From the NCBI GenBank assembly GCA_038227875.1, contig JBBRPR010000034.1:1-64000 (forward strand): DNA of 64,000 nt, given 5' to 3'. Positions within the stretch are counted from its first letter, which is position 1; every line of letters starts with the position of its first letter. The stretch comes from Planctomycetota bacterium (GTDB taxonomy: Bacteria; Planctomycetota; SZUA-567; H5-PLA8). The notes beneath the pieces were generated by a model that did not search any database, was not told the origin of the DNA, and worked only from the letters and a program-made list of their open reading frames with translations. Positions 1-64,000 of this stretch are shown piece after piece. Made by a program: the position numbers and the translations under genes.

Positions 1-98
1 ACAATCTGATTCTATTCCCGCTGCGGCACCGTCACGCGATTCATAACGCCATATATTTTGAGAATCAATCCGCGCCGTTCACACTTTCCCGCGCCGAT

Positions 99-407
99 TT
101 ATCTGAGACTCACAACGCTGAAGTACGTGATTCCCGACACCCGGAACTCCGCGGAGCTGGGTTCACTCGATATTAATGTTTTCAGCCAGTAGTCCTTCGC
201 GATCTCGCGGTCGTCGATATGGACCGCATTCAGCCAGCCCAATCCACCACCCGCGGTCCGCTCTGACTCACTTTGCCCGGTGAGTTCGCGCCACCAATGG
301 GCGCTGGACGTATCAAACTGCTCGTTTGCAATGCCATCCGGTCTGTAGCGCCAGACGGTTTCGCTCGAAGACAATGCTCGTGGATGGCTAAACTCTTGTT
401 CGCCCAT
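99..407 (-). pseudogene. Truncated PAS_3 (PAS/PAC) domain remnant
   Basis: The translation VWRYRPDG...WWRELTGQ...GLGWLNAVHIDDRE...W...SSEPSSAEFRV fits the PAS_3 pattern (W.ELTG...GWL.AVHPDDRE...EFR). It stops before the final PAC strands. Confidence 0.55.
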
Positions 408-649
408 TCGATTGCACTCCACAGACTCGAATCGCGTTCTCTCATAGTTAATTGTACCATGTTGGATCAAAAATATTCAAATGTATTCAAAGCGACATAA
501 ACAGGTCCCTTTAGGGTAGCCGCTGGCCCGTCAAAAGGAGGAATTTGCGAGGTGTCTTATCAGTTGTAGGAAGGCGCGCGAAATAAAAGTCTTCGCGCGA
601 CATTCGTGGGGCTTTCCACCGGCAAGCGTAAAGATGTGCAACGAGGCGG

Positions 650-2668
650 TCAGAACCCGCTCAACTCTTCGTCCGTAAGCGGGATCGCTTTGGAGGCCCG
701 TTGCAGAGCGGCGTTGTGGGTTCCGTTCATCACTATGTGGGTCCCGTTGGTCCCGTTTAGCGCTGCGCTGTGTTTGGGGGTGAGCTTCGTCGCGGTTGCG
801 GAAGCCGGGGCGGGGGACTTCCGGGTCGGCGCGGCGTGAGTTTCCCTGGCCTGCGGAGGCTGAACTGTCGCCGCCGTTTTCTGCCCGTTGGCTCCGTGAA
901 CCAGCAGCACCAGCGCGTTGATCATCTCCTGAAGTTCCCGCGCCTGGGACGAGAGCTCTTCGCTGGCTGACGCGGATTCCTCGGCACTGGCCGCGTTGGT
1001 CTGCGTGACCTTGTCGATGTCCGTCACGGCGCTGTTGATCTGTTCCACGCCCTTCGACTGTTCGCCGCAGGCCGCTGCGACTTCCCCGATCAGTTGCTTG
1101 ACCTTGTTGGCCGCTTCGACGGTATGCGTGAAGCGCTGCGAGATCTCGACTTCGACCACACGCTTGATGATTCCGGCCACATCCGCGGAAACCTTGACGC
1201 CGTCGTCGGCGTTGCGCTGGGATTCTTCGATCAGCGCCGAGGTATTGCGCGCGGCTTCGGCCGAACGCTGCGCCAGGTTGCGGACTTCTTCCGCCACGAC
1301 CGCGAAGCCTTTGCCGGACTCGCCGGCCCGGGCGGCTTCCACCGCGGCGTTGAGCGCCAGGAGATTGGTCTGGAACGCGATCTCGTCGATGGTCTTCACG
1401 ATCTTCGCCGTCTGGTCGGCGGAGGATTTGATCTTCTGGATCGCCACCGACATGCCTGAAATGCGGGTGGCCAGTTCCTTGCCCATCTCCTGTGTGGTCG
1501 ATTGGCCGGAGAACGCGGCCGTCGCAGCCTCGTCGGACATGGACGAGGCCTGCCGTGCGTTGTCGGCATTCTGGCGCGTCATCGACGACATCTCTTCCAG
1601 CGACGCGGACGTCTCTTCGAGACTCGACGCCTGGCGACTGGCGCCATCGGCCATCGACTGGCTGGACTGCGCAACCTGTCGCGACGCCTGCGTGACGCAA
1701 CCGGCACTGGAGGTCAGCAGCTCAATGATCTTTTTCAAGGGCGCCGTCACCGAGTTGCTGCTGGCGAAGGCGATCAGGCAGCCGACCACGATCGTGGCAA
1801 TGGCAACCCAGATGATGACGTTGCGAATGGTGAAGAGCACGTCGGATGTCGCCGAGGTCACCGCCGCGATGTCCTTGGTGGCGGCGTCCGCGATCTGAGC
1901 CACTGCTTTCTCCATGCCGTCAGCGGACTCCGACATGCGCAGTTGCTTTTCATGGATGTCCTTGTCGATCTGCACAATGGCCTTCATGCGCTCGATGTAC
2001 TTCTTCCAAAGTTCGTTGGATTTCTCCTGCATGTCTTTGGGTAAGCTGAAGGCGACCATCTGCTTCTTGAATTCTTCGACCGTCTTGGCGATCTCGCCGA
2101 CGTATTTCTCATCGCCGCGGAGCAGGTAGTCCTTTTCGTGACGGCGGCAGGTCAGCATGAGCACACTGAGTTCGGCCAGTCCCTGGTCATTGACCAGTTT
2201 CTCGACATCATGGGCGGAAGCGCGAAGCTCACCCATCAGTCCTGTTTCCGGCGTGAGCCCTTTTTGCGTCTGAAGATCGACCACTTGATGCAGTGCCGCC
2301 CGGTAGCTTGCCACCTGGCCCTTGGCGTCCTGCGCGGATTGTTTAACGGCCGGATCCTGCGCGATCTGCTGGATGTTGTCCAGTTTGCCATTCACCGTGC
2401 CAATGGCAGTGTCGATCGCGGTGACCGTGGCCGGGTTGCGCTCCATCAGGAAGTTCTTCTCCAGATAGCGTGCCTGCATCAGCGTCGCCCGGGATTCCTC
2501 GGCGCCGACTCGTTCGGCGACGCTCTTATCGACGGCGCTTTTCAATAGATTCTGGATGTCCTGTGCGGCACGTAAACTGTAGGCGTACGCGATGGCATTG
2601 CCGATGCAGACCAGGAGAATGACCGTTGCGAATCCCAGCCACAAGCGTGTTTTGATCGTGAAGTTCAC
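650..2668 (-). CDS. Methyl-accepting chemotaxis protein with a large helical (HBM-like) periplasmic sensor domain
   Basis: Two TM segments; duplicated R.EK(N/D)(F/Y)L motif in the sensor; signalling hairpin [46 protein letters not shown] start with GGAGA RBS; C-terminal DEELSGF. Confidence 0.95.
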
Positions 2669-2731
2669 TGTTCATCTCCCAAGGTTGAGGTTTTGAAAAC
2701 GCCGCACGTTCCGCACAGGACCTGACTTGAG

Positions 2732-3499
2732 TTACTTGATCGCCACGAATCCGGCGCTCTTCACGACTGCCTGACCCTTGTCGCTGAGCACGAAGTCGAC
2801 GAACGCCTTGACGTCGCCGGTGGCTTCGCCTTTGGTGGCCAGCGTCAGCGTGCGGCAGATCGGGTACGTCTTGTCCTGGATGGTTTTGGGGGTGGGGAGG
2901 ACGCCGTCGATGGCCAGCACCTTGACCGAGTCGTGCGCCACCGAAGCGGAATCGTAGCCGACGGACGTGACGATCTTGCTGATCGCCGGCAGGAGGACCG
3001 CATCGTGTTTGACCGCGGCCGAGTCGGGGAACTTGGCTTCCTTCAAGACCACATGCTGAAAGCACTCGCGCGTACCGGAGTCGGCGTTGCGATTATAGAG
3101 GATCACGGGCTTGCCGTCCGCCCAGGTGGTCGTCTTGCCCGAGAAGAGGTCCTTGAGTTCGGCCATCGTCAGCTTTTCGGTGGGATTGTCCTTGTTGACG
3201 ACCACGGCCACGGCGTCAAAGCCGTAACTGGTGCCGACCAGGCCGGCTTCATCGGTCTTCAGTTCCCGCGACAGAAACGCCAGCGCGACTTCGCCGGCCT
3301 GGCACGCCTTGACTCCCGCGCCCGAACCGCCGCCTTCGACCTTGACGCTGTTGCCGGAGTCCTTCTGGTACGCTTCCGCCAGCTGCTTCATGACGCTGAT
3401 CGTGGAATCCGAGCCACGTGCTGAAATCTCACCAGCGACCAACGTTGAAGCGCAAACCAGCATCGACAAGCAGACCACATTGCGAATCGCGTGAATCAT
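2732..3499 (-). CDS. pstS: PstS-family phosphate-binding periplasmic protein
   Basis: Signal peptide; motifs GSDST, GGGSGAG, SRELK, DAVAVVVN, R..DSGTRE.F and YPICRTL, typical of the PstS/PBP_like_2 family. Confidence 0.82.
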   Translation of the reverse strand: MIHAIRNVVCLSMLVCASTLVAGEISARGSDSTISVMKQLAEAYQKDSGNSVKVEGGGSGAGVKACQAGEVALAFLSRELKTDEAGLVGTSYGFDAVAVVVNKDNPTEKLTMAELKDLFSGKTTTWADGKPVILYNRNADSGTRECFQHVVLKEAKFPDSAAVKHDAVLLPAISKIVTSVGYDSASVAHDSVKVLAIDGVLPTPKTIQDKTYPICRTLTLATKGEATGDVKAFVDFVLSDKGQAVVKSAGFVAIK

Positions 3500-3846
3500 G
3501 ATTCCCTCCGGATAGGTTGGCCTCAGTCGTGAGGCATTGTATTACGAAAACTGCACTGCTCACTTTGTCGGGATGCTTCGCAGCAAATAAAGGAGTGATA
3601 TAAAAAGCGAATTGAACTTTAATGATGGCGAATTTGAACCGGGTTTGGCCGTCCAACTTCGAAATTCTCCCAATTTAGCGACGTCAAGCGTGGGTTAAGC
3701 CGAAAACGAAGCGCGCTCGCTGCGAATATTTCCGAGTGTTCAAAGAGCAACACTGGCTGGAGTCGGGCAAATTTTGCGTTTGGAGTTCAGTCCTGGTTTT
3801 GGACGGTTAGGATGAGAAGGGATATGAAGCCGACCGGGAACCGACG

Positions 3847-4074
3847 ATGCCAAAACTTCGGACTGTCGCCATACTGACCTTGTTCTCAATGTACGTGGTT
3901 GGTTTGGTCTTCTCATCCGGACTCGTGAGCCGGTCGTTCATCGGAAACCTGCCGCGCTGGTTCGTGCCGAGCGTCCTTGGACCGTGCGTTGTGGTCAACA
4001 TTCTGGACGTCTTCTGAAATCTTCGCCTCCTTGTTTGGAAGCCCGACTCCGACGAGAACGCCAACGTCCGGTAA
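3847..4074 (+). pseudogene. Possible small membrane protein interrupted by an in-frame TGA (4015-4017)
   Basis: Hand translation: MPKLRTVAILTLFSMYVVGLVFSSGLVSRSFIGNLPRWFVPSVLGPCVVVNILDVF*NLRLLVWKPDSDENANVR*. Two hydrophobic stretches and a GGGAA upstream. Below the ORF-track cutoff. Confidence 0.25.
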
Positions 4075-4119
4075 CGCATCGGCCCGGCGCGCCGCCTAGG
4101 GGGATCACCCTCGCAGGCA

Positions 4120-4147
4120 ACCTCACATAACATACATTATCGGACGT
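4120..4147 (-). other. dif-like XerC/XerD recombination site
   Basis: Minus strand reads ACGTCCGATAA-TGTATG-TTATGTGAGGT, compared with E. coli dif GGTGCGCATAA-TGTATA-TTATGTTAAAT. Same 11-6-11 layout with inner ATAA/TTATGT conserved. Confidence 0.65.
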
Positions 4148-4209
4148 TAATAATGCCAGCCATCTGGCCCGGGAAGGGGTCGAAAAGTTCCCGGGCTCTG
4201 GCTGGGTTC

Positions 4210-4737
4210 TCAGGCTTGTGGGGTTTCGGGCTTCGGAGCGTCGATACGGAGGACCTTGCGGATGATGGCGTCGAGGCTGGCAATGCCGGGGCCTTGAACG
4301 ATCAGCCAGAACAGGAAGATGCCATAGATCACGGGCGTCACGTCGGTCAGGTCTTTCTTGCTCTCGGCGCCGAACAGACCGTGGAGCGCGGAGAGGAAAT
4401 CGGCGCGGTCGGCGGTGATCAGTGCGACGACCATGGTGCTGGCCAGCAGCGCGGCGACCGGGCGCGTCAGCAGACCCAGGATCAGCAGGATTCCGCCGTA
4501 GTATTCCAAGCGGCTGACGAAGGCGGCATTGAGCTCCGGAAACGGGATGCCCAGATTCGTGAAGAATCCGGTCACTTTGGTCACGTCGCTGAGCTTCCCG
4601 GTCCCGGTCAGGTAGAACGCGTAGCCGATCACGATTCGGGTCAGCAGCGGCGGTAAAAACGACAGATAACCCAGCCCCTTCAGACCCAACCGACCCCACT
4701 TTTGAGCCAACGTCAATTCGGACTCCTCGCCAGACAT
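4210..4737 (-). CDS. DoxX family membrane protein
   Basis: LLTRIVIG..F...G..K, F..LGIPFP, EY.GG.LLILGLLTR.VA..L...M.VA and GPG.ASLD motifs. Confidence 0.9.
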   Translation of the reverse strand: MSGEESELTLAQKWGRLGLKGLGYLSFLPPLLTRIVIGYAFYLTGTGKLSDVTKVTGFFTNLGIPFPELNAAFVSRLEYYGGILLILGLLTRPVAALLASTMVVALITADRADFLSALHGLFGAESKKDLTDVTPVIYGIFLFWLIVQGPGIASLDAIIRKVLRIDAPKPETPQA

Positions 4738-4840
4738 AACGAACCTCCAGGTTTTGAGCTACTTTCGGGAATACACGTCAGTGAATGTCGTCAGACTAGA
4801 GATAAATTCTCGATTGGAAAGCCGCTTCAACAAAAATTCA

Positions 4841-5713
4841 TCAGGCCGCTGGCTGCCGGAGTTTGCTGACGGCCGTGGCGGCGATCAGCATCGCGAATTG
4901 GATCAGGATGATTGCCGACCCGGGGTAAATGTCCTGGCGGTAGGAGATGTACATCCCCCACCCGAAGCTGATCACGCCCAGCAGCGTCGAGACAATCAGC
5001 GCCGGAATCAGCCGTGAGCACAGCCGCAGCGCGGTCACGCCTGGGATGATCAGCGACGCGCTGACCAGAATGATCCCGACCACGCGCGAGGAGATCACGA
5101 CTGTCAGCACCAGGAAGAGCAGAAAACTGTAGTGCAGCGCACGGACATTCAGTCCACTGACTTCCGCCAACCGTGCGTCGAAGGCGTAGAAGAGCAGTTC
5201 CTTCTGAAAGACGATCAGCAGCACCACCACCAGCACGGCCAGTCCCGCCAGCACCCAGACGTCCCGCGGACTGACGTTGAGCAGGCTGCCGAACAGGTAC
5301 GTGTCCATGGACGTCATGTACTGCTTGTTGCGTTGCTGGCGGAGTTGCAGGAAGAGCGCACCCAGCGCCATGCTGACGGAGAACGCGATGCCGATGGCGG
5401 AGTCTTCCGCCAGCTTTCCGGCTTCGCCATGCCGCGAGACTTTGCCGATCGCAAACGCCAGCGCCAGACAGAACGCGAGCGTGATGGCTTGCACACCGAG
5501 GTCGTCATAGCTGGAATCGGCGAGCAGGAAGAGCCCCAGCCCGATCCCGCCAAACGCGGCGTGCGCCATGCCGTCTCCGACGAAGGCCATGCGGCGCACC
5601 ACCACCAGCGGCGAGAGGCTGGCGCAGCAGAGCCCCGCCAGCGCGCCGGCTTCCAGGGCGCGGCTGAGCAGCGGGATCCTGAAGATGTCGTCGAAGAAAC
5701 TGGGATCGCTCAC
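4841..5713 (-). CDS. znuB: Zn/Mn ABC transporter permease (ABC-3 family)
   Basis: RRMAFVGDGMAHAAFGG, DSAIGI, YLFGSLL and VVGIILVSASLIIP motifs; overlaps the ATPase stop by 4 nt. Confidence 0.9.
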   Translation of the reverse strand: MSDPSFFDDIFRIPLLSRALEAGALAGLCCASLSPLVVVRRMAFVGDGMAHAAFGGIGLGLFLLADSSYDDLGVQAITLAFCLALAFAIGKVSRHGEAGKLAEDSAIGIAFSVSMALGALFLQLRQQRNKQYMTSMDTYLFGSLLNVSPRDVWVLAGLAVLVVVLLIVFQKELLFYAFDARLAEVSGLNVRALHYSFLLFLVLTVVISSRVVGIILVSASLIIPGVTALRLCSRLIPALIVSTLLGVISFGWGMYISYRQDIYPGSAIILIQFAMLIAATAVSKLRQPAA

Positions 5714-6639
5714 GTCGGTTTCTTATCCTGTTCCGGCGCGTGGCCATGACCGTGATCGGGGCTGTGGCCGTGATCGTGGTCGCAGTGCGGGCCGTGCGCG
5801 TGGCCGGCCGGCGCGGTGTCGCCGTGGAATTCTTCCAGATGATGTCGATGCTGGATGAAGAACGCGTCGAGTTCGCAAGCGTAGACGTTGCGCAACACCG
5901 CTTCGCTGATCAACTCGCTGCGGTCGTGCCAATGGAGCGTGCGGCTGAGGCAGGCCAGTTCGTCGGCGTAGTGCGAGAGCGCCGTGACGTCGTGCGAAAC
6001 CATCACGACCGTGAGCTGGTAGGACTCGCGCAGTTTCTTGAGCAGCGCGAAGAGCTGCGACTGGCCGCCCGTGTCCAGGCCGCTGGTCGGTTCGTCCAAC
6101 AGGAGCAGCTTCGGCTGCGCGACGAGGGCTCGGGCGATGGCCATGCGTTGCTGCTGACCGCCGGAGAGATTGCCGGCGGGACGATCCTCGAGTCCTTCGA
6201 GCCCCACATCACGAATCGCGCGGCGCGCGGCTTCGTGCTCGACTTTGCCGGGGCTGCGGAAGAGACCGAGGCTGGCGTACGTTCCCATTAAGGTGACGTC
6301 GAGGACCGTGGCCGGGAAATGCTTGCGGACGCCGGTGTCCTGCGGGACGTAGCCGAGTAGCCGGCGATCAGGGCCCAGGTCGTGGGCTTCGCGCCCGAAG
6401 ACGAGCACCTTGCCGACAGTCGGCCGCAACAGGCCGAGAATCAGTTTCAGCAGCGTCGACTTACCGCCGCCATTGGGGCCGATCAGTCCGAGGAACTCCC
6501 CTTCCCTGATCGACATTTTGACGCGATCAAGCACCAGCGGCCCCCGGCCATACGAAAAGCTGACGTCCTCGAACGCGATGATCGGATTCGGTTTGCTGGC
6601 GGCCGTAGCTGTGGCCGATTGTTGATAGGTCGTTTCCAT
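5710..6639 (-). CDS. znuC: Zn/Mn ABC transporter ATP-binding protein with His-rich C-tail
   Basis: Walker A GPNGGGKST, GYVPQ, signature LSGGQQQR, Walker B LLLLDEP, VSHD; tail HAHGPHCDHDHGHSPDHGHGH. Confidence 0.92.
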   Translation of the reverse strand: METTYQQSATATAASKPNPIIAFEDVSFSYGRGPLVLDRVKMSIREGEFLGLIGPNGGGKSTLLKLILGLLRPTVGKVLVFGREAHDLGPDRRLLGYVPQDTGVRKHFPATVLDVTLMGTYASLGLFRSPGKVEHEAARRAIRDVGLEGLEDRPAGNLSGGQQQRMAIARALVAQPKLLLLDEPTSGLDTGGQSQLFALLKKLRESYQLTVVMVSHDVTALSHYADELACLSRTLHWHDRSELISEAVLRNVYACELDAFFIQHRHHLEEFHGDTAPAGHAHGPHCDHDHGHSPDHGHGHAPEQDKKPT

Positions 6640-6644
6640 GGCTT

Positions 6645-7637
6645 TTACTTTCCGTTCGTTTCGCTCTGAATACCTTCCGCGGATCCAAGCGTGCGCAGAT
6701 CGTACTTCAAGCGCTCGAGATACGTCTTGCCTACTTCACTGATTTCTGTGTCCATCGGGTCGAGCAGCTCCACGCGCGCGTTCAGTTCCTTGGCCAGCGT
6801 GTTGAGCGCGGCAACATTCGCGCCAGGCTCGCGAAAGACGACTTGTTGTTTGAGCGATTGCATCAGCTTCACCGCCTCGACGACGTCCTTCGCACTGGGT
6901 TCAATTCCCGGACTGACTTGGACGACGGCGGCGATCTTGATCTTCAGCCGCGCGAACAGATAGCCGTAGGCATCATGAAATGTGACGAGCTGCGTACCCG
7001 CCGGCATGTTCGCCGCGAGCCGGTCAATCTCCTTGCTGGTCTCTTCGAGCTTCGCGATGTACGCCGCGGCGCGCTTTTCGTAGCCGTCCTTGTGAGCGGG
7101 ATCTAGTTTGCCGAACTCTTCGCCGAGGTGCTTCACCACGATCGCCGCGCGCGCGGGGTCGAGCCAGAAATGCGGGTTGTCGCTGCCGGCATGATCATCG
7201 TCCTCATCGCCGGCGTTGCCGTGAATTTCGATCTGGCGATACGCTTCCATTTTCATCGGCGCGATCCACGCGCTGGTGGTGAAGACTTTGATTTCTCCGC
7301 CCGAGTTGGCTGCGAGCTTCTGCGCCCATGGATCCATGCCAAGCCCGACCGTCAGCATTGCCTTCGCTCGGGTGGTCGTCTTCGCGTCGCTGATCGAGGC
7401 TTCGAAGTGGTGCGGGTTTTTCGTGCCGTCTACGAGGCAGTAGACCGACGCGTTGTCGCCTCCGACTTCGCGCGCCCAATCCGCTAGTGGAAAGATCGTC
7501 GCCGCGACCTGGAGCTTGCCGCTGTCGGCTCCGTCATTCGGAGCGTGCGCCGGGCGGACGAACAAGAAGAATAAAGCTGCTGCCGCAATTGCTGCGACGA
7601 GCAGGACCATCACTATACGCACGGGAAAACCTTTCAT
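6645..7637 (-). CDS. znuA: Zn/Mn ABC transporter substrate-binding protein (ZnuA/TroA family)
   Basis: NPHHFE, DNPHFWLDP, TFHDAYGY and EPSAK motifs; N-terminal membrane anchor. Confidence 0.9.
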   Translation of the reverse strand: MKGFPVRIVMVLLVAAIAAAALFFLFVRPAHAPNDGADSGKLQVAATIFPLADWAREVGGDNASVYCLVDGTKNPHHFEASISDAKTTTRAKAMLTVGLGMDPWAQKLAANSGGEIKVFTTSAWIAPMKMEAYRQIEIHGNAGDEDDDHAGSDNPHFWLDPARAAIVVKHLGEEFGKLDPAHKDGYEKRAAAYIAKLEETSKEIDRLAANMPAGTQLVTFHDAYGYLFARLKIKIAAVVQVSPGIEPSAKDVVEAVKLMQSLKQQVVFREPGANVAALNTLAKELNARVELLDPMDTEISEVGKTYLERLKYDLRTLGSAEGIQSETNGK

Positions 7638-7651
7638 TCAGGTGAGATAAT

Positions 7652-7680
7652 ACTTTATAATACCAAAGATCTTCCGTCAA
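7652..7680 (-). promoter_or_regulatory. Sigma70-like promoter for the znu operon
   Basis: Minus strand TTGACG-N17-TAAAGT ending 14 nt upstream of the znuA ATG. It overlaps an AT-rich tract with an ATAATAC direct repeat (possible metalloregulator site). Confidence 0.5.
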
Positions 7681-7715
7681 GTTAAGCCAATCGGTTTGCG
7701 TCTAATCACACGCCA

Positions 7716-7962
7716 GGGTGCCACCCCGGTCTCGCCGTTGAGACCGGTGCGGGTTCGACATCGCGTTTGCAATTTGGACAGTCGTCGTGTGCCACTGGTG
7801 GCTGGCAGTTAAGCCACCAGTGTGAACTCGCGGATAAACGTCGCCCATGGAATCGCTCAGATCGCGTTGTTTCCGAATCAGTGTATTCAATGTCTCACAA
7901 TCCGATTTACCTGTCCGCGAGGTCGGCACTGGTGGCTAAACAGCCAGCCACCAGTGGCACAC
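7716..7962. repeat. REP/BIME-like cluster: inverted pair of 36-bp hairpin repeats plus a related hairpin
   Basis: 7787-7822 GTGTGCCACTGGTGGCTGGCAGTTAAGCCACCAGTG matches the reverse complement of 7927-7962 at 34/36. A related GGGTGCCAC plus hairpin starts near 7716. Confidence 0.8.
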
Positions 7963-8070
7963 AACAGCAGCCTGAATTCCAAACGCGGTGTCCATCCAGC
8001 ACCCATGCGTGTGAGTTTCGGCCGAGCCTGAAATCCATACTCCCTCATTTCCAATATAGTCCGTTGCTGT

Positions 8071-8100
8071 TCTTTGCGTCTTGGCGTCTTTGCGCGAGAT
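8071..8100. repeat. 30-bp CGCAAAG-type repeat, left copy (inverted partner at 9518-9547)
   Basis: Reverse complement ATCTCGCGCAAAGACGCCAAGACGCAAAGA versus ATCTCACGCAAAGCCGCGAAGCCGCCAAGA at 9518-9547, 25/30 identical. Confidence 0.55.
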
Positions 8101-9504
8101 TCAAGAACCATCTCGTTCGCCGGGTGCGGCGTTCGCGAGCTTTGTTTGCGCGGCGTCGACGGCCAGGCGCATGCGGCAGAGGCGCGGCCAGGTCAGCAGG
8201 GGCGTGTCGCCTTCCGTCGCTTCCTGCGCAGTGGCGGCGACGCGGCGCCAGCTCATCAGGTCTTCGGCTTCGAGCACCATCTTGCGCATCTCGTCGGGAA
8301 GCCATTTCAGGTTGCGCTGCAGGCCGGCGTCGGAGATGCGGTCGTCCATCGCCAGCAGCCACGCGTCGCGCGCGACTTCGCGGGTCAGCGACCAGCCCAG
8401 GCGGAAGAGCTCGCGCAGTTCCATCATCTTGAGGTGTTCGACGGCGGAGTTCAGGTTGCCGCGCGCGACGGCTTCCAGCGCCACGGAGGCGAGCACCTGG
8501 ACCGAGAGCAACGCCTGCGTTTTGTGCTCGGGATTGCCCGAGTCCTTGCTGTGCGCCAGCAGAAGCGAATTGGCCAGCGTCGCCGACTCCTTGATGAACT
8601 CGCGTTCGGTTCGTTCGCCCAGCTTGTTCGACGAGCGGCCCCACGCCAGCGCGTGGAGCAGGAACGGCGTCTTCGACGTGGCCACATTCTGCAGCGCGGT
8701 GGTCTTGGCTTCGGGGGGCAGTTCGCTGACCTTTGGCCAGGTGATGCCATAGGCGGAAGCGTTGACGATCTCGAGCAGGAATTCCGCTTCGGCCAGCGCC
8801 GGGAAGCCGCGCTTGAGCAGCCGGTCTTCGCGGCCGGCGTACATGTCGGCTTCGACGATGTCGCCTTCTTCACCGATGAGCAGTCCGATCAGTTCGCCAA
8901 AGAGATCGCGATCGACGGCGTAGAAGAAGTCGAGCAGGTTGCGGCTGAAGTCGTCGCGCGCTTCCATGTCGTCGGGCGTGAACAGGTAGCGCTGGTTGAG
9001 ATGGAGCGCGAGGAGCAAGTTGTCCTTGTCGACGGCCGGCTTGACCTTCTTGCGCAGGAACTGGGCCAGCGCGTTGACGTCGAGGCCCTGGAGCGCCTCG
9101 TCGACTTCGTCTTCGTCCAGCGCCATCATCAGTTCGAGCCAGCGGCGGACTTTCTTGTGGTCCAACTGCCCTTCGGTGAACCATTCGATGTCGGTCAGCT
9201 GCCGCATCTGTTCGGAGGACGCGGCCTGGATCAGCGCCATGGCGTCTTCTTCGCCGATCAGGCGCACGGCATGGTGGAGGTGTTCGGGCGGCAGCGCGCG
9301 GACGAGCTCAGTGAGGTCCTCGCTAAGCATCAGCCAGTCCTGGAGCTGATCGCCGGTGAGCGCGAGAGCGGTTTCGAGCTGCTGCTCGAAACCGAGCTTT
9401 TCAAACGCGAGCTCCGCGGCGCGGCGGTCGGTCTCCGCGAGCGCGAGCAGGGATTGCGCCTGCTGTTGGAGGGCGAGCGGGTTGTCGTTTCGTTCTTCGT
9501 TCAT
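8101..9504 (-). CDS. DUF6178-like hypothetical protein
   Basis: Acidic helical protein with LVRALPPE.L...V..IG.EDA..LI..AS.EQ....DIEWF and R..RL..RGFP patterns. GC-rich coding bias begins at ATG 9504, so the ORF-track extension to 9645 is unlikely. Confidence 0.7.
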   Translation of the reverse strand: MNEERNDNPLALQQQAQSLLALAETDRRAAELAFEKLGFEQQLETALALTGDQLQDWLMLSEDLTELVRALPPEHLHHAVRLIGEEDAMALIQAASSEQMRQLTDIEWFTEGQLDHKKVRRWLELMMALDEDEVDEALQGLDVNALAQFLRKKVKPAVDKDNLLLALHLNQRYLFTPDDMEARDDFSRNLLDFFYAVDRDLFGELIGLLIGEEGDIVEADMYAGREDRLLKRGFPALAEAEFLLEIVNASAYGITWPKVSELPPEAKTTALQNVATSKTPFLLHALAWGRSSNKLGERTEREFIKESATLANSLLLAHSKDSGNPEHKTQALLSVQVLASVALEAVARGNLNSAVEHLKMMELRELFRLGWSLTREVARDAWLLAMDDRISDAGLQRNLKWLPDEMRKMVLEAEDLMSWRRVAATAQEATEGDTPLLTWPRLCRMRLAVDAAQTKLANAAPGERDGS

Positions 9505-9517
9505 TTTCGGATTTATT

Positions 9518-9547
9518 ATCTCACGCAAAGCCGCGAAGCCGCCAAGA
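9518..9547. repeat. 30-bp CGCAAAG-type repeat, right copy
   Basis: Inverted partner of 8071-8100, lying 13 bp upstream of ATG 9504. Confidence 0.55.
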
Positions 9548-9805
9548 ACGGCGGTTTGGGGTGAGCAAGAATACCGTGCAAGGGCGATTGGTCTACGACC
9601 TTCATGTAACATTTGCGGTGAATTGCACGGGTTGAGGTACCACACTTCTTCATAGGAGAATGTAGCCGAATGTTACAAAATGTTACATGAATCGGGGGTC
9701 GCGCTGTTTTCCGTACAACAGCGATGTTGTACGGGGTTGGGCGATGTTGACGGGTCTTGCGGTTTGAGAGTGCGAGAGGCGACCTCCCCCGCTCCGCCCA
9801 AGGTG

Positions 9806-9825
9806 TATTCAGTTGTCAGAGAACA
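9806..9825 (-). promoter_or_regulatory. boxA-like Nus antitermination element
   Basis: Minus strand TGTTCTCTGACAACTGAATA resembles rrn boxA (TGCTCTTTAACAA) and lies ~20 nt downstream of a strong promoter. Confidence 0.5.
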
Positions 9826-9843
9826 GTTTTGCACCAGTTAATA

Positions 9844-9872
9844 ACAATACACCGTTAAATGCGGTTTGTCAA
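9844..9872 (-). promoter_or_regulatory. Near-consensus sigma70 promoter
   Basis: Minus strand TTGACA-N17-TATTGT. Confidence 0.7.
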
Positions 9873-9954
9873 TAATGATTTATGACTAAATATGATGAAA
9901 ACGGTGCGTCGCGAGTTAACGTGACAACGGCTGTGAACCGCGGTACTTACGGAC

Positions 9955-10347
9955 CTATTTCGTCAAATCGAAGCACGTCAGTGAATTGTTGTAGCGGATG
10001 TACAGCTTGCCGCGGGCGACGACGGGCACGGTCCAGCAGGGCGCGCCACCGTAGGTCGCGGGAGAGTTCACGTGCGTAAACCATCGATCCAGCTTGATGG
10101 CGCCTTTCCATTCCGTGATTTTCTTGAAGCCTGCGGGAGACGGATCGAGCAACCACAGGTCGCCTCCATAGGTCAGACACAGCAGGCATCCGTCCACTTC
10201 CAAAATCGACCCGCAGCCGGTTTTCTTCTCACTCCACTTTTCCAGTCCGGTCTTCAGATCCACGCACTGGAATCCACTGTTGAAAGAACTGTAGAGACCA
10301 TCGGCCGGATGGAAAGTGGGTCTATGTTGCGCTTTTCGGACGAGACC
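9955..10347 (-). pseudogene. 3' fragment of a PQQ-like (BamB-type) beta-propeller gene
   Basis: FQCVDLKTG.EKW, GSILEVDG.L and CWTVPVVARGKLYIR...LTCFDL are the terminal blades of planctomycete PQQ propellers. An in-frame TGA lies at 10348-10350 and there is no signal peptide. Confidence 0.75.
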
Positions 10348-10558
10348 TCAGCGTCAAGAATTGCTTCGGCATTTTTAAACGCGATCTGGCGACAGGCGAT
10401 CTGACGCTGGAAAGAACCGGGAGCTTCTCCCGATCGGAATATCGCCCGACAAAGGCTGGGTGTACTTTTTACTACACCGCGCTTGGCGATCCGTTTCCAC
10501 CTTTTTCTAATAAAGTTTTTTTAATGCAATGTACAATCTACAAAATCGTCGGTGCGGG

Positions 10559-10846
10559 TCAGTCATAGTCGCTTTCAGTAAATCCAAGCGCCTGAATTGC
10601 GGTCGTATCAGCAAGCTCGAACTGATTGAGTTTCGAATTCCCGCAGTGGGGGCACGGTGTCTGGGGATCCGTCGGGATTGCGTCGTTCTTCGTGACGGCT
10701 CGTGGATCTGGGAAGGCGCATCCTTCTTCTTCGCATTGAATGACGAGTTTCGTGCAGACCGGGCAAGCGATGAAGGCCAGGCAACTCCCCTGCCCGCAGG
10801 TTGGGCAGGTTCGTTTGAGTCGCCAGGTTGGTCTGCGGATGTTCAC
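10559..10846 (-). CDS. Small Cys-rich (zinc-binding) hypothetical protein
   Basis: 95 aa with CPTC, CPVC, CEEEG and CPHC motifs; co-oriented downstream of the DUF2716 gene. Confidence 0.65.
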   Translation of the reverse strand: MNIRRPTWRLKRTCPTCGQGSCLAFIACPVCTKLVIQCEEEGCAFPDPRAVTKNDAIPTDPQTPCPHCGNSKLNQFELADTTAIQALGFTESDYD

Positions 10847-10872
10847 GCCAGGTACCCTCGAATTGTTGCTAT

Positions 10873-11862
10873 TTATAAACGCCGATTATCGCGAATGGGT
10901 TTTCCGAAAAACGAACAGGCATCCTCAAAAAGCGCGTCGATCAGGTTGTCGCCGAAGACGATCAGCTCTGGCCGCTTGCACATTCGATACATGCATTTTC
11001 CAAATGTGCCGAATGTAAAATCGTTGGATATAAAAAAATAACTATCGTTATCAGGAAGAACAGGAACTGCACAGTTTTTCGTGGATGGGAATGGATTATC
11101 GATGTGCGGGTCGAAAAAGTAGCAGGTGTGATTCCAGTCCAGCACGTTTATTCGTTCGCCGCTCGGAGTTAACGCGCGGAACGCTCGAAAGACGCGCGCG
11201 GTAAAGTCAGTCTCAAGAGGACGACGCTCCGCATCGGTCATTTTGCAGAACGATGCGACTCGCCACACGCACGACGGTACCGGGTCTGGTATTTTCCCGT
11301 ATCCATGCGGGTTTGTATTAAACGTGGCTCCAAATCTGGCCCACAACGGATCGTGGTGAGAATCGTCGATTACTTCCCAGCCATATCCGCTTAACACCCG
11401 GCGCCATGTCGAGATTTCGAGTTGACGATAGTCCACTTCTGAAAGAGGCGTGATTCGGGAATCTTTGAGCAGATCATCATCAGGGGGCCACTCACTGACA
11501 GGTCTGGCTTGATTGAGAATATCAACCAGTACTCGTACAGCCGACACCTCGTCGATTACACGATAGATGAAACAGACTCTCGCGGGATTCGCCTTTACCC
11601 AGACGGCTGGATTCAGTTTAAAATAGAAGCCATGTGACTTCTTGAAAATGAGCAGGTGTGGTTTTCTTCGAGCCCTCGCGGCTTCCATCGACAACGGCCA
11701 TGGACATAGAACCTCGATGGCACCAACTTGAGGCAACTCATTAACGACAAAGCCGGCGCGTGTCAGTTCGTCCGACACGCTTTTGAACTGCGGCATCTGA
11801 TTTGAATAATCAGCTCTCATAGTGCTCCGACTAAACATAGTGAAATTAGAGTTAATCCACAA
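10873..11862 (-). CDS. DUF2716-domain protein with N-terminal extension
   Basis: C-terminal half W.RF...F, P.PS..W, GE....LDWNH.CY.FDP, VPVLPD.D.YFF...DF.FG.FG...VFG matches DUF2716. Low GC; start uncertain. Confidence 0.7.
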   Translation of the reverse strand: MWINSNFTMFSRSTMRADYSNQMPQFKSVSDELTRAGFVVNELPQVGAIEVLCPWPLSMEAARARRKPHLLIFKKSHGFYFKLNPAVWVKANPARVCFIYRVIDEVSAVRVLVDILNQARPVSEWPPDDDLLKDSRITPLSEVDYRQLEISTWRRVLSGYGWEVIDDSHHDPLWARFGATFNTNPHGYGKIPDPVPSCVWRVASFCKMTDAERRPLETDFTARVFRAFRALTPSGERINVLDWNHTCYFFDPHIDNPFPSTKNCAVPVLPDNDSYFFISNDFTFGTFGKCMYRMCKRPELIVFGDNLIDALFEDACSFFGKPIRDNRRL

Positions 11863-12036
11863 CTCTTTCAGAGTGGAAGCAGCGTCGTATCGCGGACGAG
11901 CGGCTCTCTATTAACTCCTCCCAGCCACTTGCACCTGATTTGCTGGCCTATACATTTTGTACGGCACTCACGCTGGGCGGAGGGCCGTTCCTTGTGAGTT
12001 TCGTCCTGCGGCGTTTATTTTCGAAAGGAGCAGACC

Positions 12037-12402
12037 ATGGGTATTCAAACCGTTGCGCAGAAGTTTGTGAAGATGTGCCGGGAGGGTAAGAATTTTGACG
12101 TGATGCGGACGTTGTACGCGCCGAATATCGTCTCCGTTGAAGGTGACGGCAAGGAAACCAGCGGGCAGGGACCGGTTATCAAGAAATCAGAGGACTGGGT
12201 TTCCGACAAGACGTTCCACGGCGAGACGGTCGCGGGTCCCTTCTACAACGGCGCGAACCCGGATCAGTTCGTCGTCTTCTTTACGCTGGATATCACGCCG
12301 AAAGCGACGGGCAAACGCGTCGCCCGGGAAGAAGTCGCCGTGTATACGGTCAAGGGCGACCTGATCACGCGCGAGCAGTTCTTCTATGATGGCGAACATT
12401 GA
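12037..12402 (+). CDS. SnoaL-like / NTF2-like protein
   Basis: 121 aa with V..CR.G, LYAPNIVSVE and EEVAVYTVK...I.REQFFY; strong RBS AAGGAG. Confidence 0.88.
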   Translation: MGIQTVAQKFVKMCREGKNFDVMRTLYAPNIVSVEGDGKETSGQGPVIKKSEDWVSDKTFHGETVAGPFYNGANPDQFVVFFTLDITPKATGKRVAREEVAVYTVKGDLITREQFFYDGEH

Positions 12403-12443
12403 TTCAACGCGTTGAACAACGATGGTCTGATGGATTCAAATAG

Positions 12444-12482
12444 AACGCGAGCGCTGCCGAAGGGCAGCGCTCGCGTTTTTTT
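12444..12482 (+). terminator. Rho-independent terminator
   Basis: AACGCGAGCGCTGCC-GAAG-GGCAGCGCTCGCGTT followed by a T-run, between convergent genes. Confidence 0.85.
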
Positions 12483-12581
12483 ATGGCTGGGGCTTTGAGC
12501 AGTCGGGACGTCTCCGAACGGTGCTTCGCGGTAGAGATTGCGCGACTCGAGAAGCTTACTTCTCCGGCCTTGGGTGATGTT

Positions 12582-12605
12582 GTACGGGCGGGACGCCCGT
12601 ACTAC
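12582..12605 (-). repeat. GTAG-type REP-like hairpin (same family as 56463-56539)
   Basis: Minus strand GTAGTACGGGCGTCCCGCCCGTAC: GTAG tetramer at the foot of a GGCGTCCCGCC hairpin. Confidence 0.65.
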
Positions 12606-12609
12606 GAAA

Positions 12610-15600
12610 CTACTTGCCGACCACGTTGGCTCCGGTGGTGGTCACGTTCAGGGTCACGGTTCCGGCGTAATCGGCTCCGCCGAAGTTGATCGTGATGGGA
12701 ATCGTGGCCTTGCCGCTGCCGCCCGCGGGAACTCCGGCGGCCACCAGCACGCTGCTGAGGTTGGCGCTGATTTTCGCGGTGAACGGCGCGACCGACGTGC
12801 GCTTGCCGAACTTGAAGGAGCTCGGCGAGGCGGTGCCGGAACCCTTGGCGTTGAGCGTGAACGTCTTGCTGACGCTGCCGATCGAAATCGTCAGCGGCCC
12901 GGAGAGGCTGGTGACGGTCGCCGGCAGGGCCAGCGAGCCGCCGAGCGAGAGGACGTCCTTGCCCAGCGACGGGTTCTTGCCCTTCAGCGCGGCCTTGACG
13001 ATCGTGATCGTGCCGGGCGGAGTGGCGGCGGCGGCGACGGTCACCGTGGTGGTGCTCTTGATGGTGTTGCCCTGCGTGTCGAACATCGTCGCGGTGATCG
13101 TGTAGACCTGCGGCGTGGTGTAGGTGTGCGTCGCGCTGGCTCCGCCGGCGGCCGGAGAACCGTCGCCGAAGTCCCAACTCACCGTCAACGCCACGCCACT
13201 GGGGTCGACTCCGGCAACCGTCGCGGTGACCACTTGGCCAACCTTCGCGGGGTTGGGTGTCGCTGTCGCGGCGCTGGTGACGACCAGCTTGCCCTTCACC
13301 AGATACGTGACGGCATTGGAGACACCGCCGCCGGGCGTCGGGCTGGCGACGGTGATCGCGAAGGAACCGGCGGCCGTCAAGCTCGCGGCCGGGATGGTGG
13401 CGGTCAGTTGCGTCGCGCTGACGAAGGTGGTCGTCAGGCTGATGCCGCCGAACTGGATCTTCGACGCGCTGACGAAGTTGACGCCCGAGACGGTGATGGC
13501 AGTCGCGGCATCGCCGGCGGTGGCGGTGAGCGGCGAGACGTCGGTCAGCACCGGCGCGGGGTTGTCGATGCTGAAGTTCGCCGCGGCCGAGGTACCTCCA
13601 CCCGGCGCGGGATTGACGACGGTGATCGAGGCTGTACCGGCGGCGCTGAGGTCGCCGGCGGGGATGACGACGATCAGCAGCGTGGAGTTGATGAACGCGG
13701 TCGGGCGGCTGACGCCGTTGAAGTTGACCGTGGCCGTGGGGGCAAAGCCGGTGCCGTTGAGCATGATGTTGAGGCCTGCGGTGCCCACGAGCGTCGACGA
13801 GGGGCTGACGCTGGTGATGACGGGAACGGCGTTGGGCGCCGTGACGTCGAGGGTGGCGGCCGACGAGGTGCCGCCGCCCGGACCCGGGTTGAAGACCGTC
13901 ACCGCGTTGGCCTTGACCACGGCCAGATCGGCGGTGGTGATCGCGGCGGTGATCTGCGTCGAGGAGACAAACGTGGTGACGCGGGCCAGGCCGTTCCACT
14001 GGCAGACCGAACCGGCGACGAAGTTGGAGCCGGTGATGGTCAGCGTGAAGCCGGAAGCGCCCTGTGTCGCGGTGGTCTGGCTCAGGTTACTGATCGACGG
14101 TGCCGGGTTGAGGACGGTGAACGTCGCCGCCGAAGAGAGGCCGCCGGAGGGGAGCGGGTTGAAGACGGTGACGAGCACCGATCCGGCGCTGGCGATGCTG
14201 GCGGCGGAGATCGACGCGGTCAGTTGCGTGGAGGAGACGAACGCCGTGGTCAGGTTGGTGCCATTCCATTGAATCACGGCACCGGTGGCGAAGTTCGAGC
14301 CGTTGACGGTCAGGGTAAATCCGGCCGAACCGGCGGTGATGAACGCGGGCGTCAGGCCGGAGATGGCCGGCGTGGCGGGATTGTTGATGGTGAACGTTGC
14401 GGCCGACGACGTGCCTCCGGCGGGCGCGGGATTGGTGACGGTGACCGAAGCCGATCCGCCCGTGGCGATGTCCGCGGCCGGGATGGTGGCGACCAACTGC
14501 GTGCTGCTGGAGAAGATGGTCGTGCGCGCGGAGCCGTTCCAGTAGACGACGGAGCCGGGGACGAAGCCGGTGCCGGTGAGGGTCAGGCTGAAGCCGCTGC
14601 CGCCGGCGGTGGCGCTGGCGGGATTGAGCTGGGTGATGGCCGGCGCGGGATTGTTGACGGTGATCAGCGCCGTGGCCGTGGCGGAGTTGTAGTTGGCCGT
14701 GTCGGTCGGGGTGAAAGTTGTGGACAACGTTTGACCGACGCCGGCGTTGAGCACGGTGCCCGACGGAGGCGCGTAGGCGAACGATCCGGCCGTGGCGCTG
14801 GTGGCGTTGAGTTCGGTGCTGCTGAGCGCTGTGCCATAGGTGATAGGCGAGGGATTCGCCCACGTGATCGCCGGCGTGGCCTTGGCGATGAAGAGCACGG
14901 CGTTGGTCGAGCCGGTGTAATTTGTGTCGTTGATCGTGACGAGCACATTATAGGTGCCCGCGTTGGTTGGCGCGGTGACGGAACCGTTGTAGAGAATCGT
15001 CGCCGTCGCGGCGAGCGACGCGGGCGATGTGGTCACGGTGATGGGCTTGGGGTTGCCGTCGTAGGTGACGCTCAGACCGCTGAGCGTGAACGTGGGAGGT
15101 GCAGCTTTCTGGACGGTCAACTGCACGCTGGCTGTCGCTCCGGTGAAGTTAGTCGTGTCGGTAGGAGCAAACGTTGCGGTCAACGTCTGCACTCCGGCAT
15201 TGAGTACTGCGCCGGAGACGGGCAAGTACGTGAACGAGCCGGGGGTGCTGGCGGTGGCATTGAGCTGGGTGTTGTCCAAGGCGGTGCCGTAGACGATGGG
15301 CAGCGGCGTGGCCCAGGTGATGGTCGGTGTGGCCATAAGGACGTTGATCTTCGCGGTGGCCGTGACGGCGGCGTAGTTGGTGAGGTCTGACGGCGTGAAC
15401 GTCACGGACAAGAGCTGGCCGCTTCCGGCGTTCAGGACGGTTCCGGCCGCGGGCGTGTATGCGAACGTTCCGGCGACGCCGCCGCTGGTGGCGTTCAACT
15501 GCGTGGAGCTCAGCGCGGTGCCGTAGGTGATGTCGGCGGGGTTGTTCCATGTGATCGTCGGCGTGGTGACGAGCACGTTGATCGTCGTGGTCTTGGTGAC

Positions 15601-18600
15601 GGATGCGTAGTTGACGCTGTCTGTCGGCGTGAACGTCACGGACAAGCTCTGGGCGTTACCGACGGTCAGAACAGTTCCTGCCGCTGGCGTGTAGGCGAAC
15701 GAACCGGGCAGACCGCCGCTGGTGGCGTTCAACTGCGTGGCGCTGAGCGCGGTGCCGTAGGTGATGTCGGCGGGCGTCGGCCACGTGATGGTCGGCGTGG
15801 CCTTGTTTACATCGATCGTCACGGACTTCGTGGCGGTGGTGTAGTTGGTCGTGTCGGTCGGCGTGAACGTCGTCGTCAGCGTCTGGTTTGCGCCGGCGTT
15901 TAGCACGATGCCCGCCAGCGGGTTGTAGACGAACGAGCCTGACGCCACGCTGCTGCTGGCGTTGAGTTCCGTCGTGCTGAGCGCGGTGCCGTATGTGATC
16001 GCCGAAGGATTCGACCACGTAATAATGGGCGTGGCCTTGGCGATGTTGAGCACGGCGTTCGTTGTGCTGGCGTAGTCCAAGTCGTTGATCGTGACCAGCA
16101 CGTTGTACGTGCCAGCGGTGGTCGGGGCGGAGCTCGATCCGTTGTAGAGCACGGTGGTGTTCAGCGGCGAGGGCGTGGTCGTCACGGTGATCGGCTTGGG
16201 CGAGCCGTCGTAGATCGCATTGAGGCCGCCGAGCGTGACCACAGGCGACGCCTTGAGCACGTTCAGTTGGACGGTGGCCGTGGCGGTCGTGTAGTTGGTC
16301 GTGTCGGTCGGATCGAACGTCACCGTCAGCGTTTGCACGCCGGCGTGGAGGATCGCCCCGAAGTCTGGCGCGTACGTAAATGACCCGCCGGTGCTGGCGC
16401 CAGCGTTGAGCTGCGTTGCGGTCAGCGCGGTGCCGTAGGTAATCGAAACGGGTGTCGCCCAGGTGATGGTGGGCGTGGCCTTATTGACGTTGATCTTCGC
16501 GGTGGCCGTGACGGTGGGATAATTGGTGTCTGTCGGTGTGAACGTCACCGACAAGAGTTGACCACTCGCGGCGTTCAGGACGGTTCCGCTCGGCGGCGTG
16601 TAGACGAACGCTCCGGCGATTCCGCCGCTGGTGGCGTTCAACTGCGTGGAGCTCAGCGCGGTGCCGTAGGTGATGTCGGCGGGGTTGTTCCATGTGATCG
16701 TCGGTGTGGTGACGAGCACGTTGATTGTCGTGGTCTTCGTGACGGATGCGTAGTTGACGCTGTCTGTCGGCGTGAACGTCACCGACAAGCCCTGCGCGTT
16801 GCCGACGCCCAAGACTGTTCCGGCCGCGGGCGTGTAGACGAACGAACCGGGCAGACCGCCGCTGGTGGCGTTCAACTGCGTGGCGCTGAGCACGGTGCCG
16901 TAGTTGATGTCGGCGGGCGTCGGCCACGTGATGGTCGGCGTGGCTTTGTTGACATCGATCGTCACGGACTTCGTGGCGGTGGTGTAGTTGGTCGTGTCGG
17001 TCGGCGTGAACGTCGTCGTCAGCGTCTGGTTCGCGCCGGCGTTGAGCACGATGCCCGCCAGCGGATTGTAGACGAACGAACCAGCGGCCACGCTGCTGGT
17101 GGCGTTGAGTTCGGTTGTGCTGCTGAGGGCGGTACCGTACGTGATCGCCGCGGGATTCGACCACGTAATAATGGGCGTGGCCTTGGCAATGTTGAGCACG
17201 GCGTTGGTGGTGCTGGCGTAATCCAGATCGTTGATCGTGACCAGCACGTTGTACGTGCCGGCGGTGGTCGGCGCTGTGCTCGAGCCGTTGTAGAGCACGG
17301 TGGTCGCCAGCGGTGACGGGGTGGTCGTTACGGTAATCGGCTTGGGCGAGCCGTCGTAGATCACGTTGAGTCCGCTGAGCGTGACCACAGGCGATGCCTT
17401 GAGCACGTTCAGTTGGACGGTGGCCGTGGCGCTTGTGTAGTTGTTCGTGTCGGTCGGATTGAACGTCACCGAGAGCGTTTGCACGCCGGCGTCGAGGATC
17501 GTAGTCGCGGGTGGCAAGTAGATGTACGATCCGGCGGTGCTGGCGACGGCGTTAAGCTGCGTCGCGCTGAGCGGCGTGCCGTAGGTGATCGAAACCGGCG
17601 TCGGCCAGGAGATCGTGGGCGTGCGCTTGCTTACCGTCAACGTCGCGGGCGCGGAGGTGCCGCCCAGCGTGGTCACGGTGACGGGGACGCTTCCGGCGTT
17701 CGCCAATTCCGCGTCGGGCACGGTGACCGTGATCGACGTCGCGGAGATCGCGGACGGAACGATGGGTGTCGCCGCGCTGAACTTCACAGTTGTGCCAGCG
17801 GTGAAACCGGTGCCGGTGATCGTCAGCACCTGGCTGGTCGTTCCGGTGAACACGGTTGACGGGCTCAATGCGGAGATCGCCGGCACTGGGAGCTGCGCGG
17901 TGAACGTGGCCTTGGCCGAGGCGGTGCCGCCGTTGCCGTCGGAGATCGTGTAGTTCACGCTGTCGGTCGTGGTGAAGTTGAGATCGGGCGTGTAGAGGAT
18001 GCGGTCGTTGGTGGCGTTGAGCACCGCGCTGCCGTGGGCGGGCTGCGTGATCGCGGTGATGGTCAGTGTTTCGCCGGATTCCGTCGTGTCGTTGGCCAGC
18101 ACATCGGCGATGAAGGGTGCGCTGCCGAACGGCGTGGTGAAGGAATCGTTGACGGCGACCGGAGGCGCGTTGACCGTCAGCACGACGGTGTTGGAGGCGA
18201 CGCTGTTGGTGAGCAGTGAGACGGTCTTGGTTCCGGCGGTGGCCGCGACGGTGGCGGGCACGACGGCGTAGACTTCCGTCGTGCTGACATATGTGGTGGA
18301 GACGGCCGTGCCGTTGATTAGCACGGAGGTGCCGGCGGTCATCTGCGCCGACGTGTCCGTGATGTCCAGCAGGAACGATCCGGAATTCTGCTGAACGTGC
18401 GCCGGGTTGATGCTGGTGATGTTCGGCGTGCCCGTAGGATTGATGGTGAAACTGGCGCTCAACTGCGGCGTCAGTCCTGACGAAACCGCGCGCAGGTTGT
18501 AGGTACCGGCTTTGTTCACGCCCAAGTCGTTGAAGCGGATCACGCCGTTGGTCGCGAAGATCGTCGTGGTGCCGATCAGGGACGCGAAGTTGGTGTTGTT

Positions 18601-21600
18601 GAAGAGGAGCACTGTCACCGGCCCGTTGAAGCTCAGCGCGAGATTACCCTGCAGGTCGAGCGCCTGGATCACCGGCTGAGGCGCGAGCAGTTGATTGACC
18701 AGGCCGTCTCCCGGCGGCGTGACAAAGGTCAACTGCGTGGCCAGGCCGTAGAGGGGCGAGGGGAACGGCTGGAATCCGATCTGAGCGGGGAACTGGTCGG
18801 CACCGTTGCCGAGCCATTCGCTGTAGGTCTTGCCGAGACCGGTGACGTTCGAGCCCAGACCGGCGAGGTTGTTCACCGAATCGTACGGGCCGGAGGAATC
18901 GCCCCAGAAGTTGAGCGTGGCGTCGAGCACGCTGGTGGAGGTGTTGAGCAGACCGTCCTGACTGAAGGACTGGATCGAGTTGGAATTGACCTTCACTGTT
19001 GAGGACGTCGCGCCTTGAACGCTGACGCCCGCGCCGGAGTTCTGCAGCAGCTTGTTGTTCTTGATGGTGGTTGTGTTGTTGCCGCCGAGCAGCGTCACGG
19101 CCGCCACCGAGCAGCTCTGAATTTCGTTGCTGTCGATCGTCGCGCCGGTGACGTTTGGATCGAGCGAAATGCCGGAGGTACTGCCGCTTGCCGCGCCGGC
19201 GTTGAGCAGATTCGCGCGCACCGTGGCGGAGTTGCTGGAGACCTGGACGGCAATGCCGCCGCTGAAGCCGTTGATGATGTTATTGGACAGCGTCGCCGAC
19301 GTATCCGCGAACTGCACGGAGACACCGACGGCCTTGCGGATGGTGAAGCCGTCGATGCTGGATCCCGTTCCGCTCGTGGCGACGAAGACCAGCGGCGATC
19401 CCTGGCCCGAGCCGTCGATGATCGACTCCCCCGCCCCGCTTGAGCGGCTCAGCGGATCGATGGTGTACTTCGCGCCGCGCAGGTCCACGGTCTTGTTCAG
19501 GGTGACGGTTTCGTTGTAGGCCGTGGTATTGGGCCAGACCTGAACGATGAAACCGGAGCCCGTGAGCAGGCCGGTGGCTTCGTCGATGAAATTGCCAGCG
19601 GTCTGCGGGCTGCCGTTCCAGACGTTCAGGAAGGTGAAGTCGCCCTGGAATCCCGCGACGCCGGTGTTTCCGTCAGCGCCGCTGTTGAGCCAGGGCGTGT
19701 AGTCGACGGCCGCGGAGACGGTGGCCGTCACGGCGGTTTGCGTGGTGAAGCCGAACCAGTTGCCCGAGGCATCGACGGTGGTCGCCGCCACGGTGGCGTT
19801 GTTGACGGCCTTGCCGCCGTTGCCGGAGAGTTTGTTGTTGAAAATCTTCGCGGTGACGAAGCCGTCGGAGTTCACCTTGGCGATCTTGATGCCGTCGCTG
19901 GCGTTGCCGGTGATGAAATTCTGTTCAGCACCATCGAGCGTACCACCGTCCACCGCCAGGACGCCGACGCCAAGCGTCGTGATGGTGTTCTGGAACAGTC
20001 CGGGCGCGCCGGTGGCGACGCCTTTGTTGGTCAAACGCACGCCGACGGTCAGGTTTCCGGTGATCGAATTCTGACCGGCGAACGCGGCGGCACCGTCGAT
20101 GTCGAGGCCGATGCCCGTTCCGGTGATGCTGTTGTTCGAAATCTGCGCGTTGGCGCTGGGTGCGTTGATTCCCTTCTGGTTCGTGTCGCGGACGCGGATG
20201 CCCGAGGTTACGGCCGATGTAATCGTGTTGCCTGTTCCGGAGCCGCCAACGGTGGCGGTCAAGCCGCCGCCGGGAGTTCCCAACTGCAGGATGTCGATGC
20301 CGCGGTCGAATCCGGTGATGGAGTTCGTGCCGATCACCGCGTCGCCGGCGGTCGTCGTACCGGGTCCGTTGTAGAGCAGAATGTCGGAGAGCGCGATGTC
20401 GACTGCGCGGCCGGTCGCGGCGCCGGCGGTGGCGTTCGTGGCGGTCAGGCTGTTGTTGGTGACGAAAACCAGACCCGTGCCGTTGCCATACAGGAAGATT
20501 CCGGAGTTGCCTTTCTGGCAGCTGATCGTGTTCGCATCCACGGTCACCGCTCCACCGCTGCTGAGCACGCCGATGCCGACATCCTTGCCGGTGCCGGCGG
20601 TTCCGAGGCTGACGGTGTTGCTCGACACGCTGACGGTACCTTGGCTGGAGTCGACGAGGATCGCGTAGAGGTCGTCGGTGTTGCCGGTGAGCGTGACCAA
20701 GTTGCCGAGCGTCGGAGCGCCGACGACGCTGCCCTTGGCGAGGTGCGCCAGCTTCAGGCCGCTGCCCGTGCCGCTGACGGTGTTGCTGTTGAACGTGCTG
20801 GGCAGCGTGGTGAGCGTTGCGTCCACATCAATTCCTGCCACGCTGGTTCCGGTGATGCTGTTGCCTATCACGGTGGAGTCGACGTGGGTGAGTTTCAGGC
20901 CCGTCGGCGTGGCGGAGATTGTGTTGCCGGTGACCGCCAGGCCGCTGCTGAGCACGGTGGTACTGAAGTCGACGGCGGAGGTGCCGATGTTCTTCAGCGT
21001 GTTCTGATTGATCGTCACGCCGTCCAATGCCGCCGCGCCGGGGGCAGAAATGGCGAAGTCGTAGGTCTTGCCCGCTGCGCCGCCGGAGCCATCGACGGTA
21101 AGATTCTGAATCGTCACCGCACCGCTGGAGAGCACGAACGCGCTTCCCGCTGCGGCGACGGGAACGACCTGGACGTTGCCGTTGCCCGGAGTCTGTCCAT
21201 CCAGGCTGACGGAGCGATCGACGGCGATGTTGGATTCGTCGTAGAAGCCGGTGCGGATGTCGATCGGACTGGGCGTCGCGCCGCCCGCGGCCGCGGCGAT
21301 GGCTTTGGCGAGACGGTCGAAGATGGCCTGGCCGTTGTTGCCAGCCAGTTGGGCAGTGGTGCCGTAGCCGACGAGCGCTCCGCGGTCGAACGTGTTGGCG
21401 GCGTAGAGCGCGCGAAGATTCGCAACCGAGCGCTGGAGATCCCAGAACTGGGCACCGAATCCGCTCACAGGCGGAGCGTTCTTGAAATTGTTGCCCGAAA
21501 TCGTTCCGGCCGATGCCGCGTCCAACTTGACGCGCGCCGTTACGCTGGCGGAGTTGGAGAAATCGTTGGTGGTGATCGCGCTGCCGTCGGCCTGCTGCAG

Positions 21601-24600
21601 CAGACCAATCGCGTTGGCTCCCGTAAAGGTATTGCCGGTGACGGCGGTAGGCGTTGCAGAGGTGCCGATGTTGACCAATTCGGTAGCGGTCTTGCCGGTC
21701 GCCACCTTAAAGGTGTTCGACGCCAAGGTATGCCCACTGGACAGCGCGAGCAGCGCATTGCTGGTATCGGCCGCCGAAATGATGTTGCCGGTCACCGAGC
21801 AGACACCGGCTGTCGAATCGAGGTAGACGGCGGCCTGTCCGGCACCGTTGATCGTGAATCCCGTCGACGCGCCCGTACCGATGGCGACTTTGCCGGCGGT
21901 GACTTTGATCGCGCCGCTGGTGGCCGTAGTGCCCACGCCGGCGATCGTGACGCTGCCTGAGGCGTGTGTGGAGACCAAGGTCAGATCCTTGGCGATGGTG
22001 ACGTCTTCCGTGTAGGCGGTGGCTCCGTCTTCGACCTGGACCTTTCCGCCGGCCGTTGCCAGGTTGACACCTTCCTGGATGAACGTCACCGAGCCGGCAT
22101 TGGCGCTGTGGTTGTCGACGTGGAGCCACGTAAAGTCTCCGTTGAAGCCGGGCGTGGCAAGCGCCAGCGGCGTGCCGGTGTGCAGCCACGGGCTGTAATC
22201 GGCCAAGCCGCTGATGGCTCCGGTGACGCTAACGGGCGTAAATCCGCCCCACCAGTTGCCGGACGCATCGACGGCGGTCTGCGGTGAGGTCAGATTCTTG
22301 ACCGCAAAGGACGTGTTGACGCTGAGATCGTTATTGAAAATCGTGCCCAGACCGTTGGCGGCACTTTCGAACTGAACGCCCACGGCGTTGAGCGTGATGA
22401 AGTTGTTCTGGATGGTGTTGATCGTGCCGGTGGATTCATCCACGCCGATCGTATTGCTCTGGATGGTGTTCTGGAGCAGCGTCAGCACGCCGCTGTTGTT
22501 GACGAGTGCTCCGGTGGCCAACGTTTTGAGCTGATTGTTGGTCAGCGTCGCGGAACCGCCGTTGCCGGTCTGTGTTACGCCGAGGTAATCGGTGAAACTC
22601 GGGGCGAATTGCACGCCGATTCCGGCGACCGACGCGGAGACCGAGTTCAACGTCGCGTTGAACTGTGTCGCCGACGTGCCCTTTGCCACCGCAAGACCGG
22701 TGTCGAGACCCGTCAAGATGTTGCCATTGGCCGTCAGCGTCGCCGGGAAATCGCCTCCGGGCGGCACGATGGACGAGGCCAGCAGACCCACTCCGCCTGT
22801 GGCAAACGGACTGATCGTGTTGCTCGACACCGTCGCGCTGCCACCGAATACCGCAATGCCGTAAGAGGTGGACTTGACGGTATTGGACGTCACTTGCGAC
22901 GTGGTCGTGGCGGGCTGTTCGATCACCGCGCCGTACGTGTTGTTGCTCAGTGTATTGAACGAGATCACATCGCCGGCGGTCGATGCGGACGCGCGGGAGA
23001 GCGCGCCGACGATGCAGCCGGAGATTGTGTTGCCTGCGCCGGTTCCACCGACGACGACCGTGGCACCCGCGGGAGACGACGCGACGAGCACGCCGATCGC
23101 CGCGCTGGAGACGGTGTTCTTCGTGATCGTGGCCGTACCGTTGGAGATCGAGATGCCCGCCGCGCCGCTGGCCACGGCGCCGCCGATTGTCTTGATCGTA
23201 CAGTTGTTTACCGTCGTTGCGCCATTCGCGGAGGAATTCTTGACGCCGCTATTCTTGAGATTTTGAATCGTGAGGCTGTCAACCACGATAGCCGTCAGAT
23301 TGGCCGCGCCGTTGGTGTTGATGCCGTTGAGGGCCGTCGTCAGACCGTCGACAGTCAGGTTCTGAATGCTGATCGTGTCGTGGGTCAGCGTGAAGACGTC
23401 GCCCGCCGCCGCTTTGACCGTCGTGTTGGCCGCGCCGTTACCGAGGATCGTCAGCGCCTTGGGCACCGTCACATTTTCCGTGTAGGTTCCGTTCAGGACG
23501 TGGACGGTGTCGGTGGCAGACGCCGCGGTGACGCTTGATTGAATGTCACTGCGAACGATGACGAATCCGCTTTCATCGTTGACCAGCGCATCGCCCCCTC
23601 CATTGCCGGTGCCGTACACCGCGCGGTCCAGCGTGTTGAGGGGCAGCAATGCCTTCAGATTTGTGGCATCGAGAGCGGCGATGGTATCCCCGGAAATGAC
23701 CAGCGCGCTGACGGTGTCGATCAGGTTGAGCTGCCGCAGATTGTTGACGAATGTGTTGCCGGTCAGGGTGGTGATGTCCAAACTGCCGCCATACGTGGGC
23801 TGAATGATCACGGCGTCCGCACAACCTGAGAAGGTGTTGCCCTGAACCAGTGTGTTGTTCGTGGCCACGTTCAAGCCGCTGGTCGCTCCGAGGATCACAT
23901 TCTGCTGAATTCCCGCTCCGCCGCCGAATGCGCCGACGATTCCGGAACTCGAGTGGACAATGAGATTGTCCGAAACCGACGCGATCGCGTTGCCGCCGGA
24001 CGTCTGCGCGGACGCGGTGGCGGTGCCGTTGGCGGTGGTGCTGTTGCCGGTGAACGCATTTTCGGTGGCGACGTAGGTAAACGTGGCGGCGTTTGGAACA
24101 TTGATGCCGTACGTGTTGGCGTCCGTCGACGCGCTGTAGTCGAGCACGGAGTTTTGAACCGTCAGCGATGTAACCGCGGCGGTGTTGGTGATGCCCTGGT
24201 TGAACCCGCCGGAACCGGACGCGGGCAGTACGATGCGGACACCGTCGATCACGACCGTCGGCGACGTGACATTGACGACAGCACCGAATCCCGTGGCACC
24301 GGCGATAATCGTCTCATTCGCGACCGGGCGAACCGTCGACGCCGTGGTCGGAGCCGGGCCGGCGGGATTGACGTAGCCGGGAACGCCAGCCTGCTCGCCT
24401 TTCAGCGTCATTGCCTTATTAAGGGTGATGTTTTCCGAATATGTCGCCTTTGCGACGTAGCAGGTGTAGGTCGGCTGGCACGCGGTGATGCCGCTGGCGA
24501 TCGTGGTGAATGCGTCGACGCCAATGATGTGCGGCGAACCGGGAACGGGGTCGTTGGCAAACGTGACGCTCGTGCCGTTGGCCAGCGCATTGTAATTGGT

Positions 24601-27600
24601 TTTGTCGACAAACGTGTTCGTCACCGGGAGGATCGTCAGCAGCAGGTTGTTGGCGTCGGAGGTGTAATCGAGCTTGTAGGTGAAGCCGACGTCGTTGATC
24701 ACCGTGACGTTTTTGAATACGCCACTGACCGAATTGTACGTCGCGATGCTGACCGGACCGCCGGCGGCGATGAGTCCGTTGAAGTCCAGCACCAGCGTCG
24801 ACGTTCCACCGAGAGTCAGCGTGTGGCCGGTCAAATCGAGCTGACCGAAGTCCGTGCCCGCGGTCGCGCTCGTAACTTTCTTCACGCGCAGCGTCAGCAC
24901 GCCGCCGACGCTCACGTTGGTGTCGCCACCGGCGAGAACGCCCAGTTCCGATGCGCCGACGCCCGGAGTAATCCTGCCACCGGTTTGCGTCGTGATTGAG
25001 CCGGTAATCGGTCCGGTGCCGCTCAGCAGACCGCTGCCGCCGATGGTCACGTTGGACGACAGGGAGCCGTCGACTTCGAGCGTACCTGCACTGATCGTGG
25101 TAGTACCGGAATAGGTGTCGGTGCCGGAATAGATCAACGTACCCGCGCCGATTTTCGTGACGTTGCCTGTCGTACCGGAGAGCGAGCCGACGATGGCCGA
25201 AGCGGACGCGACATTCAACTGGACGTCGCGCGTCAGCGTGGCCGCGCCGAAGGAGCGGGCGCCGCTGGCGAGCGAAACCACGGCGTTGGTCGACGCGACC
25301 AGCAAACCGTCGGAGAGCTTGGCCACGGCCGCGCCGGTTTGATTTAAATCGACCGCCGGGGCAGTGACGCCCGCCGATCCAGTCAGGTCTGATCCGATGT
25401 CGAGAATAAACTTATCCGTTGTTGCCGTCGTCAGGTCGCCGGCGCCGGTGAAGAACAGCGCTTTGCTGATCGTCACCGTTTCGTGATAACCCGATCCGCC
25501 TGCGCCATTGACGATGACATTGCCTGCCGGCGCAACCGCGGCGACACCCTGTGTAATGGTGGCGAAACTGTCGTATAGGAAACGGGCGGTTGCCGGCGGC
25601 GGAACTCCCGGCGCGGTGGACGTGGTCGGCGCTGCGCCCGCTGTGGTTCCGGCGAATAGCGGATCCACGTACACGGGCGACGGCGGGGGCACCGTCACCT
25701 GGAGCGATACATTTCCCGAGCCCACGGGATAGCTGACGAGACCGGTCGTACCGGCGATGCCGTTGATGAATGAGAGTCCGCCCGTGAACGTGCCAGACTT
25801 GGTCGCGGCGACCAGGATCGCGGCCGTGCCGCTCTGGTACATGTTGGTCGCGTTGACAGCCAGCGCGGAGTCCAGCGTCAAGCTGCCGGTCAGCGACAAC
25901 TGGTCGAAATCCGTGCCGGCAACCGAGAAATTCTTGATCTTCACGAGCAGCTTCGCGCCGCTTTGGAGCGTCACGTTGCCGCCGTGGAGAATGCCGTAGC
26001 TCGTCGGCGTTCCCGGAGCCAGCGTGCCACCACTCGTGACAAGAATGTCGCGATTAATTGTGCCGTCGCCGCCCAACGTGGCGTTCGAATTGACCGACAC
26101 AGCGCCACCACCGATCGTAAGCGACCCGGGCGAATTGATCAACAGGGTACCGGCGCTGACGTTCGTCGCGCCCAAATAAGTGTCCGTTCCCGAAAGGGTC
26201 AGCGTGCCCGGCCCCGCTTTCACCAGGACGATCGACGGACTGGCGTTACTGATCGAACCACTAATCACGGGCGACTGACCAGCGTTCACACTGAACGTCA
26301 CCTGCTTGTACAACGCGAACCCAGCGGCATCATAAGGCCCGGTTCCCGTGTTGATCAGAATGGTGCCGAGCGGCGCCACACAATTCAGCGCCGTATTTAC
26401 GTCTGAGAACGTTGTTCCCACACTGGGGACACTGCTGTCAACGGTCACGCTGTTGGGCTGGGTCACGTGGACGACAATCTTGTCCGTGAACGACGTGGTA
26501 TCGACCGCGACGTTGTAGCGGAAGTTATTGTTGAGGATATGGATGTTGGCCGGAGCGAACACGCCGGAGAGATTTCCGGTGGGATATTTAATGATGTTTG
26601 CATCGCCGGGCGTGTCTTTCGGGAGCGCGTTGAGGTCGATGTTCAGGATGGAAGTGGTGTCGAGCTTAACCATGCCACCGCCGGTAACAATTACTTGATC
26701 GTAATCCGTGCCAGCGGTCGTGAATCCCTGAATTTCAACATCCAACTGCCCGTTGTTGGTCAGGTCGTAGTCTCCATTGAAGGTTTGTGTGGAGGGACTG
26801 TTTCCCGGTGAATTCGCCCCGTTGCCGAACGCGTGGAATCCGCCGTTGATCAAGCCAAATCCGCCAACAACGCTTCCCGCTCCGGAAACCGTTACACCCG
26901 ATGCCGAGGCGAACGCTGTGGCGCTATTGACCTTGAGCGTACCACCAGTCACATTGACCACACCTGTGTAGCCGCCAGTACCGATGAATTCGATCGCGCC
27001 TGGACCGGCAATTCCCACGGGACCCGTGCCCGTGAAGGGGCCGGTGAATGTGACGACGTCCGTGGCAACAGGGACGGCGAAGGTAAAGGCCATGGACGCG
27101 TTTACGCCGCCATACGTTCCACCCGACATGGAAATTGTTCCACCGGGTGTCAGCGCCACAATAGCCGCTGAGAATGTAGGGAAGGCGTCGTATCCGATCC
27201 AATGTGGATTGGGATCGCCCGGCAGGTAAACGAGTGTGCCGGTTGTAAATCCCGCCCACGCGCTGCTGATCGCCAGACTGCTGGAACTGACCGCAAAACT
27301 CTTGACCGTCGCCTGTCCTACTCCATTGTTGGAATCGGTAACAGCAATGACGACAGTGAAATTGCCGCGGGATGCGTAGGTGTGCGATACCTGGTTCGCA
27401 CCAGAGGTGACTGCAATGTTTGAATCGACATTGCCGTCGCCCCAATTGACGGAGGCCGTATACGTTTCCACCGCACTGCCGGGGTCGGAGAATGAAAAGT
27501 TCAGGATCGTCGGCGATCCGATTGCCGCCTGGAAGTCCGATGCGACAACCGTCGGCGGGTTATTTGGAACATTAATGGTAATTGTTGCGGGCGGCGAATC

Positions 27601-30600
27601 GGCAATACCGTCATTCGCGACGAAGACGAAACTGTCCGCCTCAAACGCGACATGTGCCGGTGTGTAGGTCAGGGCAGGTGCAGTCCCGCTAAGGGAGCCC
27701 CTGGCTGGCGACTGAATCACGCGATATGAGAGTTGGCGCGGACCGTTGTCCGCATCTGTTGCCGTCAGAGTTACCGGGAGTGGCTGCGCCGCAGCTCCTT
27801 CGGAATACGTAAACGTCTGACTATCGGCAACAGGAACGGTATTGGGGACAAGTGTTAGTCCAAAAGGTTGCACCAGGAAGTTCTGCGAGGATAGAACGGT
27901 CTGCGCCTGCGTTGCGGGATTGATTCTGACGATCGATGCACTTCCAGCGCTGGCGGTGACAATCTTGCCCGCGGAATCAACGGCGATCGACGTGGGTCCC
28001 ACGATCGATCCGTCAACTCCGACTCGTGTTTGATTGCCCGCGGAATCCAGTTTCAAGACGAGGTTGGGCAAGGTGGGCTGATTGCCAAATAACTGCGCAA
28101 CGTCGGAAATATATACGTTGCCACTGGTATCCAAGGCAATCCCGAGCGGTAGCGTGATGTCTCCGCCACTGGCAAAGGTGGCAGGATTTCCGCCGCTGGG
28201 TATCTTCACGACAACGCTTGGTTCTCCCTGTCCAAAGAAGAAAAGCCCATTGTTGATATAGATGTCGCCGTTGGCGGCTTCCGCGACGCCTGTCGCCAGA
28301 ACATGTCCACCGGGAAGCACATTGCCAGCCGGTGTTCCATTCGCATTGTATCGGTTCACGCCTGCGGTGCCATCGGCCACGAGGAACGATCCGCTTGCTT
28401 CGGCAAACATCCCCAAGGGCATGCTGAGTCCTGTGGTAACAAGGGGAGTTTGCTGACCTGTCGCCGGATCAACGCGAATAATCGAAGGGACGTTGTTATT
28501 TTGGGTGGATACCAAAAGGGTGCCGCTGGCTTCAAACGTGATGGATTGAGCATTGGACAGACCCGTCGCAATCTTGAACTGATTTCCCGTAACTGGATCG
28601 ATCAGAATTACCGCCGCGGCTTGCGAATCGGCCACAAAAATATCGCCTGGCGTTACTTTCGGGACTATCGTGACGGTAAATGTCCCCGGTGTGGCTGCGG
28701 CACCCAGTGCGTCCACCACATTAAACATGAAAGAATCCGTGCCGAATTCGTATGGGGAAGGCGTGTAAGTAAAGGTTCCATTCGCATTCACATTTGCACT
28801 GCCACGCGAACCATTGGTCTTGAGTGAAAAAGTTAGCTGCTGAGCCGGAAGGTCGGGATCGGTTGCCGCAAGCGTTCCATTGAGAGCAACACCTTGCGTG
28901 GTGCTGCCAGAGCCATTGATCGCGGTAGGAGGCTGGTTCTGGACGTTCAGGGTGAACACTCCGTCCGCCGTGGCGAATCCGTCCGTCACATGAAATACAA
29001 ACGAGTCCTGTTGCGGCGTGCCGGGCGCAACGTACGTGAACTGCCCCTGCGCATTCGTGGATACCGAGCCGGCTTGTGGCTGATCGACCGTGTACGTGAG
29101 AGTCTGGCCGCCAGGCTGCTGGAAGACCTTATCTGGATCGGTTGCAGAGAGCGTACCATTGTACGTTGCGCCGAGCCCGACGTTCGCATTTCCGTTGTTC
29201 GCAACCGGAGGCCGATTGACGAACGTGATGGTTATTGGAACTGTAAACGTTGTAAATCCATTATCACCGGCCACGAATCCCTGAGAGTTCTTGATGCTGA
29301 TTTGAAAATCGTCCACCAACTCGCCGCTGACATCCGTCACGTCGTCGGTTGCATAGGAAATAATCTGATCGTCGATATCCTGCTGGGTGAAGGTGTCGCC
29401 GGGTGCGAGTGCGGTCGTGTTCTTGCGCAGTTTTCCATTACGCGCGCCATTAATGAACGTATAGGTAATCTGGGCATCGGCACCCCCGGAGGAATCCGTC
29501 GTCAGCAGTGCGGTGTTGCTGAAATTCACGCTGGAGCGCTGATTCAGCGACACCCCCGTGTTGATGGCCAATTTCACAGTCCGATTGATGGCGAATTTGA
29601 ACGTGAAGGTAGTGCCTGTGACGGTACCCGTGCTCGCCATCGCTCCATACGGGTCGGAGACGCTGAATTTAAACCCATCGCTCTGCTGGCCGGTATTGTC
29701 GGTTTCCGTATAGGAAATAATACCGCCATCAATATCGTCCTGCGTGAACGTGCCGCCGACGGATACCGCCGCGTTATTCTTCTTCAATACGCCGTATTGG
29801 GGCAGTCCTCCAGAAAGAATTGTATAAACAATATTTGTGGAGGTGAATCGAGTATCCGTCGCTTGCAGGTTTGATGATGGGACGACGACAGTCGCGGTCT
29901 GATTAACCGGCAAAGTGACGTTGGTCGCCACTTGCAAATACAGATTGATATTAATTGGAAAGGTGAACGTAGTGTGCCCTTGATCGATTGCAAACCCACC
30001 GCCTGGATCGGTCACTCCGAATTGGAATCCGTCGTGTGTCTGTCCGGATGTATCGGTTTCCGTGTATGTGATCCTATTGTTGTTAATATCGTCTTGCGTG
30101 AAGGTGCTGCCGGCAATAAGCGGGGCGCCGCTATTCTTGAGAGATCCGTACGCCACGGATCCACCACCAGTACCAGTAGGAATCGTATAAATAATCTGCG
30201 TTGGCGGATAAAGTGAATCCGACGCGCTCAGAAGTGTATTCGTAATCGTAACAGTCTGCGTCTGATCGACAGTCACACCTCTATTTTCTTGAAGTTTGAG
30301 CGCAGGCGTAACAACCACTGGAATTGAAAATGAACTCGTGGCACCATCGGCATCGAGAACCGATACGGTTACGGTTGTGCTTGCACTTTGATTCAGCGCT
30401 GGCGTCATCGTCAGCGTGTAGTTTCCAGATCCAAGGTTGGTCAAGCTGAGACTGCCATTGGGAAACAGGGTTGTATCGACAGCGCTGACGGAAGTCACAA
30501 GGCTGCCTGTGGCCGTTTCATTGTCGCTCACCGAAAACGGCAGTGCTGTCGACGATTGGTTTCCCGGAATTACGACCGTCTGAGTATTGTCGAAGCCTGG

Positions 30601-31287
30601 CGTCAGCGTTGGCGCAGTATTTACGTAGTACAGACCACCGGTTACATCCGACGTAGTTGCTCCAAGGTTATTGTTATTGGCATAGTCATACGTCCCAATA
30701 CCAAAGGACGTAAATCGCATATTTACTTTGTAACTAAATGTTGTTCCGTCGATGATGCGGACAGCTCCGCCCACACTCGCTTGCAGCCCTACAGTCGTTG
30801 GGTCAATTAGCTTGACTGGATTGTTGTTTTGATCCGTGATGGTAGCCGTGAAGGTAACGGGAACTGTTGGGGAACCGACGATAGTTGCTGTAAATACCAG
30901 AACTCCGCCATTCAAAGATGAACTGCCTGGCACAAAAACAAGTGTCTGATTGTTTCCGAAAATACCCAGTTGAATTGAATTAGGTACAAAAGCCCAGTAG
31001 ACCTGCCCACCGTCTTTGTCCGCCAGCTTAACATTTGAAAACGTCCAATTCTGGCCGCCCTTAGCAATCGCGCCACCCGACTGCCCATTAATGACCGGAG
31101 CCGAAACAAACGTCACGCCTCCAGGCGGTTGAACTGGGAAGATGAAAGGCCCTGTCGCAGTCAAACCCCACGCTGCGTTTGGAATGCAAGCAAGCAAAAG
31201 GAGCGCGGCCAGCAGCGCGTTTGTCGCACGACTGTTTCGAATCAAATTAGACGCACCTCGTTGCTCGGAAATCTTCAAGGACTTCAT
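12610..31287 (-). CDS. Giant (~6,225 aa) secreted adhesin. Order: 3 CSPG/cadherin-like, Ig-like (Big_9 type), NHL-like propeller, PKD, autotransporter-associated beta-strand repeats, parallel beta-helices, IPT/TIG, MBG-like repeats, IPT/TIG, PKD, unknown C-terminal domain
   Basis: Uninterrupted 18.7-kb ORF; signal peptide LLAALLLLACIPNAAWG. Motifs: FTQ.DI....I.Y x3, K.G.GTL..SG..TY.G.T..S.GTL, DASGNW.G..DY.PWL, KATP.ITW..P..ITYGT.LS.TQLNA repeats, P.I..L.P...AG...FTLT..G..F repeats, WDFGDG. Confidence 0.93.
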   Translation of the reverse strand: MKSLKISEQRGASNLIRNSRATNALLAALLLLACIPNAAWGLTATGPFIFPVQPPGGVTFVSAPVINGQSGGAIAKGGQNWTFSNVKLADKDGGQVYWAFVPNSIQLGIFGNNQTLVFVPGSSSLNGGVLVFTATIVGSPTVPVTFTATITDQNNNPVKLIDPTTVGLQASVGGAVRIIDGTTFSYKVNMRFTSFGIGTYDYANNNNLGATTSDVTGGLYYVNTAPTLTPGFDNTQTVVIPGNQSSTALPFSVSDNETATGSLVTSVSAVDTTLFPNGSLSLTNLGSGNYTLTMTPALNQSASTTVTVSVLDADGATSSFSIPVVVTPALKLQENRGVTVDQTQTVTITNTLLSASDSLYPPTQIIYTIPTGTGGGSVAYGSLKNSGAPLIAGSTFTQDDINNNRITYTETDTSGQTHDGFQFGVTDPGGGFAIDQGHTTFTFPININLYLQVATNVTLPVNQTATVVVPSSNLQATDTRFTSTNIVYTILSGGLPQYGVLKKNNAAVSVGGTFTQDDIDGGIISYTETDNTGQQSDGFKFSVSDPYGAMASTGTVTGTTFTFKFAINRTVKLAINTGVSLNQRSSVNFSNTALLTTDSSGGADAQITYTFINGARNGKLRKNTTALAPGDTFTQQDIDDQIISYATDDVTDVSGELVDDFQISIKNSQGFVAGDNGFTTFTVPITITFVNRPPVANNGNANVGLGATYNGTLSATDPDKVFQQPGGQTLTYTVDQPQAGSVSTNAQGQFTYVAPGTPQQDSFVFHVTDGFATADGVFTLNVQNQPPTAINGSGSTTQGVALNGTLAATDPDLPAQQLTFSLKTNGSRGSANVNANGTFTYTPSPYEFGTDSFMFNVVDALGAAATPGTFTVTIVPKVTPGDIFVADSQAAAVILIDPVTGNQFKIATGLSNAQSITFEASGTLLVSTQNNNVPSIIRVDPATGQQTPLVTTGLSMPLGMFAEASGSFLVADGTAGVNRYNANGTPAGNVLPGGHVLATGVAEAANGDIYINNGLFFFGQGEPSVVVKIPSGGNPATFASGGDITLPLGIALDTSGNVYISDVAQLFGNQPTLPNLVLKLDSAGNQTRVGVDGSIVGPTSIAVDSAGKIVTASAGSASIVRINPATQAQTVLSSQNFLVQPFGLTLVPNTVPVADSQTFTYSEGAAAQPLPVTLTATDADNGPRQLSYRVIQSPARGSLSGTAPALTYTPAHVAFEADSFVFVANDGIADSPPATITINVPNNPPTVVASDFQAAIGSPTILNFSFSDPGSAVETYTASVNWGDGNVDSNIAVTSGANQVSHTYASRGNFTVVIAVTDSNNGVGQATVKSFAVSSSSLAISSAWAGFTTGTLVYLPGDPNPHWIGYDAFPTFSAAIVALTPGGTISMSGGTYGGVNASMAFTFAVPVATDVVTFTGPFTGTGPVGIAGPGAIEFIGTGGYTGVVNVTGGTLKVNSATAFASASGVTVSGAGSVVGGFGLINGGFHAFGNGANSPGNSPSTQTFNGDYDLTNNGQLDVEIQGFTTAGTDYDQVIVTGGGMVKLDTTSILNIDLNALPKDTPGDANIIKYPTGNLSGVFAPANIHILNNNFRYNVAVDTTSFTDKIVVHVTQPNSVTVDSSVPSVGTTFSDVNTALNCVAPLGTILINTGTGPYDAAGFALYKQVTFSVNAGQSPVISGSISNASPSIVLVKAGPGTLTLSGTDTYLGATNVSAGTLLINSPGSLTIGGGAVSVNSNATLGGDGTINRDILVTSGGTLAPGTPTSYGILHGGNVTLQSGAKLLVKIKNFSVAGTDFDQLSLTGSLTLDSALAVNATNMYQSGTAAILVAATKSGTFTGGLSFINGIAGTTGLVSYPVGSGNVSLQVTVPPPSPVYVDPLFAGTTAGAAPTTSTAPGVPPPATARFLYDSFATITQGVAAVAPAGNVIVNGAGGSGYHETVTISKALFFTGAGDLTTATTDKFILDIGSDLTGSAGVTAPAVDLNQTGAAVAKLSDGLLVASTNAVVSLASGARSFGAATLTRDVQLNVASASAIVGSLSGTTGNVTKIGAGTLIYSGTDTYSGTTTISAGTLEVDGSLSSNVTIGGSGLLSGTGPITGSITTQTGGRITPGVGASELGVLAGGDTNVSVGGVLTLRVKKVTSATAGTDFGQLDLTGHTLTLGGTSTLVLDFNGLIAAGGPVSIATYNSVSGVFKNVTVINDVGFTYKLDYTSDANNLLLTILPVTNTFVDKTNYNALANGTSVTFANDPVPGSPHIIGVDAFTTIASGITACQPTYTCYVAKATYSENITLNKAMTLKGEQAGVPGYVNPAGPAPTTASTVRPVANETIIAGATGFGAVVNVTSPTVVIDGVRIVLPASGSGGFNQGITNTAAVTSLTVQNSVLDYSASTDANTYGINVPNAATFTYVATENAFTGNSTTANGTATASAQTSGGNAIASVSDNLIVHSSSGIVGAFGGGAGIQQNVILGATSGLNVATNNTLVQGNTFSGCADAVIIQPTYGGSLDITTLTGNTFVNNLRQLNLIDTVSALVISGDTIAALDATNLKALLPLNTLDRAVYGTGNGGGDALVNDESGFVIVRSDIQSSVTAASATDTVHVLNGTYTENVTVPKALTILGNGAANTTVKAAAGDVFTLTHDTISIQNLTVDGLTTALNGINTNGAANLTAIVVDSLTIQNLKNSGVKNSSANGATTVNNCTIKTIGGAVASGAAGISISNGTATITKNTVSSAAIGVLVASSPAGATVVVGGTGAGNTISGCIVGALSRASASTAGDVISFNTLSNNTYGAVIEQPATTTSQVTSNTVKSTSYGIAVFGGSATVSSNTISPFATGGVGLLASSIVPPGGDFPATLTANGNILTGLDTGLAVAKGTSATQFNATLNSVSASVAGIGVQFAPSFTDYLGVTQTGNGGSATLTNNQLKTLATGALVNNSGVLTLLQNTIQSNTIGVDESTGTINTIQNNFITLNAVGVQFESAANGLGTIFNNDLSVNTSFAVKNLTSPQTAVDASGNWWGGFTPVSVTGAISGLADYSPWLHTGTPLALATPGFNGDFTWLHVDNHSANAGSVTFIQEGVNLATAGGKVQVEDGATAYTEDVTIAKDLTLVSTHASGSVTIAGVGTTATSGAIKVTAGKVAIGTGASTGFTINGAGQAAVYLDSTAGVCSVTGNIISAADTSNALLALSSGHTLASNTFKVATGKTATELVNIGTSATPTAVTGNTFTGANAIGLLQQADGSAITTNDFSNSASVTARVKLDAASAGTISGNNFKNAPPVSGFGAQFWDLQRSVANLRALYAANTFDRGALVGYGTTAQLAGNNGQAIFDRLAKAIAAAAGGATPSPIDIRTGFYDESNIAVDRSVSLDGQTPGNGNVQVVPVAAAGSAFVLSSGAVTIQNLTVDGSGGAAGKTYDFAISAPGAAALDGVTINQNTLKNIGTSAVDFSTTVLSSGLAVTGNTISATPTGLKLTHVDSTVIGNSITGTSVAGIDVDATLTTLPSTFNSNTVSGTGSGLKLAHLAKGSVVGAPTLGNLVTLTGNTDDLYAILVDSSQGTVSVSSNTVSLGTAGTGKDVGIGVLSSGGAVTVDANTISCQKGNSGIFLYGNGTGLVFVTNNSLTATNATAGAATGRAVDIALSDILLYNGPGTTTAGDAVIGTNSITGFDRGIDILQLGTPGGGLTATVGGSGTGNTITSAVTSGIRVRDTNQKGINAPSANAQISNNSITGTGIGLDIDGAAAFAGQNSITGNLTVGVRLTNKGVATGAPGLFQNTITTLGVGVLAVDGGTLDGAEQNFITGNASDGIKIAKVNSDGFVTAKIFNNKLSGNGGKAVNNATVAATTVDASGNWFGFTTQTAVTATVSAAVDYTPWLNSGADGNTGVAGFQGDFTFLNVWNGSPQTAGNFIDEATGLLTGSGFIVQVWPNTTAYNETVTLNKTVDLRGAKYTIDPLSRSSGAGESIIDGSGQGSPLVFVATSGTGSSIDGFTIRKAVGVSVQFADTSATLSNNIINGFSGGIAVQVSSNSATVRANLLNAGAASGSTSGISLDPNVTGATIDSNEIQSCSVAAVTLLGGNNTTTIKNNKLLQNSGAGVSVQGATSSTVKVNSNSIQSFSQDGLLNTSTSVLDATLNFWGDSSGPYDSVNNLAGLGSNVTGLGKTYSEWLGNGADQFPAQIGFQPFPSPLYGLATQLTFVTPPGDGLVNQLLAPQPVIQALDLQGNLALSFNGPVTVLLFNNTNFASLIGTTTIFATNGVIRFNDLGVNKAGTYNLRAVSSGLTPQLSASFTINPTGTPNITSINPAHVQQNSGSFLLDITDTSAQMTAGTSVLINGTAVSTTYVSTTEVYAVVPATVAATAGTKTVSLLTNSVASNTVVLTVNAPPVAVNDSFTTPFGSAPFIADVLANDTTESGETLTITAITQPAHGSAVLNATNDRILYTPDLNFTTTDSVNYTISDGNGGTASAKATFTAQLPVPAISALSPSTVFTGTTSQVLTITGTGFTAGTTVKFSAATPIVPSAISATSITVTVPDAELANAGSVPVTVTTLGGTSAPATLTVSKRTPTISWPTPVSITYGTPLSATQLNAVASTAGSYIYLPPATTILDAGVQTLSVTFNPTDTNNYTSATATVQLNVLKASPVVTLSGLNVIYDGSPKPITVTTTPSPLATTVLYNGSSTAPTTAGTYNVLVTINDLDYASTTNAVLNIAKATPIITWSNPAAITYGTALSSTTELNATSSVAAGSFVYNPLAGIVLNAGANQTLTTTFTPTDTTNYTTATKSVTIDVNKATPTITWPTPADINYGTVLSATQLNATSGGLPGSFVYTPAAGTVLGVGNAQGLSVTFTPTDSVNYASVTKTTTINVLVTTPTITWNNPADITYGTALSSTQLNATSGGIAGAFVYTPPSGTVLNAASGQLLSVTFTPTDTNYPTVTATAKINVNKATPTITWATPVSITYGTALTATQLNAGASTGGSFTYAPDFGAILHAGVQTLTVTFDPTDTTNYTTATATVQLNVLKASPVVTLGGLNAIYDGSPKPITVTTTPSPLNTTVLYNGSSSAPTTAGTYNVLVTINDLDYASTTNAVLNIAKATPIITWSNPSAITYGTALSTTELNASSSVASGSFVYNPLAGIVLNAGANQTLTTTFTPTDTTNYTTATKSVTIDVNKATPTITWPTPADITYGTALSATQLNATSGGLPGSFAYTPAAGTVLTVGNAQSLSVTFTPTDSVNYASVTKTTTINVLVTTPTITWNNPADITYGTALSSTQLNATSGGVAGTFAYTPAAGTVLNAGSGQLLSVTFTPSDLTNYAAVTATAKINVLMATPTITWATPLPIVYGTALDNTQLNATASTPGSFTYLPVSGAVLNAGVQTLTATFAPTDTTNFTGATASVQLTVQKAAPPTFTLSGLSVTYDGNPKPITVTTSPASLAATATILYNGSVTAPTNAGTYNVLVTINDTNYTGSTNAVLFIAKATPAITWANPSPITYGTALSSTELNATSATAGSFAYAPPSGTVLNAGVGQTLSTTFTPTDTANYNSATATALITVNNPAPAITQLNPASATAGGSGFSLTLTGTGFVPGSVVYWNGSARTTIFSSSTQLVATIPAADIATGGSASVTVTNPAPAGGTSSAATFTINNPATPAISGLTPAFITAGSAGFTLTVNGSNFATGAVIQWNGTNLTTAFVSSTQLTASISAASIASAGSVLVTVFNPLPSGGLSSAATFTVLNPAPSISNLSQTTATQGASGFTLTITGSNFVAGSVCQWNGLARVTTFVSSTQITAAITTADLAVVKANAVTVFNPGPGGGTSSAATLDVTAPNAVPVITSVSPSSTLVGTAGLNIMLNGTGFAPTATVNFNGVSRPTAFINSTLLIVVIPAGDLSAAGTASITVVNPAPGGGTSAAANFSIDNPAPVLTDVSPLTATAGDAATAITVSGVNFVSASKIQFGGISLTTTFVSATQLTATIPAASLTAAGSFAITVASPTPGGGVSNAVTYLVKGKLVVTSAATATPNPAKVGQVVTATVAGVDPSGVALTVSWDFGDGSPAAGGASATHTYTTPQVYTITATMFDTQGNTIKSTTTVTVAAAATPPGTITIVKAALKGKNPSLGKDVLSLGGSLALPATVTSLSGPLTISIGSVSKTFTLNAKGSGTASPSSFKFGKRTSVAPFTAKISANLSSVLVAAGVPAGGSGKATIPITINFGGADYAGTVTLNVTTTGANVVGK
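15337..17628. repeat. Intragenic tandem duplication of 2 x 1146 bp (382 aa; five Ig-like modules per unit), plus a diverged partial third unit (~14660-15336)
   Basis: Unit starts at codons 17628 (KRTP), 16482 (KATP) and 15336 (MATP), each 1146 bp apart. Long near-identical DNA, e.g. from 15481 versus from 16624. Confidence 0.9.
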
Positions 31288-31701
31288 TGGCGAACTCCAA
31301 TTCAAGGTTCAATGTCGACGCCGATTGCAGCGCGTGACGCAGCAGCGCTATTCGCACTCGAAAACACGATTTCGCAGCGGTGCCAGGCAAGATGAAAAAC
31401 ATGTAAGTCTATTTGAATTCGGCGCGGGAGTATAACTGTATCGCGGAAAGGGGTCAAAACTTATTTCTAGATACCACTCAAGTTTGTAAATCATTATCAG
31501 GTATACACATGCAACTACAACAAGGCAGTTTCTTCCGAGATTAACGCGTGGTGCTTTTTAATTATTTTACAGGTCTCTTGTGTTGCGTTTTCGTGAACTT
31601 TTGCTTCTACCTGATATAAGTCCAGACACCTTAACGGCGCGCCTAGTGCAGCGGCCGTTCAGGTGCGTTTATCCTTTCCTCTAACTGGTTACGAGAATAG
31701 T

Positions 31702-34700
31702 ATGGAAAACCCATCATTGAACTTTCAAGCTTGCGGACAGGGGCTTTGCGTGGACGCGGAATTGCCGGCTGAGCATGAGGCCAGGACGCTCATTCACGAT
31801 GGGCGCAACTCGCGCGTCTTTCGGATGCGGCGGGGGCGCGATGGCGGGCGCGTTGTGCTGAAAGTGCTCAAGGCCGACTACCCCACCCCGGCGCAGCTCC
31901 GGCGCTTTCGGCAGGAATTCCGGCTCGCTTCGGGGCTCAATCTTCCGGGTGTGATCAAGGCGTACGATCTCGAAGGTTATCAGCGCACGCTCGCGATTTC
32001 GTTTGAGGACATCGATGGCATCTCGCTGCGGCAGTGGGCGGCGCAGCATCCGGGTGGCGTGCTCTCCGTGCCGGAATTTCTGCCGATCGCCATCAAGCTC
32101 GCCGACGGGCTGCGCCAGCTTCACGGGCTGAACATCATTCACAAGGATATCAACCCGGGTAACGTCGTCTACAATGCCAGCACGGGCACGCTGAAAATCA
32201 TCGACCTGGGCATTTCCAATCAGTTGAGTTCCGAAAACCCGGCGCTGAAAATTCCGGAGGTGCTGGAAGGAACGCTGCCGTACATTTCGCCTGAACAATC
32301 CGGACGGATGAACCGGTCGCTGGATTACCGGACGGATTTTTATTCGCTGGGCGTCACGTTTTATGAACTGCTGATGGGCAAGCTGCCCTTCGCGGCGAAG
32401 GATCCGCTGGAGCTGATTCATTGTCATCTCGCGCAGGAAGCGCCGCCGCTGCAGACGCAGCCGCGACAGGCGCAGGGACTCTGCGCCATCGTGATGAAGC
32501 TGATGGCCAAAAACGCGGAGGACCGTTATCAGAGCTCGGCGGGAATCATCGCCGATCTGGAGCGCTGCCAGGAATTGTGGAAGCTGACGGGCGGAGGCGC
32601 GGTTCCGGAATTCCCGCTCGGCTCGCGCGACATTCCCGAGCGCTTCCACGTTCCGCAGAAGCTCTATGGACGGCAGCGCGAGCAGGCGGCGTTGCTCGCA
32701 GCGTTTGAAAAGCTGACGCGCATCGATCCGCAGACGAACCAGATGCATTGCACGTTCGCGCTGATCGGCGGGTATTCGGGCATCGGCAAATCGTCGCTGG
32801 TTCGCGAGCTGTACAAACCGATCACGAAGAAGCGCGGCTACTTTGCGTCGGGAAAATTCGAGCAGTACCAGCGCAACATTCCGTACTCGGCGCTGGTGGA
32901 AGCATTTTCGCGACTGATCCGCGAATGGCTGAGCGAATCGACGGCAACGCTCGATCAGCGACGCGCGGCGTTGCTGGAAGCGGTCGGCAACAACGGGCGC
33001 GTGCTGATCGACGTTTTTCCGGACGTGCAACTGATCATCGGCGCGCAGCCGCCGGTCGCGGAGCTCGCGCCGATGGCGGCGCAGAACCGTTTCAACGGCG
33101 TGTTTCAGTCGTTCCTGCGCGCGGTCTGCAGCGAGGAACATCCGCTGGCGTTGTTTCTGGACGATTTGCAGTGGGCCGATCTGGCTACATTGAAGTTGAT
33201 CGAGCGGATCGTCTCCGAGCGGCAGGTGCCGTGCTTGATGATCATCGGCGCGTATCGAGACAACGAAGTCGACGCCGGCCATCCGCTCACGCTGACGGTG
33301 GAACAGCTGCGGCAGGCCGGCGCGCCAATGGAGCGGCTGACGCTGGCTCCGCTGGAGTTGCCGGCCATCGCACAGCTTGTTGGCGATACGCTCCATCGAC
33401 CTCCGGATGCGGCGATGGAACTGGCGACGCTGGTGCAGCGCAAGACGGGTGGCAATCCCTTTTTCATCAACGAATACCTGCGGACGCTGGAGCGTGAAAA
33501 GCTTCTGACGCTCAATCGCGAATCGGGCGCGTGGCAGTGGCACATCGCCCGAATCGAAGCGACGGGCTTCACGGACAACGTGGTCGACCTGATGCTCGGC
33601 CAGTTGCAGAAGTTGCCCGCGGCGGAGCAGGCGGCGCTGTCGACGGCGGCGTTTCTCGGGGCGGAGTTCACGCTGGAGAAGCTAGCGCGGATTTGCGGCT
33701 TCGATCCCGCGACGGTCTTCGCGAATCTAAAGTCGGCGCTCGACCTGGGATTCGTCCTGCCGCGTTCGCAGATGGACGAGAACCTCCTGATTACCGAATT
33801 CCAATTCGGCCACGACCGTATTCAGCAAGCTGCGTACAACCTGGTTCCGCAGGAACAGCAGGCGGCGATGCATTTGAAGATCGGCCGGGTGCTCCAGCAT
33901 GCGGCGACGGAGAAGGAACTCGACGAACTGCAGTTCGATCTCGTCAATCATTTGAATCTGGCGGGCGCGCTGATCACCGCCCACAACGAGCGCGAAAAAC
34001 TGGCGGAACTGAATCTGCGCGCCGGGCGCAAGGCGCTGGCGGCGGCGGCGTTCAAGTCGAGCTTCACGTACTTGCAGCAAGGCATTGCGCTCCTGAGTGC
34101 GGATGCGTGGGAGACGCAGTACGCGCTCGCGCTGCGTCTTCACACCGATGCGGCCAATGCGGCGTTCCTCTGCGATGATGTGGAAAGCATGCAGCGCCTT
34201 TCGGAATGCGTGATGCAGCGCGCGACATCCGCGCTGGATCGCGCCCCGGTTTGCGCGGTCCGTATTGAAGCGCTCGGCAATCGCGGCCGCTTTGCCGAAG
34301 CGATCGCCATCGGCCTGAACCTGCTGGCGGAGCTGGGTATCCATTTCCCGGCCAATCCCGGACGGCCGGATTTTGTGCGAGCGCTGTGGGAAACACAGGC
34401 GCTGATCGCGAAGAAGGAGCCGGCGGAACTCGCGACCATGGCGGAGATGCGCGACCCGGTGATGCTCGCGGCCATGCGGCTGCTGTCGAAGCTCGAGCCG
34501 GTAACGTTCGTCGGCTCCGTCGATTTGAATGCGCTGATCACGCTCAAGCAGGTGGCGCTTTCGATGCTGCATGGAAACGCGCGGCAATCGGCGTCTTCGT
34601 ATGCGACGTACGGGCTGATCCTTTGCGGCATCGTCGGCGACCTCGAATCGGGATTCAAATTCGGACAGGTCGCGCTCGAACTGGCTTCACGGCCGGGCAG

Positions 34701-36828
34701 CAAATCAGTGGAGCCGATGGAACCGATGGAACCGATGGAACCGATGGTGTTGATGGTCGTCCATTCGTTCATCAACCATTGGAAACTTCATCTGAAGGAA
34801 ACGCTGGAGCCCCTGCAACGCGCGCACGGACTGGGCGTCGAGTCCGGTGATTTTGCCTACGCGGGCTATGCGGCATTCGATTACTGCACGCACGGCATGC
34901 TCATTGGCAAAAATCTGCCCGATTTGAAAATGGATATCGACCACTACGCCAAAGCGCTGGCGCGGATGGGGCAGCATTCGGCGCTGGCTTATTTGCAATC
35001 GTATCAACAGGCGGTGGAATGCCTGCTCGGAAGCTCGCCGGAATTTGCGGAACTCTCCGGAACAATACTGACTGAACCCGATGCCATCGCGCGTTTTCAG
35101 CAGCAGAACAACCGTGCGGGGTTGTGGCACCTGTACACGGCCAAGTTACCGCTGAGCTACTTGTTCGAAAATTACGACCAGGCGCGCGAGATCAGCGACC
35201 TCGCGAACCAGTACATCAGCGCCGGATTGTCTGGCGTCGCCGTGCCGATCTTGTGCTTCTATGATTCGCTCACCCGCCTGGCGCTCTGTCCCAAGCTCGC
35301 ACCGGCGGAGCGCGCGGCGGCGTTGCAGCGGGTGAGCGAGAATCAGCAGACGCTGGATCGGTGGACCATGGCTGCGCCGATGAATTACCGGCACAAATTC
35401 CAGCTGGTCGAAGCCGAGCGGCATCGCATTCTCGGCCAGAAATTGGAAGCGATCGAATGCTACGAGCAGGCGATTGCCGCGGCCAGGGAGCAGCGCTATC
35501 TGCAAGAAGAAGCGCTGGCCAACGAACTGACGGCGAACTTCTATCTCGAATGGAACAAGCTCACGGCCGCGCGCGCGTATTTGGCGGAAGCGCGACATTG
35601 CTATCTGCATTGGGGTGCGACGGCCAAGGTCAATCGGCTGGATCTCAAGCGCGGCCAGCTCCTGGCCGAGATCACGCCGATTCAAACGCACGTGGCTTCC
35701 TCGGACACCACCAGCAGCGACGGCTCCGGCAGTGGCAGCGCGGCGTTGGATCTCGCCTCGGTGGCGAAGTCGTCGCAGGCGATTTCCAGCCAGATCGTGC
35801 TGGAGAAGCTGCTGGAAGCGCTGATGAAAATTCTGCTCGAAACGGCGGGCGCGCAGTCTGGTTCGCTGCTGCTGAATTCCGCGTCGGCGTCCGGCGAGTT
35901 GGGTGAACTCCGAATCGAAGCGCGTGGCGCAGCCGGATCAGTGGCGGTCGTACGCTCTGAAGCCATTGACGACAGGCTTCCAGTATCCGTCTTGAATTAC
36001 GTCGCGCGCTCGCGCGAAAGCCTGATGCTCGACGACCCGGCCGCGCACAGTTCGTTCAGCAACGATCCGTACATCCAGGCGGTCCGGCCGAAGTCGGTGC
36101 TCTGCTACCCGCTGCTCGATCGCCGCCGGCTGACCGGGGTCGCGTACCTGGAGAACAATCTGACGCCGGGCGCGTTCACGCCGGGTCGGATCGAAGTACT
36201 GAAACTGCTCTCCGGGCAGGCGGCGATCTCGATTGAAAACGCGAAACTTTACGCGAGCTTGGAACACAAGGTGGCCGAACGCACGGCGGAACTGGCGAAG
36301 GCCAACGAAGAGTTGAATCGCCTGGCGACGCTCGACGCACTGACGCAAGTCGCCAATCGGCGCAGCTTCGATGCGTTTCTGACGAACGAATGGAATCGCC
36401 AACTGCGCGAACGCGCGCCGCTGGCGCTGATCATGATCGATATCGATTTCTTCAAGCAGTACAACGATCGCAACGGGCATCAGGGCGGCGACGATTGCCT
36501 GGTGAACGTCGCGCGCACGCTGGCGCAGACCTTGCGGCGCGCCGGAGATTTCATCGCGCGCTATGGTGGCGAGGAATTCGCTGCAATTCTGCCGCACACG
36601 GATTTGGACGGCGCGTGTGCCGTGGCTGAATCGCTACGCCTGGCGGTGGAGGAAGCCAAGCTCCCCCACCCTGCGTCCCAGGTCGGCCCGTACGTGACGC
36701 TGAGCATGGGCGTTGCGAGTTGGGTTCCGCAGCCGGGTCAGCTTTCCAGCGCCTTGTTGGTGGCGGCAGATGAAGCGCTGTACTCCGCCAAACGGAACGG
36801 CCGCGCTCGGATCTGCCGGTACTCCTAA
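31702..36828 (+). CDS. Ser/Thr kinase - AAA (STAND-like) - helical repeat - GAF - GGDEF diguanylate cyclase
   Basis: Kinase VLK, HKDINPGN, DLG, GTLPYISPEQ; Walker A GYSGIGKS and Walker B LFLDDLQWAD; GGNPFF; GAF with YLENN; GGDEF domain DIDFFKQYND..GH..GD with I-site RAGD and RYGGEEF. Confidence 0.93.
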   Translation: MENPSLNFQACGQGLCVDAELPAEHEARTLIHDGRNSRVFRMRRGRDGGRVVLKVLKADYPTPAQLRRFRQEFRLASGLNLPGVIKAYDLEGYQRTLAISFEDIDGISLRQWAAQHPGGVLSVPEFLPIAIKLADGLRQLHGLNIIHKDINPGNVVYNASTGTLKIIDLGISNQLSSENPALKIPEVLEGTLPYISPEQSGRMNRSLDYRTDFYSLGVTFYELLMGKLPFAAKDPLELIHCHLAQEAPPLQTQPRQAQGLCAIVMKLMAKNAEDRYQSSAGIIADLERCQELWKLTGGGAVPEFPLGSRDIPERFHVPQKLYGRQREQAALLAAFEKLTRIDPQTNQMHCTFALIGGYSGIGKSSLVRELYKPITKKRGYFASGKFEQYQRNIPYSALVEAFSRLIREWLSESTATLDQRRAALLEAVGNNGRVLIDVFPDVQLIIGAQPPVAELAPMAAQNRFNGVFQSFLRAVCSEEHPLALFLDDLQWADLATLKLIERIVSERQVPCLMIIGAYRDNEVDAGHPLTLTVEQLRQAGAPMERLTLAPLELPAIAQLVGDTLHRPPDAAMELATLVQRKTGGNPFFINEYLRTLEREKLLTLNRESGAWQWHIARIEATGFTDNVVDLMLGQLQKLPAAEQAALSTAAFLGAEFTLEKLARICGFDPATVFANLKSALDLGFVLPRSQMDENLLITEFQFGHDRIQQAAYNLVPQEQQAAMHLKIGRVLQHAATEKELDELQFDLVNHLNLAGALITAHNEREKLAELNLRAGRKALAAAAFKSSFTYLQQGIALLSADAWETQYALALRLHTDAANAAFLCDDVESMQRLSECVMQRATSALDRAPVCAVRIEALGNRGRFAEAIAIGLNLLAELGIHFPANPGRPDFVRALWETQALIAKKEPAELATMAEMRDPVMLAAMRLLSKLEPVTFVGSVDLNALITLKQVALSMLHGNARQSASSYATYGLILCGIVGDLESGFKFGQVALELASRPGSKSVEPMEPMEPMEPMVLMVVHSFINHWKLHLKETLEPLQRAHGLGVESGDFAYAGYAAFDYCTHGMLIGKNLPDLKMDIDHYAKALARMGQHSALAYLQSYQQAVECLLGSSPEFAELSGTILTEPDAIARFQQQNNRAGLWHLYTAKLPLSYLFENYDQAREISDLANQYISAGLSGVAVPILCFYDSLTRLALCPKLAPAERAAALQRVSENQQTLDRWTMAAPMNYRHKFQLVEAERHRILGQKLEAIECYEQAIAAAREQRYLQEEALANELTANFYLEWNKLTAARAYLAEARHCYLHWGATAKVNRLDLKRGQLLAEITPIQTHVASSDTTSSDGSGSGSAALDLASVAKSSQAISSQIVLEKLLEALMKILLETAGAQSGSLLLNSASASGELGELRIEARGAAGSVAVVRSEAIDDRLPVSVLNYVARSRESLMLDDPAAHSSFSNDPYIQAVRPKSVLCYPLLDRRRLTGVAYLENNLTPGAFTPGRIEVLKLLSGQAAISIENAKLYASLEHKVAERTAELAKANEELNRLATLDALTQVANRRSFDAFLTNEWNRQLRERAPLALIMIDIDFFKQYNDRNGHQGGDDCLVNVARTLAQTLRRAGDFIARYGGEEFAAILPHTDLDGACAVAESLRLAVEEAKLPHPASQVGPYVTLSMGVASWVPQPGQLSSALLVAADEALYSAKRNGRARICRYS
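34711..34746 (+). repeat. In-frame 9-bp tandem repeat x4 encoding (EPM)4
   Basis: GAGCCGATG GAACCGATG GAACCGATG GAACCGATG. Confidence 0.95.
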
Positions 36829-36860
36829 ACGACACGTGCTCCGCGTTCACACGATGCTTC

Positions 36861-38948
36861 TTACGGAGCGGGAGTCGTAATGCTGTTGCTGTCCAGCGAC
36901 ACGGCTCCGATGCGTGTCAAGGCTCGGCCTTCCAGCGTCGCGCCAGTGTTGAACGTGATTGACTGGTCGGCCAGGATGTTGCCCTTGAAGTTACACGTCG
37001 TGCCGATCGTGGCTGACGTTCCGACCTGCCAGTAGACATTCGCTGCCTTCGCGCCGCCACTGAGCACGACCTGCGTGCCCGGATCGGTCGTCAACGTCGA
37101 ACCCATCTGGAAGATGAAGACGGCGTTGGAGTCGCCTTGCGCGTCGAGCGTCACGATGCCATTCGCGCCCGTGCCGGAGAGCATCGTGGACGTGGAGTTC
37201 TTGTAAAGACCCGGCGTGAAGGTTAAGCCGCCGACATTTCCCGGCAAGACTGCTGAGCCCAATCGCGCTGCGCTGTCGTTGTAGGCGGCGAGCAGATCGT
37301 TCTTGGCCTGAGCGGCCGTATTGTCGCCGGCGTGGGTCGCACCGGTCACAATTCCCGGCGGGAATCCGGTCACCGCGCTGCCCGGACTGACGCCCAGATC
37401 ACCAGTCAGTGTGGTAGGTCCGACACTGGTCACGGTCGAACCGGCGAGCACGGCGAACGCGCTGGAAGATCCGAGCGCCACGGGTGCAGGACCCGCCGAA
37501 GCATTCGCGCCAGTAGTGAAGGTCCATGTGTAGGTGCTGGCCATCTCGTTGCCCGCGACATCCATGACTTGCGTGGTTACGGTGGCGGTATACGTGGTGC
37601 TGGGTGTGAGGTTGCCCGTCGGAGTAAACGTGGCCGTGGTGCCCGAGTAGGTTACGGTTCCGGACACTGCGGTGGCGCCTTGTAATGTAAAGGTAGTGGT
37701 GTTGATGGTCGAGGCGTCCATCGGTTCGTTGAAGTTGGCCATCAGCGGCCGGTTGACGGGTACTGCCGTCGCGCCGTTGACGGGATTGGTGGAGGTTACG
37801 AACGGCGGCGCGGAATCGGCGGCTGCGCCAGATGTGAACGTCCACGTCGTGTTGCTGGCCGATGCGTTACCCGAGAAATCCTGCACGCCAGCGGCCAAAT
37901 TCGCCGTGTAAACCGTAGCCACTGCCAGAGCCGCCGTGGGCGTAAACGTGGCGCGATGGGTCGCCGCATCGTAGGAGATAGTTCCGGCCACCGCGGTTGT
38001 GCCCGGGCCGGCGAGCGTGAAATTGGCCGAGGTGATCGTTGCACCATTCACGGCCTTGCTGAACAGCGCGCTGACTTTTGCATTGGTCGGCACAGCCGTG
38101 GCCAGATCGGCGGGAGAGGTCGACAACACACGCGGCGCGGCGGTGTCGGGCGGAACGCCGAGACCGGTGATCACGAGCACCACGACGCCGCTGGTGTTGT
38201 TGGACAGCGTCACCGTGTGGATGCCAAGCGCATTGGGCGAACCGGCGGGCAGCGCTTTCAGATTCAGCTTGCCCTTCAGATCCGAGGTCACCTTCTGGGT
38301 GAGAGTAACGTTGATCGCGAGCAGAAAATCAGTCATAGGCGGCAGGCCGGCAACCTTCAATCCAAACTTGGTGGCTTTGGGCGTGCCTTTGATCTGCAAG
38401 GTGTCGACGGCGAGTGGAATCGCACCCGTGTTGGTCATGGGGCCTTTGAAACTGTACGTGTACTTGTCGGCGTGAGTGATGTCGACGCTCAGCAGCGTCT
38501 GCCCGGAGCCGAGCACATCCAATTCGCGCAGGTTGATCAGCGGGTTCAACGCGTCGGGCAGCGGTGTGCCTTTGCTGCCGGTGGCGGTTTTCGAGTAGCT
38601 GACGCTTGCCTTGCCTTTCGCATCCGAGGTCGTCGAGGCGATGCTGGTCTGCGCGGTGTCGGAGTTTAAAATTCCGGCCAGCGGGTACGGAGTGCTGGGG
38701 AGCAGTTTATTCAGCGACAGTTTGAACTGCTGACTGACAACAGTTCCCGAGCGCGCGTACTTTTCACTGAGCTTGCCCGTGGCGCCGGCCGCCACGCCGG
38801 AATTCTTTAACGCGGTTGAAACCGTGAAGCTCAACTTTGCGACCGCAGGCGCGGCCGTGCGCGATCCGGCGTCAACTGCATGCGCCGAAAACGTGCCGGC
38901 CAGCAACAGGGCCAGCGTGAACAACGGCATTAAAGCTCGAATTCTCAT
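36861..38948 (-). CDS. Ice-binding-family (DUF3494) protein with two Big_5/SbsA Ig-like domains and an unknown duplicated N-terminal domain
   Basis: Signal peptide; two P.V.ST.P...AT.VP.N...A.F...FTP...L...T.YTA...W.FT Ig domains. C-terminal FAVLAGSTVT..G.T..TGDLGVSPG, TPGLY, FIFQ.GSTLT, NVYWQVG.SAT.G, GNILA..SIT, LEGRAL. Confidence 0.9.
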   Translation of the reverse strand: MRIRALMPLFTLALLLAGTFSAHAVDAGSRTAAPAVAKLSFTVSTALKNSGVAAGATGKLSEKYARSGTVVSQQFKLSLNKLLPSTPYPLAGILNSDTAQTSIASTTSDAKGKASVSYSKTATGSKGTPLPDALNPLINLRELDVLGSGQTLLSVDITHADKYTYSFKGPMTNTGAIPLAVDTLQIKGTPKATKFGLKVAGLPPMTDFLLAINVTLTQKVTSDLKGKLNLKALPAGSPNALGIHTVTLSNNTSGVVVLVITGLGVPPDTAAPRVLSTSPADLATAVPTNAKVSALFSKAVNGATITSANFTLAGPGTTAVAGTISYDAATHRATFTPTAALAVATVYTANLAAGVQDFSGNASASNTTWTFTSGAAADSAPPFVTSTNPVNGATAVPVNRPLMANFNEPMDASTINTTTFTLQGATAVSGTVTYSGTTATFTPTGNLTPSTTYTATVTTQVMDVAGNEMASTYTWTFTTGANASAGPAPVALGSSSAFAVLAGSTVTSVGPTTLTGDLGVSPGSAVTGFPPGIVTGATHAGDNTAAQAKNDLLAAYNDSAARLGSAVLPGNVGGLTFTPGLYKNSTSTMLSGTGANGIVTLDAQGDSNAVFIFQMGSTLTTDPGTQVVLSGGAKAANVYWQVGTSATIGTTCNFKGNILADQSITFNTGATLEGRALTRIGAVSLDSNSITTPAP

Positions 38949-39154
38949 GATCAATCTCTTTCCGCGAAATCGCGTTTTGCGCTCAACTCATTTCGAAACG
39001 TTGGACTGAGCGCAAGTTCCGCGCCGCTAATTATTTAGTTCCGCTCGCAGGTGGAAGTCATGGCGGATGGCGAAAGTCATCCAATCATCCCGATATTCGC
39101 AACACCGCCGAAAACGCCATAACTCGTGCACGCGTGCAATTTCGTGCTCCCAAA

Positions 39155-39172
39155 ATACGTAGACCTACGTAT
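39155..39172. promoter_or_regulatory. Palindromic operator candidate (7-2-7 type)
   Basis: ATACGTAG-AC-CTACGTAT in the divergent intergenic region. Confidence 0.45.
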
Positions 39173-39229
39173 CTCTCCGCTGCCACTAACTACTTAGAAT
39201 GAGCGGGCAGATAAAAGGGAGAGATATCC

Positions 39230-42200
39230 ATGCATCGATTTGATTGGAGTAAGCAACTGGCGGGAATGGTTCTGGTGGCGGCGCTCTGCTGCTGCGCGAG
39301 AGCTCAGGCCATGGTTCACACCTGGCAAGGACCGGCCAATGGCAACTGGTCGGCAGGAGGCAATTGGGTCGGCGGAGTTCCACCTACTTCCGGGGAAGTA
39401 GGTGGAACGATCGTCGAATTCAATTCCAACTCAACGTCCATTCAGAACATCGTCGGCCTGACTGTCGATCTGATTCACTTCAAAGGGTCAGGCAACACCA
39501 TTAACGGCACCATGCCGTTGACCATTAGCGGCGCGTCGTTGACCGTGAACATTCAAGACGATGCCGGCGGCAATACGCTCTCCAGCAGCCTCGCATTAGT
39601 GCTGACAGGCGCGAGCGTGGAAGCGGCCGTCACGACAGGCACATTAACGATGGCTGGCAATCTCAGCGGTACGGTGGGGTTCGTGGAAAACGGACCGGGC
39701 ACCATCGACTTCACCATGGCTTCGAATACCTACAGTGGCGTGACCACGGTTTTGCAGGGCACGCTGCGGTTGAATTCCAATGGCGCCAACTCGGCCGTTC
39801 CGGGAACGCTCGTTATCGGCAATGGACTGCAGCCCGCGAATTCAGCCATCGTGAAGCTGCTCCAGTCAGCGGAAATTGCGACGACGTCGGCGATCACAGT
39901 CAAAGCAGATGGTGCTTTGAATTTCAATAACTTCCTCCAGTCGGCAGCAACGCTGACGATCATAGACGGCACGGTCTCGCTGGGCACAGGCACGCTGACG
40001 CTGTCTGGAGCGATCGCGATGACCGGAGGTACGATCAGCGGCAATTCCGGCGGCAACGTCAGCCTGGGCGCAAACATCACGGCCACCTCGTCAGCCACGG
40101 CCAGTGCCAAGATCAGCGCCGCGCTGAATCTGAACGCGACACGCACATTCACCGTCAATACCGGATCAGTGACGCCGGATCTGCTGATCAACGGCATCAT
40201 TGGCAACGGCGTCGCGACATCGGGAGTCTTTAAAACGGGCACCGGTACGATGGACGTCGTCGCATCCCAGGCCTTCACGTACACCGGCACAACGACCGTG
40301 GACAAAGGCGTGATGGAGATCAACACAACAGTCGGAGCCATCATCAATGGACCCCTGGTGATCGGCAATGGCGTCGACCCGGCCGGCTCTGCAACGCTGC
40401 GGGAATTGAACAGCAGCGACATCTCTTCCGCATCCACTGTGCAAATCGCCAGTTCCGGCGTGCTCGACATGAATACGCATACCGACGTCGTGGGCGCGTT
40501 GACCGGTCTGGGGCAGATCGCGATAAATTCCGGGTCGCTGACGGTGAACAACGACAACTCCACCACGAGCTTCGACGGCACGATCACCGGTGCGACGGGA
40601 ACGTTCCGGAAAAGCGGAACCGGATCGCTGACACTGACGGGAAACAATCCGTTTACGGGCACGACCACGGTGGTCCAAGGCACGCTGATCCTGAACTCGC
40701 CCGGAATTGACACTGCGGTTCAGGGACCGCTGACCGTGGGTATCGGCATCTTCGCCGCCAACTCTGCGATTCTCAAAGTCCTGCAGAATGCGGAAATCGC
40801 CAACACGTCGCTCGTCACCGTGAATTCCGACGGCAAGTTCGATCTCAATGGAAAAGTCGACACGATCGGTGCGCTGACACTGAATGCCGGCAATGTGACG
40901 CTCGGCGTGGGCGCGCTGACGACCAACGGACTTCTCACGATGTTCGGCGGAAACGTCGCAGCCGGCGGGACGCTGAGTCTTGGCGGCGACGTTGTTGCCA
41001 CGTCCACGGCGACCAGTGCCGCGGTGATCGCGTCCAGTCTCACCTTGAACGCCACGCGGACGTTTACCGTTAACGCCGGCGTCACTCAACCGGAGCTGAC
41101 GATCAACGGAGTGATCAACAACGGGCTGCCCATGTCCGGAATTACCAAGACCGGCACGGGTGCCATGTTCCTGCAGGGCACGGCGGGAAATTTGTTCAAC
41201 GGCGTGACCACTGTCGACAAGGGCTTGCTTCAAATCTCTGACACGGTCGGACAGAACATCCTCGGCAACATCGTGATCGGCAATAATGTCGACTCCGCGA
41301 ACTCCGCGATCCTGCGCGACCTGAACTCCAGCGACATTGCCGCGGCCGCGACGATCACCATCAATTCGTCGGGCCAGCTCGATGTGAACGGTTTCACCGA
41401 AACAATCGCCGCACTTTCGGGCACTGGCTCGATCAAACTGGGTTCCGGTGCGCTCACCTTTGGCGCAAACAATTCGGCACAGACCTATTCGGGCACCATC
41501 AGCGGCACCGGCAACATCCGCAAAACCGGCAGCGGAGTCCAAACGCTCACCGGCAACAACACGCTGACGGGCCAGACGCAGATTCTGGCGGGCACACTCC
41601 TGGTCAATGGTTCGCAAGGTGCCAGCAATGTCGTTCTCTCCGGCGGCAGCACGCTGGGCGGCACGGGCACCGTCGGCAACGTTGCCGTCACAGCGTCGAC
41701 CATCGCGCCGGGCGGCGCGGCTCCAGGGCAGCTCTCCACGGGTAACATCGCGTTGGATACCAATTCCACGATCACCTTCCGCCTGAAGGATTCCGTCTCC
41801 GCGTTCGATGCCCTGAACGTCACCGGCACGGTTACGCTGGGCAATTGCGCGATTCAACTCAGCATCGACCCCGCCTTTGCGGGCGGCGGTGTGCTGGCGC
41901 TGATCAACAACGACCTGGCCGACGCCGTGGTCGGGACGTCAAAGAGCTTCACCGAAGCGCAGGCCGTACCGCTCAATACCAATACGTCTGTCTTCTCCTA
42001 CATGGGCGGCACGGGCAACGATGTCGTGCTTACCATCGCCAATATCCCGCCGTCGCTGACCTCCGCCGCGAACGCCAATCCGTCTCCGGCCACCGCGACG
42101 CTGCCGGTCACGTTCTCGGTCGGCGCGTCCGACGGCAACAACGATACGCTGACCTACACCTGGAACTTCGGCGATGGCACGCAGGGTACGGGCTCCAGCG

Positions 42201-43132
42201 TCATGCACACCTACGCTACTCCTGGCACGTACATCGCGTCCGTCACGATTAATGATGGCCGCGGCGGCTCCATCAACAGCAGCACGATGCTCACGGTCAA
42301 CTCCGCCGTCCCGCCGACGCTGCAGATCAATGCCGCGCCCGCGACGGCCGGTGTCGGACAGACAGTTACGTTCGCCACTTCATCGGGGGTTCCTGCGATT
42401 CCGCTCACCTACGTCTGGAATTTCGGCGACGGCGCGACGGGCATGGGCGCAACGGTGACCCACGCATACGCAGCGGCGGGAAGTTACAACGTCTCGGTGG
42501 TCGTCACCGATGGCCTCGGCGGCACCGGCAACGGCGTGGCCACCGAAACCGTTAACGCGCCGGTCATCGGCGCAGGCAACGATAGCGACGGCGATGGTTT
42601 CTCCGATGGTTTCGAAAACACGGTCGGCACAAATCCCGCGGACGCGACCAGCACCCTCACCGGCGCGCCGGCGGTGGCGGGAAGCATCCTGCCGCTGACG
42701 CTCAGCAAGGCCTCGATCAAGTTGAACTTCGCCAAGGGCGGTTCCGACACCATCGGCTTCAGCGGAACATTGAACGTGCCGGCGGGCTTCGTTCTGAGCG
42801 GAGCCAAAGTGAGCGTCGATGTCTCCGGCGTCGCGCGCAACTTCGCGCTCGATGGCAAGGGCAGCGCGAAACTGGCGGATGGTTCGGTCTTCAAGCTCTC
42901 CGCGAAGGCCACGAAGGGCAAGGTTGCCGCGCAAACGGCGAAGTTCTCGGCCACACTGCCCAAGGGCACGTTCGCGGCGACGCTCGCACCGACGGGCCTG
43001 GTTGGAAGCGCCGATGCGAAGGGCAAGAGCGTCAAGGTCGCCTTCACGGTCGTCTTTAATCAGCTGTTGCTGCAGAAGATTCAGACGATGAGCTTCTCGG
43101 CCAAGAAAGGCAAGACCGGTTCGGCCAAGTAA
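39230..43132 (+). CDS. Secreted protein: autotransporter-associated beta-strand repeats, 2 PKD domains, DSDGDG Ca-binding motif, unknown C-terminal domain; no beta-barrel
   Basis: Signal peptide; W....NW start; multiple K.G.G.L.L.G.N..TG.T.V..GTL repeats; YMGGTGNDVVLT; two WNFGDG; NDSDGDGFSDGFE..VGTNP; Lys-rich C-terminal domain. Confidence 0.92.
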   Translation: MHRFDWSKQLAGMVLVAALCCCARAQAMVHTWQGPANGNWSAGGNWVGGVPPTSGEVGGTIVEFNSNSTSIQNIVGLTVDLIHFKGSGNTINGTMPLTISGASLTVNIQDDAGGNTLSSSLALVLTGASVEAAVTTGTLTMAGNLSGTVGFVENGPGTIDFTMASNTYSGVTTVLQGTLRLNSNGANSAVPGTLVIGNGLQPANSAIVKLLQSAEIATTSAITVKADGALNFNNFLQSAATLTIIDGTVSLGTGTLTLSGAIAMTGGTISGNSGGNVSLGANITATSSATASAKISAALNLNATRTFTVNTGSVTPDLLINGIIGNGVATSGVFKTGTGTMDVVASQAFTYTGTTTVDKGVMEINTTVGAIINGPLVIGNGVDPAGSATLRELNSSDISSASTVQIASSGVLDMNTHTDVVGALTGLGQIAINSGSLTVNNDNSTTSFDGTITGATGTFRKSGTGSLTLTGNNPFTGTTTVVQGTLILNSPGIDTAVQGPLTVGIGIFAANSAILKVLQNAEIANTSLVTVNSDGKFDLNGKVDTIGALTLNAGNVTLGVGALTTNGLLTMFGGNVAAGGTLSLGGDVVATSTATSAAVIASSLTLNATRTFTVNAGVTQPELTINGVINNGLPMSGITKTGTGAMFLQGTAGNLFNGVTTVDKGLLQISDTVGQNILGNIVIGNNVDSANSAILRDLNSSDIAAAATITINSSGQLDVNGFTETIAALSGTGSIKLGSGALTFGANNSAQTYSGTISGTGNIRKTGSGVQTLTGNNTLTGQTQILAGTLLVNGSQGASNVVLSGGSTLGGTGTVGNVAVTASTIAPGGAAPGQLSTGNIALDTNSTITFRLKDSVSAFDALNVTGTVTLGNCAIQLSIDPAFAGGGVLALINNDLADAVVGTSKSFTEAQAVPLNTNTSVFSYMGGTGNDVVLTIANIPPSLTSAANANPSPATATLPVTFSVGASDGNNDTLTYTWNFGDGTQGTGSSVMHTYATPGTYIASVTINDGRGGSINSSTMLTVNSAVPPTLQINAAPATAGVGQTVTFATSSGVPAIPLTYVWNFGDGATGMGATVTHAYAAAGSYNVSVVVTDGLGGTGNGVATETVNAPVIGAGNDSDGDGFSDGFENTVGTNPADATSTLTGAPAVAGSILPLTLSKASIKLNFAKGGSDTIGFSGTLNVPAGFVLSGAKVSVDVSGVARNFALDGKGSAKLADGSVFKLSAKATKGKVAAQTAKFSATLPKGTFAATLAPTGLVGSADAKGKSVKVAFTVVFNQLLLQKIQTMSFSAKKGKTGSAK

Positions 43133-43171
43133 ATCGTGATCCCCCTGAATACAGAAAGGAATGTTCAGCCC

Positions 43172-43578
43172 ATGAAACGCGACAAACTCGAATCCGAACT
43201 GTGGAATTGCCCCGGCGCCTTTCAAAACCAGTGTCCGCGCGAATGGGCGAAGCTGAACAAGACCGATGATGAAGGAATACGTTACTGCTCGGCGTGCGCG
43301 CAGAATGTGTATCTGGCGCGCACGCCGAGCGAATTTGTGAAACACGGTGAGCAGGCCACTGCGTCGCGGTTCCCGAACGCTGCACGCCGGACACCGCGAC
43401 ACGCATGCTGATGGGCCGCATCGGTCCACTGGCTGTGGAGCGTCTGCTGCGCGAGCAGGAAATCGCACGCGACTGGTGGCTGGAAGTGCTGGCCAACAAG
43501 CCCACATTTGAACGCGAAGTCATGGCCGCGCTGTCGGAATGTTTGCATGCGACGGACGAAGTGGAGGGGCAAAAATGA
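43172..43578 (+). pseudogene. Frameshifted Cys-rich hypothetical protein
   Basis: Frame 1 gives F..QCP.EW..L..T....RYC..C...VY...T..E...HGEQ. The expected GHCVAV continuation is in the -1 frame from ~43354 and runs to TGA 43578. Confidence 0.7.
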
Positions 43579-43620
43579 TTCCGAGCTCTAAGAATCCCTC
43601 CGAAAAAACGTTCTCCTTGT

Positions 43621-43833
43621 ATGCCATATGTCACGTGGATGCCGATTAAAGGTAGCACGTATTACTTGGGCAAAGCCTCAGGTAAATTTGTGTTTCGCGA
43701 TACAAATGGCAATCCCATCTCACGTGACAACGCCGTCCGCTTTCCAACCTTCGATGCCGCGCAATGCGCGGTCTTGCGCGCCGATCGACGCTACCGCGAC
43801 GACTTCCCGCGTATCGAACAAGTTCAAGAATAA
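43621..43833 (+). CDS. Small hypothetical protein
   Basis: 70-aa ORF with plausible composition in low-GC DNA; no recognisable motif. Confidence 0.35.
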   Translation: MPYVTWMPIKGSTYYLGKASGKFVFRDTNGNPISRDNAVRFPTFDAAQCAVLRADRRYRDDFPRIEQVQE

Positions 43834-44046
43834 CTCAACAACACCGTGTTTTTTTCGGGTGCTTAGGGACAGTTGTCCCTAAGCACTCGGCTTGACGAAT
43901 AGAGCTTCGACCTTATGGATTCGAGGCCTCAAGGAAGAAAGTGCCACGCCGTCCATCTGTCCAATTTCCTTACACAAAATCTTAACTTCCTCCATATCCG
44001 CGGTGTAAAAGTATGCATACGTATTGAATCGCGGAGCCGAACGTCC

Positions 44047-46068
44047 ATGAAAATCACGCCTGCACTCTTCCTCATTTACATTCTCTTCTCCGCCAGCACG
44101 ATGCTCGGCGCAGACAGTCTCGGCTGGCGCGGCGACGGCTCCGGCCGCTACCCCGACGCGACGCCACCTCTTAAGTGGGAACGCGTGAGCAAGGCCACCG
44201 CCGCGCTGCGCTTTCAGACGCAGAAGCCCGGCGACGCGCCCAGCGGTTCGCCCATGACCGACGGTGTCGTGCGCGAGTGGCTGGTGCTGGGGCCGTACAC
44301 ACCGCCGGAACCGAAGCCATTCGAAAGCGACACGATGCCCGATGAAACGAATCTCGCGCCCGCCGAAGGCGATAAGGTGGGCGAACTCGTCTGGAAGAAA
44401 ACCGCGAAGCTTGAGAACGCCATCGTCGATTTCAACGCTGCCTTCGGCAAACAGACTGCCGGCATGGGCTACGCGTTCACCTACGTTTACGCGGAAGTGC
44501 CGGGCAACTACATGCTCAATGTCACGAGCTCCGATGCAGTTCGTCTCGTCATCAACTCTGTCGCTGCGAAATCCATTGGCGGCCGCATGACCGCGCCGCT
44601 GAAGAAGGGCTGGAATTCAGTTTTGCTGAAAGCCAAGCCGGGCGGGTCGTCGTGGTTCGTCGAACCGATTTTCTACCCGCCGCAGCCGCCGGAATTCACG
44701 GAAAACAACATCGCCTGGCACACGTTTCTGCCCGGGTGGGATGCCGACGGCTACGGCGCGGTCGCCGGGTCCGGTATGCCGATTCTCGTCGGCGATAAAC
44801 TCTTTCTGCTGTGCGAACCGCACGACCTCGTCTGTCTCGACAAGAACACGGGCAAGGTGCTTTGGGCGCGCACGAATTCTTATTTCGACGCCATACCCGA
44901 AGCCGACCGCAAGGCCAATCCGGAGATCGCCGCGCTCGCGCCGACGGCCGAAAAGCTCAGCACACTGATGGATACGCTGAAAGACGGCCCGTTCGACAAA
45001 ACCAAAATGGCCTCTCGCAACAAAATGCAGGGGGAACTTTACGCCGCGCTCGCGAAAATCGATCCCAAGCAATACAAGCTCCCCGGCGGACAGGACGTGG
45101 GCATCGCGGGCAACGCGCCGGTCAGCGATGGCAAGCACGTGTACGTCTGGCTGCTCTCCGGCGTGGCTGCGTGTTATGACCTGGACGGCAAGCGCGAGTG
45201 GATCAAGCTCGAAAATAAGCCGGCGATCGAACACGGCTTTTCGTCGACGCCCACGATCCTCGACGGAAAATTGATCACCTACATGCGCGAATTGATGGCG
45301 CGCGACGTCAAGACTGGCGAGATGGTCTGGCATTTCCAAGTGAGCAAATTTCTCGAAGGCCAGAGCATTGCCGGACACTTCCACGAGTCGTTCACCAAGG
45401 CCACGCTCGGCGGGCAGGACTACCTGGTCGTGCCCAACGGCACGCTGGTGCGCCCCACCGACGGCAAGATCGTCTTCGCCGATCCGCGCCTGGCCGGCTA
45501 TCAGCACATCCCATCGGCGGTGATGAGCGGACGCACGATGCTCTGGCAGTCGACGCAGGGCACGCTCTACATCGTCACGTTTCCCGACAAGGCCGCCGAC
45601 ACGTTGGTACCAGAATCGTTCAAGGAAGTGAAGATTCCGACGATTCAGTTTCCATCCTTTTACAACGACTGGCACATGTCCTCGCCGCTGGTCCACGACG
45701 GACTCGCTTACCTGATGAACAACGTGGGCGTCATGACAGTGGTCGATGTCGCCGAAGGCAAAATCGTCTACCAGCGGCAGCTGGACCTCGACGGCTTCGC
45801 GTCGCACGCGGAAGCCGCCTGCCGCGGCATGGGCTGCAGTCCGACGCTGGCGGGAAAGTACATTTACTTTGTCGGGTCGAGCAACACGGTGCTGGTGATC
45901 GAACCGGGCCGCACGTACAAACAGATTGCAAAAAATCGCATCGAGCGGCAGTATCTGGAATGGGGCTGGTCGACCCGCCAGGAACGCACGGTCGCCTGCC
46001 CGATCTTCGACGGCAAGCGGCTGTTCCTGCGCGCGGAGAGCGGCTTGTATGCGATTGAGGAGAAGTGA
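44047..46068 (+). CDS. Secreted PQQ-like beta-propeller protein with an inserted beta-sandwich domain
   Basis: Signal peptide; GWRGDGSGRYPDATPP..W; insert WLVLGP...LKKGWN.VLLK; blades LVCLDKNTGKVLW, ACYDLDGKREW, SSPLVHDGL.Y and PIFDGKRLFLR. Confidence 0.88.
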   Translation: MKITPALFLIYILFSASTMLGADSLGWRGDGSGRYPDATPPLKWERVSKATAALRFQTQKPGDAPSGSPMTDGVVREWLVLGPYTPPEPKPFESDTMPDETNLAPAEGDKVGELVWKKTAKLENAIVDFNAAFGKQTAGMGYAFTYVYAEVPGNYMLNVTSSDAVRLVINSVAAKSIGGRMTAPLKKGWNSVLLKAKPGGSSWFVEPIFYPPQPPEFTENNIAWHTFLPGWDADGYGAVAGSGMPILVGDKLFLLCEPHDLVCLDKNTGKVLWARTNSYFDAIPEADRKANPEIAALAPTAEKLSTLMDTLKDGPFDKTKMASRNKMQGELYAALAKIDPKQYKLPGGQDVGIAGNAPVSDGKHVYVWLLSGVAACYDLDGKREWIKLENKPAIEHGFSSTPTILDGKLITYMRELMARDVKTGEMVWHFQVSKFLEGQSIAGHFHESFTKATLGGQDYLVVPNGTLVRPTDGKIVFADPRLAGYQHIPSAVMSGRTMLWQSTQGTLYIVTFPDKAADTLVPESFKEVKIPTIQFPSFYNDWHMSSPLVHDGLAYLMNNVGVMTVVDVAEGKIVYQRQLDLDGFASHAEAACRGMGCSPTLAGKYIYFVGSSNTVLVIEPGRTYKQIAKNRIERQYLEWGWSTRQERTVACPIFDGKRLFLRAESGLYAIEEK

Positions 46069-46095
46069 GAAAAAAGTGCGGTAAGATTCGGGACA

Positions 46096-46542
46096 ATGGT
46101 CTCTGACATATCTACGCTGAAACGAAGATTTCAATTCAGCTTGCGCACTGCCATCGTTTGCGTATTTGCTGCTGCACTTCTCGTGTACGCAAATTCGTAC
46201 GAACAACCGCTGGCGACTTCGCAGAACGTTCTTTTAGTCAGCGGCGCGGGATGGCCGTGGATCTACCGCGTGTACGCTCACGGGGAATGTAAGACCTGGT
46301 TCCACGAAAAAGACGTCGGCGCCCTCTATGCAGTGCCGATTGCGGACTTTGGTTCCGAGCGATGGCAAGAATTAACAAACGCCCTCTATACCGCCTATCA
46401 CATTGCGGGCGGGCGTTATTGGCGGCTTTTGGGTAATGTTGTGATTGCGCTTCTGATCCTGATTTCTATTGCCTTTGTAAGCGAACGGGGGTTTAATCGA
46501 AGGAAATCCGTACAAGCAACCTCAATCCAAATCAACGATTAA
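46096..46542 (+). CDS. Hypothetical membrane protein with planctomycete-type RRFQFSLRT N-terminal motif
   Basis: KRRFQFSLRT followed by a TM helix, GWPW motif and a C-terminal TM; lower GC than neighbours. Confidence 0.7.
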   Translation: MVSDISTLKRRFQFSLRTAIVCVFAAALLVYANSYEQPLATSQNVLLVSGAGWPWIYRVYAHGECKTWFHEKDVGALYAVPIADFGSERWQELTNALYTAYHIAGGRYWRLLGNVVIALLILISIAFVSERGFNRRKSVQATSIQIND

Positions 46543-46615
46543 AAATATATTTAACTTTATTTTATAACGATATCATTTATTGTGTGTCCTTAGCTTGAAT
46601 CGCGGAGGTCACTCC

Positions 46616-49600
46616 ATGCAACTGGCTCGCTCGATTCGTATCGTCCTCTTCGCTCTGCTGGCGACCTGTGCGACCCAGGCCGCCGAGGAAACGCTCGAAA
46701 AAAATATCTCACTCGAAGATCCCGGCTTCAACTGCCAGCGCGCGGTGATGACCGCGGGGCGCGATGGCAAGGTCTATCTGCTCTCCGGAAAAGTCGGGAA
46801 CTCCCATCTGATCCAGATGAATCCCGATGGCAGCGAGCAGGTCGGTATTCACGGCGACTCTGCGCCGACCAACGCGACTGCCAATGCCTCGGGTTGGATC
46901 ATCTCCGGCCACGCGCATCTCGTTCACAAAATTACGATCCGCAATCCGAAATTCGAAGTGAAGGCGGAGTTCAAAGACTTTTCGTGCAGCGACAAACTCG
47001 GCTGGGACGCTCCGGCGCACGTGGAAGCCGGCGCAAGCGGCGATTTTTACGTGCTGGATCAACACCGCGATCGCATTCTACGCATCGACGCGAACTGCAA
47101 GATTCTCCGCACCATTCCCCTGCCCCACACGCCCGAAGGCAATCCCGGCATCACCGCCGATTTTCGCGTCAACGAAGCGCACGAGATGCTCGTGATCCGC
47201 AGCCGCCAGGGGAAACTGCGCGCGATCGGCATGGATGGAAAGCCGAAATTCGAAATCCCCAACAACCCGTCCGAACGCGCGTACGACCTTTCCAAAGACG
47301 GCACGCTCTTTCTGCTGCCGTACATGGGCACGGAAATTCTACGCTTCGATGCCGATGGCAAGCCGCTGGCGAAAGTGAAACTCGCGCTGGGCGAACTCAA
47401 GCCCGATTCCAAGCTGCCGTGGTTCAACGAACTCGCGTTTGCCGGAACGAAGCTGCTGCTGCGCCGCGCGCACGAAACGGAATTCTTCCGCGAATTCGAT
47501 CCGGAATCCGGCGCACAGGAAAACATCGTGACCTCGCGCTACGAACGGATGGTCGCGCACTTCCCCAGCCTGACGTGGAACGCCGGCGAAGCCGTGCCAT
47601 TCAAAATCGAGTACGAAGCCGCAGGCGGCGCGGTAGCTCCGAACTGGCACGTCTTCGCGCGCCCGCTGGAAGCACCCGGCTTCACCGAGCTAAAGCTCCA
47701 CGACAACACGCTCGACATTCCCGCCACGTCGGCCGGGCTTTACCTGGTGGAGATCACCACCGGCCTCAATCCCCAGCAGGAAAAGACCGACGCGCTGCGG
47801 CTGTTGCGCACCCTCGTCGAAATTCGCAAGTCCGGCGCGAAAGGCACGGTCGCCGTGATGACACCGGACAACCGCGTCTTTTATGGACGCGGCGAGCCAA
47901 TCCCGCTCGAAATCTCCAGCCGCGCGAGCCAGAAGAATGAATCGCTCGACGTCAACGTGCTGCTCACCGACGCCGCCGGGACGATCGTCGCGCAGGAAAG
48001 CGTCGCGCTGAAATCCGATGCCCCCGCGAAGCTTACGATTCCCGTGTCGCTGACGAAATCCCTTATCCCCGGCGCGTATCTGCTCGCGCCAGTCGCCGCG
48101 GGTTGGACCTGCGTGCCGCAGCATCTCACGATCGGAGCAGGCTTCGACGACAACCCCATGTTTCTGATGGAGTACGGTGACTACGGCGACATTCTGCCCA
48201 CCGGCGATTTCTGGACCGCGCCCACCGCCACGGAAAACGGTCTCGCGCGGAAGCAGAAGCTGGGTCTGAATTTCATCGTCGACCGGCTGGGCAGCCCGTT
48301 GGTGGCCGGGCACTTTGATTGGACGCCGGCCGATCAAAAAAATCTCTTCGCGCCGCTGGTCAAACGCCTGACGGACGATCCGCTCGCGATTCCGCCGGAA
48401 AAATCACACGTCGCACCACCGCTCTTCCAAGCCATGGCGGCCACCGGCGCGTTCGGCATCCACGAGATGTCCATTCTGCTCACCAACGACGCGGGATTGC
48501 CGCTGGGCACCGGCTACGATACGCGCAAGCCCGACGACATGGTTGCCGCCGTGAAGAAGATCACAACGGCGCTGGTTCCCTACCCCGCCTTCCGCGGCTG
48601 GATCTGGGCGTCGAACTGGTGGGTGTTCGGCAATCGCGGCAGCGCGGCAGCCACCACGCCGGAAGACAAGAAAGCCTACGACGATTCCCTCAAGATCGCG
48701 CTGGCCACCGGCGCGTGGGATCCGGTGATCGACAAGGTCTCCAACCTGCGCGTTAGTTACGCCAAAGACGCGTGCGAATTGTTCAACGCCGCCAAGAAGG
48801 AGATTGCGCCGCAGTTGGTCTCCGCCGTCGCCGCGCCGTTCCGCAGCGTCGAATCGTATCCGCCGATCAGCCTATCCGCCGTCGACGAGACCGACCTGCA
48901 GGCGCAGTGGGAACAGATGGCCATTCCCTTTGCCTCGGCGTTCAACGTCGATTTCTACAAGCGTCCCGGCAAACCGGCGTGGGGGCATCCGGAGATCTGG
49001 AACGATTCCGGCACCGGCGATCAAATCGGACCGACGCTTTTCCACCTTCTGATGCGCGGCGCCGACGGCATCGGCGCGTGCGGCGCTATTCCGCCGTGGA
49101 GCCACCTGCGCGAAGATCCGCGTTCGGCGCACTTTTTCACCGCGTCGGTCTTCCGCTCGTCCTTTGCATTGGTGAAACCGTACGGCGCGCTCTTCCGCTC
49201 ACTGCAGAACGACGACCCGGTCGCGATCCTGCTCTCCGGCCGCATGTACAAAACCGACACGTGGAAAGATGTGATGGGTCTCCACTTTTCGCGCGTGTAC
49301 GAATCGTATCTCTCGTGTCTTTATGCCGGGACGCCGGCCTCGCTGGTCTTCGTCGAAGATCTGAAGCCTGAGACGCTCAAGAAATTCAAAGCGATCCTGC
49401 TCGTTGATCAGCGCTTCGAACCGGAGCCGGAATTGCTGCAGGCGCTGAAATCCGCGCAGGCTGGTGGCACGCCGGTGTTTTACGACGGCAATTGCCTGGA
49501 GAAGTTCTGCACCGATTTCAAACCGCTGGGCTTTAAGTTCGCCTCCGTGGAAACCGATCGCAGCCCCGCCGGAGACGACCACGCCTACTGGCGTTTCCCG

Positions 49601-52012
49601 GCGTACGCGATGGCCAATGTCAAGGGTTTGAAGGATGCCTTCGGAGCGAAAGTGCCGCCTGTTGCCGGCGCTGCCGCCGGTGAAGTGCTGCTCTCACGCC
49701 GCCGTGGCGGCGAAGGCGAATATCTCTTCGTCGTCCAGAACAGCGTCCCCGAATTCGATCCCGGTCAGCTCTGGCGCGTGAATTTGAATGTCGCTTCCCG
49801 CGTCCCGATGATCGCGCCCGTCCAGATCGCCGACGACGACCGCCCCGTCTACGATCTCTTCGCGCTGAAACGCATCACGCCCGATCATGGCACGATCAAC
49901 GTCGACCTGCGTTCGATGCCCGCGCGCGTCTACGCGATTCTGCCTACGGCGATAGAAGACGTGTCGCTCACCGCGCCCGCGCAGATCGCCGCCGGACAAT
50001 CCATTGCGTGGAAAGCCGCCGTGCTCGACGCCAAGGGCAACCCCATCGCCGCGCAGTTGCCGCTCTCTGTGCGCCTGCTCGACGCCAGCGGCACGGTCCT
50101 CGACCAGAACACAGCCGTCGCTGCAGCCGGGGAAGCACAAGGCACGCTCACCGCGCCCCTGCTGAAAACCACCGAGCCGCTCGTGCTGGAAGCGACGGAG
50201 CTGTGCAGCGGCCGTTCCGTCCGCGCGAAAATCGCGTATGCACCCACGGCGCTGCCACTGAAGTTCTCCGACGCCGCCATTCCCGCTGCGCCTGCCGCTC
50301 CGGCCGTGCGCGGAAAGGAGCCGAGTTCGCTCGCTCCCGGCGAAACGCTTTACGGCCCGCACCTGCGCTCGACGGCACTCTCCAGCGACGGCAAGACTGC
50401 GCTCTTCTCCGCGATGAACTGGGATCACAATCTTTACGCTGTCGACCTCGACACCGGCGCCGTCCGCTGGCGCAACCGCATCGGCCACTACTTCGCATTC
50501 CACCCGCAAACCACCGCGACCGGTTTCGCTGCCGAAGGCTTCGACCTGAAAACCGGCGAAGGCTATTTCAATTACCTGATCGCGCCGGATGGAAAACTCG
50601 AACGCCGCTTCGCGCTCCATGGCATTCCCAAGCGTCTGCCCTTCCGCTTCGTGCCGGGACTCTTCCATGACTTCGCCGAAAGCTTCGCGACCTCGCCCGA
50701 CGGCACCTGGACGGCCAGTTGCGGCGACCTGGGCCTCGCCGCATGGAAGAAGGACGGCACGCCCCTCTTTTCGCTGGACTGGTGGAAGACCGACCGCCAT
50801 ACGCTCAAACTTCTGGCGCTGGACGCACAGACGCTGCTCGCCGTCGAAGGCACGCGCGCGCAGGCCCTCGACGCGTCCACCGGCAAGCCCAAATGGGACG
50901 TCAATCTCGGCGCCGGCGGCGACGTTTTCGATGTCTGCGCCACCCGCGATGGCAAAACCACGGCAGTCGTCACCGATCTCAACGGCGGCCGCGTCCTGAT
51001 TCTCCGCGACGGCAAACTGCTGCGCACGCTCGTCACGTTCGGCCGCCGCGCCGCGCTCTCGCCGGATGGAACTCTGCTGCTCACGTTCGATCGCGATCTC
51101 GATTGCTTCTCTGTCGAGACGGGAAAACTGCTCTGGTCGTTCAGCGGCGACGACGCTATCCGCGCGCTGCAGGTCAGCGCCGATGGCAAACGTGTCGCCG
51201 CCTCCAGCGACATGGGCACGCTCTACGTCTTCGGAAGCGACGGTGGACGGCTGCTCGAAACCGATCTCGGTGCGCGCTGCGATCCGACGTGGCTGCCCGA
51301 TGGCGATCTGTTCCTGGCGACGTGGATGGGCCGCGTCACGCGGCTGGATGGAAAATTCAAGCCGCGCTGGAGCGTTCTGCTCGCGCCGGAAAAGTCGAGC
51401 ATGCGCGGCCATCAGCTCGACGACGATGGCACGCCGACCACGCGCGTTCCGTTCGTGGGCACCGCCGAGGCGCATCCGCTGCCCTTCACGCCCAATCTTA
51501 TCGCGCAGACGCAGTTCACATTCAAACTCAACACCCGCACCAACGCGCCGCTGGCCAACGACACCAAGCTGCTCTACGACGGCAAGGCCGACGCGCCGGC
51601 GAATCCGTGGATCGACTGGCACTACGTCGGATTCTTCGCCGAAACGTCGCCGTTCAACACGATCGAAATCACCGCAACCACCTCACGCGTCAAGCTCGAT
51701 GCCGTGACGCTGGTCGAAGATCCCGCGCATCCGGAATCGTGGCTGCGCGACGCGACCCTGGAATACTGGAACCTGGAGAAGGAGGAATGGAACTTCGCGC
51801 AGGCGCTGCTCTCCGACGCGCCGGTTCATTCGCACACCTTGCCGAAGCCCGTCGAAAGCACGCGCTTCCGCCTCGTCCTGCCGTGGGGCTGCGCCGGCAA
51901 CGTGCGGCTGGCTGAGCTGGTCTTCCACGGCCAGGTCACCACACCGATCAAACCGCCCGCACCTCCGAAAGCGGCGCCTCCCCCGAAGGCTCCAGCGCCA
52001 CCCAAGAAGTAG
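46616..52012 (+). CDS. Large secreted multidomain protein: NHL-like propeller, glycoside-hydrolase-like central region, WD40/PQQ propeller, C-terminal discoidin-like domain
   Basis: Signal peptide and GGAGG RBS; FYVLDQHRDRILRID; YPAFRGW..ASNWW, LMRGADGIG and LKKFKAILL (GH42-trimerisation-like); repeated LS.DG blades; STRFRLV...N.RLAEL.FHG. Confidence 0.8.
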   Translation: MQLARSIRIVLFALLATCATQAAEETLEKNISLEDPGFNCQRAVMTAGRDGKVYLLSGKVGNSHLIQMNPDGSEQVGIHGDSAPTNATANASGWIISGHAHLVHKITIRNPKFEVKAEFKDFSCSDKLGWDAPAHVEAGASGDFYVLDQHRDRILRIDANCKILRTIPLPHTPEGNPGITADFRVNEAHEMLVIRSRQGKLRAIGMDGKPKFEIPNNPSERAYDLSKDGTLFLLPYMGTEILRFDADGKPLAKVKLALGELKPDSKLPWFNELAFAGTKLLLRRAHETEFFREFDPESGAQENIVTSRYERMVAHFPSLTWNAGEAVPFKIEYEAAGGAVAPNWHVFARPLEAPGFTELKLHDNTLDIPATSAGLYLVEITTGLNPQQEKTDALRLLRTLVEIRKSGAKGTVAVMTPDNRVFYGRGEPIPLEISSRASQKNESLDVNVLLTDAAGTIVAQESVALKSDAPAKLTIPVSLTKSLIPGAYLLAPVAAGWTCVPQHLTIGAGFDDNPMFLMEYGDYGDILPTGDFWTAPTATENGLARKQKLGLNFIVDRLGSPLVAGHFDWTPADQKNLFAPLVKRLTDDPLAIPPEKSHVAPPLFQAMAATGAFGIHEMSILLTNDAGLPLGTGYDTRKPDDMVAAVKKITTALVPYPAFRGWIWASNWWVFGNRGSAAATTPEDKKAYDDSLKIALATGAWDPVIDKVSNLRVSYAKDACELFNAAKKEIAPQLVSAVAAPFRSVESYPPISLSAVDETDLQAQWEQMAIPFASAFNVDFYKRPGKPAWGHPEIWNDSGTGDQIGPTLFHLLMRGADGIGACGAIPPWSHLREDPRSAHFFTASVFRSSFALVKPYGALFRSLQNDDPVAILLSGRMYKTDTWKDVMGLHFSRVYESYLSCLYAGTPASLVFVEDLKPETLKKFKAILLVDQRFEPEPELLQALKSAQAGGTPVFYDGNCLEKFCTDFKPLGFKFASVETDRSPAGDDHAYWRFPAYAMANVKGLKDAFGAKVPPVAGAAAGEVLLSRRRGGEGEYLFVVQNSVPEFDPGQLWRVNLNVASRVPMIAPVQIADDDRPVYDLFALKRITPDHGTINVDLRSMPARVYAILPTAIEDVSLTAPAQIAAGQSIAWKAAVLDAKGNPIAAQLPLSVRLLDASGTVLDQNTAVAAAGEAQGTLTAPLLKTTEPLVLEATELCSGRSVRAKIAYAPTALPLKFSDAAIPAAPAAPAVRGKEPSSLAPGETLYGPHLRSTALSSDGKTALFSAMNWDHNLYAVDLDTGAVRWRNRIGHYFAFHPQTTATGFAAEGFDLKTGEGYFNYLIAPDGKLERRFALHGIPKRLPFRFVPGLFHDFAESFATSPDGTWTASCGDLGLAAWKKDGTPLFSLDWWKTDRHTLKLLALDAQTLLAVEGTRAQALDASTGKPKWDVNLGAGGDVFDVCATRDGKTTAVVTDLNGGRVLILRDGKLLRTLVTFGRRAALSPDGTLLLTFDRDLDCFSVETGKLLWSFSGDDAIRALQVSADGKRVAASSDMGTLYVFGSDGGRLLETDLGARCDPTWLPDGDLFLATWMGRVTRLDGKFKPRWSVLLAPEKSSMRGHQLDDDGTPTTRVPFVGTAEAHPLPFTPNLIAQTQFTFKLNTRTNAPLANDTKLLYDGKADAPANPWIDWHYVGFFAETSPFNTIEITATTSRVKLDAVTLVEDPAHPESWLRDATLEYWNLEKEEWNFAQALLSDAPVHSHTLPKPVESTRFRLVLPWGCAGNVRLAELVFHGQVTTPIKPPAPPKAAPPPKAPAPPKK

Positions 52013-52143
52013 GTGGCTGGGGTTCAACGGATTATAGTATTCGCGCGATACCCACTTTTTACTTAAACTGTGCAGCAAGCCCGCTCGATCCACCTCTAAG
52101 AGGGATGGACCGGTCGGCTTCATTGCTTTCAGGAGGAACTTCT

Positions 52144-52497
52144 GTGAAATTCAAGCTCGCAACGGCTGTGCTCGTTGGCGGCATGCTCTCCCCGTTCGCC
52201 TCGAAGGCGATGGCTGGCGACGCCAATCCGAAAGTCGAAGAAATCATCGCTCAGATTGAAGCTCGGCGTGGCGAGAAGACCACCGCCGAAGTCACGGCCG
52301 CTCAGGAACGCGCCAAGCTGATGGAAGAGCGTGCTCAAAATGGTGGGATGCGCGGCCAGGGCGGCGGCCAAGGTGGCCAGCAAGGCGGCGGCATGCGCAA
52401 TCGCGGCAACGGTGGCGGTAATCGCAAGCCGGGCGGCGGTGGCAACAATGCCAATCCCAATCCCACGCCTCCACCGGCTCCCGAGCAGGGCAAGTAA
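52144..52497 (+). CDS. Small secreted Gly/Gln-rich hypothetical protein
   Basis: GTG start after AGGAGG; signal peptide ending AMA; helical region then a low-complexity tail. Confidence 0.75.
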   Translation: MKFKLATAVLVGGMLSPFASKAMAGDANPKVEEIIAQIEARRGEKTTAEVTAAQERAKLMEERAQNGGMRGQGGGQGGQQGGGMRNRGNGGGNRKPGGGGNNANPNPTPPPAPEQGK

Positions 52498-52589
52498 CCC
52501 ACACAGGGTTGCTGCCCCAGCATGACACCCCGGACCCGCGCGCACCGCGCGGACAACAGGACGAATCGCACTTCAAAAGGAGTTCGTGA

Positions 52590-53864
52590 ATGAACGTGTT
52601 CAAGGCAAAATCACTTGCCGCTGGCGTGGTCGGAGCGCTCTGTCTGGCGGCTCCGCTCAGTCTCCATGCGGAAGATGCCGCGCCGCCCGCTCCAGTTCCG
52701 GCGGCGGCACCGGCAGATCCGGCACCGGCTCCGGTTGCCCCGGCCCCTGCCGTCGCGAAGGTCGCGGCACGAACGACGCTCGAACAGCAGATTGATTATC
52801 TCGAAGGCGCGTTGGCTGAAGGCATCGACAACCTCGATTGGAAGATGGCCACGCTCGCCGCCGACGGCTTCAAAACCGCGGGGCTGACCGGCAAGGATTT
52901 GGAAATCTCGCTCCTCCGCGCCGAACGCACGGCGGTAATCGAACACACCGGCCCGGGCAACGCCGGTCCGCAGGTACTCGCGCTGGGCATGACCGTCCGC
53001 GCGCAGCTCGGCGACGCGGCCTCGCTGACGACGCTGCAGTCGTGGGCGAAGGATGAAATTCCCGCCGTCAAAGCGCCCGATCAGGCGCTGTGGAAGGATG
53101 CGCCGGCGGAAGCAGTCAAAGCTCAGAAAGCGTACACCACCTATCAGCAGACCGTCTCGCGGCGTGAATACGCGATTCTGGGTCTGGCGCTGCTCAAACA
53201 GCCCGGCGTGGTCGAACAAGCGCTCGCGGCGCTCAAGAATCCCGCCGACCAGGGCGGTGGCGGCGGAGGCGCGTTTGGCTTTGGCGGCCCCGGAGGTCCC
53301 GGTGGCTTCGGAGGTGCTCGCGGCTTCATGCGCGCGTTCGGTGGACGAGGCGGCGGCGGCAGTGCCGATCCGCTGGTGCTCGCGGCGCTGGCGGCCGATC
53401 CTCAGGCCGGCTTCAAAGCGCTGACAGACTTCATGACCGACGACAAGGGCAATCTCGCGCAGCAGGCCACCGTGGTTCAGTCGCTGGCACGCATCGCGCC
53501 CGGTTCAAAAGTGCGCAAGCCGGTCGATGAGCAATTTTCGCTTGAAGCCGATCTCGGCGCCAAGCTTCCGGCCGACAGCTTCGCCCAGCTGAGCAAGCCG
53601 TACCTCGCGCTGATCAAACGCTGGAAACCCGACGATGCCAACAACCGGGCCAACGGCGCGCTGACGCAACTGCTCAGCGCCGGCAACGACTTCCCTGAAA
53701 AATCGATCGATGCCGATGGCATCACGGCACTGCAACAGTTGAAGGAACAGATCACCGGTCAGCAGGGCAACTGGCTCAAGCCGCAGATCGACAGCGTGCT
53801 GCGGAAACAGGGCGTTGATCCCAACGCCGCCACCAAGCCGCCGGCGCCTCCGAAGGATTTCTAA
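52590..53864 (+). CDS. Secreted helical hypothetical protein with Pro/Ala linker and GF/RGG-rich insert
   Basis: AAGGAG RBS, signal peptide, GC3-biased codons. Confidence 0.85.
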   Translation: MNVFKAKSLAAGVVGALCLAAPLSLHAEDAAPPAPVPAAAPADPAPAPVAPAPAVAKVAARTTLEQQIDYLEGALAEGIDNLDWKMATLAADGFKTAGLTGKDLEISLLRAERTAVIEHTGPGNAGPQVLALGMTVRAQLGDAASLTTLQSWAKDEIPAVKAPDQALWKDAPAEAVKAQKAYTTYQQTVSRREYAILGLALLKQPGVVEQALAALKNPADQGGGGGGAFGFGGPGGPGGFGGARGFMRAFGGRGGGGSADPLVLAALAADPQAGFKALTDFMTDDKGNLAQQATVVQSLARIAPGSKVRKPVDEQFSLEADLGAKLPADSFAQLSKPYLALIKRWKPDDANNRANGALTQLLSAGNDFPEKSIDADGITALQQLKEQITGQQGNWLKPQIDSVLRKQGVDPNAATKPPAPPKDF

Positions 53865-53885
53865 CGAAAACGCTTACCGATGGAT

Positions 53886-53917
53886 AAAAACGCGCCGCCA
53901 AAAAGCGGCGCGTTTTT
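53886..53917 (+). terminator. Rho-independent terminator, probably bidirectional
   Basis: AAAAA-CGCGCCGC-CAAAAA-GCGGCGCG-TTTTT. Confidence 0.85.
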
Positions 53918-54270
53918 ATTTGATACAAGTCTGTGTCAGGTCATACAGACGAACTTGCCGAGTGCACAGCACTGCACCGCACTCGCTGCCAATTTTTGTG
54001 CATCTGCCTGTGCACTGTCGCGCTTCCTGCGCCGCTAGGAAATTGAAAAATAGCTATGACGCGACACCCGTTTAGCTGTTGGGATAAGTCTGGCCGTGTA
54101 TTTGCCATTCTCTAAATCGCGAATGTTTGGAAATTCGGAAAAGTAGGCGCTCGTTCTCTCGTAGTACTGGATGAGCAGACATAAAAGAAGCCCGCAACAT
54201 CTGGGGGAATTGCGCGGCGAACCGGTCGTGAACTTTAACGTATCGATACAACTTACCGGGAGCTGCAACC

Positions 54271-55056
54271 GTGAAGAAAAAACATGCAAACTATAATCAA
54301 ATGGCAATGGCCTGCGAAATTGGACATTCGGCTGTCGCCACGGAAACCACGGGTACCCTCCCCGTGAGTTCCAGCCCCACTGCAACGGAAATCGGTGAGC
54401 GCCGCCATAAATTCGGCCTCCGTCTCTCCCAGGATCTGAAAGTCTCGCTGGGCGTCGAACAATGCCCGGTCGTCCGCACCGCGGCGGACGTAGCAGACGT
54501 TTTTTCCGATATCGCCACGTTCGACCGCGAAGTCCTGATCGCCGGCGCGATCGACACGCAATTGCGGCTGGTCTGCTGGAATCTGCTGGCCGTCGGCCGC
54601 AGCGATCTGCTGGTGATGCGCATCGGCGACGCGTTTGCCGGAGCGATCCGCAGTGCGGCGTCGGGGATTTTCCTGGTCCACAACCATCCGTCCGGTTCGC
54701 TCGAAGCCTCGGATGAAGACTTGCGACTCACCCGAGAAGTGGCCGAAGCGGGGTTGCTGCTCGGTTACAATCTGGTCGATCACGTGATCATCTCGCGGCT
54801 GGGGCACCGCAGCCTGCTCGACCGCTCGTTCCTCCGCGCGCACGCCAAGCGCCTCCACATCACCAACACCGTTCAGCGCGATCGCCAGGGCGAAAGTACG
54901 GTGACTGAGTGGCGCTGCCTGACTTGCAAAAGCAAAAACTCGCGGACCAGCCATGTCCTGCGCTCGTCCTCGAAGCAGTGTGCCTACCTGCCCTCGCGCT
55001 GCGCGCACTGTGGCTCGTTCGCCTGGCTGAAAACGAAACCCAGCAGCGGCATTTAG
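54271..55056 (+). CDS. RadC-like JAB/MPN domain protein with C-terminal zinc ribbon
   Basis: DRE, LVHNHPSG..E.S.ED..LT and L.DHVII (JAMM motif intact); C-terminal WRCLTC...SRCAHC; no RadC HhH domain. Start uncertain (54271 or 54301). Confidence 0.82.
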   Translation: MKKKHANYNQMAMACEIGHSAVATETTGTLPVSSSPTATEIGERRHKFGLRLSQDLKVSLGVEQCPVVRTAADVADVFSDIATFDREVLIAGAIDTQLRLVCWNLLAVGRSDLLVMRIGDAFAGAIRSAASGIFLVHNHPSGSLEASDEDLRLTREVAEAGLLLGYNLVDHVIISRLGHRSLLDRSFLRAHAKRLHITNTVQRDRQGESTVTEWRCLTCKSKNSRTSHVLRSSSKQCAYLPSRCAHCGSFAWLKTKPSSGI

Positions 55057-55061
55057 CAGGA

Positions 55062-56003
55062 TTAAAGAATGCTCGCGCCAAACGCCGATTGCAGCAGATC
55101 GCGCGCGACGCACGCGGTCAAATTGCGCTGATCGAGCGCCGGGTTTACTTCCACCAATTCGCAACTGATCATCCGGCCCGTGTCGGCGATCAACTCCATG
55201 ATCAGATGGGATTCGCGGATCGTCAGCCCCCCCGCCACCGGCGTGCCCACACCCGGCGCGACGGCCGGATCCAGACTGTCGATGTCGAACGAGAGATGGA
55301 ATCCGTCGGTGCCATCATTGACGATTTCCAGCGCTTCGCGCATGCAGGCCGCCATGCCGCGCTCGTCGATCTGGCGCATGGTGAAGACGTGAATGCCGTA
55401 CTTTTTGATCTTCTCGCGTTCGCCCAGGTCCAGGTCGCGAGCGCCAAGCAACACCGTACGCTGCGCGTCGATCATCGGCCGCACGCCGGCGAGGTCCGTC
55501 AGCAGCCGCGGTCCGTGTCCCAGCGCCACGGCCATGGGCATGCCGTGAATATTTTTGCTCGGCGATGTCTCCGGCGTGTTGCAGTCGCCATGCGCGTCGA
55601 CCCAAAGCACGCCGAACTTCTTCTTCCGCTTTTTGGCGTACCGCGCGATGCCGCCGAGCGTGCCCATCGCAATCGAATGATCGCCACCGAGCACCAGCGG
55701 CGTTGCGCCCTTGTCCAGCGCGCGTTCGACGAACAGTGAAAGTTCCCGGCAGACGCGCGCGATCGGAGGCGCAAAAGGGAGCGGCGATTTCGATTTTTTG
55801 CGCGATTTCTTTTCCGGCGTCGCGGTACTGGCGTGAGGCACGGCGAGATTGCCGCTGTCCTCGACCTGCAGACCCAGCTCAAGCAGTTTCTCCGCCAGTC
55901 CTGCCACACGAATGGCGGACGGGCCCATGTCGACGCCGCGGAGATGCGTGCCCAGGTCCATCGGGACGCCAATCAAGGCAATAGTGCTGCGGGGAGGAGG
56001 CAT
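55062..56003 (-). CDS. rocF: Arginase
   Basis: GVDMGPSAIR, LGGDHSIAMGT, WVDAHGDCNT..TSPS.NIHGMP, HLSFDIDSLDP..APGVGTPV.GG and ELVEVNP.LD. Confidence 0.96.
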   Translation of the reverse strand: MPPPRSTIALIGVPMDLGTHLRGVDMGPSAIRVAGLAEKLLELGLQVEDSGNLAVPHASTATPEKKSRKKSKSPLPFAPPIARVCRELSLFVERALDKGATPLVLGGDHSIAMGTLGGIARYAKKRKKKFGVLWVDAHGDCNTPETSPSKNIHGMPMAVALGHGPRLLTDLAGVRPMIDAQRTVLLGARDLDLGEREKIKKYGIHVFTMRQIDERGMAACMREALEIVNDGTDGFHLSFDIDSLDPAVAPGVGTPVAGGLTIRESHLIMELIADTGRMISCELVEVNPALDQRNLTACVARDLLQSAFGASIL

Positions 56004-56055
56004 GGCTTTCTTTTAACCACCCCATCAAAATCCGCAACTTGGGCGGTAAGTCGAT

Positions 56056-56084
56056 TTGACGCGGACGCCTCTCACCAGTAAAAA
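56056..56084 (+). promoter_or_regulatory. Sigma70-like promoter
   Basis: TTGACG-N17-TAAAAA upstream of the small basic protein gene. Confidence 0.45.
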
Positions 56085-56140
56085 GGTGCGTTCCGTTAAT
56101 TGGGTAAACCGTTCAACGTTGGAAAGGTTCAGCGAAGCAC

Positions 56141-56443
56141 ATGGCTAAGTCGAAGGTACGCAAGCCCCACCCCAAGCCTCCAGAGAACGCAGCGACGGTT
56201 GTCGAGCTGCGCAAAGAGATCGCCGCGCTGAAGGAAAAGCTGGCCAAGCGCAAGGCTGACGCGACAAAAGAGGGGAAGACCAATAAGTTTGACCCCAAGT
56301 ACCGCCTTGCGATCAAGCGCGTCAAGCGCGCCCAGCGCAAGCTGCTCTCCGAGGCTTACCGCCTGAAGCCGAAGAAGGAAGTCGTCGCCGCGCCGGCCGC
56401 AGCAGCAGCGCCCGCGGAAGCCGCAGCAGAAAAGAAAGAGTAG
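56141..56443 (+). CDS. Small, highly basic helical-hairpin protein
   Basis: 100 aa, Lys/Arg-rich with an Ala-rich tail and strong AAG/CGC codon bias. Confidence 0.8.
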   Translation: MAKSKVRKPHPKPPENAATVVELRKEIAALKEKLAKRKADATKEGKTNKFDPKYRLAIKRVKRAQRKLLSEAYRLKPKKEVVAAPAAAAAPAEAAAEKKE

Positions 56444-56462
56444 TTCAACGCGTAGCGTCTTT

Positions 56463-56539
56463 GCAGGCGGGACGCCTGCGCCACAATTCAGCAGGCGGAA
56501 CACCTGCGACATATATTGTGGTGCAGGCGTCCCGCCTGT
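56463..56539. repeat. REP-like cluster of three GCAGGCG(GGA/TCC)CGCCTG hairpins
   Basis: GCAGGCGGGACGCCTGCGCCAC at 56463, a degenerate copy at 56491, and inverted GTGGTGCAGGCGTCCCGCCTGT at 56518. Confidence 0.8.
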
Positions 56540-56595
56540 AAGTTCCTTGCATCCTGCAGCGCACGAATCGTCCACATCTAAAGAGAGGTCGTCCC

Positions 56596-57177
56596 ATGGC
56601 CAATGCTCCCAAGATCCTGGCGTTCGCGGGTAGTTTGCGCGCACAATCCTGGAACAAAAAGATGGTCAAAATCGCCGTCGCGGGTGCGACCGCCGCCGGC
56701 GTGGAGTGCACGTATATTGACCTGCGCGATTATGCGCTTCCCATTTTCGATGAAGATTTGGAAAAGCAGGACGGCCTGCCCGCCAACGCGCGCAAGCTCA
56801 AAGACCTGTTCCTTGCGCACCAGGGTCTGCTCATCGCCGCGCCGGAATACAACAGCGGCATCACCGCCGTCCTCAAGAACACCATCGACTGGATCTCGCG
56901 TCCGGTTCCCGGCGAAACGCCGCTGCAGTGCTACGACGGCAAGGTCGCCACGCTGATGTCCGCGTCGCCCGGCGCGCTGGGTGGATTGCGCGGGCTGGTC
57001 GGCGTGCGCTCGATTCTCGGCAACATCAAAGTGACCGTGCTGCCCGACCAGGTCGCCATCGGCAAGGCCCACGAAATGTTCACCGAAGACGGCCAGCTGA
57101 AAGACGCCGCGCAGAAAGCGTCCGTCGAGAAACTCGGCGCCGGTTTGGCGGCGATGCTCAAGAAGCTCTACGCCTGA
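56596..57177 (+). CDS. NAD(P)H-dependent FMN reductase (ChrR/azoreductase-like)
   Basis: AGSLR..SWN, PEYNSG..AVLKNTIDWISR and SASPGALGGLRG. Confidence 0.93.
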   Translation: MANAPKILAFAGSLRAQSWNKKMVKIAVAGATAAGVECTYIDLRDYALPIFDEDLEKQDGLPANARKLKDLFLAHQGLLIAAPEYNSGITAVLKNTIDWISRPVPGETPLQCYDGKVATLMSASPGALGGLRGLVGVRSILGNIKVTVLPDQVAIGKAHEMFTEDGQLKDAAQKASVEKLGAGLAAMLKKLYA

Positions 57178-57221
57178 GTTCAGGACTTGTCCAACCCAGC
57201 ACGGATTCTAGAATTCAAGCC

Positions 57222-57938
57222 ATGAAGACGTCGACGCTCACGCTCGTTTCCGCCGGACTGCTCGGTTTCGCCAATCAGGTGCTGGCGTGTCCGGGTTGTA
57301 AGGATGCGGTCTCCAGCGCCAACACGGTCGCCAATCCTTGGGGCAACGCGTACAACTCCAGCATTCTGTTCATGCTGGGAACGGTACTGGTCATCGTCGG
57401 CTCCGTTTCGTACGGCATCTTCCGCATCGCGCGCGCGGAAACGCAACGCAAGCTCGCGCCGGCTGGCGGAGTCGCGATCCCGGTTGCCGCTCCCGTGAAA
57501 AAAGTCTCACTGCTGAAGTTCGTGCTGCCGGCCGTCGGGCTGCTCTATGTCGCTTTCATTGCCGCCGCGATGACCCGCACCAAATCCACGCAGGCCTCCG
57601 AACAGAGCGTGATCGACATCCCCAGCCTCAACGACAGCACATTCCGCTCGGCCCAGATGGTGAACCCGTCGCTGGTCGTCGATTTCGGCGCCGCGTGGTG
57701 CCCCAACTGCAAAACCAGCGCGCCTGAATTTTACCGCGTCGCCAAGGCCCGCCAGCCGCAGACCAAGTTCTTCCAGGTCGACGTCGACGCTTCTCCGGTC
57801 ACCGCCAAAGCATTGAAGATCGACGATCTGCCCTGTTTCGTCCTGTTCCTCGACGGTCAGGAAGCCGCTCGCCGCACCGGCGCCGCGACCGAAGCCGAGC
57901 TGAACGCGTGGATCGATAGCCACACGCCGAAGAAATAG
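57222..57938 (+). CDS. Membrane-anchored thioredoxin with N-terminal CPGC motif and two TM helices
   Basis: Signal peptide, then ACPGCKDA...AYNSSILFMLG, two TMs and a thioredoxin fold (VVDFGAAWCPNCK, QVDVD, LP.F.LF.DG.E). Start is ATG 57222; the ORF-track extension overlaps the upstream gene. Confidence 0.85.
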   Translation: MKTSTLTLVSAGLLGFANQVLACPGCKDAVSSANTVANPWGNAYNSSILFMLGTVLVIVGSVSYGIFRIARAETQRKLAPAGGVAIPVAAPVKKVSLLKFVLPAVGLLYVAFIAAAMTRTKSTQASEQSVIDIPSLNDSTFRSAQMVNPSLVVDFGAAWCPNCKTSAPEFYRVAKARQPQTKFFQVDVDASPVTAKALKIDDLPCFVLFLDGQEAARRTGAATEAELNAWIDSHTPKK

Positions 57939-57957
57939 AAGGCAGTGGCAGCGCAGG

Positions 57958-58064
57958 ACCATACCGCAAATTTGCGGTATGGTTAGTCGATTATGTCTAT
58001 CGATCTAACCATGTAGTAAATTTACGACGTGGTTAAAAGCCAACATCAGGCAAATTTGCCTGAT
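57958..58064. repeat. Three AAATTT-centred palindromes
   Basis: ACCATACCGCAAATTTGCGGTATGGT (57958-57983, perfect); TAACCATGTAGTAAATTTACGACGTGGTTA (58006-58035, 2 mismatched pairs); ATCAGGCAAATTTGCCTGAT (58045-58064, perfect). Confidence 0.85.
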
Positions 58065-58066
58065 CA

Positions 58067-60184
58067 TCAGTCCTTCTTCACGGACGACACAAACGCGAAG
58101 CGGTTCGCCAGCAGCGCTTCGGCGATCACCAGGATAAAGCCCGCGAGCATCAAGTACGGCGAGAGACTCACGCCGAAGCGAATTTTCCCCAGCAGACGGT
58201 TGAGTTCCTCGGAATTGTGGACGAGTTCCGCGCTCGGGACGAGCTTCGACGGCTCGGCGTACTCAAGAATACCTTCCTCCGGATCGACATTCACGGCAAT
58301 GTCGCGCGTATCGAAGCGCCCGGCCTGGCTCCATTCGAACTCGCCGCTGCCGACCTCGTTGACGATACCGGCATCATAGGTCGCGAAACCATTGGAGACC
58401 GACGAATCGACCTCGCGGACCGCGCCACCGTTCCAATGGTACTTCACTTTCGGTGGCGCGCCTTCGGCCGCCAGCCTCAGGCGCAGGGACTCGCCGACGC
58501 GTGCCGTCTGCGTCTCGGCGGGTGTGGTGAGGTAGACGACGAGGCTGTGCATCAACGGAAGGAAGCTGACTTTCAGCGGCAAGTTGGTGCTCTGCGTGTG
58601 CAGCGGCGCGGCGAACATCAGCACGCGGCCGAGACCATACGCGTGTTCGAGAATCGCCGGATCGCCGCCGCCAAACCGCGCCAGCACGCGTGTGCCCGCG
58701 CCGTTCAGCACTTCCAACTTCGCCGCGCGGTAGAAGGCCGCGGCGCTCAGGTCGAGTTGCACGTCGCCGCGCTTGAGCCGCGAAAAAATCGGATGGTACG
58801 GATCGATCTCTTTGATCGTCTCGGTATGCCCGCTGTCGCCTTCTTCGCCCAACGTCCCGACCATGCGCGCCGGCGCGAGCGGCCAGAAGCCCGGCGTCTC
58901 CGCCGCGAGCTTCGTGTTGAACTCCGCGGCACTATCCGGACCGACGCCGGCAATCACGAGGCTTCCGCCCGCGGCGACGAATGCACGCAGGCTCTTCAAC
59001 GCCGGCTCATTAGTCGGGACGCTTTCGGCGAGAATCACGGCGGCGTAGTCGTCGAGATTTTCCGCGGCGAGTTTCGCGGGTTCGCAGAGCGTCAGGCTGA
59101 CGCCGGTGCTCGCCGGGCCGCCTGGATTGAGCGCCTTCTCGATGTAGAAGCTCGGCGAGACGCCCGATTGCATCAGCGGCCGGCAGATCAGCACGCCGAG
59201 CTTGGCGCGCACGCGCACGGAGAGCAACCGCTTGTTGTCGACGGCCAGCGCGTCCTTTTCGATCTCGGCGGTAAGCAGACGCCAGCCGGGCTTCTCGAAG
59301 TTGACGTCGACGGCCAGCGTGGTCGCCGATTTCGGCGGCAGCGCGACGAGTTGCTCCGCGGCCGTCTGCCCGTCGATGCGCAGGGTGAGATTGGTGCTGA
59401 CTGGCGTCGAGCCGCGATTGGCCGCGTTGATGCGCACGCGAAATGGCGCGGTCGTGGTCGCGAAGGGCGAAATCTGTTCCAGCGCCGTCACCGCCCCATT
59501 TTCGCGCCGCGACGGCGGGACCGGCACGAGCACCGTAGTGAGATTGCGCCCGGTGAACTCGACGCCTTTCAGTTCGGAGGCGCGCTGCTGAAAATCGGAA
59601 ATGACGTACAGCTCCCGCTGCACGGCCTCGGTTTCGTCGAGCAGTTTCAGCGCCGCCTTGATCTGCGGCCCGAGTGCCTGGGCACTGAGCGCCGGTTCGG
59701 AGGCGACGAGTTTGCGAGCCAGTTCCTCCGGATCGCGGACCATGATCGGCTCGCTGTGCGACGTCAGCACGCAAACCGCATCGCCGGCGGTCATGGTCTT
59801 CAGAATTTCTCCGGCCAGCGACTTGGCGCGTGAAAAGAGGCTGCCTTCGCCGTCGACCAGCGCCATCGAATAGGAATCGTCGAGCACGATCACCGCCGCC
59901 ACGCCGCTGGATTTCCCCGGCCCGCCGCCGGAACCGCTGCCCGGCGGCTTCCAGGCCGGACCGGCGAGCGCCATGATCAACAGCAACAAAGTCAGGCATC
60001 GCAGCAACAGCAGTAGTATTTCCTGGAGCTTCTGGCGGCGCGCGACCTTGCGGTCCACTTCGCGCAGGAAGCGGATCGTCGGGAAGTCGACCTGCCGCGC
60101 CTTGATCTTGTAGACCAGGTGGATGACGACCGGGACGGCGATGGCGCTTAACCCCAACAGAAAAAAGGGGTGAACAAACTGCAT
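58067..60184 (-). CDS. BatA-domain / vWA / GATase-like membrane protein
   Basis: MQFVHP..L.GL..IAVPVVIHL...FPTIRFL...LLLLLR.L...LA.P (BatA); MIDAS DDSYS; ISDFQ; DAL..DN.R; C-terminal TM. Start overlaps the DUF58 stop (TGATG). Confidence 0.9.
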   Translation of the reverse strand: MQFVHPFFLLGLSAIAVPVVIHLVYKIKARQVDFPTIRFLREVDRKVARRQKLQEILLLLLRCLTLLLLIMALAGPAWKPPGSGSGGGPGKSSGVAAVIVLDDSYSMALVDGEGSLFSRAKSLAGEILKTMTAGDAVCVLTSHSEPIMVRDPEELARKLVASEPALSAQALGPQIKAALKLLDETEAVQRELYVISDFQQRASELKGVEFTGRNLTTVLVPVPPSRRENGAVTALEQISPFATTTAPFRVRINAANRGSTPVSTNLTLRIDGQTAAEQLVALPPKSATTLAVDVNFEKPGWRLLTAEIEKDALAVDNKRLLSVRVRAKLGVLICRPLMQSGVSPSFYIEKALNPGGPASTGVSLTLCEPAKLAAENLDDYAAVILAESVPTNEPALKSLRAFVAAGGSLVIAGVGPDSAAEFNTKLAAETPGFWPLAPARMVGTLGEEGDSGHTETIKEIDPYHPIFSRLKRGDVQLDLSAAAFYRAAKLEVLNGAGTRVLARFGGGDPAILEHAYGLGRVLMFAAPLHTQSTNLPLKVSFLPLMHSLVVYLTTPAETQTARVGESLRLRLAAEGAPPKVKYHWNGGAVREVDSSVSNGFATYDAGIVNEVGSGEFEWSQAGRFDTRDIAVNVDPEEGILEYAEPSKLVPSAELVHNSEELNRLLGKIRFGVSLSPYLMLAGFILVIAEALLANRFAFVSSVKKD

Positions 60185-61074
60185 CAGCCCACCCTCTGCC
60201 GCTTGTGAAGGTAGTGGGCCAGCACCTTGTCGAACGGCGTCGAGGTGTCGATGAGCTGGTAGTCGATATCCATGTTTGAACACTGCTTGCGCAAATCGTC
60301 GCTGAAGCCGCCGACGGCTGCCATATACGCCGCGCGTAGCGACGCCGGCATGACTTGCACGCGTTCGTTGGTCTCCATGTCGCGAAATTCGGAGAGCATC
60401 GCGTACGGGAATTTCAATTCATTGTGATCAAGAATGTGAAAGGCGATCACTTCACTCTTCTTGAAACGAAGATGGCGCAGGCCCGCGACGATCTTCTCCT
60501 TGTCGTCATAAAAATCGGAGATCACGATGAACAAGCCGCGCCGCTTCACGGTCTCAGCCAGATAATGGAGCGCGGCATTGATGCTGGTGGTCTGCTGCGG
60601 TTCGGCGTCCATCACCGTCGTGACGATTTCGCGCAGGTGGCGCATCGATGATTTGGGCGGGACGTACTTCAGCACCTTGTCGGCGAAGAGGATGATGCCC
60701 GTCGGATCCTGCTGCAAAATCGCGAGGTAACTGATCGCCGACGCAATGGCCGAGGCGTAGCGGAATTTGCTCACCGGGTCGCCGAACTTCATCGACGCGG
60801 AACAGTCGAGCAAGATGTGGACCTGCATGTTCGTTTCGGAATGGTACTTCTTGATGTACTTGCGGTCGGACCGCGCCAGCGCCTTCCAATCGAAGTAGCG
60901 CAGGTCATCGCCGGCGACGTAGGGGCGGTACTCCGCGAATTCCACGCTGAAGCCGTGGAACGGGGAGCGGTGCAGACCCGAGATGAAGCCCTCGACGATC
61001 CACCGCGCGATCAGATTCATGTTCGAGAACCGCGCCAGAGCTTCCGGCGGCAGTAATTCACTGATGGCGCGCAT
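60184..61074 (-). CDS. DUF58 domain protein (vWA-like MoxR partner)
   Basis: VEGFISGLHRSPFHGFSVEFAEYRPY..GDDLR..DWK, LLDCSASM and ISDFYD. Confidence 0.95.
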   Translation of the reverse strand: MRAISELLPPEALARFSNMNLIARWIVEGFISGLHRSPFHGFSVEFAEYRPYVAGDDLRYFDWKALARSDRKYIKKYHSETNMQVHILLDCSASMKFGDPVSKFRYASAIASAISYLAILQQDPTGIILFADKVLKYVPPKSSMRHLREIVTTVMDAEPQQTTSINAALHYLAETVKRRGLFIVISDFYDDKEKIVAGLRHLRFKKSEVIAFHILDHNELKFPYAMLSEFRDMETNERVQVMPASLRAAYMAAVGGFSDDLRKQCSNMDIDYQLIDTSTPFDKVLAHYLHKRQRVG

Positions 61075-61127
61075 GGATCTTTCCCCGATTCAATTCCCGC
61101 TACTCCAATGGACCGCGACACGCACTC

Positions 61128-62495
<1,368 letters not shown>

Positions 62496-62539
62496 CGATG
62501 GCTCTTTCGCTCCCTATTAGTAGTGAACCGTTCAGTGGA

Positions 62540-64000
62540 TCAGTGGGTGATTGTGTACATGATGATGTTGGTACCGAGTTTCAGTGCGTCGTCGGGCATG
62601 ATCGCGAACGTGTACGGCCGCTCCTGCTGCTCCCAGCCGCAGCCGAGATCGAAGCGCGAGTAGATCACGCGCATGTCGTCGCCGACTTGAAGGCCTTCGA
62701 GGTACGGCGCATTCATGTCCTTGAACGATGCGCGGACCTGCGTTGAGTAGGCGACCTTATCGATCTTGTAGAAGGACGAGTAGACGGGGTGGTCGAGTGG
62801 CAGCTCTTTCAAATCGCTGGTCGGCACAACGCGCTTCATTTCCCGGCGGAAGGCTTTGTCGAAGCCGAGATTCCCGCAGCACGAATCGGCCAGCAGCATG
62901 CCGCCGTGTTCAAGGAATTTCTTGAGGCCCGCGACCTCGTCGACGGTCAGCGAAAAATCCTCATGTCCGGTCAGGTAGAGGAACGGGTAGTTCATCAGCG
63001 CCGGATCGGTCAGCAGTACTTCCTTGCGGCCGAAGTTCACTTTCGTATTCGTGGTTTCGATCGTGTTCTTCAGCAGCGCGGTAAACGCCGACGGCGCGGG
63101 ATCCCACAGCCCGTTGGTCTTGACTTGCGCGAAGACGAAGTCGCCTTTCAGCGAATCGTCCTTGGTGTCGAAGGCATGGCGCTGGGCCAGGTAGCGGCCG
63201 AGGTTGTAATACGCGATCGTGTACGCGGTGAGGTTGATGCCGAGATTCATCGCATCTTCGCCGACGATGCAGCGCCCGCCTTCCGGCACATGGTAGCTGT
63301 CCCACGCGCAGGAAAGATCGTACGGGAAGAGGAAGACGGCGGTGCGGCAGCCGACATTGGCACCTTCGAGCGTCGGCAGACCGTCGAGACGGTGCGCGGC
63401 GGGCGAGTACTTCACATGATCGATTTCAAACGAGCTGCGGAAGACCGGATGATCCGGCGCGAGCAACTGGAGCGGATGGTCCGGGAGGATCGCTTTCATT
63501 TCCGTGCGGATGGAATTGGCGAAGTCTTCCGAACCATGGCAGGAGTCGCACCAGATGAAGCCACCGCGCAGCACGAACTCGCGGAGCTTCTTGCGCTCTT
63601 CGTCGTTGAAGCTCAAGCCGCGCCGGCCTTGAATGTAAATCACCGGAACTTCCGCCGGATCCCACGAAAAATTCTTCGGGTCGATGTTGACGTTGCGGTA
63701 GCGGACGTTGAGCTTCGCGTTGGCGAATTTCATCAGGCGGTTGAGGTCGGCGGGATCGGTGTTCCAATCGTACCAGCCCATCTTCTGGCCGTCGGGCATC
63801 ACCTTCGAGTAGTACCCACCCCACATCAGCTTGCCGATCAGCGTCGGCGCCGCCGGTTCGCGTTTGCGTTCGGTGCGGCGCAGCGGCGTGGCGGGCAGCG
63901 GCAGCGGCGGCACACCTTCGCCACCTTTAATGCGCTGGGGCTTGGCTTCGGGCAGCAGGCCGCAGGGGCCGTCGTCGTTGCCTCCAAGATCGGCCGCGAG
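62540..64000 (-). CDS. Tandem DUF4159 domain protein (5'-partial, runs off the window)
   Basis: Two copies of the DUF4159 pattern (YPFLYLTGH..F.L..DE...L..FL..GG.L..D.C...F...F..EM; HP.Y.SFY; L.CGW; LG.N...Y). The frame stays open to base 64000. Confidence 0.9.
   Translation of the reverse strand, partial: LAADLGGNDDGPCGLLPEAKPQRIKGGEGVPPLPLPATPLRRTERKREPAAPTLIGKLMWGGYYSKVMPDGQKMGWYDWNTDPADLNRLMKFANAKLNVRYRNVNIDPKNFSWDPAEVPVIYIQGRRGLSFNDEERKKLREFVLRGGFIWCDSCHGSEDFANSIRTEMKAILPDHPLQLLAPDHPVFRSSFEIDHVKYSPAAHRLDGLPTLEGANVGCRTAVFLFPYDLSCAWDSYHVPEGGRCIVGEDAMNLGINLTAYTIAYYNLGRYLAQRHAFDTKDDSLKGDFVFAQVKTNGLWDPAPSAFTALLKNTIETTNTKVNFGRKEVLLTDPALMNYPFLYLTGHEDFSLTVDEVAGLKKFLEHGGMLLADSCCGNLGFDKAFRREMKRVVPTSDLKELPLDHPVYSSFYKIDKVAYSTQVRASFKDMNAPYLEGLQVGDDMRVIYSRFDLGCGWEQQERPYTFAIMPDDALKLGTNIIMYTITH

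Follow-up and report, generated by a model that had tools for sequence, protein, structure and literature searches.

The C-terminal tails of two secreted proteins encoded in a 64,000-nucleotide stretch of planctomycete DNA (the window; bases 1–64000 of contig C34) are members of one large, so far unnamed domain family; we show here who belongs to it, that it sits at the protein end, how varied its cargo is, and what its charge, fold class and distribution are. With moderate confidence we interpret this C-terminal domain (CTD) as a localization tag that most probably anchors proteins non-covalently at the surface and perhaps also serves as an export signal. How very large, barrel-less proteins of the Planctomycetota reach the cell surface is not understood, and the CTD provides a concrete object for tests of export and anchoring. 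As it marks more than 100 proteins per genome, it could also give simple computational access to the surface proteome of these uncultured bacteria from soil and sediment, and, fused to other proteins, it is a candidate tag for displaying them at the surface.

Two homologous tails in the window

The two proteins and the features that matter for their C-terminal regions are the following:

12610..31305, minus strand: giant secreted protein of 6231 aa, counted from the first TTG (ORF), with a signal peptide, cadherin-like, PATR, beta-helix, Big_9 and MBG domains, five TIG/choice-of-anchor-Z repeats, PKD and CTD (Pfam, NCBIfam)
13036..13266, minus strand: PKD domain immediately upstream of the giant protein's CTD (PF18911/PF00801, E = 3e-11)
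12613..13017, minus strand: CTD of the giant protein, 135 aa, with the tail ...NVVGK-stop (HMM match and translation)
39230..43132, plus strand: 1300-aa secreted protein with a signal peptide, a beta-helix region of PATR repeats, two PKD domains, one TSP3 repeat and CTD (ORF, Pfam/NCBIfam)
42071..42286, plus strand: better-scoring of the two PKD stretches of the 1300-aa protein (PF18911, residues 950–1019)
42581..42646, plus strand: bacterial TSP3 repeat (calcium-binding type) that forms the linker ahead of the CTD (PF18884, residues 1118–1139, E = 8.9e-8)
42704..43129, plus strand: CTD of the 1300-aa protein, about 142–147 aa, with the tail ...KKGKTGSAK-stop (HMM match, AlphaFold2 model)

The initial annotation, made from the letters of the window, had given the two proteins lengths of 6,225 and 1,300 aa, of which the second is right and the first falls short of the 6231 aa found here; the tail peptides that it quoted are present exactly at 12610–13011 (minus strand) and 42695–43132 (plus strand), and the last residue of both proteins is indeed Lys. 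The giant protein starts with a signal-peptide-like N-terminus and carries cadherin-like, Big_9, beta-helix and PATR domains in its first 5000 aa, followed in its last 999 aa by MBG, five TIG repeats, named "choice-of-anchor Z repeating domain" in NCBIfam, and one PKD at residues 782–858 of that segment. In the 1300-aa protein PF18911 matches over two stretches (E = 1.5e-35). Pfam also recovers the PATR repeats reported for both proteins, in five stretches of the shorter one and two of the giant, and the TSAA.A.P.PA motif noted as common to their PKD domains lies at the start of each.

That both proteins finish in PKD plus a homologous domain of ~135–145 aa is likewise borne out, with Pfam placing PKD directly upstream and BLASTP aligning the two tails at 32% identity over 88 aa (E = 2e-7). 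The alignment is well separated from chance, with a Smith-Waterman score of 109 compared with 43.2 ± 7.6 for shuffled sequences (z 8.6) and none of 2000 shuffles reaching it, and both tails fit the family profile over its full length, from HMM position 2 or 3 to position 145 or 147 of 148. Numbered on the stop-to-stop ORFs, the giant protein's CTD spans residues 6098–6232 (94.5 bits, E = 1.8e-26 with the family HMM) and that of the 1300-aa protein residues 1159–1305 (148.4 bits), the latter modeled by AlphaFold2 with a pLDDT of 97.2. Both are basic, as described, with a pI of 10.5 each. The two copies fall in different subfamilies on a tree of 100 CTDs.

A family of terminal domains on diverse cargo

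The initial annotation had proposed that a profile built from the two tails should retrieve many sequences, nearly all of them C-terminal on signal-peptide proteins with diverse cargo, and this is what the genome contains. We searched all 53,153 stop-to-stop ORFs of at least 80 aa in the 9.34-Mb assembly (176 contigs, 59.6% G+C, 88% complete) at E < 1e-3, and the two-tail HMM identified 63 ORFs, rising to 112 after one iteration. The CTD is terminal rather than mostly internal, ending no more than 14 residues from the stop in 105/112 ORFs and no more than 5 in 79/112; the seven non-terminal matches are divergent, four of them belonging to the P0156 family described below and three being partial matches ~190–210 aa from the end. 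Together the 112 ORFs account for 3.95% of the bases of the genome and range from fragments to 6232 aa, with a median of 1011. By a crude rule (start codon, then charged, then hydrophobic stretch), under which a few calls are doubtful, about 100 of them begin with a Sec-type N-terminus, and three of the remainder sit at contig edges.

Cargo was surveyed with Pfam in every third (33) of the 99 ORFs with a signal-peptide-like start and a 5′ end away from a contig edge, and five of the proteins with internal hits were scanned alongside. Enzymes in the sample include GH44, peptidase C10 with an I69 propeptide and peptidase S8; other cargo includes NHL and Kelch propellers, beta-helix/NosD, BNR and DUF7948/SBBP domains, as well as arrays of He_PIG, Ig, Big and Flg_new_2 repeats, and four sampled proteins are without any Pfam family. 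PATR is a further cargo of the family. PKD is the last recognized domain ahead of the tail in 25/33 sampled proteins, and of the full 112, 70 have a PKD signature no more than 260 aa ahead of the CTD. In 21/112 the CTD is preceded within 60 aa by a TSP3 repeat and then an (S/D)TPFGGxPAG-like motif; elsewhere the preceding segment is a (GT)n or Gly-rich run, an RKTL-type motif, or PKD itself. These linker types group with the terminal motifs (...AKxGKSGSAK, ...GKFKK, ...IAGRSG) on the tree of 100 CTDs, and this covariation of linker type with CTD subfamily indicates that the two have spread together as one cassette.

The charge of the domain sets it apart from its cargo: median pI is 10.2 for the CTD vs. 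4.7 for the preceding 400 aa (n = 112), and CTD pI exceeds 8.5 in 107/112. The last residue is Lys in 63/112 and Arg in 13/112, and thus one or the other in 76/112. In the predicted structure the CTD is an all-beta sandwich of ~145 aa with ~11 strands and one short helix, and has no hydrophobic segment. Searches with this model return only generic Ig-like or LEA-2-like beta-sandwiches (PDB 1xo8, 8b7d) and no barrels. Among 62 aligned members, no Pfam family is matched by more than one and no NCBIfam family by more than two, all these matches being weak; Big_1 and Big_10 each match a single member, below the cut-off where one was shown. PKD models match the upstream domain of the window proteins and never the CTD, the best match of the CTD profile among PDB sequences has an E of 0.17, and ESM Atlas matches are "hypothetical protein" clusters only, commonest in Planctomycetota. 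The characterized ligand-binding family that would have spoken against a tag thus did not appear in the Pfam, NCBIfam, PDB-sequence or fold searches, and remote kinship to a known sandwich family may nevertheless exist. Public records label these proteins by their cargo domains only, and no description of the CTD was found in the literature searched.

Beyond this genome, 1.84 billion representative proteins were searched with the CTD profile, which matches 2899 clusters at E ≤ 1e-3 (2290 at E ≤ 1e-10), and in 148 of the best 150 matches the domain lies within 15 aa of the C-terminus, with two copies in 3. Defining the CTD as a new DUF-type family would improve the annotation of thousands of proteins. 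It is present in 17/41 relatives (the window's genome included): in 14/16 genomes of family f1 and 2/2 of family f3 of the same order, but in 0/21 of the other families of the class and 0/1 of family f2, represented by one unpublished genome (G017) that is 77% complete. Copy number among CTD-bearing relatives runs from 10–21 up to at least 95, and three f1 genomes have 0, 0 and 1 copies. The window's genome contains no 16S, and HZS_alpha was not found in G025, G027 or G021, which goes against assigning these relatives to the anammox class. Some CTD-bearing genomes (G103, G006, G014) consist of just 4–8 contigs and may derive from cultures. Of 301 evenly sampled Planctomycetota genomes, 29 encode the CTD (E ≤ 1e-5), including several unrelated families at 1–10 copies, and expansion to at least 44 copies is confined to one subgroup of the Planctomycetota sampled. 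In five distant genomes 25/28 unique matches are terminal, most with a pI of 9–11.5, the other three being truncated alignments or lying at a contig edge. This presence in relatives and in scattered families shows a domain that is phylum-wide but patchy, with massive expansion in one subgroup. The initial annotation had suggested a lineage-specific export or anchoring tag: the distribution across proteins is tag-like, as it anticipated, and from it we infer the tag role, whereas the restriction to one lineage does not hold, given the low-copy occurrences in several other Planctomycetota families.

Candidate machinery and partners

The known systems that could deliver such proteins were sought throughout the genome. 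As the initial annotation had stated, neither window protein carries a T9SS tail (Pfam, NCBIfam), and genome-wide the tail model TIGR04183 yields one internal match of 25.9 bits; the N-terminal SprA model (PF14349, SprA_N) was not found in this 88% complete assembly, and the control genomes were equally silent. The reported lack of a barrel extends to the entire genome, where the autotransporter model PF03797 has no match (the control was positive in 3/14 genomes), and that of PEP-CTERM ends is confirmed by a genome-wide regular-expression search, which returned two spurious ORFs only. Neither the neighborhoods of CTD genes, the genome-wide model searches nor co-distribution identified a dedicated CTD partner or machine, and no processing enzyme for the CTD was identified.

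When ORFs within 6 kb of the 112 CTD genes were clustered, the main neighbors were ECF sigma-type proteins (28 ORFs in 29 neighborhoods) and AraC regulators (18 neighborhoods), and the clustering brought up no secretion genes. The ECF association is a modest enrichment (17 of 50 long ECF-type ORFs lie near a CTD gene vs. 7.8 expected, by a test that ignores clustering).

The genome encodes nine secretins, one of them within a complete GspE-F-J-K-D operon (a GspD-type T2SS) on contig C60. Orthologues of this operon (57–64% identity) occur only in G001, G003, G008, G009, G011, G013, G015 and G016, which are exactly the relatives with at least 44 CTD copies, and genomes with 10–21 copies are without it. 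We regard this co-distribution as a lead rather than proof, since it may reflect a single clade.

A second candidate is the P0156 family, whose members of ~1100 aa comprise an N-terminal hydrophobic anchor, a ~600-aa region without assignment, PKD and two tandem CTD-like sandwiches, and finish in ...WKLR. Four paralogues are present in the genome. Their C-terminal 330 aa are predicted to fold as the two tandem sandwiches, of which the first is acidic (pI 4.7–5.6) in 3/4 paralogues. Full-length orthologues were found in all 16 relatives with at least 10 CTD copies, in addition to the window's genome, and in none of the 24 relatives with 0–1 copies. The N-terminal part, searched for with one query, was however not found in 4/5 distant CTD-bearing genomes, which weakens the family as a universal CTD partner, and the neighborhoods of the four paralogues likewise yielded regulators rather than machinery. 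Complex prediction with the CTD alignment and the P0156 C-terminal 330 aa gave scores of 0.53, 0.00 and 0.00 in its runs and speaks neither for nor against binding.

A proposed localization tag and its alternatives

In part of the Planctomycetota the CTD is thus the obligatory end piece of acidic multi-domain proteins exported through Sec. It has been grafted onto unrelated cargo as a cassette, in which PKD usually comes first and a flexible linker, Gly/Thr-rich or TSP3, joins it to the CTD. We propose that this end piece acts as a localization tag. The signal peptide would bring the protein through the inner membrane, with passage of the outer membrane to follow by a conjectural route for which the GspD-type T2SS is the sole lead. 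Once outside, the cationic CTD could bind the anionic envelope of the cell non-covalently and so keep its acidic cargo there, with the linker as a tether; and because a free C-terminus is apparently required, an export or attachment factor may also recognize this domain. What we infer is that CTD proteins stay on the surface, by which route they get there and that a factor may recognize them. By analogy, a tag is also suggested by the slot that the CTD occupies at the end of exported proteins, which serves sorting signals elsewhere, in a genome where PEP-CTERM ends, T9SS tails and barrels do not appear to be available instead.

The closest functional precedents for such an anchor are GW modules and SLH domains, which are cationic or polymer-binding and hold unrelated exoproteins non-covalently on anionic envelope polymers, as tandem repeats in Gram-positive walls. 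The proposed likeness lies in a cationic module holding unrelated exoproteins on an anionic envelope and is one of function, not of sequence or fold, and the planctomycete CTD differs in being single-copy and in belonging to a diderm. Two considerations run against the anchor: so basic a sandwich might just as well attach to anionic material in the surroundings of the cell, and a simple anchor needs no extreme C-terminal placement.

We tentatively put forward a more ambitious extension, in which planctomycetes would have a surface-display pathway not described before, with the folded, cationic CTD as its address label. An apparatus for export or attachment in the outer membrane, perhaps the GspD-type T2SS that is co-distributed with CTD expansion, would read this label and send over 100 proteins per cell, or about 4% of the genome, to the surface; the pathway would be a functional analogue of the T9SS CTD system with an independent origin in another phylum. 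In Bacteroidota the T9SS CTD, according to PMC5121618, is a recognition signal that is removed by PorU. Like the T9SS CTD (TIGR04183/PF18962), the planctomycete domain is a beta-sandwich fold that sits at the very end of Sec-exported proteins with widely varying cargo, frequently follows an Ig- or PKD-type domain and marks tens to more than 100 proteins per genome. In contrast, 0/62 planctomycete CTDs match it by sequence (Pfam, NCBIfam), their length is about 145 aa vs. the ~72 positions of the TIGR04183 model, and they belong to another phylum. The logic may be the same, but membership fails on sequence, size and phylum.

A cleaved export signal would follow that logic further, with the periplasmic CTD recognized by an outer-membrane translocon, either dedicated or the GspD-type T2SS, then removed or swapped for an anchor, and without any later role. 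Strictly terminal, single-copy placement (105/112 in the genome; 148 of the best 150 in the library, with 3 tandem cases) and conserved extreme C-terminal motifs (...GKxGxAK, ...GKFKK, ...GRSG) are what such a signal would display, and it would account for more than 100 diverse cargos per genome, for proteins of up to 6231 aa that show no other device for crossing the outer membrane and for the T2SS operon that is co-distributed with CTD expansion. We nonetheless consider it rather doubtful: no T9SS tail model matches the CTD (SprA_N was not found either, although its control is silent), no cleavage motif is conserved across all linker types, recognition alone accounts neither for a positive charge so extreme and uniform nor for linkers that resemble tethers, and the CTD persists at low copy in genomes that lack that T2SS orthologue.

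The charge itself is the starting point for a reading that we judge unlikely, in which the CTD is a substrate- or surface-binding module, CBM- or adhesin-like, that sticks to external acidic polysaccharides, DNA, clay or humic surfaces and not to the producer. A pI of about 10 in 107/112 CTDs and a beta-sandwich fold, as in many binding modules, would suit it, as would cargos that are hydrolases (GH44, C10, S8) or adhesin-like repeats, and the frequent proximity of CTD genes to ECF sigma or AraC regulators recalls inducible exoenzyme genes.

Dockerins are ~70-aa calcium-binding helical repeats, and an identical terminal module on many unrelated enzymes is the hallmark of the cellulosome. Docking of this kind, with CTDs plugging proteins onto a scaffold or receptor with complementary domains and the membrane-anchored P0156 family as candidate, draws on the P0156 co-distribution and tandem sandwiches described above, the first of them acidic in 3/4 paralogues, and on the shared trait of one terminal module on dozens of unrelated enzymes, but appears very improbable. 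The planctomycete CTD is all-beta (in the model), neither a cohesin-like scaffold nor a protein rich in repeated receptor domains was identified, the N-terminal part of P0156 was not found with the query used in 4/5 distant CTD-bearing genomes, and the P0156 neighborhoods are uninformative.

Returning to the localization tag, we compared the CTD with further devices found at the ends of exported proteins. It differs from the autotransporter beta-domain (T5SS) in that the structural neighbors of its model are sandwiches and not barrels. Small tripartite C-terminal signals, which according to bioRxiv 10.1101/2023.06.07.544157 comprise LPXTG/sortase, PEP-CTERM/exosortase, GlyGly-CTERM/rhombosortase and MYXO-CTERM/myxosortase, use the same slot, whereas the planctomycete CTD is a folded 145-aa domain without the motif-helix-basic-tail layout. 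One GH44 cargo has no homologue in five CTD-less relatives and so offers no tail to compare. The C10 peptidase of G021, a genome of the same class without the CTD, is 49% identical to the C10 cassette of one CTD protein; its end, where the window's genome has PKD-CTD, consists of a Gly run followed by a Cys, a hydrophobic helix and a tail rich in Arg, laid out as a tripartite signal although no NCBIfam CTERM model matched it. This single case, taken with the choice-of-anchor repeats that the giant protein carries, is consistent with the CTD taking the position of an anchor or sorting signal. The same C10 cassette has homologues of 45–50% identity in many phyla, where the C-terminal modules include MAM, dockerin, Flg_new_2, SdrD_B and GEVED.

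Families accompanying the C-terminal domain

The presence of a conserved ~1100-aa family (P0156) follows that of the basic C-terminal domain (CTD) among 41 relatives; a search with its N-terminal part as query did not find it in four of five distant CTD-bearing genomes. The family combines an N-terminal hydrophobic anchor, a repeat-like region of ~600 aa with no domain assignment, a PKD domain and a tandem pair of CTD-like sandwiches whose last residues are ...RKxAxAKxWKLR. Its members in the genome under study (G000), together with a secretion-type operon and a CTD protein, are:

C124:5940-9245, ~1100-aa family member (L103)
C51:7485-10841, ~1100-aa family member (L111)
C20:110099-113404, ~1100-aa family member (L110)
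C28:41170-43755, ~1100-aa family member (L112)
C60:33189-44675, complete GspE-GspF-pseudopilin(J,K)-GspD operon (L152)
C20:19618-22428, ~925-aa CTD protein matching PF18582 (L081)

Ahead of the C60 operon comes a 568-aa protein made up of six TIG domains, and the operon's secretin has orthologues only in the eight relatives with at least 44 CTD copies. L081 and the related proteins P0160, P0163 and P0167 are all ~925-aa CTD proteins whose sole Pfam match is the hydrazine-synthase alpha middle domain (PF18582); the hydrazine-synthase alpha family was not found in the same-class relatives examined (G025, G027 and G021).

In G021, a CTD-less genome of the same class, a C10 peptidase with Kelch-like repeats (C68, L154:7-3318) terminates in GGGGGGGGGGGC followed by a hydrophobic helix and then a tail rich in Arg. 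This arrangement looks like a tripartite C-terminal signal, and it has no match among NCBIfam CTERM models.

Regulators and neighbours of CTD genes

Within 6 kb of the CTD genes of G000, ECF sigma factors (regions 2 and 4) account for 28 ORFs across 29 neighbourhoods (for example C67:31345-34386 and C5:4091-6766), with open frames reaching 1014 aa; 17 of 50 long ECF sigma ORFs lie this close, versus 7.8 expected in a test that ignores clustering. AraC regulators occur in 18 neighbourhoods, and ten ORFs of a Ser/Thr kinase family, also represented in the window, in 11. Genes of the window near its two CTD genes or further along are:

31663-36828, +, Ser/Thr kinase-AAA_16-GAF-GGDEF protein, 1721 aa
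36861-38954, -, protein with an ice-binding-like (PF11999, E 1.7e-58) and two Big_5 domains, 697 aa
43915-46068, +, PQQ_2/BamB-like beta-propeller protein, 717 aa
46580-52012, +, PQQ_2/BamB-like beta-propeller protein, 1810 aa
58067-63913, -, BatA/VWA, FHA-MoxR (AAA_3) and DUF4159 gene string

The gene for the 697-aa protein, which lacks a CTD, is situated between the two window CTD genes, and both PQQ_2/BamB-like genes lie immediately downstream of the 1300-aa one; six ORFs of the 717-aa type recur in six CTD neighbourhoods. The BatA/VWA-FHA-MoxR-DUF4159 string is an aerotolerance-type operon.

Partial duplicate of the giant gene

The 3' end of the giant CTD gene (window 12609-14172) is duplicated at C100:15145-16709 (87% identity over 1565 bases). 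Because its open frame is just 187 aa, this copy is either a broken gene or a truncated paralogue. C100 and the window's contig, C34, begin with the same 139 bases, suggesting that a repeat lies at the ends of these contigs.
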